A stretch of 64,000 nucleotides of DNA. It comes from Mobula hypostoma. Its lineage: Eukaryota. The notes beneath the pieces were generated by a model. It saw only the letters and a list, made by a program, of their open reading frames with translations, was not told the DNA's origin and made no database searches. Numbering within the stretch: the first letter of the stretch is position 1; each line of letters starts with the position of its first letter. Positions 1 to 64,000 of the stretch are shown piece by piece. Where the stretch lies: contig NC_086097.1 in NCBI RefSeq assembly GCF_963921235.1, positions 5,518,001-5,582,000 on the forward strand. Reading direction: 5' to 3'. Made by a program: the position numbers and the translations under genes.

Positions 1-2074
1 TATTATGCCCATTTCATGCCTGTACATTATGCTTCATTGTGATAGTTGGGTGAGTTAATTGTTGAATAATGTTAGAAACTTAACCTTTATTAAATCAGTG
101 CAATAGTGCTTCGCTGTTATAATGGTTACTCATTAGGTAGCTTGACATATTTGTTAAAATAGAGCAGTACTTAATATAACCCTATTAAAGATTTGCACAG
201 ATTTTACTGGCAGAAATATATAAGGATTATTACCCACAAATCTGGATAAATGTAGGATATGTTTCAATCCAGTGACTCTGTCAATATTGTCCCCAGAGTC
301 TATTCCAAACTATATTGATCCTATAACAGCAATTCTTAAATTCTCCATAAAAAGCTTTGAGCTGAAATTGTGTTTTGGGATACGAGTGGTTTGTAGAAAA
401 TGTTTATTTTATACCTGTTGCCTTGACCGTGAGATAGTGCTCCCAAGGCAGATGACTTGTATTATTCAATTCTGGCCTATCTCCATGCAGACACAGAAAC
501 TGTCCCTGATATGGGTTTTGGGCAGCGTTCCAGGTTCTTGAACCAAAACTGCAGTCGACAGAAAAAAAAAGTTATCTATGCCTGAGAGGTTATTATTAAA
601 GGGTTTTTAGCTTTTACTGTCATATAATGTTTAATTGGATTTAGTTTTGCATGGAAAACTGAATGGTTTATAATTTATATCTCAATCCAAGACATTAGCT
701 CCTCTTCAAATGATAAAGACTATTGAAATACACATCCCCCCATCTCATGGTTAGTTTCTTTCGAACCATGTAAATTATAATGCCTTTATGTGTTATTACG
801 TGAAGTGCTGTTAAGAAGATCTATGACATCCCACATAATTGAATGTTTTTATTTTAGCTTCCAAACAGGAAATTCCAGAACGCACTTCCAAGGTAATAAA
901 AGGCGTTGGTCCATTTATCATTTGACAAAGATGTAAATATAAGACACTATAAAATCTATTGCTTGGCCACACAACAGAGGACAAATAGCAAATTTCATGA
1001 CATTTGCCAGTGATATTAAACCTGATTCTGCCTCTGACTGAAATTAGTTCTCACTGGGAAGTTTATCCAACATATTCTTTAGTCAGATAGTGGTGAATCT
1101 GTGGAATTCATTGCCACAGGCAGCTGTGGAGACTTTGGGATTCTAATGATTTTTCTGTCATTTATTATTGGGGGTTTTCCTTCTGTTTTGTGGATTCCTG
1201 CAGAGAGTAAGAATTTCAGCTTGTATAATGTATATATTCTCTGATATTAAATAAAACCATTGAATCATTGAAGTCATTGGGTATATTTGAGACAGAGGAT
1301 AATAGATTCTTGATTAGTCAGGGCATGAAGGGGAACGGAGAGAAGTCAGGAAACTGGTGGAGCAGACTCGATCGGCCAAATGGCGTAAATCTGCTCCTAT
1401 CTCTTATGAAACAATATACTATACTGTAGATGCTGGAAATCTAAAATATATCTAGTATTCTTGTAAATACTCAGCAGGTAAAGCAGAATCTGTGGAGAAG
1501 GAATATCTCAGGTGGATGACCTTTGAAAAGTTGGAGTTAAGAGAAATGAGGGATGGATGGAGAATGTAAAGCTAAAGTTCAAAATGGGGTGAAGGGTAGG
1601 AGCAAGCTGATTACTAAGCTCCACAATCTAGGTCTCGGCACATCAACCGATCATTGGATCTTGGATTTCCTCACTAATCGCACCCACTTAGTAAGTGCAC
1701 ATCAACCCATCAACCCTCCCGCCTAACCCTGAACTCTGGTGTCCCACGGGGCTGTCCGCTGAGCCCACTTCTCGACTCCCTCCTCACCTATGACTGCACT
1801 CCAGCTCATGATACAAACTCAATCATCACATTTGCAGACTCCACAACTGTGACTGGCCTATTCACAAATAATAACATATCTTCATATAGAGAGGAGGTGC
1901 TGAAACTGTCCAATTGGTGCAGGAACCACAGCCTATCACTCATGATCAAGAAGACTAAAGAAATGAAGACGGACTTCAGGAAGACAAGAGGTCTTGAACA
2001 AGCTCCACTATTCATAGTGAGGTAGTGAAAAGAGTGAAAACAGGCCACCTCAGCCCTTCTAGTCCGTGCCGAAC

Positions 2075-2620
2075 TCTTACTCTCACCTAGTCCCACCGAC
2101 CTGCACTCAGCCCATAACCCTCCATTCCTTTCCTGTCCATATATCTACCCAATTTAACTTTAAGTGACAACATCGAACCTGTCTCAACCACTTCTGCTGG
2201 AAGCTCATTCCACACAGCTACCACTCTCTGAGTAAAGAAGTTCCCCCTCATGTTACCCCTAAACTTTTGCCCTTTAACTCTCAACTCATGTCCTCTTGTT
2301 TGAATCTCCCCCACTCTCAATGGAAAAAGCCTATCCACGTCAACTCTATCTATCCCCCTCATAATTTTAAATACCTTTATCAAGTCCCCCCCAACCTTCT
2401 ACACTCCAAAGAATAAAGACCTAACTTGTTCAACCTTTCTCTGTAACTTAGGAGATGAAACCCAGGCAACATTCTAGTAAATCTCTTCTGTATTCTCTCA
2501 ATTTTATTGACATCTTTCCTATAATTCGGTGATCAGAACTGTACCCAATTCTCCAAATTTGGCCTTACCAATGCCTTGTACAATTTCAACATTACATCCC
2601 AACTCCTATACTCAATGCTC
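2075..2620 (-). mobile_element. CR1 3' fragment inserted in a Rex1/Babar-like LINE (host ~1625-2855, +)
   Basis: FFTQRVVAVWNELP motif; host carries GVPRGCPLSPLL and FADS-like RT remnants. Confidence 0.8.
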
Positions 2621-3719
2621 TGCTCTGATAAACATCACTGAAGAACTCTGTTGGCCTATTAACACAACATTGGACAAAAGGAAGGCACAACAGTGACTAT
2701 ACTACCTGAGGGGTTTAAGGAGAGCTAAGCTGCCTTCAAATTTTGCAAACCAGCTTTTATCGACATGAGATAGAGAGCATACTGACATATGGAATGACAG
2801 TGTGGTACGTGGCTGCAGAAGGACAGGTCACAAAGCACTCCAATGGGTGATTAGCCCATAAAGAGTTTAAAAGTGTTCAGGCTGATCAGTGGCAACAAGA
2901 TGAAAAAGAAAATGGTAGAGCTTTCTACAAAGACATCAGTAATAATGCCATCAGTCTAATTAGAAATGCTTCTGAATAACAAAGATAGCAGGGATTTCAC
3001 ACCTGGTATCCTTCTTTTGAAAGCAACCTGTCTTACATTTCTCTGATATTTACTTATCCATGCAAAAAAGCTCCATCATTATCTTCCCAGGGTAGAGTCT
3101 AAAATTACCAAATTGTTTTAAAGTATTTTTAAAGCTGTTCAATCTCTGAAAATGATAATGAACGTTCTGTCACATCGTGCTTGCCCAAATACTGTGGCTG
3201 ATAAATCCAAACTTCGCGTTTAGGAGATTCTTTTGAAGGAGAAAGTATTGTATCTTATTTAGAGGTGCAGCTAGGTTCAGGTCCTACTGGCCCAGCAAGC
3301 CGCATTGGCTTGCAACCCACCTATTTAACCCTAACCTAATCACAGGACAATTTACAATGACAAATTAACCTACTAACCTGTACGTCTTTGGACTGTAGAA
3401 GGAAACTGGAGCACCTGGGGAAAAGCCAAACATTCACAGGGAGAGTGTACAAACTCCTTACAGGCAACTCTGAACTCCGCAATGTCCCGAGCTGTAATAG
3501 CATTGCGCTATTTGCTACACTACCATGATGCCTTGTTGTATATCTTGTACATGATTCAGAAACATTCCCCAATGTGAAATCTCATTGCTTTCTCTGTCTT
3601 TTTACCTCCCCTGAAAGGGTTGATTCCTTCTTGGGATACAGTTCCAAGACATTTGATGAGTCCTAAATGTCCTTTAGAATCTAAGTTTTGCTTTGAGTAG
3701 TAACTTGATATCATCTTTT

Positions 3720-4295
3720 TGAGGCCCTTCCATTAGTCGTGATTGGCCATGGATGTTACGTCCTGGCTAGCAATGTGTAAGCCTGGGCAGTATGACATGG
3801 GGAGCGAGCTGTTGGCCATGTAGCAGGCTCCCCCGCCCCCCCCCCACACAGCTGATGAATCCAAACAAATGGCAGAGACCGATACAGTTTGGCACCATCA
3901 GCGTTGCAGGAGTCGTCAGTCAGTGTTGAACTCAATGTGGGACTGCAGCTCCAGCTACAGATTTTTCCCTTGGGGTTTACTCACGATGCCTTCCCCATGA
4001 GTGGGTATAACTGCAAGTCAGAGGAGGTTTGAAATCAGAGCTTTCCTTCTCCTAGGTGGGCTGCCATCCATATCTGACAACCCCTATCTACCTGAAGTGA
4101 CTGGACTGGTTCTGAGGCACAAGTATCCCACCTTTGCTCTTTCTCCTTTTAGTAGAAACGGGTCCACCGGGCTTAGTAGCTAAGCCACATGTGAAGGCCA
4201 GGAGCTGGACTTGGCTGTCGGAGGCCGTTGGGAGCATTTAATAGGTAGTGGGAGCTTGCCCCATTACCATCCCAGGCTGTAACAACCTTAAGGAG
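3720..4295 (-). mobile_element. Non-autonomous RTE-like element; related copy at ~55279-55910 (+)
   Basis: The two loci share AAGCTCCCACTACCTATTAAATGCTCCC, GGCCTTCAC.TGT.GCTTAGCTACTAAGC and GGTGCCAAACTG blocks in opposite orientation. RTE assignment is tentative. Confidence 0.55.
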
Positions 4296-4840
4296 CCATC
4301 ATCTGTTTAAAAGGGTCTCAGATCACAGCATACATTCCTGACTCAACGCATATGAAAGTAATGATCAGAAAGCGTAAAATTAGCAAGATTCCTGTTCCTT
4401 TGTGATAAAAGTTGCATCTGTTAGTTAGTTGCTCTATGTTTCTATGTATAAAGAGTTTTTTTTTTAAGTACTGCTTCCTGTTTTTAAATCGGAATAAGCT
4501 AATAACTACCGAGCAGTTTTTGAAAATGGTGAATCAAGATGCTGTCAAAATTGCACCTTGGAGCATCTGATGATATACATTCAACATCAGTGAGCTCAGC
4601 TTGTCTCCAAACATCTTGACAAATCCTTTTGTGTGCTCTTCTTTTGCACTTCCCCGGAATTAAAAGATTTTATCATCTTCTCAACTTCAGGAATAAAAAT
4701 AATATTACGGAAATACATTCTCTTGCTCTCAAATGTGATATGTAAGAAATATAAAAAAATAAGTATTTGGATATTTCAATAAGAGTGTGAAAAGTCTGGA
4801 AAGATCTTCAAATGGTGTTTTGTTAAGTGCCATTTGATTA

Positions 4841-5270
4841 AAACACACAAAATGCTGGAGGAACTCAAAAGGTTAGGCAGATTCTGTGGAAATGAATAAG
4901 GAGTCGGCATTTCAGGTTGAGACCCATCATCAGTACTGGCAAGGAAGGGTGAGGAAGCCAGAATAATAAGAGGATGGGGAAGGAGAGGGAGGGCCAGCTG
5001 GAAGGTGATACCGCTATCATTAAGTTAACAAATTTCATGACATATGCTGCTCATATTAAACCTGATTCTGATTCTGATAGGTGGAGCCACGTGGGTGGAG
5101 AGGACCATAAGACCATATGAGGGGTGATGAAGCAAGAAGAAAGGATGTGATTGTTGGAAAAGTTAAAAGGCTGAAGAAGGAAGCTGATAGGAGAGAAAAG
5201 TGGATGATGGGAGAAAGGGTAGGAGGAAGGGAACTGTGGGGAGGTGATAGATAGGTGAGAAAATGAGAGA
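4841..5270 (-). mobile_element. Old degenerate Penelope-like 3' end
   Basis: ACACACAAAATGCTGGAGGAACTC..., a decayed CTGATGA...GAAA motif and a purine-rich UTR resemble the young copies. Confidence 0.6.
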
Positions 5271-6064
5271 AGTCAAGTGACGTAATTGGCTGAATGGCGT
5301 AATTCTTCTCCTATGTTTTATGGTCTTATAGTGATGTAGATTGGGATTGCCAAATATTTAGCCAGTGTTAAATGTCTCTATTGTCCTTTACAACATCAGT
5401 ACGCAGGTTAGTCATTCCAAAGTCCATTGGAACAAATGCATGTGCTGTCTGACAGCCTCGCGTAATGAAATGGACTCTTTGACTCGTGGTGGTAGTGTTT
5501 GGCTGTGAAGGCAGCGGAGGGATAACATCCATTATGAAAGGCGTAACAAATTCAACCATATTTCCTGAACCCAAATATGTAAACCAGATGTCAGACTCAA
5601 ATATGTGTGTCTTTCTGTGTATTTCACTCAATGTTTTTTCTTGCCGTTTGCACAAATTGTTTTTTTGTGCATGGGTGTGGGTGTGGTTGATGTTCTTCCT
5701 TGAATGAGCCCCATGGTTTTCCTTTATTTCATGGCTGACTGTGGGAAAGACGAATCTCAGGGATGTAGACGGCATACATACGCTTGAATGTTTGACTCCT
5801 TGAGTGATGGTCATTATTTACTTTCACAAGTATGTGGAGATGATGTCTTGATAAGAAGATCACATGAGCTAATGGGAAAGGTAAGACTTGCTGGCTTTAA
5901 ATGCACACTTTTTCTTATATATGGATGGCAAAAGAAAATCACACTACAAATTATCATTATCTTTATGCCTGTTTATAACCTACAGATTTATAATTGCTTT
6001 CAGTGTTATTGTAACATGTTTTTAAAGCTTTAATATTTTGTTTCATTCTTTGCTGAACTATATA

Positions 6065-6590
6065 CACCCACAGTGGCCACTTTGTTTAAGTACCTCTTGA
6101 ACATAATGAAGTGCTGCTGAGTGTACCGTGTGTTTTGGTCTTCTACTGCTGTAGCCCAGAAACTTCAAGGTTCAGTGTGTTGAGTGTACAGAGACGCTCT
6201 TCTGCACACCACTGTTGGTTATTTGAGTTTCTGTCACCTTCCTGTCAGCTTGAACTACTTTGGCCATTTTCCTCTGACCTCTCTCATTAATGAGGTGTTT
6301 TCGCCAAAAGAACTGCCAATCACTAGATATATATTGTTTTTTGCACCATTCTTCGTAAACCCTAAAGACTGTTTGATGTGAATATCCAAAGATATCAGAT
6401 AATACTCAAACCACCCCATCTGGCACCAACAATCACTCCACGGTCAAAGTCACTTAAATCACCATTCTGATATTTGTTCCAACAGCAAGAGAACCTCTTG
6501 ACTTTTATGCATTGAGTTGCTACCTCATGATTGGTTGATTAGCTATTTTCATTAACAAGCAGGTGTACCTAATAACGTGGCCACTGAATG
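6065..6590. mobile_element. Tc1/mariner-like MITE; related copies at ~41500-42176 and 56440-56635
   Basis: TIR CAC.CA..GTGGCCACTTT..TA.GTAC flanked by TA. Confidence 0.7.
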
Positions 6591-6818
6591 TATTTCCCAT
6601 TAACCTAATTTCAAAATTGTAACTCTTTTCTATACAAGTACAGGTGACCCCTTTATTAAAGCCATCTGAATTACAGAAATTCTTCCTTTAGTCATTATCC
6701 AATGGTTTGACATAGGGAGTACAATTGTCAAATTGGTAAATTGGTTTATTATTGTCACAGGTGAAAAACTTGTCTTGCATGATGTTCACCCAGATCAATT
6801 CATGACAACAATGAATTT

Positions 6819-7095
6819 GGGATGTCATGGTCGTGTAGCAGTTAGCGTGACACTATTACAGCTCGGGACTTTGGAACATGGAGTTTAATTCCAGTGCCCT
6901 CTAAAAGAGGTTTGTATGTGAGCGTGCAGGTTTCCTCCAGGTGCACTGGTTTCCACCCACTGTCCAAGAGACGTACCAGTTCGTAGGTTAAATGACCATT
7001 GTAAAGTGTCCTGTGTTTACGCTAGGGTTAAGGAGGTGGACTGCCGAGCAGCACGGCTCATTGGGCGAGAAGGGCCTGTTTCACGCTGTATCTCT
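6819..7095 (+). mobile_element. tRNA-derived V-SINE (HE1-like); other copies ~3255-3530(-), 42893-43175(+), 50880-51175(-), 52453-53415(+), 54755-55035(-)
   Basis: Decayed A/B boxes followed by a GGTTTCCTCC.GGTGC.C.GGTTTCC.CCCAC.GTCCAA core. Confidence 0.75.
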
Positions 7096-7377
7096 GAGAG
7101 AAAACAAAAATAAAATAAAACAGTGTGCTGAAGAAGTCAAGATAAAACAATCAGAGTGTAGGGTAAAGTATTACAGTTACAGAGAAAGTGCAGTGCAGGT
7201 AGACAAGAAAAGGACAAGTGATAATGAGGTAGACTGTGAGGTTAATGGTTCATCTTATCTTGATAGGGAATTTGTATCTTCTGCCTGTCTGGCATGGGTG
7301 AGATTTTGATTATATGATGTTAGCTGCATTACTGATACACTGAGAAGCTTAGACAGAGTCCATAGAGGATAAGATTG

Positions 7378-7892
7378 TAAGCAGTTTTGGGCCCCTGACT
7401 AAGAAAGAATGTGCTGGCATTGGAGAGGGTTCAAAGGAGGTTCACGAACATGATTACAGGGTTGAAAGCTTTGTCATATGAGGAGCATTTGATGGCTCTG
7501 GGCTTCTGCTCACGGAGTTCAGAAGAATGAGGGGTGAAACCTATCAAATGTTGAAAGGCTTTGATAAAGTAGGTGTGGAGAGGATGTTTCCTATGGTGGG
7601 GGAGTCTAAGATCAGATGACACAGCCTCAGAATGGAGAGATGTCCTTTCAGAACAGAGATGAGGCAGAACCTCTTCAGCCACAGAGTGGTGAGTCTGTGG
7701 AATTCATTGCTACAGGCGGCTGTGGAGGGCAAGTTATTGGGTCCAGTTAAAGCAGAGGTAGATAGATTCTTCATTAGACAGGGCATGAAGATATAAGGGG
7801 GGAAAGCAAGAGATCGGGGCTGAGAGGGAAAATAGATCTACCATGATAAAATGGCAGAGCATACTTGATGAGCCAAGTAGTCTAATTCTGTT
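7378..7892 (+). mobile_element. CR1 3' fragment (its tail resumes at 12349-12376)
   Basis: CR1 ORF2 C-terminal motifs and 3' UTR. Confidence 0.8.
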
Positions 7893-7953
7893 AACACACA
7901 TCAAAGTTGCTGGTGAACGCAGCAGGCCAAGCAGCATCTGTAGGAAGAGGCGC

Positions 7954-7989
7954 AGTCGACGTTTCAGGCCGAGACCCTTCGTCAGGACT
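7954..7989 (-). ncRNA. Minimal type I hammerhead ribozyme in Penelope 3' region
   Basis: Sense strand reads AGUC-CUGACGA-AGGGUCUCGGCCU-GAAA-CGUC^GACU: intact core boxes, stem I AGUC/GACU, short stem II, palindromic ACGU in place of stem III. Confidence 0.85.
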
Positions 7990-8278
7990 AACTGAAGGAA
8001 GAGTGAGTAAGGGATTTGAAAGTTGGAGGGGGAAGGGGAGATCCAAAATGATAGGAGAAGACAGGAGGGGGAGGGATAGAGCCAAGAGCTGGACAGGTGA
8101 TAGGCAAAAGGGATACGAGAGGATCATGGGACAGGAGGTCCGGGAAGAAAGACAAGGGGGGGGGCACCCAGAGGATGGGCAAGAGGTATATTCAGAGGGA
8201 CAGAGGGAGAAAAAGAGTGAGAGAAAGAATGTGTGCATAAAAATAAGTAACAGATGGGGTACGAGGGGGAGGTGGGGC

Positions 8279-10183
8279 CTAGCGGAAGTTAGAGAAGTCA
8301 ATGTTCATGTCATCAGGTTGGAGGCTACCCAGACGGAATATAAGGTGTTGTTCCTCCAACCTGAGTGTGGCTTCATCTTTACAGTAGAGGAGGCCGTGGA
8401 TAGACATGTCAGAATGGGAATGGGATGTGGAATTAAAATGTGTGGCCACTGGGAGATCCTGCTTTCTCTGGCGGACAGAGCGTAGATGTTCAGCAAAGCG
8501 GTCTCCCAGTCTGCGTCGGGTCTCGCCAATATATAAAAGGCCACATCGGGAGCACCGGACGTAGTATATCACCCCAGTCAACTCACAGGTGAAGTGTTGC
8601 CTCACCTGGAAGGACTGTTTGGGGCCCTGAATGGTGGTAAGGGAGGAAGTGTAAGGGCATGTGTAGCACTTGTTCCGCTTACACGGATAAGTTCCAGGAG
8701 GGAGATCAGTGGGGAAGGATGGGGGGGACGAATGGACAAGGGAGTCGCGTAGGGAGCGATCCCTGTGGAATGCAGAGAGAGGGGGGGAGGGACAGATGTG
8801 CTTAGTGGTGGGATCCCATTGGAGGTGGCGGAAGTTACGGAGAATAATATGTTGGACCCGGAGGCTGGTGGGGTGGTAGGTGAGGACCAGGGGAACCCTA
8901 TTCCTAGTGGGGTGGCGGGAGGATGCAGTGAGAGCAGATGTGCGTGAAATGGGGGAGATGCGTTTAAGAGTAGAGTTGATAGTGGAGGAAGGGAAGCCCC
9001 TTTCTTTAAAAAAGGAGGACATCTCCCTCGTCCTAGAATGAAAAGCCTCATCCTGAGAGCAGATGCGGCGGAGACGGAGGAATTGCGAGAAGGGGATGGC
9101 GTTTTTGCAAGAGACAGGGTGAGAAGAGGAATAGTCCAGATAGCTGTGAGAGTCAGTAGGCTTATAGTAGACATCAGTGGATAAGCTGTCTCCAGAGACA
9201 GAGACAGAAAGATCTAGAAAGGGGAGGGAGGTGTCGGAAATGGACCAAGTAAACTTGAGGGCAGGGTGAAAGTTGGAGTCAAAGTTAATAAAGTCAACGA
9301 GTTCTGCATGCGTGCAGGAAGCAGCGCCAATGCAGTCGTCGATGTAGCGAAGGAAAAGTGGGGGACAGATACCAGAATAGGCACGGAACATAGATTGTTC
9401 CACAAACCCAACAAAAAGGCAGGCATAGCTAGGACCCATACGGGTGCCCATAGCTACACCTTTAGTTTGGAGGAAGTGGGAGGAGCCAAAGGAGAAATTA
9501 TTAAGAGTAAGGACTAATTCCGCTAGACGGAGCAGAGTGGTGGTAGAGGGGAACTGATTAGGTCTGGAATCCAAAAAGAAGCATAGAGCTTTGAGACCTT
9601 CCTGATGGGGGATGGAAGTATATAAGGACTGGACATCCATGGTGAAAGTAAAGCGGTGGGGGCCAGGGAACTTAAAATCATTGAAAAGTTGAAGAGCGTG
9701 AGAAGTGTCACGAACATAGGTCGGAAGGGATTGAACAAGGGGTGATAAAACAGTGTCGAGGTATGCAGAAATGAGTTCGGTGGGGCAGGAGCAAGCTGAG
9801 ACAATAGGTCGGCCAGGACAGGCAGGTTTGTGGATCTTGGGTAGGAGGTAGAAACGGGAAGTGCGGGGTGTGGGAACTATAAGGTTGGTAGCAGCGGATG
9901 GGAGATCCCCTGAGCGGATAAAGTCGGTGATGGTGTGGGAGACAATGGCCTGGTGCTCCTTAGTGGGGTCACGATCGAGAGGTAAATGAGAGGAGGTATC
10001 CGCGAGTTGTTGCTGTGCCTCGGCAAGGTAGAGGTCAGTACGCCAGACTACAACAGCACCCCCCTTATCGGCGGGTTTAATAATAAGGTTAGGATTAGTG
10101 CGGAGGGAGTGGAGAGCAGAGCGTTCCGAAGGAGTGAGGTTGGAATGGGGACAAGGTGCGGTAAAGTCGAGACGGTTGATGTC
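8279..10183 (-). CDS. Penelope-like RT/GIY-YIG polyprotein, 5'-truncated but with an uninterrupted frame (~634 aa)
   Basis: Manual translation extends the 453-aa ORF upstream without stops: KPADKGGAVVV, FYLLPKIHK..GRPIVS, DVQSLYT (RT motif A), GVAMG, YIDD (motif C), CxxC knuckles, GVIY...LYIGET (GIY-YIG). Confidence 0.9.
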   Translation of the reverse strand, partial: DINRLDFTAPCPHSNLTPSERSALHSLRTNPNLIIKPADKGGAVVVWRTDLYLAEAQQQLADTSSHLPLDRDPTKEHQAIVSHTITDFIRSGDLPSAATNLIVPTPRTSRFYLLPKIHKPACPGRPIVSACSCPTELISAYLDTVLSPLVQSLPTYVRDTSHALQLFNDFKFPGPHRFTFTMDVQSLYTSIPHQEGLKALCFFLDSRPNQFPSTTTLLRLAELVLTLNNFSFGSSHFLQTKGVAMGTRMGPSYACLFVGFVEQSMFRAYSGICPPLFLRYIDDCIGAASCTHAELVDFINFDSNFHPALKFTWSISDTSLPFLDLSVSVSGDSLSTDVYYKPTDSHSYLDYSSSHPVSCKNAIPFSQFLRLRRICSQDEAFHSRTREMSSFFKERGFPSSTINSTLKRISPISRTSALTASSRHPTRNRVPLVLTYHPTSLRVQHIILRNFRHLQWDPTTKHICPSPPLSAFHRDRSLRDSLVHSSPPSFPTDLPPGTYPCKRNKCYTCPYTSSLTTIQGPKQSFQVRQHFTCELTGVIYYVRCSRCGLLYIGETRRRLGDRFAEHLRSVRQRKQDLPVATHFNSTSHSHSDMSIHGLLYCKDEATLRLEEQHLIFRLGSLQPDDMNIDFSNFR

Positions 10184-10187
10184 CCAT

Positions 10188-11906
10188 CGGATACCTCCTC
10201 TTATTTACCCCTTGATCGTGACCCCACTAAGGAGCACCAGGCCATTGTCTCCCACACCATCACCGACTTTATCCGCTCAGGGGATCTCCCATCCACTGCT
10301 ACCAACCTTATAGTTCCCACACCCTGTACTTCCCGTTTCTATCTCCTACCAAGATCCACAAACCTGCCTGTCCTGGCCGACCTATTGTCTCAGCTTGCTC
10401 CTGCCCCACCAAACTCGTTTCTGCATATCTCGACACGGTTTTATCATCCCTTGTTCAATCCCTTCCGACCTATGTTCGTGACACTTCTCACGCTCTTAAA
10501 CTTTTCGATGATTTTAAGTTCCCTGGCCCCACCGCTTTATTTTCACCATGGATGTCCAGTCCTTATATACTTCCATCCCCCATCAGGAAGGTCTCAAAGC
10601 TCTACGCTTCTTTTTGGATTCCAGACCTAATCAGTTCCCCTCTACCACCACTCTGCTCCGTCTAGCGGAATTAGTCCTTACTCTTAATAATTTCTCCTTT
10701 GGCTCCTCCCACTTCCTCCAAACTAAAGGTGTAGCTATGGGCACCCGTATGGGTCCTAGCTATGCCTGCCTTTTTGTTGGGTTTGTGGAACAATCTATGT
10801 TCCGTGCCTATTCTGGTATCTGTCCCCCACTTTTCCTTCGCTACATCGACGACTGCATTGGCGCTGCTTCCTGCACGCATGCAGAACTCACTGACTTTAT
10901 TAACTTTGCCTCCAACTTTCACCCTGCCCTCAAGTTTACCTGGTCCATTTCCGACACCTCCCTCCCCTTTCTTGGTCTTTCTGTCTCTGTCTCTGGAGAC
11001 AGCTTATCCACTGATGTCTACTATAAGCCTACTGACTCTCACAGCTATCTGGACTATTCCTCTTCTCACCCTGTCTCTTGCAAAAACGCCATCCCCTTCT
11101 CGCAATTCCTCCGTCTCCGCCGCATCTGCTCTCAGGATGAGGCTTTTCATTCTAGGACGAGGGAGATGTCTTCCTTTTTTAAAGAAAGGAGCTTCCCTTC
11201 CTCCACTATCAACTCTGCTCTTAAACGCATCTCCCCCATTTCATGTACATCTGCTCTCACTCCATCCTTCCGCCACCCCACTAGGAATAGGGTTCCCCTG
11301 GTCCTCACCTACCACCCCACCAGCCTCCGGGTCCAACATATTATTCTCTGTAACTTCCGCCACCTCCAACGGGATCCCACCACTAAGCACATCTTTCCCT
11401 CCCCCCCCTCTGCATTCCGCAGGGATCGCTCGCTACACAACTCCCTTGTCCATTCGTCCCCCCCATCCCTCCCCACTGATCTCCCTCCTGGCACTTATCC
11501 GTGTAAACGGAACAAGTGCTACACATGCCCTTACACTTCCTCCCTTACCACCATTCAGGGCCCCAAACAGTCCTTCTAGGTGAGGCAACACTTCACCTGT
11601 GAGTTGACTGGGGTGATATACTACGTCCGGTGCTCCCGATGTGGCCTTTTATATATTGGCGAGACCCGACGCAGACTGGGAGACCGCTTTGCTGTACATC
11701 TACGCTCTGTCCGCCAGAGAAAGCAGGATCTCCCAGTGACCACACATTTTAATTGCACATCCTATTCCCATTCTGACATGTCTATCCACGGTCTCCTCTA
11801 CTGTAAAGATGAAGCCACACTCAGGTTGGAGGAACAACACCTTATATTCCGTCTGGGTAGCCTCCAACCTGATGGCATGAACATCGACTTCTCTAACTTC
11901 CGCTAG
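10188..11906 (+). pseudogene. Penelope-like RT/GIY-YIG ORF, disrupted copy
   Basis: Same protein as the left arm, with 1-bp deletions near 10348 and 10530 and a CAG>TAG stop at 11577-11579. Confidence 0.9.
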
Positions 11907-12199
11907 GCCCCACCTCCCCCTCGTACCCCATCTGTTACTTATTTTTATGCACACATTCTTTCTCTCACTCTGCTTTTTCTCCCTCTGACCCTCTGAATAT
12001 ACCTCTTGCCCATCCTCTGGGTCCCCCCCCCCTTGTCTTTCTTCCCGGACCTCCTGTCCCATGATCCTCTCATATCCCCTTTTGCCTATCACCTGTCCAG
12101 CTCTTGGCTCTATCCCTCCCCCTCCTGTCTTCTCCTATCATTTTGCATCTCCCCCTCCCCCTCCAGCTTTCAAATCCCTTACTCACTCTTCCTTCAGTT

Positions 12200-12235
12200 A
12201 GTCCTGACGAAGAGTCTCGGCCTGAAACGTCGACT
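12200..12235 (+). ncRNA. Minimal hammerhead ribozyme (right arm)
   Basis: CTGACGA 12204-12210, GAAA 12224-12227, predicted cleavage after GUC at 12231. One stem II mismatch. Confidence 0.8.
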
Positions 12236-13607
12236 GCACCTCTTCCTACAGATGCTGCTTGGCCTGCTGCGTTCACCAGCAACTTTGATGTGTGTTGCTT
12301 GAATTTCCAGCATCTGCAGAATTCCTGTTGTTTGAGTCTAATTCTGTTGCTCTGTCTTACGATCTTTTGGTCTAAGATGTTTTCTATGATGTGCCGAGCT
12401 GTGTCTCTGCAGCTTTTTGTTGTCTGAAGAAGAACAGCTGCCAAATCAAAGCGTGAAGCACCCAGACAGAATGTTTTCTCTGATGCATCAATAAAAATTT
12501 GGTGAGCATCAAAAGGGACATACCAAATTTCTTTAGCCTCTTGAGAAAGTGGAGGCACTGATGATCTGTACTGTCTCTGTGGTTGGATCAAGTTAGGCTC
12601 TTGGTGATGTTCACTCTACGGAATTTGAAGCTGTCAACAAACTCATCCTCAGCAGCTTTGATGTAAACAGGACTGTGTGCACTGAACCCATCACTGAAGT
12701 TAATGACAGCCCTTCAGTTTGTTAACATGGAGGAAAAGACTGTTTTTATGACACCATATCACTAGGCTCTCTATTTTCATCCAGTATATCAACTCATCCT
12801 TATTCTAGATAAGGCTCCTCACAGAGGCATCATCTTCAAACTTAAAGACGGAGTTAGTACCGGATCTGGCTGTGCAGTCATGAGTGTAAATTTGCTTTCA
12901 TGAAATTTGTGTTTATTTGTTTGTTTCTACTTCACATAATTATTGTTTCAACTCATGTCTTTTGACGCATGTGCAGATGGTGTAGCATTGTGTGATACGG
13001 CCCATCTTCTGAGACCACAACATCACCCCTGCCCCCTTCTCTCTAACATAAATGTAATCTGTAAATAAATAATAAAATAATCTGTTTCGTAAATAAAATG
13101 TTTGGGTCAGTGACAAATCATCCCTCCTTTTTAAAGTTCAAAGCATTTTTTTAATTAGTGTACATACATGTCACGATATACAACCCTGAGATTCATTTTG
13201 CTATGGGTATACTTCACAAATCTATAGCATAGAACGGTTTGTTGCTTACTGTAGATTAATCCAAGGGCTTAATTCCACACAATACATGTTCAATAGAGAA
13301 TGAAGAGAGCAGAAAAATTGCACAGCCTCTTCTTCAGCAAGTTCTTGAATCCTTCCTTTCTTTTAGCAAATCGAATTAGACTAATTTTCCATTCCCCATC
13401 TTCCCCTGATTCTAACCAATTGTTACAGAACTACCATCGAGAGTGTCCTAACCAGCTGCATCATCTTCTGGTATGGGAACTGCAAGGTATCTGACCACAA
13501 GACCCTACAAAGGATTGTGAGGAGTGCTGAGAGAATCATTTTCAACCCATCCAAGATACTTACTGGAAGCTTGCATACACGGGGCCCTGAGTATTGTCAA
13601 TCATCCC

Positions 13608-16600
13608 TGTAATATATGGACCTATTTCTTTTAGAGCAATGACCCCACACGCCTTAACACTATGTATTGATCTGTTGTCTGCACATGTGCTGTTGTCTCC
13701 ACATGCACATTGCTTTTATTTCCACTATCTCTTTCGCTGCAATGTGAATACGCCAGTTAAAGCCATTTCCCACACGCGTGCTTTTATTTAACTGATATAT
13801 AGTTGTGCACAAAAACAACAAATTGGTGATGATACAAACCTGTATGTCAGAAAATATCATGAACTGTACCAATAGTTACAGGACGAAACAGCAAGAGCTA
13901 AACAGCACAAGAACGCTGAAGGTCCCATGAGTAACATTGAAAGGCACGGTGAATTTAAAGTGAAAATAACGTGGCGATGGCTTCCGTCACGAAAGTCGAT
14001 GAATTTGATAGTGCTAATGAAGACTGGGAGTGGTACATCAAGAGGGTGGAACAACGTGGAGGAGCAAAAGAAAGCTCCTACACTTTTTAGCTTATTGAGT
14101 ACAAGGAAGTACAGTCTCTTCAGCAACCTAGTAACCCCTGAAAAGCTAGCAACCAAGACCTTCAATGAAAGTGTTACTAGTTTACAAAATCACTTGAGTC
14201 CTAAGACACTGGCAATAGCTGAGAGATTCAGATTTTACAAAAGGAACACGTCAAAATATGAAAGCAGAATACGTTGCAGAACTGCGCAAACTTTTGCAGT
14301 ACTATGACTTTAGAGATGGACTTTTGCATAGTAGGGGAATTAAGGATTAAGGAGAAAAGGCAGGTAGGTGGAGATGAGTCCTTGGTCAGATCAGCCATGA
14401 TCTTATTGGATGACAGAGCAGGCTTGACAGCCCAGATGGCCGACACCTGCTCCTATTTCTTATGTTCTTATGACTGTCTGATGTATTAAGGGACAAGTTT
14501 GTGTATGGCATGCATTGACAAGGAACTATTATCTGAGAGCAACCTAACCTTAGAACAGGCATTGACCATTGCAATTTTGTTAGAGACTGCAACAAAGGAT
14601 GCAGCAGAACTACACAAAAGGAGGGTAGAATGTGAAATGCATGACATTTTCCTGAATGGTGCAAAAGCAAATCCTCCCATGATGGCAGACAAAAAGCACA
14701 ACTAAGTCTCAAATGCAAAACTAAGCAAATGTATTAAGTTACCAAATGTAAAACAGAATCAGACAACATAGAGTGAGCTGTCATGCCTAGAGCTGCATTG
14801 TATTACTAAAGCAGATCACAATATAATATGAATAACAATAGATATGTCTGGTGTAAAACTGAAAATGGAGCTATTTTCAGTTTTGCTATAATTACCAAGG
14901 GTCACTACAACAGGCTGTTTATGAAGATACAATTAGAGAAGACATCAGTGGTGCTAAAGACCTATACAGGTCAAAAAGTGTCTCCCAATGGCAAACTGAA
15001 AGAAAATGTGATGTATGGAGGTCAAACACAACAGTTAGAGCTTTATGTATTGAGAAGTGGAGGGCCAGAACTTTTTGAATGTGAACGATTGAGAAAAACC
15101 CAACTAGACTAGAACTCAGTCGAAGCTCTCAGTGTGGCATCAACAAGCAACAGCTGCCCAGATGGTAGCACTAACCAGAGACTGGCACAGCTGCTTAATA
15201 CTAATCAGAAGATGTTTGTGAAGAAATAGATAAACAAATCAAAGAGTTGGCCAGAAGCATTTTGGGATGCCAGGAAGTTCAAAACACACCCTCACAAGCC
15301 ATGTTACACTCGTGGGAGTGGCTGCCTTCACCATGGCAAAGAGTACATATTGACTTCGCTGGACCATTCATGGACTCCATGTCCCTGATTGCTGTGGATG
15401 CTCATTCGAAGTGGCTGGACGTTACACCAATGAAGTCAACTACCTCAGCAAAGACTGTCTCCATTCTGAGAACTACGTTCACCAGAAATGGGTTAGCAGA
15501 ACAAATTGTGAGTGACAATGGACCACAATACATGCAGGAAGAATTCCGAATGTTCATGTAGAAAAATGGCATCAGACATTTCAATTCTACTCCTCACCAC
15601 CCAGCAATGAATGGGTTAGCTGAAAGCTTTATCTAAATCTTCAAGAAGTCTATTAAAGCAGGGGTCCTTTTTTTGCACCGCAGACTGGTTTAATATTGAC
15701 AATATTCCTGTGGACTGGCCGACTGGGGTGGGGGGGGGTGGTGTTCAAGTTCAACGGTGTGTGACAGGGAATGAGGAAAGGTGCAGCTGACTCATATCCT
15801 TTCATATCACCAAATCATATCGTTTCCTCATGGCCCGATAGCACATGATTTGTGGCCCAGTGGTTGGGGACCACTGTATTAAAGTGATAGACATGGAGGA
15901 TATATCTCCTCCACACAAGGTGGACAATTTCCTTTTTTGTGTATTGGAATTCTGTTCATGTGATAACAAATCAAGCACCTGCAATGGTGGTCATGAGCAG
16001 GAATCTGAAATCTTGCATAGACCTTCTGAAACCAGATCTATGGAGAGAAGTACAGAAAAAACAAATCAACCAGTTGCTAAGTGAAGTAGCAAGGAGCTTT
16101 GGGATTGGACAGGAAATGTGAACATGTGATTACTGAGAAGACAAGTTATGCCTGGTAGGATAGCTACAAGAAATGGACCACTGATGCACACCGCGGATGT
16201 TGGAGATCAGACTTGGAGACGCCATTTGGACCAGACACTGGATGCTCAAAGAATGAACACACCTGAGTCAACTGCATCCAACACGATGGAGACATTACAG
16301 TCACGGGACTTACCTCTCAGTGATAATGTCACTAATAGCAACATGACACCAGAAAACGTGAACATTATCTTAGACAAGACACCTACTAAACTTGATGCCA
16401 TTCCTCAGATCCAGAGACGCGATGAGAATGTTTGTGTTGACAAGACTCCTGCCAAACCTGAAGCCACTCCACAGGTCAAGAGACACTATCCTGAAAGAAG
16501 CAGAGCACCACCCAAAAAACTGAATCATTAGAACTGTGAAGTTAGTTATGGACTGTGTTATTATGAAAGCACGTTTATTTGGAATATAGGTTTATGAAAG

Positions 16601-16744
16601 GGAAATTGAATATTTTGTACATATACAGTTTTCTGTTTATTAATCTAAAGGGGGTAGAAGTGTAATGTATGGATCAATTTGTTTTAGAGCAATGACCTCA
16701 CCTACCTAGCACTCAGTATTGATCTGTTCTCTGTGTTTCTTCTT

Positions 16745-16796
<52 letters not shown>

Positions 16797-16871
16797 GAAT
16801 ACACCAGTTAAAGCCATGTCCCGCATGGGTGCTTTTATTAAATTGATATGTACTTGTACACAGACACAACA
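13608..16871 (+). mobile_element. Ty3/Gypsy LTR retrotransposon, RT/RNase H deleted, decayed
   Basis: LTRs 13608-13820 and 16661-16871 (TGT...ACA), 5-bp TSD ATCCC, PBS-like TGGTGA after the 5' LTR, PPT AAAGGGGGTAGAAG, gag (IAERFRFYKR), protease remnant, integrase (PWQRVHIDFAGPF, IVSDNGPQ). Confidence 0.93.
15659..15876. mobile_element. hAT-type MITE
   Basis: Termini CAGGGGTCC / GGACCACTG and 8-bp TSD TATTAAAG; sits in the Gypsy integrase. Confidence 0.8.
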
Positions 16872-17414
16872 ATCCCTCCTATCCATCTAATCGTATCTTT
16901 AACCTCCTATCATCAGACAGGAGGTACCCTCACGTTAGGACAAGAACTGTTCGGATGGAAAACAGCTTCAGCCCTCAGGCCTTACAATTACTGGACTCCC
17001 TGTCAACCCTCAGGTCACATCATATATGAAGCACTAGTAGAGGTACGCTATTCACTTTTCGACTTGATCATAAATGCACCTTATTATTTGTTAATTTATT
17101 TACAATCAGATTACTTTATGTGTAGTTATACATCCTGTGTTGTGCACCTTGGTCCGGAGGAACATTGTTTCATTTGGCGGTACACTTAGTAGGGTAGAAT
17201 GACAATAAACTGGAACTCTCGCCACAGAGTTACTGTCTGCCAGTCCAGGGCCCTCTCAACACTTTGCCGTGAGCCACTCATAGAATGGCTTGGAGAATAT
17301 GGTGATAATCTGCCTGCATTGCCAAACCTGCCAATGTTTCCTACTGTGTGTGAACATCTTTAAGAGTCAGAGTCAATAACACTTAAAACTGTTAAAAAAT
17401 AAAATTGTAAACAA

Positions 17415-18560
17415 AAATACCATAAGACCATTAGACATAGGAGCAGAATGAGGCCATTCGGCCCCTTGACTCTGATCCATCATTCTATCATGGCTGATGT
17501 ATTTCCATGTCTACCCCGTTCTCCTGTCTTCTCCTGGTAACATTTCACATTCTGATTAATCAAGAATATATCAACTTCTGCCTTAACCCTTACATACTGT
17601 TCGGGTCAAATTTGACCTGTTTTGATATTTGACAGCAATAAAGACACCCTAAATGCCACTCTTTTTTTAGCCGAAATTTGATGACTTTTCCTAAAGTGAC
17701 CCAAAATGTGCAAAACTGAAAGTATTTAAAAATTTTATACTTTTGTACAGGTGTTGCAAATTTTTGTACAGTGAGGCTGTTCCGGGTCAAATTTGACCCA
17801 TATCTATTGAAATGGATTTTACATCTCTGAAACATTAATTAAGGATTAATCATCAATTTATTAATGTCAGATAGGCTATTTATACATTCTAAATGGATCT
17901 GTGGTTCAAAATTTGGTATAGACACTTGTTATGAGGGGATTCTTGTGTGGCGCCTTTTATTTTCCTTTTATATTCTATTCTCTATTAATTATATAGTTCC
18001 AGTAATATCTATAAACCATAAATCATTTAATCGTATCTGGTGTATTGTCTGTTATTTGGGCGGGGTGGGGTACCTCACACAGCATCCACACAAACTAATT
18101 ACCCAGTTTGGCGGGGCCGAGGGCTGTTTCCCTGGACGGCAGCGAGCCGAGCGACCCTGAGGCTGGCGGGGGGGGCTACACTTGGGTTGGGTCAAAATTG
18201 ACCCAGACCATACTGTGAGGGTATAGAATATGAACAGTATGTAAGGGTTAAATGTACAGAGTGACTTGGCCTCCACAGCCACCAGTGGCAACGAATTCTT
18301 CACCCTCTGGCTAAAGAAACTCCTTATCATCTCTATTCTAAATGTATCTCCCTCTATTCTGAGGTTCCCCGCTATACAAAACCTCTTCTCCACATCCACG
18401 CTGTAAGGCCCTTTAACATTCAATGGGATTCAATGAGATACACCCACCCATCCTTCCGAATTCCAGTTAGTACAGGCACAGAACCTTCAGTCATTGCTCA
18501 TGTGATAATCTTTCATTCCCAGAATCATCCTTGTGAACTTTTTCTGACCCTTCTCCAATG
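17415..18560 (-). mobile_element. CR1 3' fragment hosting the piggyBac element
   Basis: CCATAAGA tail and FFSQRV motif. Confidence 0.75.
17587..18247. mobile_element. piggyBac-type non-autonomous element
   Basis: TTAA on both sides, perfect 16-bp TIR CCCTTACATACTGTTC, three GGTCAAA(T/A)TTGACC palindromes; inserted in a CR1. Confidence 0.9.
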
Positions 18561-21500
18561 TCATCAATGTCAGTGTTCTTTATAATATATATTGATTAAA
18601 TGCACATCAACATATATTAATTATAAAGAACACTTTAAGAACTCAAGATAGTCTAATAATAATAAATAACTATATTCACCTTTATCTCAGGAGAAGATGT
18701 CAATGTGACTGCTGTGCCTATTGCTCTGGCAGATTTCCTCATCAGAGATCTGGATAAATTCCATAAGTCAAACTTTGATTCTGTTCTATAGTACTCTTCA
18801 ATTAACTCCACAGGTGCAGGCTTATGGGACCTCAAAATCTTTCTCCTGCTTGCAAAATTGCTTACTTATTGACATCAATGTGCTTTTTGTACAGTCGTCA
18901 ATATGCTTTTTGCCCTCCCCACTGCTGAGCAATGATCTATATGGAAAGTTGTCTTAGGAAAGCAGCATCCATCATCAGGGACCCCCACCGCAGAGGACGT
19001 GTTCTCTTCTCACTGCTGCAATCAGGAAGGAGATACCGGAGCCACAGAACTCGCACCACCAGGTTCAGGAAAAGTTACTACCCCTCAACCATCAAGCTCT
19101 TTAACCAGAAGGGATAACTCCACTTAACTTCACTTGCCCCATCACGGAACTGTTCCTGCAACCTATGGGCTCACTTTCAAGGACTCCTCATCTCATGTTC
19201 ATGATATTATTTATTGAGTATTTATTTATATAATTATTTTGCTTTTTTTTAATTTACTGTGAATGAGTGCAAGAACATGAATCTCAGGGTAGGAAGCACT
19301 TGGAAAAATTGCAAAATTTCATGTGATGCAGCATGTTAGGATGTTCCTCACTGTAGAATGAGGTGAGTATAGGAATGCAAAGTCCAGCTCAACTAGATGG
19401 CACCAGCATTAAATGCAGCCAGTGTTCACAAAACTAATTCTTTCACTTCTTTCAAATATGATTCTACCACCAAGCTGCGTGTGATTGGAAGTGTGGTTTT
19501 CCTTTTTATAGTGTGATTTTCGGCTGACTGAGCGATCTGGTGCTTTGCTGTCTCGGAGGGAGCAGAGTATGAGGCCCAGAAGCCTGGAAATGGACCGTGA
19601 GCCCGCGATCGACTCCATTGCTTCTCTCTGCTTGAAGCACTGAGGAAGGCTGAAGTTGACGAGGCTGAGAGTGGAGGAAAGGCAAGGTAAGGGACAGGAA
19701 GACTGCTTGCCTGCATTTGACCGATCTTCCTGCCCCTCTTGCTAGCTGTTTGTCAGTGGAAAATGTAGGAGTCTTGGAGTCCACACTGCAAGGATTGATT
19801 GGTGAGGCTGTGGAATCGTTTTGGGAAAGTTTGAGGTTCAGGTTGCAGGTGTTTCTGGATTCTGGTTGCTCTCTTTTGATGTTTTTGAGCAGTTTGATCA
19901 GGGTGTTTGATGCAGACTGGGGCACTTTGGCACAGAATGGCTCTGCAGCCTGCAGTGTGCTAATGGTGTGGAACTGAACTGAATTAAACTGCATACTGCA
20001 GGACTCCTGGTTTGAGGCTTGACTCGATGTGCTGTTCGCTTGCTTGTTGGCATCGGTACAATTTGTTCTGTTGTACCTGTTGGGTGTTGGATGTTTTCTT
20101 GAATGCTTTCCATGGTGTTTCTTTGTGTCGTGCCTGCCTTCAGGAGGACAAACCTCGGAATTGTATTCTGTGTACATATTTTGATAATAAATGTACTTTG
20201 AATCTTAATAAAGGAACAATGACAGCCTGAAAATGATCCCCTGGTCCACCAGTCCAGGTGCAGCAATTGCAGCCCCATTAGGAGGTTTAGGCTCACAAAG
20301 CAGAGAGTGTGTTTTGTCACAGTCCTTCAGTCTGATGACTGACTAGAGGTCCCCTCGTACACTGCAACTACTGTGACAAACGATTGCTAAACTTGGTTTT
20401 CTGCATCATATTAAAGAGATTTTTATTGTACTGTCCAGACCCACTTCATCCACACCCCCAACCACCACTACTTTATCATTTCCTGTCAGTAAGCTTATGT
20501 ACAGACACTCCCGTGCCTAGTGTCACTTTATAGACATACAATCAATCTATATATATACAAGCTATTTTATTTATTTATATTTATTGTGTGTTTATTATTA
20601 TTGTGTTTGTTATCTTTTTTTTTGTGCTACATTAGGTCCGGAGGAAAGTTTATTTTGTTCTCCTTTATATTTGTGTACTGGAAATGACAGTATACAATCT
20701 TGAGTCCGCTGGACCTAATACACCAAACAAAGTGTTCCGCACACAGAGAGTTAAACAATTGCAGCAAATGTGTTAAATTTCAACTGAATATTAATCGGAA
20801 TGATCTTTGCTGCCCTTATTTTGTTTATAATCTTCTTCTATACCCATCAATGTCATCATTTAACATCACCATTCTTCGTGTTGTGTCAAATCTGTGTAGT
20901 GCCAGGTGCAGATTATTTAATGCTCAAAAAGATTGAAATCCAGATTATATTAAAAGTGTCCACGTCAACATTCTTTCTATTTTTTTCTTCTCACACTCTT
21001 CTGTAGTGATTAATACATGAATTTAGCATGGCTTTATTTTAGATCAAGGGAAGATTTTTTTTACTGAGAACAGAAACTAAAAAGAGATGCATGTAAAAGA
21101 GTTATAAATAATAATTTTATGCAGGATGATTGACTGATCATTGGGTTTCTTGCACTGCTGAGGACCAGATGGAAGCATTTATAGTAGTATAGCATAGTTT
21201 ATCACTTTTACAGGGGAGGGGCTGGACAGAAGCTTTTGTTTGTGTTTTGCATAAATTCAGACTAATTGTCAACTTCTTTGGTATATAGAACTACAAAATG
21301 ATATGTTCCAGGCTTGAGAAAATTAGTAAGGCATAAAGAGTCATTCAATTGCAACCTAGATGATGAATAACTAAATTCGTATTCTAAACACGCGTTTAAA
21401 TTAATCAGTATCAGTCAAGATGAGGAGCCTCAGTGAAAAGGACAGCTCTCATTTTGGCTAAATCTTTCCTCTTCACAGTCACAGAGAAAGTTTTGGAATC

Positions 21501-21671
21501 ACTCGGGACAACCAGATCATGGAAGGTGAGATCCCTGAAAAATGGTCTGTTTAGGCTGGCTGCTCTGGATAATTGGAGACTTCTTCTTGGGACACTGATT
21601 CAAGGTTCAATTTTTAAAAAATCATTTCTCATACATAAGTGTAAAGGGGAACAACATAATTATTACTCTAG

Positions 21672-22103
21672 TAACACACATGAAAGTTGCTGGTGGAATG
21701 CAGCAGGCCAGGCAGCATCTATAGGAAGAGGTACAGTTGACGTTTCGGACTGAGACTAACTGAAAGAAGAGCTAGTAAGAGATTTGAAAGTGGGAGGGGG
21801 AGGGGGAGATCGGAAATGATAGGAGAAGACAGGAGGGGGAAGGGATGGAGCTAAGAGCTAGAAAGTTGATTGGCAAAAGGGATATGAGAGGATCATGTGA
21901 TGGACAGGAGGCCTAGGGAGAAAGAAAGGGGGAGAGGGGAAGCCCAGAGGATGGGCAAGGAGTATAGTGAGAGGGACAGAGGGAGAAAAAAGAGATAGAG
22001 GAAAAAGATTATTAATAATAATAAAAGATAAATAAATAACAGATGGGGTACAAAGGGGAGGTCGGGCATTAACTGAAGTTAGAGAAGTCAATGTTCATGC
22101 TCT
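21672..22103 (-). mobile_element. Penelope-like 3' fragment, tail-less, ribozyme partly deleted
   Basis: Matches the 3' end of the 7893 element (NIDFSNF + UTR). 13-bp TSD ATTATTACTCTAG at 21659-21671 and 22104-22116. Confidence 0.85.
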
Positions 22104-23126
22104 ATTATTACTCTAGATCTGATACAATGCAAATAAAACCCACAAAAGACAAAGAACACAATGAAAGAATTTCTTTAAAAAATGATATATAAATATATAC
22201 GACAGCTTATGTACATATATTGATTGCATATCTATAAAGTGACACTAGGTTTAGGGGTGTCTGTACATAAAGTGACTGACAGGAAATGAAAAAGTAGTGA
22301 TGACTGGTGGTGTAGTGGAGTGGACTAGTAGGTGGAGGTGTTGATCAGCCTTACTGTCAGGGGAAAGTAACTGTGTTTGAGTCTGATGCTCCTGGTGTGG
22401 ACGCTACATAGTCTCCTCCCTGATGGGAGTGGGACAAACAGGGAGTTTGCCTGAAGATGGAATGCAGTACAATGAGTTTCATGTCCATCTCAAACGATCC
22501 CATCACACAAAGGGAGGCTGAAACTGAAATAGAGTGAGAAAGCCAAGATATTTCTTAAAAAAGTCAGCACTCACATGAACAAATTAGAGAAGTCTAAGGC
22601 ATCCGCTTCATCTGGAGGAACGGATTATAACCTGCTGCAGAAACAATGGTGCGTCTTCAGAGACTCACTGGTGAGCCACTTATCTCCAATTGGCACCTCT
22701 GTCCTTGTATTGAATTTGGAAATACAGTCATGACTATATTGAGAGGCAGGGGCAGGGCACACTCAATGGGTTAAATGGCCTACTCCTGCATGTATAATAC
22801 TTAATGCATTTCTGAAATTGGATTTAGTTTATTATAGTCACATGTACCCAGATACCGTGAAACATTTCATCCTGCATACTGTTCAAGATCAAGTTTATCG
22901 TCCTTCAACTACACTGCCAAATGAAACAATGTTCCTCAGGGCCAAGGTGCACAGCACACCATATATAACTCACACACATAACACATAAAGTAACATTATC
23001 ACAGATAAATTTAACAAATAATAAAGTTCAAAATTCCAACTCAATTTATGATCGAAGTTCATATACAGTACATTATGTCACCATATCCAACCCTGAGATT
23101 TGTTTTCTTACAGGCATACTCAGTAA

Positions 23127-24888
23127 TATTATTTCACTTGTGACTGGGTCCTGAACTACCCCTATGAACTGTGCTTTTGAAAAGAGAGAGAGAGATGAAG
23201 ACTAACTTTTGGATTTCTGCTGAGTTAGAGAGAGAGCACCGAGCAGCTCGTAAGTCGCTGTGGTGACTGAGGTCGGCATTATTTGATGGACAATCGAGGT
23301 TATGGTTTCTCTGGAGGTTGGATCACCTGGGGAAATAGTTATGGAACAAAATGGAGTCATAAAGGCTGTGGAATCTGATAATGGGATGAAAAAACATGTT
23401 TACCCACTGAATCTAGTATCAACAAGATGTCAGAATTCTATTGTTTTGAAAAATATTACTGATACGGTCCATGGGTTGGAACCAACACCGCAAAAACAAG
23501 TGAAAGAATTAATTGGCAAGCATAAAGATTTATGTTCTGACATTCTGAAGCAGTGCACAGGTGCAGTGTCTCACGTCATTATAAATTCAGCCCAGCCCAT
23601 GAAACAGCATCTTCACAGAATGAACTTTGAGAAAAGTAAAATGGTTGAACAAGAAATTGGAAACAAGAAAGAACAAGGAAGGAGAATAGATGACTGTGTT
23701 GGTGGAGTGGGGAAGGCTAATACCTTATAAAGATTGACTTGTTAAAAGGATACTGGGGTGTTCCTTTAACAGAAAGGGCTGAAGAGATATCAGCATTTAG
23801 ACTAGACTGTATGAATACCACGTTTTACCCTTCGGGATGAAAAATGCTCCAGGGACATTTCAAAGAATGATAAATTCTATGATTAGAGATTTAGAAAACA
23901 CAGGGGCTTATATCGATAATTTAGTGGTCTGGAATGACACGTGAGAAGAGCATATTTCAGTGGTAGAAAAACTGCTTGACAGACTTTCCAAGGCCAATCT
24001 TACTGTAAACCTCGCTAGAAGTGAGTTTGGCCATGCCACAGTTACATATCTGGGCTATGTAGTAGGATCAACTGGCTCCTGTACAGGCTAAGGTCCAAGC
24101 TATTGCTGAGGTTTCTGTTCCGACAGGCAAGAAAGCTTTGAAGAGGATTTTTGGAATGATTGGGTATTATCGTAAGTTTTGTAAGAACTCTGCTGACATC
24201 GCTTTCCCCCTAACAAAACTCCTGGGGAAGAGTGAAAGATTTGTATGGAATGATCTTTGCCAGGGGGCATTTGAATGTCTGAAAACCATCCTGTGTTATC
24301 ATTCCTGTGCTCAAAGCACCTGATTTTTCCAAGCCATTTTCTATAGCAACAGGCGCCAGTGACGAAGCTGCTGGGGCAGTACTGTTACAGAAGGGAGCGG
24401 ATGACATTGAATACCCAGTAGCTTATTTCTCAAAGAAATTTAAAGTGCACCAGAAAAATTATTCAACTATTGAAAAAGAATTACTAGCACTTATTCTGGC
24501 CTTACAACATTTTGAGATTTATATTTGTCCTGCCCAGAGACCACTTGTGGTTTACACGGATCATAATCCGTTGCTGTTTCTAACTAAGATGAAGGATAAA
24601 AATAGAACATTGTTGAATTGGAGTCTGATATTGCAAAAGTGTGACTTAAAAATCAAACGTGAAAGATACTGACAATATTATAGCTGATTATTTATCCAGA
24701 TGTTAAGTTGGAAATTGTACGCGTTTTTGCTGTCATCTGATGATCATACATGTATTGTTTCAAACTCTGTAATTTACATTTAGACTAAAAAAAATTTTGC
24801 CTTCGTCAAAATTTTTTTCTCTGAAGGAAGGGGGCGTGACGAGATCCTGAATTACCCCTATGAACTGTGCTTTTGAAAAGAGAGAGAG

Positions 24889-24929
<41 letters not shown>

Positions 24930-26780
24930 AAGAGAGGGAGAGATAAACAAAGACTAACTTTTGGATTTCTGCTGAGTTGGAGAGAGAGAGAGAGCACCGA
25001 GCAGCTCGTAAGTCGCTATGGTGACTGAGGTTGGCGTTATTTGATGGACAATCGAGGTTATGGTTTCTCTGGAGGTTGATTATACTTTCTCCAAGGTCAT
25101 TACCTGCTAGTGTATTCTTACGCAGACAAAGAAAGGCGGAGTTATTTGAAAGACAGTTGGTACTCAGTACGGTGAGATCAATAGGAGGTCAGATGATAGA
25201 CCTCAGGCACATGTTTTTGGACACTGAATGAGCTCTGTCCTGCCTACAGAAAAAGCAGGTTTTTGGAGGATTGATCAGGTGGATTGACCAGTGGCTCTTG
25301 TAGTGAGAAAAGGGAGTGACCAGTATGGAGTTGTCCATGTGTCTAACCTTGGCCTAGGTTGATGATTCCACCACAGAAGAATGGTCCCCTTTGTTGAAGT
25401 CACAGTTGGTGACTTTTAAAGGATTTTGGAGGACAACGAGAAGATCGACGGCGTCAGCTCACCTGAAGACTCAAATCTCTCCCTCTCTCTCTCTCTCCAT
25501 CACTACTCAACTGAATACTACAAACTGAACTGAACTTCACTCATCATCTGTATCTATTTACCCCTAGACTTGAAGAAGCTTGGTTTTCATATATATATTC
25601 CACACTTAATTATATATAATCATTGCTAACCTGTTTGATTTATTTGCATTTATATTACTGTATTATGTAGTTACTAATAAATAATATTAGTTAATAGCAA
25701 TACCGGATTCCAAAGTGTTTTCCATTTCTGCTGGTTCTTTAACCTGTCACGGGGTACGTGTCACACTGTACACGTTAAGTAAAATAGGGGAGAAAACACA
25801 CCCTTGTCTAATGCCTCTCTTGATTTTCGTTAACTGACTCACTTCTCCGTCTATTCTTACAGCGGCTGAGTCAGTCAGTTTACAAAAATCAAGACAGGCA
25901 TTAGACAAGGGTGCGTTTTCTCCCCTGATTTATTTAATGTGTACAGTGAAACAATATTACAAAAAATAAGAGACATTTTGGGAATCAAAGTTGGTGGTGA
26001 AAACATCAATAATTTCAGATATGCCGATGACACTGCGTTAATTACAAGTACAGAGGAAGAACTACAAAACTTAATTGATATAGTTGTTGAAGAAAGTTCA
26101 AAAATGGGTCTATCTATCAATTGCAAAAAGACAGAATGTATGGTGATATCCAAAAAGAAGGAGAATCCTATCTGAAGGGAAGACGTAAAACAAGTACAGA
26201 ACTTTTGCTGCTTAGGAAGCTGGGTGACATCAGATGGCAGGTGCCACGTGGACATCAAAAGAAGAATAGGGATGGAAAAAGACACCTTTACGAGAATGAA
26301 GAGTATACTGACCAATACTAAACTAGGCATGACAACCCGCCTCAGAGTACTGAAATGTTACGATTATCCAGTTATGTTGTATGGCTCAGAATGTTGGACA
26401 ATATCCAATAACATGAGGAAACGAATTGTAGCAGCAGAGATGTGGTTTTTGAGGAGGATACAAAGAATATCATGGACGAAACAAATAACTAATGAGGATG
26501 TCATGAACAGAGCAAACACAAAAAGAGAAATAATGTATGAGATCATGAAAAGGCAACGTAACTTCATTGGACATGTGATTAGGAAAGAGGAGTTAGAATG
26601 CACGGTAATTATGGGAAAGATTGAAGGGAAGAAAGCAAGAGGAAATCAAAGACAAAGACAAATGATGATGGACACAGCAGCCAGAGAACTGGAAATGAAT
26701 ACCAATGAATTGATCCACTTGACCCGAAACAGGAGTGTGTGGGCCATGGCAGTCAAAGCTCAAACCGGGCACGGCACCTG

Positions 26781-26810
<30 letters not shown>
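23127..26810 (+). mobile_element. RTE-clade LINE, 5'-truncated with an inverted 5' segment; interrupted by a Gypsy element
   Basis: RQGCVFSP, RYADD and LYGSECW motifs (25870-26781), (GAT)n tail, 11-bp TSD ATACTCAGTAA at 23116-23126 and 26811-26821. Confidence 0.9.
23139..25763 (+). mobile_element. Gypsy LTR element with Gmr1-like order (RT-RNase H directly before the 3' LTR), internally deleted
   Basis: Partial 5' LTR 23139-23320 matches the start of the 3' LTR 24835-25763. PPT AAGGAAGGGGG, 4-bp TSD CACT, RT (PFGMKNAP, YID), RNase H (PVAYFSKK, YTDHNPL, ADYLSR). Confidence 0.88.
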
Positions 26811-26812
<2 letters not shown>

Positions 26813-27741
26813 ACTCAGTAAACCCAAAAGATGGTGGTGAGGGCTTTACCCATGGTGGACTGGGCTGTATCCACTACTTTTGTAGGGTTTTCCATTCAAG
26901 GACTTTGGTGTTTCCATACCAGGCTGTAATGCGACCAGTCAATATACTCCCCTCCACACATTTACAGCAGTTTATCAAAGTTTTAGATGTCTTGCTGAAT
27001 CTTTGCAAACTTCTAAAGAAGTAGAGGCACTGCTGCATTTTCTTCGTTATTGCACTTGAGCTGGGCCCAGAACAAATCCTCTGAAATGTTAACACCGAGG
27101 AATTTAAAGTTGCTGACACTATTCACCTTTGATCTCCTGATGAGGACTGACTCATGGACCACAAATTTCCTTCCCCTCAATTCGATGTCGACCTCTTGGT
27201 CTTGCTAACATTGAGTGAGAGGTTGTTGTGGCACCATTCAGCTAGATTTTCAATTTCCCTCCTACATGCTGATTCATCACCACCTTTGATTTGGCCAATA
27301 ACAGAGGTGTTGTCAGTAAAATGAAGTATGGCATTGGAGCTGTGGTTAGGCACACAGTTGTAAGTGTAAAGTGAAAAGAGCAGGGGGCTAAGCTCACAGC
27401 TTTGTGGTGCACCTGTGCTGATGGAAATCGGGGAGGAGATGCTGTTGCCAACAGAACTGACTGGGGTCTGCAATTGAGTAAGGAGGTGTTGAGGCAATGG
27501 TCTTGAAGCTCATTCGTAAGGTCAGTGATGTTGTGGGGATGGAACTGGACTCTCTCACGGTGGTATCTGAAAAGAGGATGCTGTCCAAGTTGCATGCCAT
27601 CTTGGACAATGTCTCCCAGCCACTACATAATGTACTGGGTGGGCACAGGAGTACATTCAGCCAGAGACTCATTCCACCGAGATGCAACACAGAGCATCAT
27701 AGGAAGTCATTCCTGCCTGTGGCCATCAAACTTTACAACTC

Positions 27742-28656
27742 AAACAACAGGAATTCTGCAGATGCTGGAAATTCAAGCAACATACATCAAAGTTGCTGGT
27801 GAACGCAGCAGGCCAAGCAGCATCTATAGGAAGAGGCGCAGTCGACGTTTCAGGCCGAGACCCTTCGTCAGGACTAACTGAAGGAAGAGTGAGTAAGGGA
27901 TTTGAAAGCTGGAGGGGGAGGGGGAGATGCAAAATGATAGGAGAAGACAGGAGGGGGAGGGATAGAGCCGAGAGCTGGACAGGTGATAGGCAAAAGGGAT
28001 ACGAAAGGATCATGGGACAGGAGGTCCGGGAAGAAAGACGGGGGGGGGTGACCCAGAGGATGGGCAAGAGGTATATTCAGAGGGACAGAGGGAGAAAAAA
28101 GAGAGTGAGAGAAAGAATGTGTGCATAAAAATGAGAAACAGATGGGGTACGAGGGGGAGGTGGGGCCTAGCGGAAGTTAGAGAAGTCAATGTTCAGGCCA
28201 TCAGGTTGGAGGCTACCCAGACAGAATATAAGGTGTTGTTCCTCCAACCTGAGTGTGGCTTCATCTTTACAGTAGAGGAGGCCGTGGATAGACATGTCAG
28301 AATGGGAATGGGATGTGGAATTAAAATGTGTGGCCACTGGGAGATCCTGCTTTCTCTGGCGGACAGAGCGTAGATGTTCAGCAAAGCGGTTTCCCAGTCT
28401 GCGTCGGGTCTCACCAATATATAAAAGGCCACATCGGGAGCACCGGACGCAGTATATCACCCCAGTCGACTCACAGGTGAAGTGATGCCTCACCTGGAAG
28501 GACTGTTTGGGGCCCTGAATGGTGGTAAGGGAGGAAGTGTAAGGGCATGTGTAGCACTTGTTCCGCTTACACGGATAAGTGCCAGGAGGGAGATCAGTGG
28601 GGAGGGATGGGGGGGACGAATGGACAAGGGAATTGTGTAGGGAGCGATCCCTGCAC
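27742..28656 (-). mobile_element. Penelope-like 5'-truncated copy (GIY-YIG + 3' UTR + tail)
   Basis: ORF 28167-28658 is the GIY-YIG domain. 13-bp TSD AACTTTACAACTC at 27729-27741 and 28657-28669. The empty site is visible in the related LINE copy at ~41152-41170. Confidence 0.92.
27840..27875 (-). ncRNA. Minimal hammerhead ribozyme
   Basis: Same intact motif as 7954-7989. Confidence 0.8.
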
Positions 28657-29109
28657 AACTTTACAACTCCTCCCTTGGAGGGTCAGACACCCTGAACCAA
28701 TAGGCTGGTCCTAGACTTATTTCATAATTTACTGGCAAAATTTACATATTAATATTTAACTATTTATGGTTCTGTTACTATTTATTATTTATGGTGCAAC
28801 TGTAATGAAAACCAATTTTCCCCGGGATCAATGAAGTATGACTATGACTATGACTTACTGATTAGTTTTGAGGGAATTATAGTATTGAAGGCTGAGATGT
28901 AGTCGATAAAAAGCATCCTGATGTATGCATCTTTTCTGTCCAGATGTTTCAACATTGAGTGAAGGGCCAGTGAAATGGCAGCTGATGTAGGCCTGTTGTG
29001 ATGGTAGGCAAACTGGAGCAGATCCAAATCACTTCTCAGGAAGGAGCTGATATCATTCATCATTAGCCTTTCAAAGCACTTTATCACAACGGATGAAAGT
29101 GCTACTGGA

Positions 29110-29410
29110 TCATCATCATAGCTTGTCACACCAGCCAGCCAGCCACCCTAGTGTTGTTTGGTTGATGTTGAGCAGGTCAGTGTCAGCTAGATCAGGTGAG
29201 AGTGGGCAGTTGCGCAGAACGTGTTCAATGTTCTGCACCCTTTCGCCACACTCACAGGATTCGCTGGTCTTTAAACCCCACTTCACCATTTTGTCTCCCG
29301 TCCTACAAACTCCCGCTCTCGCTCTGTTGAGAGCGCACCACTTCCGTCTGTCAAGCAGTGCCCCGTCTGGTAACATTTCTGTGGGGTCTTGCACTGTATT
29401 GTTTGGTGGG
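29110..29410 (-). mobile_element. RTE/RTE-X 3' fragment (other RTE-like fragments at ~40145-40640 and 50038-50420)
   Basis: LNR.R.GV...KWG...CECG..Q..EH...C zinc knuckle and (GAT)n tail. Confidence 0.7.
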
Positions 29411-30245
29411 GTTCTGGCTTTGCTCTACAGTCTCTGCCTGTATGCAGGTAGGAAAAGGATAGCGAAATGGTCAGCTTTCCCCAAAATGCAGTCTGGGCAT
29501 GGAACGATAGATATTCTTGACTGTTGTCTACTGTGTTGGGACCCCTGGTGCTGCGGGTCATATGCTGATGGTAATTGGGCAGGGATTTCTTCAAAGCCTG
29601 GCTGAAATTCCCAACTTTGATTTGAAGTCCGTTGGGGTGGGCAGTTGTTTGCTTGGTGATACTTATTTAACATTGGCTTTGGTGATATGTAAGTTACGAT
29701 CAGGATCACGCAGGAGAACTCTCTTGGTAAGTAAAACAGTTGACACTTAATCATTAGATGCTCTAGTTCGGGGGAACAAGAGTAAGACAAGATCATCATA
29801 TCCGAGCATCACAAACCACCACCTTTTGTCTTCTCCAAAACAACAGGCTTTTGGCTTTGAACTTGGCAGGGGCTGGCGGTCGAATGCCTTGCAATTCCTG
29901 ACAGTGATGGTCGGAACACTCTGGAGGGTGCTCCTGTAAAAACTGGTTAGAATGCACGGGAGGGAGACTTGCTTGTCTCAATCTTCTCAGGAAATGGAGA
30001 TGCTGACCAAGGAGGTGGTGTTGAGAGACCAGCTGGGATTGTCTGTTATGTGCCCTTCCAAAAACATGTTTCTCCTCTCTTTCCATGGAAGAGCCCAGTA
30101 TGTGTAATGAGGAATGGTCAGCCTGAATCTTTCTAAAAATTATATTACTACACAGTGCATTGAGGAAGAACCAGATAAAATAATAACAATAACTCTACAG
30201 AATAAAGTGAAATAACTACAGAGAAAGTGCATAGGCAGGTCAATA

Positions 30246-32636
30246 TACCATCTAACCTCAAAAAAAATTGCAAAGAAACATTTTATAATCGTTTATTGTA
30301 CTATTCGATGTGGAGAACAACATATCAAAAGTTGGACAGTTTTGACACACGGGAAAATCTCCAAAAATGACATAAAAAAACAAGATGGCCGCCAGCAGAG
30401 AAACGTCAAAAATCTGACCGATAACCATTAAATTGCAAGTTTTTTAAATCTGACGTTTTAATGAATGCTCTTTTCACCAATGTTTTTCAAATAACAGTAG
30501 TTGCTGGAATGAAAGTTGCATTTGTACTGACGTCATGACGTCATCAATGACATAATCAAGGGACGACTCTGGTATTAAGTACTGACGTCCTGACTCATAA
30601 TATGCTACCTTATGGATTCTCAGATGCAGTCTTGTTCATCACCCTCTTCTATCACTGGCTCATTTGTCATATTGTCACAGTTGTCATCTTGGCAATGCCC
30701 ACGTGCACTGGTGCATTCCAGCCCATGCTTTCTGCAGGTACACTTTAGTGTATTGCACCCTCCCGAACAGTTGCAGTGAATCAATCTGAATAAGTACCTC
30801 TGGAGCAGGCATTGAGTCGCATCTGGTAAAGGCATGGAGAAACAATAGATCATTCCAAGCTGCTTCTCAGAGTATCTGCTTAAGGATCTTGATATTATAA
30901 GCATTTGATTTCACCTTGTCTGAGCGGAAGTAGAGTTCAGTGCAGTTTGTTACCACTACATGGTAGAGCAAGAGTACGAGGAGACCTGTGTCTTCTCCAA
31001 CGAGGGTGGTAGATTTGAAAGCAGACATTGTGACGGCTGCTTTTGTGCTCTCAACGTCGGCATCTCCTTCAGCTTGAATCACTTCGCAGCCTCTTTGTCG
31101 CAAACGTTCCATGGGTGAGCTGGATAATTACCTGCTTGATTGCCTCATTTGACAAGAAGTCCTCCTTTTTTCCAACAAATTTTGTCGCCCCTGGAATGTT
31201 CACCTTGTTCACATTCAAATTTCTACTTCGACGCTGATGAGTACAGTCCAACCCCATAACCATCAAACACTCCAGTGGCTCTGACATAGTGTCTGACAGT
31301 GAATGAGGTGTAGTTATCTGCAATTGAACTGTAGGTGCACCCCTACGTCCATCTTAAGTGGTGCAGAAGTGATGCCCCGTCTAGAACACAGTGATCTGTC
31401 ACTGGGACCGTCTGTGTGACAGCATTGTCCGATTTGGAGGTGACATAGTTCTTTAGCGCTTCTGCCAGTTGTGGCTTATCCGGCTGGCGCAAGTTCTTTG
31501 CTTCAAACAAAGACATCCGATATGGACGGAGTTCATAGTTCACCACTTCATCTAGCTGGAGATCACCTGTCTGTGACACAACTAGGAACCTCTGGAATAA
31601 CAACGCTGGATCTATGGTACGGTCTTCAGCAACTTTGACTGCCCTGCTGAATGATAGTGTCTTGACCTTCGAACTCCTTTTGTGCGAATATGAGAAAACA
31701 GAGTGCCCATCCATCTTCCTAACTATGTCAATTCCTATTGTGAACAGGTCATGTACATTGACATCCTCATTTGCATAAACCCCTGTGATGAAGTTGCGCA
31801 ATGATTATCATCCGAAAATGGCGTGAAACAGTCCAGTTTTGCTGCGATTTTTTCAAGGTCAGCCTCATGTCTACTCACTTTGGAGGTGGACAACTCCTTA
31901 TGTTGTTCACCCGTTGTGTAACTATTCGTGGTCAGTTCTTGCATGGCGAGGTTGTAAGAGGATGACACAGTGGAATGCATAGTCCAGACTGCTCTCTGGT
32001 GTTCTGACGTCCCACTTCCTCGCGTTAGGCCCCCCTTGGCTTTTTAGTGAGCGCATTAGTGTCTGTTCTATCACAAGATCAGAGCCAAGGCCAGCCCAGT
32101 ATTGGCTGCTGCGTCTGATTACATGGAACCCAGACTGGAACTTCTGATGAACCTCGGGGTTGTCATCCTCCAATGCATGCATCTTCTGGAGATAGAGACG
32201 AGCTGACTTCAGATAATCCTGATGGCCAGTGGCCACAAATATCGACAAGCAAACTGAGATGCATCTCCCCTGACCCCATTCGATCGGCCCCAACAAATGC
32301 CCTAGCAATCCCTACCACGTGCAGGTAGTTGACCCACAGTGTGATGTCATGAAATAATAGTTTATAGCTCTGGCGATAAAACACACCCTGCGGGTATTCC
32401 CATTCACATTTTATACCACAATTGTGGCACTACCATTGTTAGAAACAGTGAAATATAGCAAAATAAGACAGGCATGGATCTGATTCTTTTCATTGGTGGC
32501 CATTTTTGTAATGTCAGATATTTTTACTTTCCCGTGCTCCGTTTCCGTCCAACTTTTGATATGTAGTTCAGTATGTCTGAAAGTACAAGAAATGACCATA
32601 AAACTTTTTTTTGCAATTTTTTTTGGGGTAGGGGTA
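30246..32636 (-). mobile_element. Academ (AcademX-like) DNA transposon, internally deleted and frameshifted
   Basis: Imperfect ~150-bp TIRs beginning TACC. Transposase fragments (YLKSARLYLQ, DLVIEQTLMRSLK..GG), XPG-like motifs (AEGDAD, GEDT.LLVLL) and a C-terminal Cys-rich finger (CNCSGGC..KCTCRK.GLECT). Confidence 0.8.
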
Positions 32637-35619
32637 TTGTGGCACTATATTGACAGCATTATAGTGCCTGTGAGCAGTAAAGTGCAAGATCATAATGAGG
32701 TAGACTGCCAGGTCAAGTGTCCATCATATCACACAAAAGGGACTTCCAGGGGTCTGATAAGAGTAGGATAGAAGCTGTTATTCAGCCTGGTGGTACATGC
32801 TTTCAAGCTTTTGTATCTACATCACAACGGAAGAGAGGAGAATGTCTGGTCTAGGTGGAGAATCTGTGATTATGCTGGCTGTTTTACTGAGGCAGTGAGA
32901 AATATAGACAGAGTCAATGGAGAGGAGGTTGGTTCCTGTGATATGTCATTGGAGACGTTTAAGAAGCATTTAGATAGACGCATGGATGTGAGAAAATGAA
33001 AGGATGTAGACAGAAGAGAATAGTTTAGTTGGCCATTTGATTATTAATTTAATCAGTCTGGCATAAAACTGTGGGCTGAATGGCCTGTCCCTGTACTGTA
33101 CTGTACTATGACCTTTGTCCTATGCTCTAACCATGCTCCAGACAGTTGGCATCTCCTCCACTGGAAAAAGAACCTGTTATCCGAGCAGATGAAAATCTAC
33201 ACACTCGCTGCTCTTCAACATGTTTGTTTTTCACTTCCCACTGCCTTAAAAAACTAAGAAATTTTGTATCTATTTATTTCAAACACAATTTAAAAACTAA
33301 CTCTTCTGATGGGTAGAGTGGTTGATAAATCAATTATTGTCTGTTCTCTTACATTAGGTTTGTGATTGAAGGACTCATTCTATTCTGGGTATGCAGTTTC
33401 TATAGACCGCAAGGATTACATAGATTTTCTAAGGCTGCCTTGATTCAGATGCAAAGATGGCAATGTTTATGAACGGAATTACTTTTACCAGAATCAATAT
33501 GAATGAAATGTGAAAGGTTTCTACCTCTCCGTGTGAAGCTCCCCTTTGTCTGCTTCAAAGAAAGGCTACAATTCAAAATCTGAAATGGCCGTCATGGCAG
33601 GGCAAGACAGGAAAACTGCCATGTCCGTATAATTGTATAAGCAATCAGTTCAGAAGGAATTATTGACAAGCCTCAGCAGTGTGGCTTTGTTTATATTCAT
33701 GTAGTCGGTAACGTACAGTCTGCTGGAGAAGCTCACTGGATTCAGCAGCATCTGTTGGGAGAGGAATTGTTGATGCTTTAGGTGGAAATCCTGTATCAGT
33801 ATGATTCCATCATCTGCAGTCTTTTGTGTCTACACTGGCAAAAATGTTTAATTTTAATTAATAGTTATTAATATTTGGTATAAGTATTTTTGAATACATA
33901 ACCCAACCTGCTGAGTTTAGTTGGTAGTTTCTGCTTGCCGTTTGAACCTAACTCCATCATGGGCAGTGGCCTCCCCAGCATTGAGGACATCTTCAAAAAA
34001 CAATGCCTTAAATAGGTGGCATCCATCATGGAGAACCCCCATCATCCAGGACATGCCCCCTTCTCATCGCTACTATCAGGGAGGGGTTTCTGGAGCCTGT
34101 AGATACACACGCAGGAACAGCTTCTTCCCCTCTGCTAGCTGATTTCTGAATGGACAATGAACCCATGAACACTACCTCATTATTCTTTTCTCTTTTTTTT
34201 TGCACTGCTTTATATATGTATTCCTTTATTATAATTTATAGAATTTTTATTATGTATTGTACTGTACTGCTGCAAAGCAACAAATTTCATGACATGTGCT
34301 AGTAACTTTAAACTTGATTCTAATTCTGATTGATTACAAAACTGGACCTGCCAAATACAGCCAGTATTTTCTGCTTGTTATTTGATATCTATTCTTATTT
34401 AAGGGTTATGCCATATGATTAACTCCCTCAGTGTTGTAAATATTTTCTAGAAGATTTCAGTGATAGAATCATAACTAGAGCATGCACATTTTGCTTGAGT
34501 TCCCATACCACATAAATATCATTTTCCAGCAATAGACTTCAGTTGGGATTAACAAACCACTGAATAAACACAACGCAATAGATGGCACACAAACTATAAG
34601 ACCATAAGACAAAGGAGCAGAAGTTGGCCATTCAGCCCATCGCGTCTGCTCCGCCATTTTATCATGAGCTGATCCATTCTCCTATTTAGTCCCACTCCGC
34701 TGCCTTCTCATCATAGCCTTTGATGCCCTGGCTACTCAGATACCTATCAATCTCTGCCTTAAATATACCCAATGACTTGACCTCCACTGCCGCCCGTGGC
34801 AACAAATTCCATAGATTCACCACTGTAGGACATGGACTCATAGTTCCAGTAATCTGGAATCAACCCTGATCTGTATGGAAGTGTCTGTATGGAATTTTCC
34901 TGTTCTCCCGGTGACAACACGAGTTTCTCCTTTATTTTCCTCCTGCATTTTCTCAAATATCCCGAAGATATGTTGGTTGCTAGATAATTACTTGCTTAAT
35001 AACACTAGTAAACAAAGATATTGCTTCCTAAATACTTTTGGCTGTATCTAATGGATTTTGGACTGCTTATCATGAAAATCACTATGAAATTTTACTATCA
35101 CATATCATTTTTTGAAGTCACCTATACTTGTTATTTCAGTTCCTCATTCAAGACAATTAAAATGTTGCCCACAATGTAAGCTGAAAAGTTTTCCAGCTTG
35201 TCCAGGATTAACCATTCCATAAGCAGCTGGTTCCAGTGCAGAAGAATGTGGTACATAAACCACTTGTAGATCCAAAAAAGATATTTTTGCCACCTTTTCA
35301 TTTAAAACTGGGGCTTATGAGAAATTTTGTGAAAGCAATGAACAAGGAAGGTGAAGAATTTCGATACTTAAGACAGATGTTTCCCAGAATAACTGATGTC
35401 AAAATTAAGGAAGCCGTTTTTGTTGGCTCACAAATCAAACATGTCATCAATGATGGGCCACTTAAAGAACTTTATTAGTGGAACTTGAGAAAAGCACATA
35501 GATGGCATTTAAAGATGTTGAAAATTTTCTTGGCAATGACAGAGCACTAAACTACATACAACTGGTGGACAACATGCTTCATGCATACAAAACCATTAAG
35601 TGCAACATGTCACTAAAGA

Positions 35620-35847
35620 CGCAAACACGAGGAATTCTGCAGATGCTGGAAATTCAAGCAACACACATCAAAGTTGCTGGTGAGTGCAGCAGGCCCGGCA
35701 GAATCTCTAGGAAGAGGTACAGTCGACGTTTCGGGCCGAGACCCTTTGTCAGGACCCTCCTGACGAAGGGTCTCGGCCCGAAATGTCGACTGTACCTCTT
35801 CCTAGAGATGCTGCCTGGCCTGCTGCGTTCACCAGCAACTTTGATGT
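35620..35847. mobile_element. 228-bp fold-back Penelope mini-insertion made of two inverted 3' ends
   Basis: ~90-bp arms around a CCC apex at 35755-35757. 13-bp TSD ATGTCACTAAAGA at 35607-35619 and 35848-35860. Confidence 0.92.
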
Positions 35848-35950
35848 ATGTCACTAAAGATTCATTTTCTGCATTCCCATTTAGACCTCTTCCCCGCAAA
35901 TCTTAGTGCTGTCAGTGATGAGCATGGTGAAAGGTTTCACCAGGACATTT

Positions 35951-36663
35951 CATAGAAACATAGAAAATAGGTGCAGGAGTAGGCCATTCGGCCCTTCGAG
36001 CCTGCACCGCCATTTATTATGATCATGGCTGATCATCCAACTCAGAACCCCGCCCCAGCCTTCCCTCCATACCCCCTGACCCCTGTAGCCACAAGGGCCA
36101 TATCTAACTCCCTCTTAAACATAGCCAATGAACTGGCCTCAACAGTTTCCTGTGGCAGAGAATTCCACAGATTCACCACTCTCTGTGTGAAGAAGTTTTT
36201 CCTAATCTCGGTCCTAAAAGGCTTCCCCTCTATCCTCAAACTGTGACCCCTCGTTCTGGACTTCCCCAACATCGGGAACAATCTTCCTGCATCTAGCCTG
36301 TCCAATCCCTTTAGGATCTTATACGTTTCAATCAGATCCCCCCTCAATCTTCTAAATTCCAACGAGTACAAGCCCAGTTCATCCAGTCTTTCTTCATATG
36401 AAAGTCCTGCCCTCCCAGGAATCAATCTGGTGAACCTTCTTTGTACTCCCTCTATGGCAAAGATGTCTTTCCTCAGATTAGGGGACCAAAACTGCACACA
36501 ATACTCCAGGTGTGGTCTCACCAAGGCCTTGTACAACTGCAGTAGTACCTCCCTGCTCCTGTACTCGAATCCTCTCGCTATAAATGCCAGCATACCATTC
36601 GCCTTTTTCACCGCCTGCTGTACCTGCATGCCCACCTTCAATGATTGGTGTATAATGACACCC
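35951..36663 (-). mobile_element. Young CR1 3' fragment
   Basis: Open ORF2 C-terminus (LYKALVRPHLEYCVQFWSP...FFTQRVVNLWNSLP) with a TTTCTATG tail. Confidence 0.92.
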
Positions 36664-37479
36664 AGTAATGAAGAAATGGTGTCAGGGCAACTGGAATTCA
36701 TCAATGCTGGCTTATTCTTGTGGAAACTTAAGAGGAAAGCCTCAGACACTCAGTGTTAATGAAAATCATCAACAAAACATAATTGAACTATTGCAAAGCG
36801 TCAGCACTGTTATGCAATTAAACACATTATATTCAACAAAGGTTAATTTCTAGTTTCTCCAGTTTCCTGTGTATTAGGATGTAGTCTGAAATCATATTTG
36901 TATTCAGCTTCAAGTGGTCTGTCATAACTACAAAATGTTCCAAGGAGGTACCATTTTCAAAAAAAATTGCTGTCCAGTATAATTCCCAGATTTTTAAGTT
37001 TTAATACTATTGTTTAAACATTATACACTCTTAAAATAGTCTATGCCTTTATTCCTAAAGCACATGACCATGCACATTGCAGCACTAGATACCATCTTCC
37101 TTTCATATGCCCATTCCCTAAATCTGTCAAGACCTTTAGCGGACTCTTTCTTCTTCAACATTACCTGCCCTTCCATCTACCTTTGACTTACCCATAAATT
37201 TAAAACATAAGAACAAGATGGTGCCAGAGACAATGATTCCTCAGGAGACATCTTCCAGGTAGCCAATCAGTTCGATTTTCCTGCATCTTTTACTTATTTT
37301 TTTTTAAGCTTAATTTTGTTTTTGAAACTATTGGAGCTTGGGACTTACAATCTGCAGTTTGATTGAGTGCGCTAGCTCTCTGCTGTCCTCGAGAAAACTC
37401 CAGGAGAGGAATGCAAGTACGAGCTACGATGGGAACCGGAGTGATAGTGCTGAAGATGAGGTAGTTGATTTACAAACAG

Positions 37480-39925
37480 AGGCCAGGTGGATTAAGATTC
37501 CTAGCAAGGAGACATTGATGATAGGACAAAATTACAATCAACAGGATGAGCTGCAATGTACAAGACAGACAAAATAGAAAAGTGTTATATTTGAATGAGC
37601 TTAGTTTACAGAAAAAGTTATATAAACTTGCAGCCCAATTACAGATTGGCATAAATTATGTTGTAGGCATCACTGAATCATTGCTGAAAGAAGATTATAG
37701 CCAGGAGCTTAATGTCCAAGGATATATATTGTACCAAAAGGACAGGCAGGAAAACAGAGTGGGTGCTATGGCACTGTTGGTAAAAAATGATATTAAGTCA
37801 TTAGAAAGGGGTGACATAGGGTTGGAAAGTGTTGAATTGTTGTGGATAAAGTTAAGGAACTGCAAGGGTAAAATGACTCTGATGGGAGTTGAATACAGAT
37901 CCTAAAACGTAGTAAAGATGTGGTCTAGAAGTTATCATGGGAAATAGGAAGTGCATGCCAAAGGGTTATGTTAGAGGGAATTCAATATGCAGATTGGGAA
38001 GCTTTTTAAATACCAACTGAAAGCAACAAAAAAGGATATTAAGAAGGTAAAGATGGATTACAAAGGTAAGCTAGACCATAATATTAAAGAGGATACCAAA
38101 AGTTTCTTCAGATACATAAAGTATGCAAGAGAGGTGAGAGTGGATATTGGACTGCTGGAAAATAATACTGAAGAGGTAGTAATGGGGGGACAAAGAAATG
38201 GCAGATGAACTGAATAAGCATTTTGCACCAGTCTTCTCTGTGGAAGACATTAGCAGTATGTTGGAAGTTCCAGGTGTCAAGTGTCATGACGTGTTTGAAG
38301 TTACCATTGCTAGGGAGAAGGTTGATAGGAAACTGAAAGGTCTGAAGGTAGATAAGTCATCCAAACATGATGGTGTAAACACCAGGGTGCTGAAATATGT
38401 GGCTGAAGAGATTGTGGATGATCTTTCAAGAATCCCTAGATTCTGGAATGGTTCTGGAAGACTGGAAAATAGCAAGTGAAAACTCACTCTTCAAGAAGGG
38501 AGAGAGGCAGAAGAAAGGAGACTGTAGGCCAGTTAGTCTGACCTCAGTTGTTGGGAAGATGTTGGATTTGTTTGTTGAGGGTGTGGTTTCAAGGTACTTG
38601 GAGGGTCATGATAAAATAGGTCATAATCAGCTTAGTTTCCTCAAGGGAAAATCTTGCCTGACAGATGTGTTAGAACTCTTTGAAAAAATAACAAGCAGGA
38701 TAGACAAAGGAGAATCGATTGACATTGTGTACTTGGATTTTCAGAAGGCTTTTGACAAGGTGCCACACATGAGACTGCTTAACAAGCTACAAACCCGTGG
38801 TATAACAGGAAAGACTCTAGCATGGATAAAGCAGTGGCTGATTGTCAGGAGGCAAAGAGTGGGAATAAAGGGAACCTTTTCTGGTTGGCTGCCTGTGACA
38901 AGTGGTATTGTATGGGGGTCTGTGATGGGACTGTTTTTTTAATGTTATATGTCAATGATTTGGATGATGGAATTGATGGCATTGTTGCAAAGTTTGCAGA
39001 TGATACAAAGATGGTTGGAGGGGTAGGTAGTTTTGAGAAAGTAGAGAGGCTTCAGAAGGACTTAGACAGATTAGAAGAAGGGGCAAGGAAATGGCAGATG
39101 AAATACAGTGTCAGGAGGTTTATGGTCATGCAGTTTGACAGAAGAAATGTAAGGGTTGTTTACTTTCTAATGGAGCGAAAATACAAAATACTGAGCCGCA
39201 GAAGGATTTGGGAGTCCTTGTGCAGGATTCCCCAAAGGTTAATTTGCAGGGTGAATAGCGGTGAGGAAGGTATGTGCAATATTAGCGTTTGTTCCAAGAG
39301 GACTAGAATGTAAAAGCAAGGATGTAATGTTGAGACTTTATAAGACACTGTTGAGGTCTCACTTGGAGTATTATGAGCAGGTTTGGGCCACTTATCTTAG
39401 AAAGGATATGCTGAAACTGGAGTGGGTACAAAGGAGGTTCATGAAAATGATTCCAGGATTAAACAGCCCGCCATATGAAGAGCATTTGATGGCTCTGGGC
39501 CTGTACTTACTAAAATTTAGAAGAATGAGGGGTGACCTTATTGAAACCTATCAAATAGTGAAAGGCCTTGATAGAGTGGATGTGGAGAGGATGTTTCCTA
39601 TGGTGGTAGTGTCTAAGACCAGGGGACACAACCTCATGTAGGGGGACGTCTTTTAGATTACAGATGAGGAGGAATTTCTTTAGCCAGATAGTAGTGAATT
39701 TGTGGAATTCATTGCCACAGGCAGCTGTGGAGACTAAGTATTTATTTATGTTTAAGGCGGAGGTTGATAGATTCATGATTGGTCAGGGCATGAAGGGATA
39801 TGGGAAGAAGGCAGAATATTGGGTATGAATAGAAAAATGGATCAGCCATGATGAAATGGTGGAGCAGACTTGATGGGCCAAATGGCCTAATTCTGCTCCT
39901 ATATCTTATGGTCTTATGGTCTTAT
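37480..39925 (+). mobile_element. CR1 LINE, decayed ORF2 (endonuclease part, internal deletion, RT) and 3' tail
   Basis: VGITES, RPVSLTSVVGK, YLDFQKAFDKVPH and KFADDTK motifs; (TCTTATGG)n tail. Confidence 0.92.
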
Positions 39926-41620
39926 ATTGGATTCTTTCAGTTCTTTCATTTAAAGTGTGATGGCCCATTCTTTCTTGTTGCCAATTGCAGGCTGGGGGTT
40001 TGAGGTTTGATGTTCTTATTACTGTTTCTCTGTGCGGGTGACCTGTTAGTTCTTGTGCGAGGGAGGGATGAGGGGGATTGGGGTTTGCGAGATTTTGTTT
40101 CTTTTTTATTTCATGTGGGGGAGGTAGATTGATGTCTTTCTTTGAACTAGGGTCAGCGTCGGACACGATGATGGACTCTCCACTTCTCCCTCTCCCTCAT
40201 CAGTGTGTTCAGTTCATCTACCTTAGCCGCGCTGTCGACTCCTAAAGTCCTCCCAAGACTATAGGAGCATGTTGAGTATAGTCTTGGGAGGACACCCAGG
40301 GTTCACCCTCCTGTGCTTGGGCTCCCATATGATGACTAGGCTGGCGGGTAGCTCAGGGTGGCGTAGACAGTGCCTGCTAGTTGCAGTCTTCTCGCCTCAA
40401 TTTTAGTGGTGAGCATCGGTAGGTCGTCATAGAGCTCAACGTTCATCATGTGCTGTTGCCAACTCACGTCAAGAGCCATCCGGAGCATTCGTGTATAGCA
40501 ACCATCTAGAGACTTTCACATCATGTTGGTGAGTGTCCACGTCTCGCATCCGTACGTGAGAATGGACTGTATGACTGCATGAAAATCCTCTTTTTAAGCC
40601 CTCTGGTCAGGTTTGACTTCCAGATTCCCTCCATGTCGTTCATGACGCCATAGTAGTAGTACAAGTTTGAACTACTTCTATGGTTTTTCTGTATTTTACG
40701 GCTATCTGTAGAAGACACCTTTCAGAGTTGTGTTCTGCTTACATACTTTGATAATAAAATGAACCTTTGAACTTCATTAAAGAATTCCAATAGATTTGTC
40801 AGACAAGATCTTCCCTTAGGCAACATCAGCGAAATCACTTTTAAATATTGAAATTTCTTTCACTAATACTGTAAATCCTTATCATAATTTTAATTTTGGA
40901 GTCCAGATTTAATTACTTACATACTGCTTGTTATGCCGCTGGTGTTCAGGGCTTCTTTCACCAGTAGGATCCTCTCAATTTTCAGTTCTATCAGTCATGC
41001 AAGTCCCAGATGGGGATTCAGGAATACTGTCACGCTCAGATGTAGAAGGATTCTTCATTGCTGTTTTACTAGTCAGGGTTGCAGCAGCACAGAGATTCCA
41101 CCGAGATGCAGCACAGAGCGTCATAGGAAGTCATTCCTGCCTGTGGCCATCAAACTTTACAACTCCTCCCTTGGAGGGTCAGACACCCTGAGCCGATAGG
41201 CTGGTCCTGGATTTATTTCATAATTTACTGGCATAATTTACATATTACTATCTAACTATTTATGGTTCTGTTACTATTTATTATTTATGGGCAACTGTAA
41301 CGAAAACCAATTTCCCCCGGGATCAATGAAGTATGACTATGACTATGACTACGATTGATGAAAGTGTTCTTACAGAAATGAAAGTGGTACTCCTGGAATT
41401 TGGAGGGGTGAATTCCTGAACAGAAATATGTAGTGCTTTGTTCCTGCAGCACCCAACCCAGGTATTCAAAGACATTTAAACACTGCTTGAATTGACATAT
41501 GCATACAAGTGGCTGCTTTATTAGTATACCTGCTCATTAATGCAAATATCTAATCAGCCAATGATTTGCATACAGACATGGTCAAGAGATACAGTTGCTT
41601 AATCCAAACATCAGATTGGG

Positions 41621-41806
41621 CACGACCCTTCATCAGCACTGAAAGGAAAGAGGAAAATTCCTCTTTCTTTCCCGTCCTGTTAAGGGTCTCAGGCCAAAAC
41701 ATCAACTGATTTTTTTTCCACAGATGCTGCCTGGTCTGCTGAATTCCTCCAGCATTTTCTTTGTGTTGCTCCGAACTTCCAGCATCTGCAGATTCCCTCA
41801 TGTTTG
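41621..41806. mobile_element. Old fold-back Penelope mini-insertion inside a Tc1-like MITE
   Basis: GACCCTT..GAAAGAGGAA / TTCCTCTTTC..AAGGGTC hairpin followed by the CAGATGCTG...CCAGCATCTGCAG tail. Confidence 0.6.
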
Positions 41807-43964
41807 GGAATGGGGAAGAAATATGATCTAAGTGACTTTGACTGTGGGATGATCTCCTGGGATTTTCACACACGCAGTCTCTGGATATTGCAGAGGAAGG
41901 TTTGAGAAACAAAAAGCATCCAATGAGCAGCAGTTCTGTGGGCAAGAACGCCTCATTAATGAGAGAGGTCAGAGGAGAATGGAGAAACTGTTTCAAGCTG
42001 ACATGAAGGTGACAGCAACTCAAATAATCATCAGCAGTAAGCTGAAAGCATCTCTGAATGAACAACACATTGAACCTTGAAGTGGATGGGCTACAGCAGC
42101 AGAAAACCATGAATATACATTCTTTGGCCACTTTATTAGGTACAGGAGCTTCCCAATTAAGTGGTTGCTGAGTGTGTAATGTTTAATCAATAGTTTTTTT
42201 TTAATTAAAAAAAATTGTAATGATTAAAAGCATTGAAGTAAATTAAAATAATTAATATCTTTACTTACTCTTCCCTTTACCTCTTAATCCCAGGTTTGGA
42301 ATTGCCTCCCAGTGTTTGTAACTATCATTGCCCTTCTCTCTCACTGCCTAGATCTATCTGGCAATCAAACTCTCCTTTCCCATATCCACCTATCACTTGT
42401 CAGTTCTTGCTTCAACCCTCCACCTCACATCCTTTTGCAGGCATTCTCCTCTCTACTCCCTCAGGATAAAGCCTCAGGATGTTTTACTTCCTCAGGAGGA
42501 GAAAGAAATTTTACATGCCCACTCTGACTCTAACCTATTTTAATCTCGATGCACTATGGAAAGCATCCTGCCAAGGTGATCACGGCTTGGTATGATAATT
42601 GCTCTTCTATTGAAATCCGCATGGAGTCCAGCAACAGATGCAGCTCCATCTGCCTCTCAGATACCCTCGAACGTGTGTGTCCGTTCACGCTTGCACAGCT
42701 GCTTGGGACTCTGCAAAACTTCAGCAGGCATCGTGATCAGAAGAACTAACTTCAGCCAACAAACCTGGCAAATAATCATTCCCAGCTATAATTACTGCAG
42801 TCTGGCAGGCGTTGTCCACTTAATAAAACCCCGATTTCCAGATTCTGGAGCAAGAAGAATCTGTCGATTGTTTACAGTAATAGATCCAGCAGGGGATGCT
42901 GCAGTGGTGTAGCGATTAGCAGAATGCTATTACAGGTCAGAGTTCAATCCCAGTACCCTCAGTAAGGAGTTTGTACCTCCTCCTGGAGGTGTGAATGGAT
43001 TTCCTCCAGGTACTCCTGCTTCCACACATAGTCCAAAGACGCAACGGTTGGCAGATTAATTGGTCATTATAAATTGACCTGTGATTAGGCTAGTGTTAAA
43101 TCGAGGGTTGTTGGTGATTGCTGAGGACTTTTTCTAGAAGGGCTGGAAGGACCTTTTCCATACTGTATTTCTAGACTAATTAATTAACAGCTAAATAGAT
43201 AAATAAATAAGGCTGATATATCCAACTTCTCTCATAATGAAACCAGGGAGCTGTTCAATTCACAATATTAGCCCTATAACAGAAAAGAAACATCAAGTAT
43301 TTCATTTTCACTAATTTCCTGGCAGATGAATTGAACCTAATCAGGGTCTCAATCTCTCTGTGAAAGTCTACCAGCCAGGCTCTTCAATCCTCCCTGCTGC
43401 CTTGTCCATTTTAAGCTTTGTCAGTCTGGTAATTAGTGATCCAGAGCTGCAGTGTATTTCCTGAGTGTCTTTACTAAATCAAATTAGAGTGTCCTTCTAA
43501 CCTCTCTCTCTGGCGGGAAGGGGTAAGATAATGAACTAATTTGGCTGTAAGAGATAATGAGGGATTATCCACTGAATGAGAAACAGAGGATTATGACTCT
43601 CTTTAGGAGACTTGTAAAGGTTATGCACCAGTGCAAGGATATATTCAAAGTGGATAAACTTTTCAGGCCTTCCTAATTGGATTACACCAAGGATCCATTC
43701 ATATAAAGAGTGGGGTATTTGCCAATGCTATAAAATGGAAAAAAATAAAAATAAGAAATCTGAAGCTAAGAAAAGTTAGCAGTGGTTGAAACTAGAGTAC
43801 AATATCACTGGAAGATAGTCATTAATAGACTGGATATGGAGAGGAGCCTCAGGACTTAAACTATCAGGTTCAAGAACAGTTACTACACCTCAGTCATCAG
43901 GCTCTTGAACCAAAGGGGATAACTTCACTCAACTTCACCTTGAACTTTGATGTTTATTATAGTG

Positions 43965-44270
43965 GTAAATCTAGGACCAGAGGGGACAACCTCAAAATGG
44001 AGGTACTTACACTTAAAACAGAGACGAGGAAGAATTACTTTGGTCAGAGAGTAGTGAATCTGTGGAATTCATTGCCACAGTTGGCTGTGAAGGCCAAGTC
44101 ATTAGGTATATTTAAAGCTCAGGGTTGATAGCTCTTGAGTTGTCAGGGTGTCAAAGATTACAGAGAAAAGGCTGGAGAATGAGGTTTGAGAGGGATAATG
44201 AATCAGCCATAATGGAATGGTGGAGCAGACTCGATGGGCTGAATGGCCTAATTCTGCTCCAATGTCTTAC
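43965..44270 (+). mobile_element. CR1 3' fragment (similar short tails at ~1080-1410, 14308-14477, 34595-34826, 56645-56954)
   Basis: YFGQRVVNLWNSLP motif and 3' UTR. Confidence 0.75.
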
Positions 44271-44869
44271 AGTCCGAGATAACCTATGTTGAACCAATTT
44301 CCTTTCTATCAGTTTGCTTCTGAATGTGATTACAAATCCAGGCAGCATAATAAGTGTGTAGCATTCAGTATGTATGCCTCTTATTTACAAATACTGTATA
44401 TACAGAAAGGTGCTGGAAAAGGGCCAGTAACATCATGACAGATCTCACCTGCCATCCTCATGGGCCGTTTGACCCTCTCCCATAAGGGAGGAGGCTACGT
44501 CGCATGCGTGCCAGGACCACCAGACTCAAAACAGTTACTTTCGCCAAGCAGTAAGTGTGACCAATACCTCCACACACAAACACAACACCACTAATTTATC
44601 ATTTCCTGTCAGATTCACATTATGTACAGATACTCCTGTGCCTAACAGCACTTTATGGACATACAGTTAATCTACGTATAGAAGCTATCTTATGTATTTA
44701 TATTTATCATGGTTTTTTCATTATAATTGTACTTTTTTTGCTGGATCAGATCTGGAGTAACAATTATTTCATTCTCCTTTACACTTGAAACTTGAATCAG
44801 ATTTACTTTGAACTTTGGAATTTGTTGTTTTGAAGAGCAGTACATAATTTAAAACACTATAAATTGCAA

Positions 44870-45131
44870 TGATGATGATGACGTTGACTCAGGCCTGAGA
44901 GGCCAGCATCGGGCATTTTCATGCCTTACAAGGTGCGGATCGGAAGGCTGTGTGGGGCGCCACTCCGCACACAGACATTACACGGTATTTTTCTTTGTCT
45001 TACGAAGTCGAGTTGCCAGGTCAACAGTCAACCCGGCACAGATGGAAAGCGTATTCGTGAGCAGCCCGACTGGATTCGAACCCGGGAACCTCCATTCCGG
45101 AGTCCGGCGCTGGTGTCACTGCGCCACCAGC
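44870..45131 (-). mobile_element. tRNA-derived SINE with (CAT)n tail
   Basis: A box TGGCGCAGTG and B box GGTTCGAATCC on the minus strand, followed by ~190 bp of non-tRNA body. Confidence 0.75.
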
Positions 45132-45199
45132 AATTACAGTAAGAAATATATATAAATTAAAATTAAATATGTAGTGCAAAAGGAGAGCAAACAAAAGTG

Positions 45200-46170
45200 A
45201 GGTAATGTACTTGGATTAATTGTCTATTCAGAGATCTGGTGGTAGAAGGGAAGAAGCTGTTCCTATAACATCGAGTGTGTGTCTTCAGGCTCCTGTACCT
45301 CCTCCCTGATGGTAGCAATGAGAAAGGGCATGTCCTGGGTGATGGGGGTCCTTAATGATCGATGCCGCCTTTTTGAGGTATTGCTTTTTGAAGGTGTCTC
45401 TGATGCTGGGGAGGCTAGTGTCCATCATGGAGCCCGCTGAGTTAGAACTTTCTGCAGCTTTTTCCAATCCTGTGCGGTGGTTCCTCCATACCAGATGTGA
45501 TGTAACCAGTTAGAATGCTTTCCATGGAACATCTGTAGAAATTCGCTAGAGTCCTTGGTGACAGTAAATCTCCTCAAATACCTAATGAAGTATACCCACT
45601 GTTGTGCGTTCTTGGTAATTGCATTAATACGTTGGGACTAGGATAGATCTTCAGAGATGTTGACATTCAGGAACCCAGGAGTTCCTCCAGGATTTTATGT
45701 GTGTTGTACTTGAAATTACTTAACCTTTCCACAGCTGATTCCTCGACAAGGACTGGCGTGTTTTCTCTGACTTCACCTTCCTTGAAAGCTTGTTGCTGCA
45801 GCACCATTTAACAAGCTGATCGATCTCGCTTATGTACACCTCCTCTTCACCGTCTGAATTCTGCCCACAAGAGTTGTATCTTCAGCAAATTTAGAGTTGG
45901 CATTTGAGCTGTACCTAGCCACATGGTCATGGCTGTAGAGAGAGTGGAGTAGAGTAGTGGGCTAAGCACACATCCTTGTGGTGTGCCAGTGCTGATTATC
46001 GGTGCGGAGGAGATGTTATTTCTAAACTACGCTGACTGTGTGGCCTTCTATTGAGGAAGTCAAAGGTCCAGTTGCAAAGGGAGGTACAAAGACCCAGGTT
46101 TTGGAGTTTGTTGATCATACTGAGGGTATGATTGTGTTAAATGCCGAGGTGTAATCAATAAATAGCAGCC
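45200..46170 (-). mobile_element. Rex1/Babar-like LINE remnant (others at ~12440-12890, 13410-13607/16877-17210, 18950-19290, 33950-34330, 44400-44800, 51680-52150, 54590-54750)
   Basis: KAASIIKDPHHPGHAL.. motif and shared 3' UTRs. Confidence 0.7.
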
Positions 46171-46177
46171 TCATGTA

Positions 46178-46575
46178 TTATACTGTGCAAAAGTCTTCAG
46201 CACATGCAAAAAAATCTGCATAGCAAAGATGCTTTCAAAAATAAGGAAATTAGAAGTTTCTAAAGATCAAAAAAACTAAAATAAAGACAGTAAACAGTAA
46301 AAAACTGAATCAAATCAATGTTTGGTGTGACTACCCTTTGCATTTAAAATGGCATCAATTCTCTTAGGTACACTGTCATGCAGTTTCATACAAAAAACAG
46401 CTGGTAGGTTGTTCCAAGCATCTTGCAGAATTTGTTAGAGTTCTTCTGCAGACTTGCTGTCTCGTTTGCTTCTGTCTCTCCAGGTTATCCCAGACAGCCT
46501 CAATGATATTGAGCTCAATGCTCTGTGGAGGCCGTACCTTCTGAAAAGAGATTAAAAATCTTTTGTACAGTACTG
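46178..46575. mobile_element. Tc1-like non-autonomous element
   Basis: TACTGTGCAAAAG / CTTTTGTACAGTACTG termini with TA flanks. Confidence 0.65.
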
Positions 46576-46674
46576 TAGGTATTGCTGTTGTGCAGGTAAT
46601 CCAGTTTGCTCTCCACTTCTAATGTTTTAAGCATCAATTTCCATTTGCCATTCACCTTGCCCATTCAAATAACT

Positions 46675-47325
46675 TAGAACCATAGAAAAACTACAGCACA
46701 ATACAGGCCCTTCAGCCCACAATGCTGTGTCAAACATGTACTTACTTTAGAAATTTCCTGTGGTTGACCATAGCCCTCTATTTTTCTGAGCTCTATTCAC
46801 CTATCCAGGAGTCTCTTAAAAGACCCTATTGTATCTGCCTCCACTACCGTTGCCAGCAGCCCATTCTACGCCCTCACCACTCTCTGTGTAAAAAAAAAAC
46901 AACTTTACTCCTGGCATCTCATCTGTACCTGCACCATGCACCTTAAAACTGTGCCCTCTTGTGCTAGCCATTTCAGCCCTGGGAAAAAGCCTCTGACTAT
47001 CCACACTATCAATGCCTCTCATCATCTTATACACCTCTATCAGGTCACCTCTCATCCTCCATCGCTCCAAGGAGAAAAGGCCGAGTTCACTCAACCTATT
47101 CTCATAAGGCATGCTCCCCAATCCAGGCATCTTCCCTGTATATCTCCTCTGCACCCTTTCTATGGTTTCCACATCCTTCCTGTAGTGAGGTGACCAGAAC
47201 TGAGCACAGTACTCCAAGTGGGCTCTGACCAGGGTCCTATCCAAGTCTCTGAAGAAATCCTATTGTATCCGCCTCCACCACTATTGCCGGCTGCCCATTC
47301 CACACACTCATCACTCTCTGCGTAC
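46675..47325 (-). mobile_element. CR1 3' fragment with a partial internal duplication (~47255-47320)
   Basis: ORF 46816-47244: LVRAHLEYCAQFWSP...RGDLIEVYK. Confidence 0.85.
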
Positions 47326-48102
47326 TTGGAAAACTTGTCCAATGTTTGATTTTTAATCCATTGCCTCTCCTAGACTGGCATCTTTTGCTAACTAAAGCAA
47401 AGTGACTTGAGATAGAAAATATAAATAATTTATGTACATTAAATTTCAATCTTTGTGTTTCACAGGAAAATATTTTCTTGGCACTTTATCACCAGTATTA
47501 GATCTTGAGATCTTGAGACTCCACAGTTAATTCCAAGACAGTCAAAAGGTACACTCAGAGGAAGCATTTCTGAAGAAGTTACAGACTTTACAGTCTATTT
47601 TTCGGTCCACTGAATCAAAATTATTTAAAGTCAATATATTTTCAAAGCACCATGACAAGGAAATCAACCTTTTCCCTCAGTCAAGAATGGCTAATTTAAG
47701 GAAAGTGCCTTATAGGATATTTGCGCAAGACATGGGATATTCAGACAGATAATACATTTGTGTCAAAGCTGTCATTGTGCAAGCCAGGAAAAGCTACATG
47801 ACATGAAAGTGACCCTATCTAACTGTCAGCTGATCTACGGCGAGGAGCACACACCAAACGCCTGTGGTTAAAATAACGTGAAGCACTACAGAGAAACCAT
47901 TCAAAATGGCAACGAAAACAGATTCTTTACTCAGAACAACAGCTGTCATGATCTAATGGAAAGACATTGGATTCTTCAGTAAGCAATGAAAGAGAAAGAA
48001 AAGCAAACAACAGGAATTCTGCAGATGCTGGAAATTCAAGCAAGATACATCAAAGTTGCTGGTGAACGCAGCAGGCCAAGCAGCATCTATAGGAAGAGGC
48101 GC

Positions 48103-48138
48103 AGTCGACGTTTCAGGCCGAGACCCTTCGTCAGGACT
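48103..48138 (-). ncRNA. Minimal hammerhead ribozyme
   Basis: Same intact motif. Confidence 0.8.
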
Positions 48139-49667
48139 AACTGAAGGAAGAGTGAGTAAGGGATTTGAAAGTTGGAGGGGGAGGGAGGAGATGCAAAATG
48201 ATAGGAGAAGACAGGAGGGGGAGGGATGGAGCCAAGAGCTGGACAGGTGATAGGCAAAAGGGGATACGAGAGGATCATGGGACAGGAAGTCCAGGAAGAA
48301 AGACAAGGAGGGCGGGGGGTGACCCAGAGGATGGGCAAGAGGTATATTCAGAGGGACAGAGGGAGAAAAAGGAGAGTGAGAGAAAGAATGTGTGCATAAA
48401 AATGAGTAACAGATGGGGTACGAGGGAGAGGTGGGGCCTTAGCGGAAGTTAGAGAAGTCGATGTTCATGCCATCAGGTTGGAGGCTACCCAGACAGAATA
48501 TAAGGTGTTGTTCCTCCAACCTGAGTGTGGCTTCATCTTTACAGTAGAGGAGACCGTGGATAGACATGTCAGAATGGGAATAGGATGTGCAATTAAAATG
48601 TGTGGTCACTGGGAGATCCTGCTTTCTCTGGCGGACAGAGCGTAGATGTACAGCAAAGCGGTCTCCCAGTCTGCGTCGGGTCTCACCAATATATAAAAGG
48701 CCACATCGGGAGCACCGGACGCAGTATATCACCCCAGTCGACTCACAGGTGAAGTGATGCCTCACCTGGAAGGACTGTTTGGGGCCCTGAATGGTGGTAA
48801 GGGAGGAAGTGTAAGGGCATGTGTAGCACTTGTTCCGCTTACGCGGATAAGTGCCAGGAGGGAGATCAGTGGGGAGGGATGGGGGGGACGAATGGACGAG
48901 GGAGTCGCGTAGGGAGCGATCCCTGCGGAATGCGGGGGTGGGGGAGGAAAAGATGTGCTTAGTGGTGGGATCCCGTTGGAGGTGGCAGAAGTTACGGAGA
49001 ATAATATGTTGGACCCGGAGGCTGGTGGGGTGGTAGGTGAGGATCAGGGGAACCCTATTCCTAGTGGGGTGGCGGAAGGATGGAGTGAGAGCAGATGTAC
49101 GTGAAATGGGGGAGATGCGTTTAAGAGCAGAGTTGATAGTGGAGGAAGGGAAACTGTATGGTATCTGTCCCCCACTTTTCCTTCGCTACATCTCCCAGTG
49201 GCCACACATTTTAATTCCACATCCCATTCCCATTCTGACATGTCTATCCACGGCCTCCTCTACTGTAAAGATGAAGCCACACTCAGGTTGGAGGAACAAC
49301 ACCTTATATTCCGTCTGGGTAGCCTCCAACCTGATGGCATGAACATCGACTTCTCTAACTTCCGCTAGGCCCCACCTGCCCCTCGTACCCCATCTGTTAC
49401 TCATTTTTATGCACACATTCTTTCTCTCACTCTCCTTTTTCTCCCTCTGTCCCTCTGAATATACCTCTTGCTCATCCTCTGGGTCACCCCCCCCCCCACG
49501 TTGTCTTTCTTCCCGGACCTCCTGTCCCATGATCCTCTCGTATCCCCTTTTGCCTATCACCTGTCCAGCTCTCAGCTCTATCCCTCCCCCTCCTGTCTTC
49601 TCCTATCATTTTGCATCTCCCCCTCCCCCTCCAGCTTTCAAATCCCTTACTCACTCTTCCTTCAGTT

Positions 49668-49703
49668 AGTCCTGACGAAGGGTTTCGGCCTGAAACGTCG
49701 ACT
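49668..49703 (+). ncRNA. Minimal hammerhead ribozyme
   Basis: AGTC-CTGACGA-AGGGTTTCGGCCT-GAAA-CGTC-GACT. Confidence 0.8.
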
Positions 49704-50479
49704 GTACCTCTTCCTACAGATGCTGCTTGGCCTGCTGCGTTCACCAGCAACTTTGATGTATGTTGCGAGAAAGAAAAGCATGTTATTTATGGAAGATACA
49801 GTATACCATCCTGTCATGTCACTTTATGACAACTGCTATGTGTTTATGTCGGATTTACAGAAAAATGAATATTTTGCCAACAAATTTAGCCCAATTATAT
49901 TTTCTCCTCTGTAACTGAGTTGCTGAATGAAGTAGTTTTCCTCTTGGTCTACTGTGTTAAACATTATGCAAAAAATGCTTTCTCCCATAGCACTGAGCAT
50001 ATACATGCAGTATACACAGACAGAACTAATAATCATCTTCTTCTTCATGTGCCTTGCACGTTACACACTTGGGCGATCATGGCTCTCCACATCGAACGAT
50101 CCCATGCAGCGTCAATGATATCTCGCACACTTGGGTCTCTCAGTTCTTTCACAGTGTCCATATATTTTCTTCTTTGCCTTCCTCTTCTGCGTTTCCCAGG
50201 CATATGGCCTTGTAATGGAAGGCATTCTATTTCTCCCTTTCTGATGACATGGCCCCAGGAATTTAAGTTTCCTCTCATTTAATGTTCTCATTAAAGATCT
50301 TTTTGTATGGGCATGTTATGGTACTGTCTCATTAGCTACCCTATCTCTATATGATATTTTCAGCATTCTTCTAAGAAACCACATTTCTATGGCTTCTAAG
50401 TTTCTTTGGAGTTCTGAGCTAATAATAGGCCACTGAATAAAAGGATGAAACATCAATCAACTAGTTACTAAGCCGCAGC

Positions 50480-50602
50480 CATGCACGCAAAGTGCTGGAG
50501 GAATTCGTGACTGATGAAGGTTCTCGACCTGAAACATTGACTGTTTATTCCTCTTCATAGTGGTTCCTGACCTGCTGAGTTCCTCCAGCATCTTGTGCAT
50601 GC
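50480..50602 (+). mobile_element. Old Penelope mini-insertion with hammerhead remnant and a short inverted arm
   Basis: CTGATGA...GAAACATT motif plus tail. Flanking repeat GTTACTAAGC at 50464 and 50604. Confidence 0.6.
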
Positions 50603-52542
50603 TGTTCTGAATTTCCAGCATCTGCAGAATCTCTTGCGTTTATGTTACTAAGCTGTGATCTTTTGAAGATCGGGTGAAGGTACTTCAGTATAGATTTTTC
50701 GATGTCTGACTCGGGGCTCACTGGGGTATTTCTCTGAGTCTAGTGTGACATAGTGTCAAGGACAGTATATATATTCCTTTTAAAAACATATGTCCAGGTA
50801 GAGATTGGAGTTAAAATTCTTGAAAACTCCCATATCTCTTACTCGGCACCAGTAAGTGGCTCCAACATATTGTGATTTTTATTTTATTTAGAGGTACAAC
50901 ACAGAATAAGCCCTTTTGGCTCAAAGAGTCGAACCACCCATAAACCCAACTATTTAACTCCAGCTTAATCACAGGACAATTTACAATAATGAAATAACCT
51001 ACATACAAACTGCTTTGTGTTTGGACTAAGGAAGGAGACTAGAGCACCCAGAGGAAACCCATGCGTTTATCAGACGGATATACAAACTTCTAATAGATGG
51101 CATCAGAATTGAACTCTGAACTCCAACGCCCCAACTGTAAGAGCATCATGCTAATTACTACGCTGCCGTGGTACCCATAGGTTGAAGACTAGATGTAAAA
51201 ATATGCATCTGACTGGGTTGAATTTCTATCTCTAAAATATAGATTTTACTTATTTACCAACTTACTATTTACAAAGGGGTTTCTAACACTAAGTGTTAAC
51301 ATGAAGGGTGATTGCTAACAATGACAAAAGAACGAAACCTAGAAAGTCATCCTTGTACGGTGAAGCTAAACGTATTTCATAGCCCTGCCAGCATCTTATA
51401 ATGTGAAATTCACACAAATCAACAGAATGACTTTTAAAAACCCAATACAATGTGCGGATATAACTTAATAATCCATTTAACACCATCAACTGAGGCTGCA
51501 TATCTAGCAATACTTCCTTTAACAAGAAGAGCACATCAAACACAGAATTTTTAGGAAATGGAAGTATTGAAGATTTCACTATTGTAAATAACAGTTCTGG
51601 AATCATATTCTTAAGCCTCCTATCAGCACTTGTCATGTTTGGCATGTTTTCTATCTTCATTTAGGTTAAGTTTATACACAGAAAGGTGCCCGAAAAGGGC
51701 CAGCAATGCCCCAAAGGATCCCGCCCACCCTGATCATCAACTGTCTGTCCCACTTCCATTGGGGAGGAGGCTACATAGCATCCACACCAGGACCAACCAA
51801 CCGAAAAAACGGTTAGTTTCTCCAAGCACTAAGGGTGATCAACACCTCCACCCACTTCATTCCTCCACACACCCTCCCACCTCCCCCCCTACAACTACTA
51901 CTTTTTCATTCCTGTCAGACACCTTATGTACAGACACTCCTGTGACTAGTGTCACTTTATGGACATAAAATCAATCTATGTGTATCAGCTATCTTACCTA
52001 TTTATAATTCATGTGTTTTTATTGTTATTGTTCCTTAGCATATTGTTTTTTTCATTTTTTGGTGTTTTTTTTTCAGATCCAGAGTAACAACTATTTTGTC
52101 CTCCTTTACACTTGTGTACTGGAAATGGCATTAAACAATCTTGAACCTTGAAATAATGATTGTAAAACAGAAGTGTCATAATCATAGAGAAGAATACAGT
52201 TTTATTTTGCAAGTGAATGTAAGATAATTGACAGTGAATGGCCAGTTTGTTTACAGTTATCACTGTTATTGCTATCTACCACAGACTGTTTCGCCAATCA
52301 AAAGCTGACAGCCACACGGACTGACGGTTCCATTTACAATGTGTAATGAGCTGGTTGCTCTGAGCCAAGGAGAGGGTGAAACTGCAGTAAAGACTTTGAA
52401 ATCATGAGGACTAGGGTTCGTCAGAGCTGGTCCCTGTCTGTTACCCTGCAAAGGGTGCCACGGTAGCCTAGCAACTAGCATGATGCCATGACAGCTTGGG
52501 GCGTCAGAGTTCAGAGTTCAATCCCGGCTTTCTCTGTAAGGA

Positions 52543-53225
52543 ACTCACATAAAATGCTGGTGAACGCAGCAGGCCAGGCAGCGTCTATAGGAAGAGGTAC
52601 AGTCGACGTTTCGGGCCGAGACCCTTCGTCAGGACTAACTGAAAGAAAAGCTAGTAAGAGATTTGAAAGTGGGAGGGGGAAGGGGAGATCCAAAATGATA
52701 GGAGGAGGGGGAGGGATAGAGCCAAGAGCTGGACAGTTGATTGGCAAAAGAGATACGAGGCTGGAGAAGAGACAGGATCATGGGAAGGGAGGCCTAGGGA
52801 GAAAGAAAGGGGGAGGGGAGCCCAGAGGATGGGCAAGGAGTATAGTGAGAGGGACAGAGGAAGAAAAATGAGAGAGAGAGAAAAAAAAAATAAATAAATA
52901 AGGGATGGGGTACAAGGGGAAGGTGGGGCATTAACGGAAGTTAGAGAAGTCAATGTTCATGCCATCAGGTTGGAGGCTACCCAGACGGAATATAAGGTGT
53001 TGTTCCTTCAACCTGCGTGTGGCTTCATCTTTACAGTAGAGGAGGCTGTGGATAGACATGTCAGAATGGGAATGGGACGTGGAATTAAAATGTGTGGCCA
53101 CTGGGAGATCCTGCTTTCTCTGGAGGACAGAGTTTAGGTGTTCAGCGAAATGGTCTCCCAGCCTGCATTGGGTCATGCCAATATATAGAAGGCCAGATCG
53201 GGAGCACCGGACACAGTATATCACC
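52543..53225 (-). mobile_element. Penelope-like 5'-truncated copy (sister subfamily, similar to 21672) inside a V-SINE
   Basis: GIY-YIG ORF 52931-53224. 11-bp TSD CTCTGTAAGGA at 52532-52542 and 53226-53236. Confidence 0.9.
52601..52636 (-). ncRNA. Minimal hammerhead ribozyme
   Basis: Intact core; stem II GGGU-CUCG-GCCC. Confidence 0.8.
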
Positions 53226-54237
53226 CTCTGTAAGGAGCTTGTTTGTTCTCCCTGTGGAAAGTTTGGGTTTTTTCTGGGTGCTCCGGTTTCCTTTCATGGT
53301 CCAAAGATGTGCCGGGTAGGTGAATTGATCCCATGATTAGGGTAGGGTTCATTCGAAGGTCAGTGAGGCGTGGCTTGACAAGCTGGGAGGGCCGATTCCA
53401 CACTGTATCTCTGAAATAAATAAATAAATGTCTCAATGTGCAAGTTGGCTGTGGAGAGGATCAGGGTATCCCATTAGGGTACCCTGGGTATCAGGGTAAA
53501 CCACTGCAACCCATTGGCTTTTAGCATTGATTCTCTCACCTCAGATTTTATAAAGAGATGACTCCAACACCTATTAATTTAGTCCAGATGATTGATACTG
53601 ACATTGCAATGAAAAACGTGTGTCTAGGTTGAAATTGCAGTTAAAACTCTTGAGCAAACAATGGTTTAAAAAAAATACATTGAGTGTTAAAGAGTACACA
53701 AAGTAAGCAAAGCATAAAGTATGTAATTGCCAATGACACATCTCAGTGCACATGACTGAGAATAATACACAATGTTCTTCTGCACCAATGGAAATGATCA
53801 GAGTGGAAATGCTTGATTAATAGCTCCAAATTTATATTTTTACAACTGAAGTACAGGCTGGTTTTAAAAGTCCTTGTTTGTTTTATTTTTACAATACCAG
53901 GAATGTCTCACAAATTATATTTGTAAGGATGTTTTTAATGGATAATGTGAGTAAAGCATAACCTGATTAAAACACCGATTCAATGCCACAATCTGTAATG
54001 TTTTGAGGTGATGACACAAAAAATGCTCGATATCTCATTATAAGCATCAATTTTCAGTGCATGCAATGTCTCCAGCAATATGTCACACCGTATGTAATCA
54101 GAACCAGGTTTCATGTCAACGCAATATGTCGCAAAATATGTTGTTTATGCGACAGCAGTACATCGAAATACATAATAAAAACTGTGAATTATAGTAATTG
54201 TATAGAGTACGTATCTATTAAATAGTTAAATTAAATA

Positions 54238-54549
54238 TAATAATAAGGCATCCGTAGTCTTGTGAGACCATGGATCTGCACCTGGAAAGTCTTCACTCTC
54301 CAGGGCGCAGGCCTGGGCAAGGTTGTATGGAAGACCGGCAGTTGCCCATGCCGCAAGTCTCCCCTCTCCACGACACCGATGTTGTCCAAGGGAGGGGCAT
54401 TAGGACTCATACAGCTTGGCACCAGTGTCGTCCCAGAGCACTGTGTGATTAAGTGCCTTGCTCAAGGACACAACTCGCTGCCTCGGCTGGAGCTCGAACT
54501 CACGACCTTCAGATCACTAGTTGAATGCTTAACCACTTGGCCACGTGCC
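54238..54549 (-). mobile_element. tRNA-headed SINE with CORE-like segment and RTE-like tail
   Basis: TGGCCAAGTGG / GTTCGAGC boxes and TGTGTCCTTGAGCAAGGCACTTAA. Confidence 0.65.
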
Positions 54550-56954
54550 CACACAAATATGTAGTGCAAAAAAATAGTGAGATGGTGTTCATGTGTCCAA
54601 TATCCACTCAGAAATCTGATGGGAGGGGAAGAAGCTGTTCTTGAATCACTGAGTGTGTGCCTTCAAGCTTCTGTACCTCCTCCCTGATGGTAGCAATGAG
54701 AAGACGCCAAGTCCTGGATGATGGGGGTTCTTAATGATGGATGACACATTTTTATTTTATTAACACGTGGTGTGGAATGGACCCCTCTGGCCTTTTGAGC
54801 CATGCCGCCTAGCAATCCCCCAATTTTAATCCTGGCCTAATCACAGGACAATTTACAATGCCCAATTGACCTACAAGCCGGGATGTCTTTGGACTGTGGG
54901 AGGAAACCAAAGCACCTGGAGGAAACCCACACAGTCATGGGGAGAATGTACAAACTCCTTACAGCAGTGGGAATTGAACCCAGGTCACTGATACTGTAAA
55001 GCATTGTGCTAACAACTATGCTATCGTGGCACCCCAAATTATTACCTTAATACAGATATAAATGTTTAAGTTTCCTTTAAGAATTAGTGCCATATGAAGC
55101 ACTTCAGCTATTCAAAATCTTATGACTAAACAAATTCTCTATCTTGTATGATGTGAGTCGACTAAGGTTGATAAACCACATTAGTTAGATTCAAGATTGT
55201 TTACTGTCATTCTATTACTACTTTAGAGAACCATATTTTGTCCTTTTCTGTCAGTCACCTTTCATACAGACACTTCTGGGCCTGGAGTGGGGGGTTAGTG
55301 GGGATAAGCTCCCACTACCTATTAAATGCTCCCATTGGCAGTGTGTCTCAAATAGCCTCTGACTACCAAGTACAGCTCCTGGCCTTCACGTGTAGCTTAG
55401 CTACTAAGCTCTGCGGTCTAGTCACTTTGGGCAGATTGGGTTCGGCAGCCATGGTTGGCATGTCATCTCGAAGGAAAACGTTTTTCTCAATCCTCCGCTG
55501 CCCTGTGACCATACCCACTCATGGGAAAGGCTTCAAGAGTAAATCGCGAGGGGAAAAATTCCAGAGCCGGAGTCGCTAAGGCAGTTCTACATTTAGTTCA
55601 ATGCTGACTCGCAAATCCTGCGACGCTGCTGGTGCCAAACTGCATCGGACTCTGCCGTTCCTTTGGGTTCATCAGATGCGTGGAGAGGGACAGTCTGCTG
55701 ACTGGAAACTCCTGCGACATCATTGGTGCTAAACTGTAACAGTCTCTGCCATTCCTTTGTATTCATCAGCTACATGGAGAGAGTGAGCCTGCTGAATGGC
55801 CAACAGCTTGTTCCCCATATCATACCACCCTGGATTGTGAACTGGCTTGTGTATCACACTGAGAGATGGGTCGCAATATCTACGGTCGTTCTTGACCAAT
55901 GGGGGGCCTCAAACCCACGCCTAGCATCATTTTATGGACATACAATCAATATATGACTACGCACTATCTTATGTATTTATATTTATTATGTTTTTATTAT
56001 TATGTTCTTTGTCTTATGTTTTATTATGCAGCATCAGATTGGGGGTAACTATCATTTTGTTCTTCTTTACACTTGTGTACCTGAAATGACATTAAACAAT
56101 GTTGAATGCTGGAATCCTCAATTCATGAGTGTAAAGGAGAACAAAATTGTTATTACTCCGGATCAGATGTAGTATAAAAAAAAGCATAAAAAAACAAAAA
56201 ATAAAAAGATAAAAGCAAATCTATAAAACACAATGTACAAGTAACAGTTGAGTGTGGCTGTAGGTACATAAGAATAGTTCATGGACAAGACTGAATGAAC
56301 GTACATAAATCTCCCTGTTTTTGAACTTATCCCAAAACTAGAAATCGAATTCTCATTTAATTTTCAGCTTAAACCTTTTGGATGAGCTGAGCAAGTTTGT
56401 GAAGACCGGTCTACGTATTAACACCTAATTTCTATGAGATACACTCAGTGACCACTGTGCACCTGCTCATTAAGACAAGTATTTAATGAGCTAATCACGT
56501 GGCAGAAACTAAATGCATAAAAGCATACGGACATGGTCAAGAGATTCAGCTGTTGCTCAGATCAAATATTAGAATAAGGAAGAAATGTGATCGAAAGTGA
56601 CTTTGATCGTGGAATGATTGATGGGGCCAGAAATTGTTGATTTCCATAAGACCTCAAGACCATAAGATGCCGTAGCAGAATTAGGCCATTTGGCCCATTG
56701 AGTCAGCCCACAATTTCATCTTGCTGATTCACTTTTCCTCTCATTCCCAATCTGTTTTCCCCTTGTATCCCTTCATACACAGACTAATCAAGAATCTATC
56801 AACCTCTGCCTTAAACATATGTAAAGACTGGGCCTTCACAGCTGCCTGCAGCAAATAATTCCACAGATTTACCACTCTCCAGCTAAAGAAATTCTTCCTC
56901 ATACCCATTCTAAAACAACTCCTCTCTGTTGTGAGGCTGTGTCATGTAGTCTTA

Positions 56955-58462
56955 GGCTACATCCCCACTATGCCGGATAATTTTGAAAACAAAGCTTTTT
57001 CTCTTCGATTTGACCTTCCGTCCACACTGAAACGATGTTTTTAGCCCCCGAAAACAGAGATTTTCTGAAACAGTCTCCAGAGTGAATAAATCTGAAAATG
57101 CCTAATGTCTGTTGCAGTGTTTTTGGGGTAACCGGAGCTTTTTAAAACCGCTGTCATGACGTGCCGGAACAGATGGCGGCAGCGCGGCAATTGTTTTCTT
57201 ATTATTATTCTTATTCTTCTTATTATTATTATTACTTTATTGTTTAGAGCGTACATTCATCACAGTGATATTTGATTCTGTGCTTCGCAGAACCTAACAA
57301 TTTAAGAACAGACGGCAACGAGACTGAAGCCAGAAGAGTTAGAAATGTACTCACCGAAGACATTGACCCAGAGCTTACTGAATAAATAAGTATACTCACT
57401 TTGCCCTGTTTTCTGTCCTTGCTTGTATGAAGGTAAGGACAGAAAACACCCTCTGCCACCTCCAGTTTAAATTCCATGCGGAATATTTTGGAGGATCAAG
57501 AACGAAGAACCAAGAACCAAGGTGGTTTACCTATTTATGCAAGTACTTCTCTGACAATAGATGTGTAACAGCCTAACGTAACATTGTATGGAAATACAAG
57601 ACAACACTGATGAAGTCATGTTTTATATATTTAACTAGGTGCTTTATTAATGCAACAGTTAGTCAGTTTTTCAATGTTCGTCGTCAGCCGGGTCATACTG
57701 TCTGTGAATTCCCTGTCGGTTGCCTCCATACGCTACAGTATTTTCAAGCAACACACATAAAAGTTGCTGGTGAACGCAGCAGGCCAGGCAGCATCTCTAG
57801 GAAGAGGTGCAGTCGACATTTCAGGCCGAGACCCTTCGTCAGGACTAACTGAAGGAAGAATGAGTAAGGGATTTGAAAGTTGGAGGGGGAGGAGGAGATC
57901 CAAAATGATAGGAGAAGACAGGAGGGGGAGGGATGGAGTCAAGAGCTGGACAGGTGATAGGCAAAAGGGATAAGAGAGGATCATGAGACAGGAGGTCCGG
58001 GAAGAAAGACAAGGTGGGGGGGGACCCAGAGGATGGGCAAGGGGTATATTCAGAGGGACAGAGGGAGAAAAAGGAGAGTAAGAGAAAGAATGTGTGCATA
58101 AAAATAAGTAACAGATGGGGTACGAGGGGGAGGTGGGGCATTAGCGGAAGTTAGAGAAGTCGATGTTCATGCCATCAGGTTCATGCTACAGTATTTTTTT
58201 AGTTTTAAGTCTTCCTGCACGAGTGCCAAGAGCAATTCCTTTTAAGTTTTTCTAGTCTGTAACTAGGCAAATGCGCACCAAGTATACCGTTTCCTCTTCG
58301 CTTGTTTTCTGTTTGTCCTGCACATGCCCAGTAGGAGGAGATTCGCCCAAATATCCATCTAATATGGACAGAGATATTTTGAAAAACGGTTAGTGTGGAC
58401 GCCTGTCGTTTTTACTCGAAACCGGCGTTTTCAAAATTGTCTGGCGTGGTGTGGATGTAACC
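56955..58462. mobile_element. PIF/Harbinger non-autonomous element, copy 1 (~1055 bp plus a Penelope insert)
   Basis: TIR GGCTACATCCCCACTA / TGGTGTGGATGTAACC, flanks TTA and TGA. Minus-strand remnant LLALVQEDLKLK..RMEATDREFTDSMTRLTTNIEKLTN resembles the C-terminus of the Harbinger second ORF. Confidence 0.85.
57745..58184 (-). mobile_element. Penelope-like 3' fragment inside a Harbinger derivative
   Basis: 13-bp TSD GCTACAGTATTTT at 57732-57744 and 58185-58197. The empty site is present in the second Harbinger copy at ~61496. Confidence 0.92.
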
Positions 58463-60716
58463 TGAGATCTCTGGCCATATATTGAGGTCTGTTACCATAT
58501 TGTGAGGTCTGTGATCATACTGTGAGGTCTCTGACCGCATTGTGAGCTCTCGGACAGTATTTTGAGATCTCTCTCGCATTATTGTGAGGTCTCTGGCCAT
58601 ATTGCTAGATACCTGTCTGTATTGTGAGGTGTCTGGCCATTTAGTGAGGTCTTTGACACTATTGTGAAGTCTCTGACCTTATTGTAAGATCTCTGGCCGT
58701 ATCTCAGAATATTGCGAGATATCTGCTCGTATTGTGAGGTGCCTTGCCATTTCGTGAGGTATTTGACTGTACTGTGAGGTCTCTGGCCATATTGTGAGTT
58801 CTCTGACCGTATTGTGAGATCTGTGACCGTATTGTGAGATCTCTGACCGTATTACGATGTCTCCGATCTTACTGTGAGTTCTCTGAATGTGTTGTGAGGT
58901 CTCTGGCCGTATTGTGAGTTGTCAGGCCATTTTGCTGGGTCTCAGACCATATGCTAAAGTCCCTGGATGTATTGAGAGATCCCTGGCCGTATTGTGATGA
59001 ACCTGCCAGTATTGTGAGATCTCTGAAGGTACTGTGAGATCGTTGGACGTATTGTGAGGTCTCTGGCCATATTGCAAGATACCTGTCCATATTATGAGGT
59101 GTTTGGCCATTTAGTGAGGTCTTTGACACTATTGTGAGGTCTCCAAACTACCTGTAAGATCTCTGGCCCTATTGTGAGGTCTCTGGCCGTATTGTGAGGT
59201 CTCTGGCCATATTGCGATGTATCTGTTCATATTGTGAGGTATCTGGCCGTTTAGTGAGGTCTTTGACACTATTCTGAGGTCTCTGAACTACCTGTAAGAT
59301 CTCTGTCCATATTGTGTGGTCTCTGGCCGTTTTCTGAGGTCTATGACCGTATTGTGACATCTCTGAAGGTACAGTGAAATCGGTGGACACATTGTAAGGT
59401 CTCTGGCCGTATTGTGAGGTCTCTGGCCATATTGCGACATATCTGTCCATATTGTGAGGTATCTGGCTGTTTCGTGAGGTCTTTGACTGTACTGTGAGGT
59501 CTCGGGCCATATTGTGATTTCTGTGACCGTATTGTGAGATCTCTGGCCATATCTTGAGATCTCTGACCATTCTGCAATATCTCCGATCTTGTTGTAAGTT
59601 TTCTGAACATATTGTGACTTGTCAGGCCATTTTGCGGGTTCTCAGACTGTATGCTGAAGTTTCTGGAAGTATTAAGAGATCCCTGGCCATATTGTGATGT
59701 CCCTGCCAGTATTGTGAGATCTCTGAAGGTACTGTGAGGTCTCTGGCCATATTGTGAGGTCTTTGGCTGTATTGTGAGGTCTCTGGCCGTATTGTGATGT
59801 TCCTGCCAGTACTGTGAGATACCTGTCCGTATTGTGAGGTGTCTGGCCATTTAGTGAGGTCTTTGACACTGTTGTGAGGTCTTTGAACTACCTGTAAGAT
59901 CTCTGGCCATATTGTGAGCTCTCTGGCCGTTTTGTGAGGTCTATGACCGTATTGTGACATCTCTGAAGGTACTGTGAAATCGGTGGACGTATTGTCAGGT
60001 CTCTGGCTGTATTCTGAGATCCGTGGCCATACTGCGAGGTCTGTGACTGTATTCTGAGGTCTCTGGCCATATTCTGATGTATCTGTCCATATTGTGAGGT
60101 ATCTGGCCGTTTCATGAGGTCTTTGACTGTACTCGAGGTCTCGGGCCATATTGTGATTTCTCTGTCGGTATTGTGAGATCTCTGGCCATATTTTGAGATA
60201 CCTGACCGTACTGCGATGTCCCTGATCTTGTTGTAATTTTTCTGAATGTATTGTGACTTGTCAGGTCATTTTGCGGGTTCTCAGACCGTATGCTGAAGTT
60301 TCTGGAACTATTAAGAGATCCCTGGCCGTATTGTGTTGTCCCTGCTGGTATTGTGAGATCTCTGAAGGTACTGTGAGGTCTCTGGCCATATTGCGAGATC
60401 TCTGGCCATATTGTGATGTCCCTGCCGGTATTGTGAGATCTATGAAGGTACTGTGAGATCACTGGCCTTATTGTGAGGTCTCTGGCCATATTGTGAGATA
60501 CTTGTCCATATTGTGAAGTGTCTGGCCATTTAGTGAGCTCTTTAACACTATTGTGAGGTCTCCGAACTTACTGTGAGATCTCTGCCTGTATTGTGAGATC
60601 TCTGGCCTTCTTGTGAGTTCTCCCGCCTTATTGTGAGCTCTGCGACTGTATTCTGAGGTCTCTGACTGTATTGTGAGATCGCCGACCGTATTGTGGGATC
60701 TCTGACATTATTTTGA
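58463..60716. repeat. 20-bp satellite array 1 (~112 monomers; consensus ATTGTGAG(G/A)TCTCTGGCC(A/G)T)
   Basis: Strict 20-bp periodicity, with diverged monomers recurring in fixed order. Confidence 0.95.
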
Positions 60717-61773
60717 TGCTACATCCACATTAAGCCAGATAATTTTGGAAACAAAGCTTTTTCTCTTCGTATTGACCTTCCGTCCGCACTGAAACGGGGT
60801 TTTTAGCCCCCCAAAACGGAGATTTTCAGAAATGGTCTCCAGAGTGAATAAATCTGAAAATGCCTAATGTCCGTTGCAGTGTATATGGGGTAACTGGAGC
60901 TTTTTAAAACCGCTGTCATGACGTGCCGGAACAGATGGCGACAGCCCGGCGTTTCAGTGTTTTCTTCTTATTATTCTTATTCTTCTTATTATTATTACTA
61001 CTTTATTGTTTAGAGCGTACATTCATCACAGTGATATTTGATTCTGCGCTTCGCAGAACCTAACAATTTTAGAACAGATGGCAACGAGACTGAAGCCAGA
61101 AGAGTTAGAAATGTACTCACCGAAGACTTTGACCCAGAGCTTACTGAATAAATAAGTATACTCACTTTGCCCTGTTTTCTGTCCTTGCTTGTGTGAAGGT
61201 AAGGACAGAAAACACCCTCTGCCACCTCCAGTTTAAATTCCATGCAGAATATTTTGGAGGATCAAGAACCAAGAACCAAGAACCAAGGTGGTTTACCTAT
61301 TTATGCAAGTACTTCTCTGACAAATGATGTGTAACAGCCTAATGTAACATTGTATGGAAATACAAGATAACACTGATTAAGTCATGTTTTATACATTTAA
61401 CAAGGTGCTTTATTAATGCAACAGTTAGTCAGTTTTTCAATGCTCGTCCTCAGCTGGGTCATACTGTCTGTCAATTCCCTGTCGGTTGCCTCTACGCTAC
61501 AGTATTTTTTTAGTTTTAAGTCCTCCTGCGCGAGTGCCAAGAGCAACTCCTTTTAAGTTTTTCTAGTCTGTAACTAGACAAATGAGCACCAAGTATACCG
61601 TTTCCTCTTCGCTTGTTTTCTGTTTGTCCTGTGCATGCCCAGTAGGAGGAGATTCACCCAAATATCCGTCTAATGTGGACAGAGATATTTAGAAAAACGC
61701 TTAGTGTTGACGCCTGTCGTTTTTACTCAAAACCGGCATTTTCAAGATTATCCGGTGTAGTGTGGACTTAGCC
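60717..61773. mobile_element. PIF/Harbinger non-autonomous element, copy 2 (1057 bp)
   Basis: Colinear with copy 1. 3-bp TSD TGA on both sides, in register with the satellite monomer. Confidence 0.88.
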
Positions 61774-63978
61774 TGAGATCTCTGGCCATATTTTGAGGTC
61801 TGTGACCGTATTGTGAGGTCTCTGACCGCATTGTGAGTTGTCAGGCCATTTTACGGGGTCTCAAACCGTATGCTGAAGTCTCTGGACGTATTGAGAGATC
61901 CCTGGCCATATTGTGATGAACCTGCCGGTATTGTGAGATCTCTGAAGGTACTGTGAGATTACTGGCCGTATTGTGAGGTCTCTGGCCATATTGTGAGATA
62001 CCTGCCCATATTGTGAGGTGTCTGGCCGTTTAGTGAGTTCTTTGACATTATTGTGAGGTCTCTGGCCGTATTGAGGTCTTTGGTCGTATTGTGAGATCTC
62101 TGACTGTATTGTGAGATCTCTGGCCGTATTGTGAGATCTGTGGCCGTATTGTGATGTCCCTGCCGGTACTGTGAGATCTCTGAAGGTACTGTGAGGTCTC
62201 TGGCCGTATTGAGGTCTTTGGCCGTATTGTGAGATACCTGCCCATATTGTGAGGTGTCTGGCCATTTAGTGAGGTCTTTGAAACTATTGTGAGGTCTCTG
62301 ACCTTATTGCAAGATCTCTGGCCGTATTGCGAGATCTCTGGGCATATCTCAGAATATTGCGAGTTACCTGTTCATATTGTGAGATGCCTTGCCATTTTGT
62401 GAGGTCTTTGACTATACTGTGAGGTCTCTGGCCATACTGTGAGTTGTCTGACCGTATTGTGAGATCTCTGACCATATTGCAATGTCTCCGATCTTACTGT
62501 GAATTCTCTGGCCGTACTGTGAGTGGTCAGGCCATTTTGTGGGGTCTCAGACCATATGCTGAAGTCCCTGGACGTATTGAGAGATCCCTGGCCATAGTGT
62601 GATGAACCTGCCAGTATTGTGAGATCTCTGAAGGTACTGTGAGATTGCTGGCCATATTGTGAGGTCTCTGGCCATATTGCGAGATACCTGTCCATAGTGT
62701 GAGGTCTCTGGCCATATTGCGAGATACCTGTCCATAGTGTGAGGTGTCTGGCCATTTAGTGAGGTCATTGACACTATTGTGAGGGCTCTGAACTACCTGT
62801 AAGATCTCTGGCCCTATTGTGAGGTCTCTGGCCGTATTGTGAGGTCTCTGGCCATATTGCAACGTATCTGTCTGTATTGTGAGCTATCTGGCCGTTTCAT
62901 GAGGTCTTTGACTGTGCTGTGAGGTCTCGGGCCATATTGTGATTTCCCTGACCGTATTGTGAGATCTTTGGCCATATTTTGAGATCTCTAACCATACTGT
63001 GATGTCTCCGATCTTGTTGTAAGTTTTCTGAACGTATTGTGACTTGTCAGGCCATTTTGCGGGGTCTCAGACCGTATGCTGAAGTCTCTGGAAGTATTAA
63101 GCGATCCCTGGCCATGCTGTGATGTCCTTGCCGGTATTGTGAGATCTCTGAAGGTACTGTGAGGTCTCTGGCCATATTGTGAGGTCTCTGGCCATATTGT
63201 GGGGTCTCTGGCCGTATTGTGATGTCCCTGCCAGTATTGTGAGATCGCTGGCCATATTGCGAGATACCTGTCCGTATTGTGAGGTGGCTGGCCGTTTAGT
63301 GAGGTCTTTGACACTATTGGGAGGTCTCTGAACTACCTGTAAGATCTCTGGCTGTATTGTGATGTCTCTGGCTGTATTTTAAGGTCTCTGGCCGTATTGT
63401 GCGGTCTCTGGCTGTTTTGTGAGGTCTGTGACCATATTGTGACATCTCTGAAGTTACTGCGAAATCAGTGGACGTATTGTAAGGTCTCTGGCCGTATTCT
63501 AAGGTCTGTGGCCATATTGCAAGGTCTGTGACTGTATTGTGAGGTCTCCAGCCATATTGCAATGTATCTGTCTGTATTGTGAGGTATCTGGCCATTTCGT
63601 GAGCTCTTTGACTGTACTGTGAGGTCTCAGGCCATATTGTGATTTCTCTGACCATATTGTGAGATCTCTGGCCATATTTTGAGATATCTGACCGTACTGC
63701 GATGTCTCCGATCTTGTTGTAAGTTTTCTGAACGTATTGTGACTTGTCAGGCCATTTTGTGGGGTCTCAGACCGTATGCTGAAGTCTCTGGAAGTATTAA
63801 GAGATCCCTGGCCATGCTGTGATGTCTCTGCCGGTATTGTGAGGTCTCTGGCCATATTGTGAAGTTTCTGGCCGTATTGTGAGATCTCTGAAGGTACTGT
63901 GAGATCACTGGCCACATTGCGAGATACCTGTCCATATTGTGAGGTGTCTGGCCACTTAGTGAGGTCATTGACACTATT
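61774..63978. repeat. 20-bp satellite array 2 (~110 monomers)
   Basis: Same monomer set as array 1. Confidence 0.95.
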
Positions 63979-64000
63979 AAGTCATGTCTTCTCGTACTAG

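What the first reader, a model, noticed from the sequence alone, without database searches (positions are those of the whole stretch)
7879..12348. Recurrent two-ended Penelope integration: inverted dimers in one TSD, one arm with a ~38-nt tail and the other without
Seen: three insertions (7893-12334, 35620-35847, 48006-49766) each consist of two 3'-anchored, 5'-truncated copies joined head-to-head inside a single 13-14 bp TSD. In all three, one arm ends at ...CAGCATCTGCAGAATTCCT..TGTTT, and the other stops ~36-43 nt earlier near ...CTTTGATGT(G/A)TGTT. Single-arm insertions use the same two end points: tail at 27742, no tail at 21672 and 52543, intermediate at 57745. Known: Penelope elements often have inverted arrangements and a 30-40 nt tail. 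Inference: both nicks of a staggered GIY-YIG cut prime reverse transcription, one at the RNA terminus and one at a fixed internal site, and the two cDNAs are then joined. This differs from L1 twin priming, where the inverted part does not re-copy the 3' end.
Basis: partly seen in the sequence, partly recalled or inferred. Interest (0 to 1): 0.8.

Follow-up and report, generated by a model that had tools for sequence, protein, structure and literature searches.

The report
Penelope-like retroelement two-ended insertions
These are the usual head-to-head, front-truncated insertions of a Penelope-like jumping gene, and in this genome nearly every such pair has the known ~38-base tail on one arm only, which limits how the element can integrate.

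Summary
Window 7893-12334 is a head-to-head dimer of a Penelope-like element (PLE: reverse transcriptase plus C-terminal GIY-YIG) inside an exact 14-bp target-site duplication (TSD). One arm carries a 38-nt tail and the other stops at ..GATGTGTGTT.

In 134 sampled 3' ends, end points fall into two zones about 33-38 nt apart. All 34 TSD-flanked dimers in a first sample, and all 50 in a second, pair one tailed arm with one tail-less arm (80 distinct dimers). Genome-wide, 26 short dimers have a tail start on both arms against 2,953 with it on a named arm.

Two target-primed events, one per nick, fit the structure. Either arm can be the longer one, which argues against a single fold-back cDNA. The "RNA terminus" part fails, because tailed ends often run on into templated ORF-side sequence, so both start zones are internal.

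Most of this is already published. The inverted copy and one-sided tail appear in Arkhipova 2013 and Craig 2021. Extension of both strands and two RT start sites appear in Frangieh 2024. What is added here is the near-obligate tail/no-tail pairing and the correlated 5' ends of partner arms. This scan noted similar fold-back PLE copies before on other DNA.

The parts
7879..7892 (.). left copy of the 14-bp target-site duplication AGTCTAATTCTGTT
   Evidence: (family D19, 100% identical)
7893..10187 (-). tail-less (N) arm. It is a 5'-truncated element copy ending at ..GATGTGTGTT and runs 185 nt further 5' than the other arm. It holds an open 641-aa frame (8282-10204) with RT and GIY-YIG.
10188..12334 (+). 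tailed (T) arm, used here as the reference arm (q1-q2147). The frame is broken by a stop at about 11577.
12205..12232 (+). minimal hammerhead-like motif, decayed in this copy: CTGACGA, a bulged A, helix II, GAAAC, GTC, then GAC. The predicted cut lies after 12232.
   Evidence: Read. The features match the min-HHR description in PMC4209133 (passages). Rfam found no match.
12278..12299 (+). stem-loop AGCAAC-UUUGAUGUGU-GUUGCU. The proximal (tail-less) start zone lies on its 3' side.
   Evidence: fold; z-score not significant; end positions
12297..12334 (+). 38-nt tail. The motif UGUUGYUUG occurs at 12293-12301 and again at 12326-12334, 33 nt apart, once at each start zone.
12335..12348 (.). right copy of the 14-bp TSD
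35620..35847 (.). second dimer: tailed arm (-) on the left and tail-less arm (+) on the right. The 13-bp TSD ATGTCACTAAAGA lies at 35607-35619 and 35848-35860.
48006..49766 (.). third dimer: tailed arm (-) from q1003 and tail-less arm (+) from q1541. A 34-nt piece of q627-660 sits at the joint. The 14-bp TSD lies at 47992-48005 and 49767-49780.
27741..28654 (-). single tailed arm with a 13-bp TSD
21667..22100 (-). single tail-less arm (80% identity to the reference arm) with a 13-bp TSD
52538..53226 (-). single tail-less arm with a 14-bp TSD (1 mismatch)
57743..58181 (-). single arm ending at ..GTTGCTTGAA (q2116, upper edge of the proximal zone) with a 15-bp TSD (1 mismatch)
41682..41806 (+). 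tailed end of a diverged related family (75% identity)
50511..50630 (+). tailed end of a diverged related family (74% identity)

Best explanation
This is a high-copy family of endonuclease-bearing Penelope-like retroelements in a 3.48-Gb animal genome. The element's ribonucleoprotein makes two nicks 13-15 bp apart. Either or both of the resulting 3' ends prime reverse transcription on element RNA.

Synthesis starts in one of two internal zones. The proximal zone lies on the 3' side of a small stem-loop and gives a tail-less end. The distal zone lies 33-38 nt downstream and gives a tailed end. Each zone carries a UGUUGYUUG motif.

When only one nick primes, a single 5'-truncated copy results, with either end type. 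When both prime, two antisense cDNAs grow towards each other and are joined at their 3' ends, by run-off, microhomology, short palindromes or filler. The product is a head-to-head dimer in one TSD.

In a two-ended event the two zones are used once each. Shown here: the anatomy, the two zones, the TSDs, the pairing rule and the arm-length pattern. Inferred: the order of events and the reason for the pairing. My preferred reason is that one RNA molecule, or one asymmetric protein dimer, offers each start zone to only one primer.
For: Family identity:
- The open 641-aa frame has RVT_1 (E 9e-5) followed by GIY-YIG (E 6e-4).
- The translation shows KPADKGG and YIGETRRRLGDRF.
- A min-HHR-like motif lies in the 3' region.
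- The 3'-end 18-mer has 87,986 exact hits.

Two start zones:
- Of 134 ends, 66 end at q2100-2122 and 58 at q2144-2147; 10 end elsewhere.

Single events:
- 34 head-to-head pairs have a TSD >=10, and 26 of these are 13-15 bp. The random-pair control gave 6 of 583.
- Neighbouring hits within 5 kb are head-to-head 21 times and tail-to-tail once.
- Partner arms are 96.0% identical against 93.2% for non-partners (n=18, Wilcoxon p 5e-4).
- Partner arms share a six-site haplotype in 8 of 18 dimers, against 9.4% of random pairs.

Pairing rule:
- 34 of 34 dimers are tail/no-tail. One of the 34 tailed arms is a diverged copy whose alignment stops at q2139.
- Independence, with 47% tailed ends, predicts about 50% mixed pairs (P about 5e-11).
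- In the second sample, the first 50 of 2,866 short dimers, 39 have an exact tail start on exactly one side (lists compared by eye). The other 11 were fetched and all are tail/no-tail.
- Genome-wide, the tail start occurs on a named arm 1,467 + 1,486 times and on both arms 26 times.

Two primers rather than a fold-back:
- The tail-less arm is longer in 12 dimers, the tailed arm in 8, and the arms are symmetric in 11, of 31.

Single arms with 11-17-bp TSDs exist with both end types: 14 tail-less and 10 tailed, two of them doubtful.

Published in vitro work on an Anolis PLE shows extension of both strands, two RT start sites equal to the tail limits, and a predicted protein dimer (PMC11167929).
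Against: - In vitro the two strands showed no difference in start site (PMC11167929). The pairing rule is therefore not explained by published biochemistry.
- The test for one RNA versus two was inconclusive. Arm-to-arm distances (6-15 differences in about 335 nt) are like those to unrelated copies, and in 2 of 7 long dimers many non-partners are closer.
- Partner arms differ at 2-4 of 6 polymorphic sites in several dimers.
- Pfam matches are below the gathering scores, and Rfam found no hammerhead.
- 26 short dimers with a tail start on both arms exist. Only 8 were examined and none was settled. Three run past the tail into ORF-side sequence, one has inverted flanks, one sits in another copy, and three show no repeat within 12 nt. 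My TSD routine also missed 5 of 12 true mixed dimers in that call.
- One tailed/tailed head-to-head pair lies 3.7 kb apart without a shared TSD (C1:397076/400760).
- All sampled pieces come from one end of one contig, plus pattern counts.
Confidence: 0.72

Rival explanations
1. Fold-back (self-priming). One cDNA is primed at the distal zone, folds back on itself and copies itself. It stops about 35 nt short of its own start, for example because the protein still holds that stretch. The second arm is then a copy of the first.
For: - 10 of 29 dimers have partner 5' ends within 2 nt, against 2.5 expected from shuffling (P<5e-5).
- Some joints sit on short natural inverted repeats, for example CTCTG..CAGAG at q1518-1532.
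- Arkhipova et al. 2013 read palindromes at inverted joints as self-priming (PMC3846280, passages).
Against: - The copy cannot be longer than its template, nor gain a tail. Yet the tail-less arm is the longer one in 12 of 31 dimers, by up to more than 1 kb.
- Tail-less single arms with normal TSDs exist.
- This model can explain at most the symmetric third of the dimers.
Confidence: 0.1
2. Trimming. Both arms start at the distal zone, and the endonuclease, which recognises tail sequence, later cuts the tail off one side while resolving the intermediate.
For: - Craig et al. [quoted passage not shown]
- The 2024 paper recounts that the D. virilis endonuclease needed the tail for recognition.
Against: - The 2024 in vitro data map the two limits to RT start sites, not to cuts.
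- Tail-less ends abut the TSD directly, with 0-few nt of overlap.
- Single arms of both types share the same TSD length.
- No partial tails were seen apart from the narrow zones.
Confidence: 0.12
3. Chance neighbours or copies of a dimeric master. The arms are either independent insertions next to each other, or the dimer is copied as one unit.
For: Self-targeting occurs. A tailed end at C1:1862524 and the next copy share the same 13-nt flank, and the 2024 paper uses the element's own junction as the target. Two identical dimers lie 4 kb apart (C1:13257843 and 13261800).
Against: - Each dimer has one shared TSD.
- Head-to-head neighbours outnumber tail-to-tail 21 to 1.
- The joints differ from dimer to dimer, and so do the TSDs.
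- The pairing rule would not follow from chance.
Confidence: 0.02

Closest known systems
Canonical endonuclease-bearing PLE insertion units, e.g. Pen2a_Av of Adineta vaga (Arkhipova et al. 2013, PMC3846280; Craig et al. 2021, PMC8557442, Fig. 2 legend)
   Same: A 5'-truncated inverted copy lies next to a direct copy inside one TSD. [quoted passage not shown] Hammerhead motifs occur in the terminal repeats, and truncation is heavy.
   Different: Here most units are bare two-arm dimers of 160-300 nt with no full-length copy between them. TSDs are 13-15 bp, against the 8-10 bp reported for A. vaga. The one-tail rule is quantified here (80 of 80 dimers; both-tailed about 1% or less), whereas the papers call the tail 'optional' or 'often' one-sided.
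Poseidon of Anolis carolinensis (PAc) in vitro (Frangieh et al. 2024, PMC11167929)
   Same: Both target strands are cut and extended. Reverse transcription starts at two adjacent internal sites by a stem-loop, and the stretch between them is the tail. Targets are A/T-rich. Templates run on past the tail into the next unit.
   Different: In PAc the sites lie 111-118 nt inside the ORF. Here they lie upstream of the likely ATG. In vitro there was no strand difference and no statement on pairing. Here the two sites are used once each in two-ended events. The paper does not mention head-to-head dimers.
L1 twin priming (recalled; no call)
   Same: The second nick's 3' end also primes on the RNA, which gives an inverted segment within one TSD.
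   Different: In twin priming the inverted part is an internal, more 5' segment of the same RNA, and the 3' end is copied once. Here both arms carry the 3' region.

Membership tests
Penelope-like elements with endonuclease (EN+ PLE) | reverse transcriptase domain of the PLE type | tested here: inconclusive
   RVT_1 scored E 9e-5 and 22.7 bits, below the gathering score of 29.6. A DKG-type motif, KPADKGG, is visible in the translation; this motif is named in PMC8557442. No phylogeny was done.
Penelope-like elements with endonuclease (EN+ PLE) | GIY-YIG endonuclease C-terminal to the RT in the same frame | tested here: met
   GIY-YIG lies at residues 544-618 of the 641-aa frame, after the RT at 132-292. 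It scored E 6e-4, just under the gathering score. LLYIGETRRRLGDRF is visible in the translation.
Penelope-like elements with endonuclease (EN+ PLE) | tandem and/or inverted terminal repeats (pLTRs) within one TSD | tested here: met
   There are 34 inverted dimers with a shared TSD. Tandem pLTR-tail-ORF-start-pLTR units occur, and an array with a 310-nt period lies on C2.
Penelope-like elements with endonuclease (EN+ PLE) | 30-40-bp tail at one end only | tested here: met
   The tail is 38 nt. It is one-sided in 34 of 34 and 50 of 50 dimers.
Penelope-like elements with endonuclease (EN+ PLE) | minimal hammerhead ribozyme motif in the repeat | tested here: inconclusive
   CUGACGA, a bulged A, a GGG..CCC helix II, GAAAC and GUC with palindromic ACGU were read by eye. 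They fit the min-HHR features in PMC4209133. Rfam gave no match, and no cleavage was tested.
Clade within PLEs (Penelope/Poseidon, Neptune, Nematis) | placement of the RT in a tree and clade-specific motifs | not tested
   No homologue search or tree was run.
L1-type twin priming | the inverted part is an internal 5' segment and the 3' end is copied once | tested here: not met
   Both arms reach the 3' region (q2100 or beyond) in all but 4 of the tail-less arms. Those 4 stop at q2061-2092, still inside the 3' region.

The most novel reading that the evidence does not exclude
Each two-ended integration copies one RNA molecule twice. The two 3' ends of the 14-bp staggered break are loaded onto two copies of a UGUUGYUUG start motif 33-38 nt apart on the same RNA, held by a dimeric protein. 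Each motif can then serve only one primer. That would explain why mixed tail/no-tail dimers are the rule, why both-tailed and both-tail-less dimers are nearly absent, and why a third of dimers have arms ending at the same 5' base (run-off at one RNA's 5' end). The tail length would then report the spacing of two active sites on one template.
Probability: 0.35. Interest if true: 0.65.

Novelty: new member of a known kind. Interest (0 to 1): 0.4.

Why it matters
How Penelope-like elements integrate is still described as undefined (PMC8557442), and the first in vitro system dates from 2024. This genome offers tens of thousands of natural integration products. They give three results.
- The two start zones are used once each when both nicks prime.
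- Either arm can be the longer one.
- Partner arms often share a 5' end.

The in vitro work did not see the first result, and any integration model must meet all three. They also suggest a simple test for one RNA versus two. For genome annotation, these 160-300-nt hairpin-like dimers (at least 2,866 in one size class) are ordinary PLE debris, not a new class of repeat.

Tried and rejected
- **Whole-genome DNA search** with 200 nt of the 3' end found nothing because the words are too common. Exact patterns worked instead.
- **Rfam** gave no hammerhead at gathering or E-value thresholds.
- **Target-site asymmetry.** Flanks outside both nicks are A-rich (4.3-5.2 A in 12 positions, against 3.25 in background). 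I saw no clear difference between the nick that primes the tailed arm and the one that primes the tail-less arm. The best single position was A at -3 in 27 of 34 versus 18 of 34, which is not convincing across 20 positions.
- **One RNA versus two, from arm similarity.** This was inconclusive because the family has a star-like spread.
- **Tail as a folded structure.** Only a small stem-loop appears, and the z-score is -0.15.
- **Hammerhead cleavage as the source of arm 5' ends.** Most short arms start at q1985-2034, upstream of the predicted cut at q2045/2046. Only a few start at q2040-2050.
- **Literature searches.** Searching for a two-primer model or twin priming in PLEs found no statement of the pairing rule or of a two-primer origin of the dimers.
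- **Papers not held.** Pyatkov 2004, Arkhipova 2006 and Evgen'ev & Arkhipova 2005 were not held, and the supplements of the 2024 paper were not opened. Any of these may already say it.
Full report
**What is there**

Window 7879-12348 holds an exact 14-bp direct repeat, AGTCTAATTCTGTT, at 7879-7892 and 12335-12348. It brackets two inverted copies of one element that are 96-97% complementary.

The right arm (10188-12334, + strand) ends ...CAACTTTGATGTGTGTT followed by 38 more bases, GCTTGAATTTCCAGCATCTGCAGAATTCCTGTTGTTTG. The left arm (7893-10187, - strand) ends at ...GATGTGTGTT, directly against the repeat. It runs 185 nt further towards the element's 5' end than its partner.

BLAST of the right arm against the window finds 12 element 3' ends.

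**What the element is**

The left arm carries an open 641-aa frame with RVT_1 (E 9e-5) followed by GIY-YIG (E 6e-4). Both scores are just under Pfam's gathering thresholds. The translation shows KPADKGG and LLYIGETRRRLGDRF.

The 3' untranslated part holds CTGACGA, a bulged A, helix II, GAAAC, GTC and then GAC. These fit the minimal dimer-type hammerhead described for PLE repeats (PMC4209133, passages). Rfam reports nothing.

RT followed by a C-terminal GIY-YIG, repeats holding a hammerhead, heavy 5' truncation and a 30-40-nt one-sided tail together define endonuclease-bearing Penelope-like elements (PMC8557442 and PMC3846280, passages). I did not place the family in a PLE clade.

**Scale**

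The window lies in a 3.48-Gb assembly. An 18-mer just upstream of both end types has 44,055 + 43,931 exact hits.

I fetched 3-kb or smaller pieces around the first 100 hits of contig C1. With the window this gave 134 element 3' ends in 228 kb plus 64 kb.

**Two end zones**

Positions below are given as q, counted along the right arm (q1 = 10188, q2147 = 12334).
- 66 ends lie at q2100-2122, with modes at 2111 and 2113. TSD-corrected, these fall mostly at 2105-2113.
- 58 ends lie at q2144-2147.
- 10 ends lie elsewhere, namely four shorter arms and six diverged tails.

The tail-less 'site' is thus a zone about 10 nt wide, on the 3' side of a small stem-loop AGCAAC/GUUGCU.

The tailed zone is also fuzzy. 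Of 30 ends reaching q2147, 12 continue with CG and 9 with CGT, against 1.2% CG in flanks. That continuation, CGTTTAAATTCAC..., follows the tail in 427 copies genome-wide. In locus L108 it leads, after about 35 nt, to an ATG-led reading frame before another repeat unit begins.

The template RNA therefore runs on past the tail, and the distal start is internal. It is not at an RNA terminus.

The same motif, UGUUGYUUG, sits at both zones 33 nt apart. This is read directly from the sequence.

**Single events**

Testing every minus/plus pair of ends within 6 kb for a shared direct repeat gave 34 dimers with a TSD of 10 or more. TSD lengths were 14 bp (11 dimers), 15 bp (8) and 13 bp (7), with 8 others. 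Random pairings gave such a repeat in 6 of 583 trials.

Among the first 100 hits, neighbours within 5 kb were head-to-head 21 times, tail-to-tail once and same-strand 9 times.

Partner arms are more alike than non-partners: 96.0% against 93.2% (n=18, p 5e-4). They share a six-site haplotype in 8 of 18 dimers, against 9.4% of random pairs.

**The pairing rule**

All 34 dimers pair a tailed arm with a tail-less arm. In one, the tailed arm is a diverged copy whose alignment stops at q2139. Four tail-less arms stop early, at q2061-2092. With 47% tailed ends overall, independent choice predicts about half mixed pairs, so 34 of 34 has P of about 5e-11.

I then counted genome-wide patterns.
- 2,866 short dimers have the shared 15-mer on both arms.
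- The tail start lies on a named arm in 1,467 + 1,486 cases.
- The tail start lies on both arms in 26 cases. Independent choice would predict several hundred.

Of the first 50 dimers listed, 39 appear's list on exactly one strand (compared by eye). I fetched the other 11, and all are tail/no-tail with a mutated tail start. Four of the 50 overlap the first sample, so 80 distinct dimers are all mixed.

Of the 26 both-tailed cases I fetched 8.
- In three, one arm runs on past the tail into ORF-side sequence. That looks like the 5' repeat of a longer inverted copy.
- One has flanks that are inverted copies of each other.
- One sits inside another copy.
- Three show no direct repeat within 12 nt.

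None is a clean counter-example, but my repeat routine also missed 5 of 12 true mixed dimers in that call, so these 8 remain unsettled. One tailed/tailed pair 3.7 kb apart has no shared TSD.

Single arms with 11-17-bp TSDs occur with both end types: 14 tail-less and 10 tailed, two of them doubtful. One 'single' tail-less arm has 10 nt of inverted tail at its 5' joint (C1:601779), so some singles may be dimers with a tiny second arm.

**How it most likely works**

On the top strand the inverted arm is antisense DNA attached to the left flank's 3' end. On the bottom strand the other arm is antisense DNA attached to the right flank's 3' end. The simplest reading is two target-primed reverse transcriptions, one from each nick of a 13-15-bp staggered break.

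A single cDNA that folds back and copies itself gives the same topology. But its second arm can be neither longer than the first nor gain a tail. The tail-less arm is the longer one in 12 of 31 dimers, the tailed arm in 8, and the arms are symmetric in 11. Fold-back can therefore explain at most a subset.

Partner 5' ends coincide within 2 nt in 10 of 29 dimers, against 2.5 expected (P<5e-5). This fits two cDNAs running off the same RNA 5' end, or annealing at short palindromes such as CTCTG..CAGAG or ..GGGAT/ATCCC...

Joints also show 0-3 nt overlaps, or fillers taken from the element itself. One example is 34 nt of q627-660 in the window's third dimer.

Why the two zones are used once each is inferred, not shown. 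I favour one RNA, or one asymmetric protein dimer, that offers each start motif to one primer. Sequence comparison of the arms could not tell one RNA from two.

**What is already known**

- Arkhipova et al. 2013 describe, for Adineta vaga, an ORF between two repeats with an adjacent inverted repeat in one 9-bp TSD. [quoted passage not shown]
- Craig et al. [quoted passage not shown] They guessed at endonuclease-mediated resolution as the cause.
- Frangieh et al. 2024 (main text read) showed with purified Anolis protein that both strands are cut and extended. They showed that reverse transcription starts at two adjacent internal sites whose spacing is the tail, that the protein is predicted to dimerise, and that the strands did not differ in start site. 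They do not discuss head-to-head dimers.

What I did not find in print is threefold:
- the near-obligate one-tail rule with numbers;
- the link between two-strand priming and the dimers;
- the correlated 5' ends.

Pyatkov 2004, Arkhipova 2006 and Evgen'ev & Arkhipova 2005 are not held, and I did not open the 2024 supplements.

**Verdict**

This is a new family of a known kind. It yields one useful quantitative constraint on an unsolved integration mechanism.

Noticed in passing
window 12190-12215 and arm 5' ends in loci L001-L086: The 5' ends of short arms cluster at q1985-2034, just upstream of and at the 5' edge of the hammerhead-like motif. In 24 of 29 dimers both arms start beyond q1950. 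A TCAGTT initiator-like word lies at 12195-12200. The cluster could mark a short transcript start in the repeat rather than random truncation.
   Followed up: partly
G000:C2:157816733-157817687 (list): Four exact hits of the tail-plus-ORF-start word lie at a 310-nt spacing. This is a tandem array of a short repeat-tail unit.
   Followed up: no
L108:1266-1893: A non-autonomous-looking unit: repeat plus tail, about 150 nt of the likely ORF start (ATG about 35 nt after the tail), then again repeat plus tail. The start zones here lie upstream of the ATG, unlike the Anolis element.
   Followed up: partly
C1:1860406 and C1:1862524 (L049): A tailed repeat fragment and the next copy downstream are each followed by the same 13-nt flank, GA(C/T)CAATATCACC. 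A second element appears to have inserted right next to an older tail, which would be self-targeting that builds tandems.
   Followed up: no
window 49156-49189; C1:444748-444755; C1:2225022 dimer centre: Fillers at dimer joints are pieces of the element itself: 34 nt of q627-660, 8 nt of the tail, and 25 nt of q2026-2050. This suggests template switches or abortive starts.
   Followed up: partly
C1:2960764-2961419 (L081): A three-arm structure inside one exact 14-bp TSD: tailed arm, 332 nt of other sequence, a second tailed arm in the same orientation, then an inverted tail-less arm.
   Followed up: no
window 41682-41806 and 50511-50630: Two ends of a related family at 74-75% identity keep the tail and the ..CCAGCATCTGCAG.. 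core. The tail region is therefore conserved across diverged families.
   Followed up: no
L102 (C5:223910863-223911220): A both-tailed dimer whose outer flanks are reverse complements of each other for at least 22 nt. It is either a larger palindromic duplication or an assembly fold-back.
   Followed up: no
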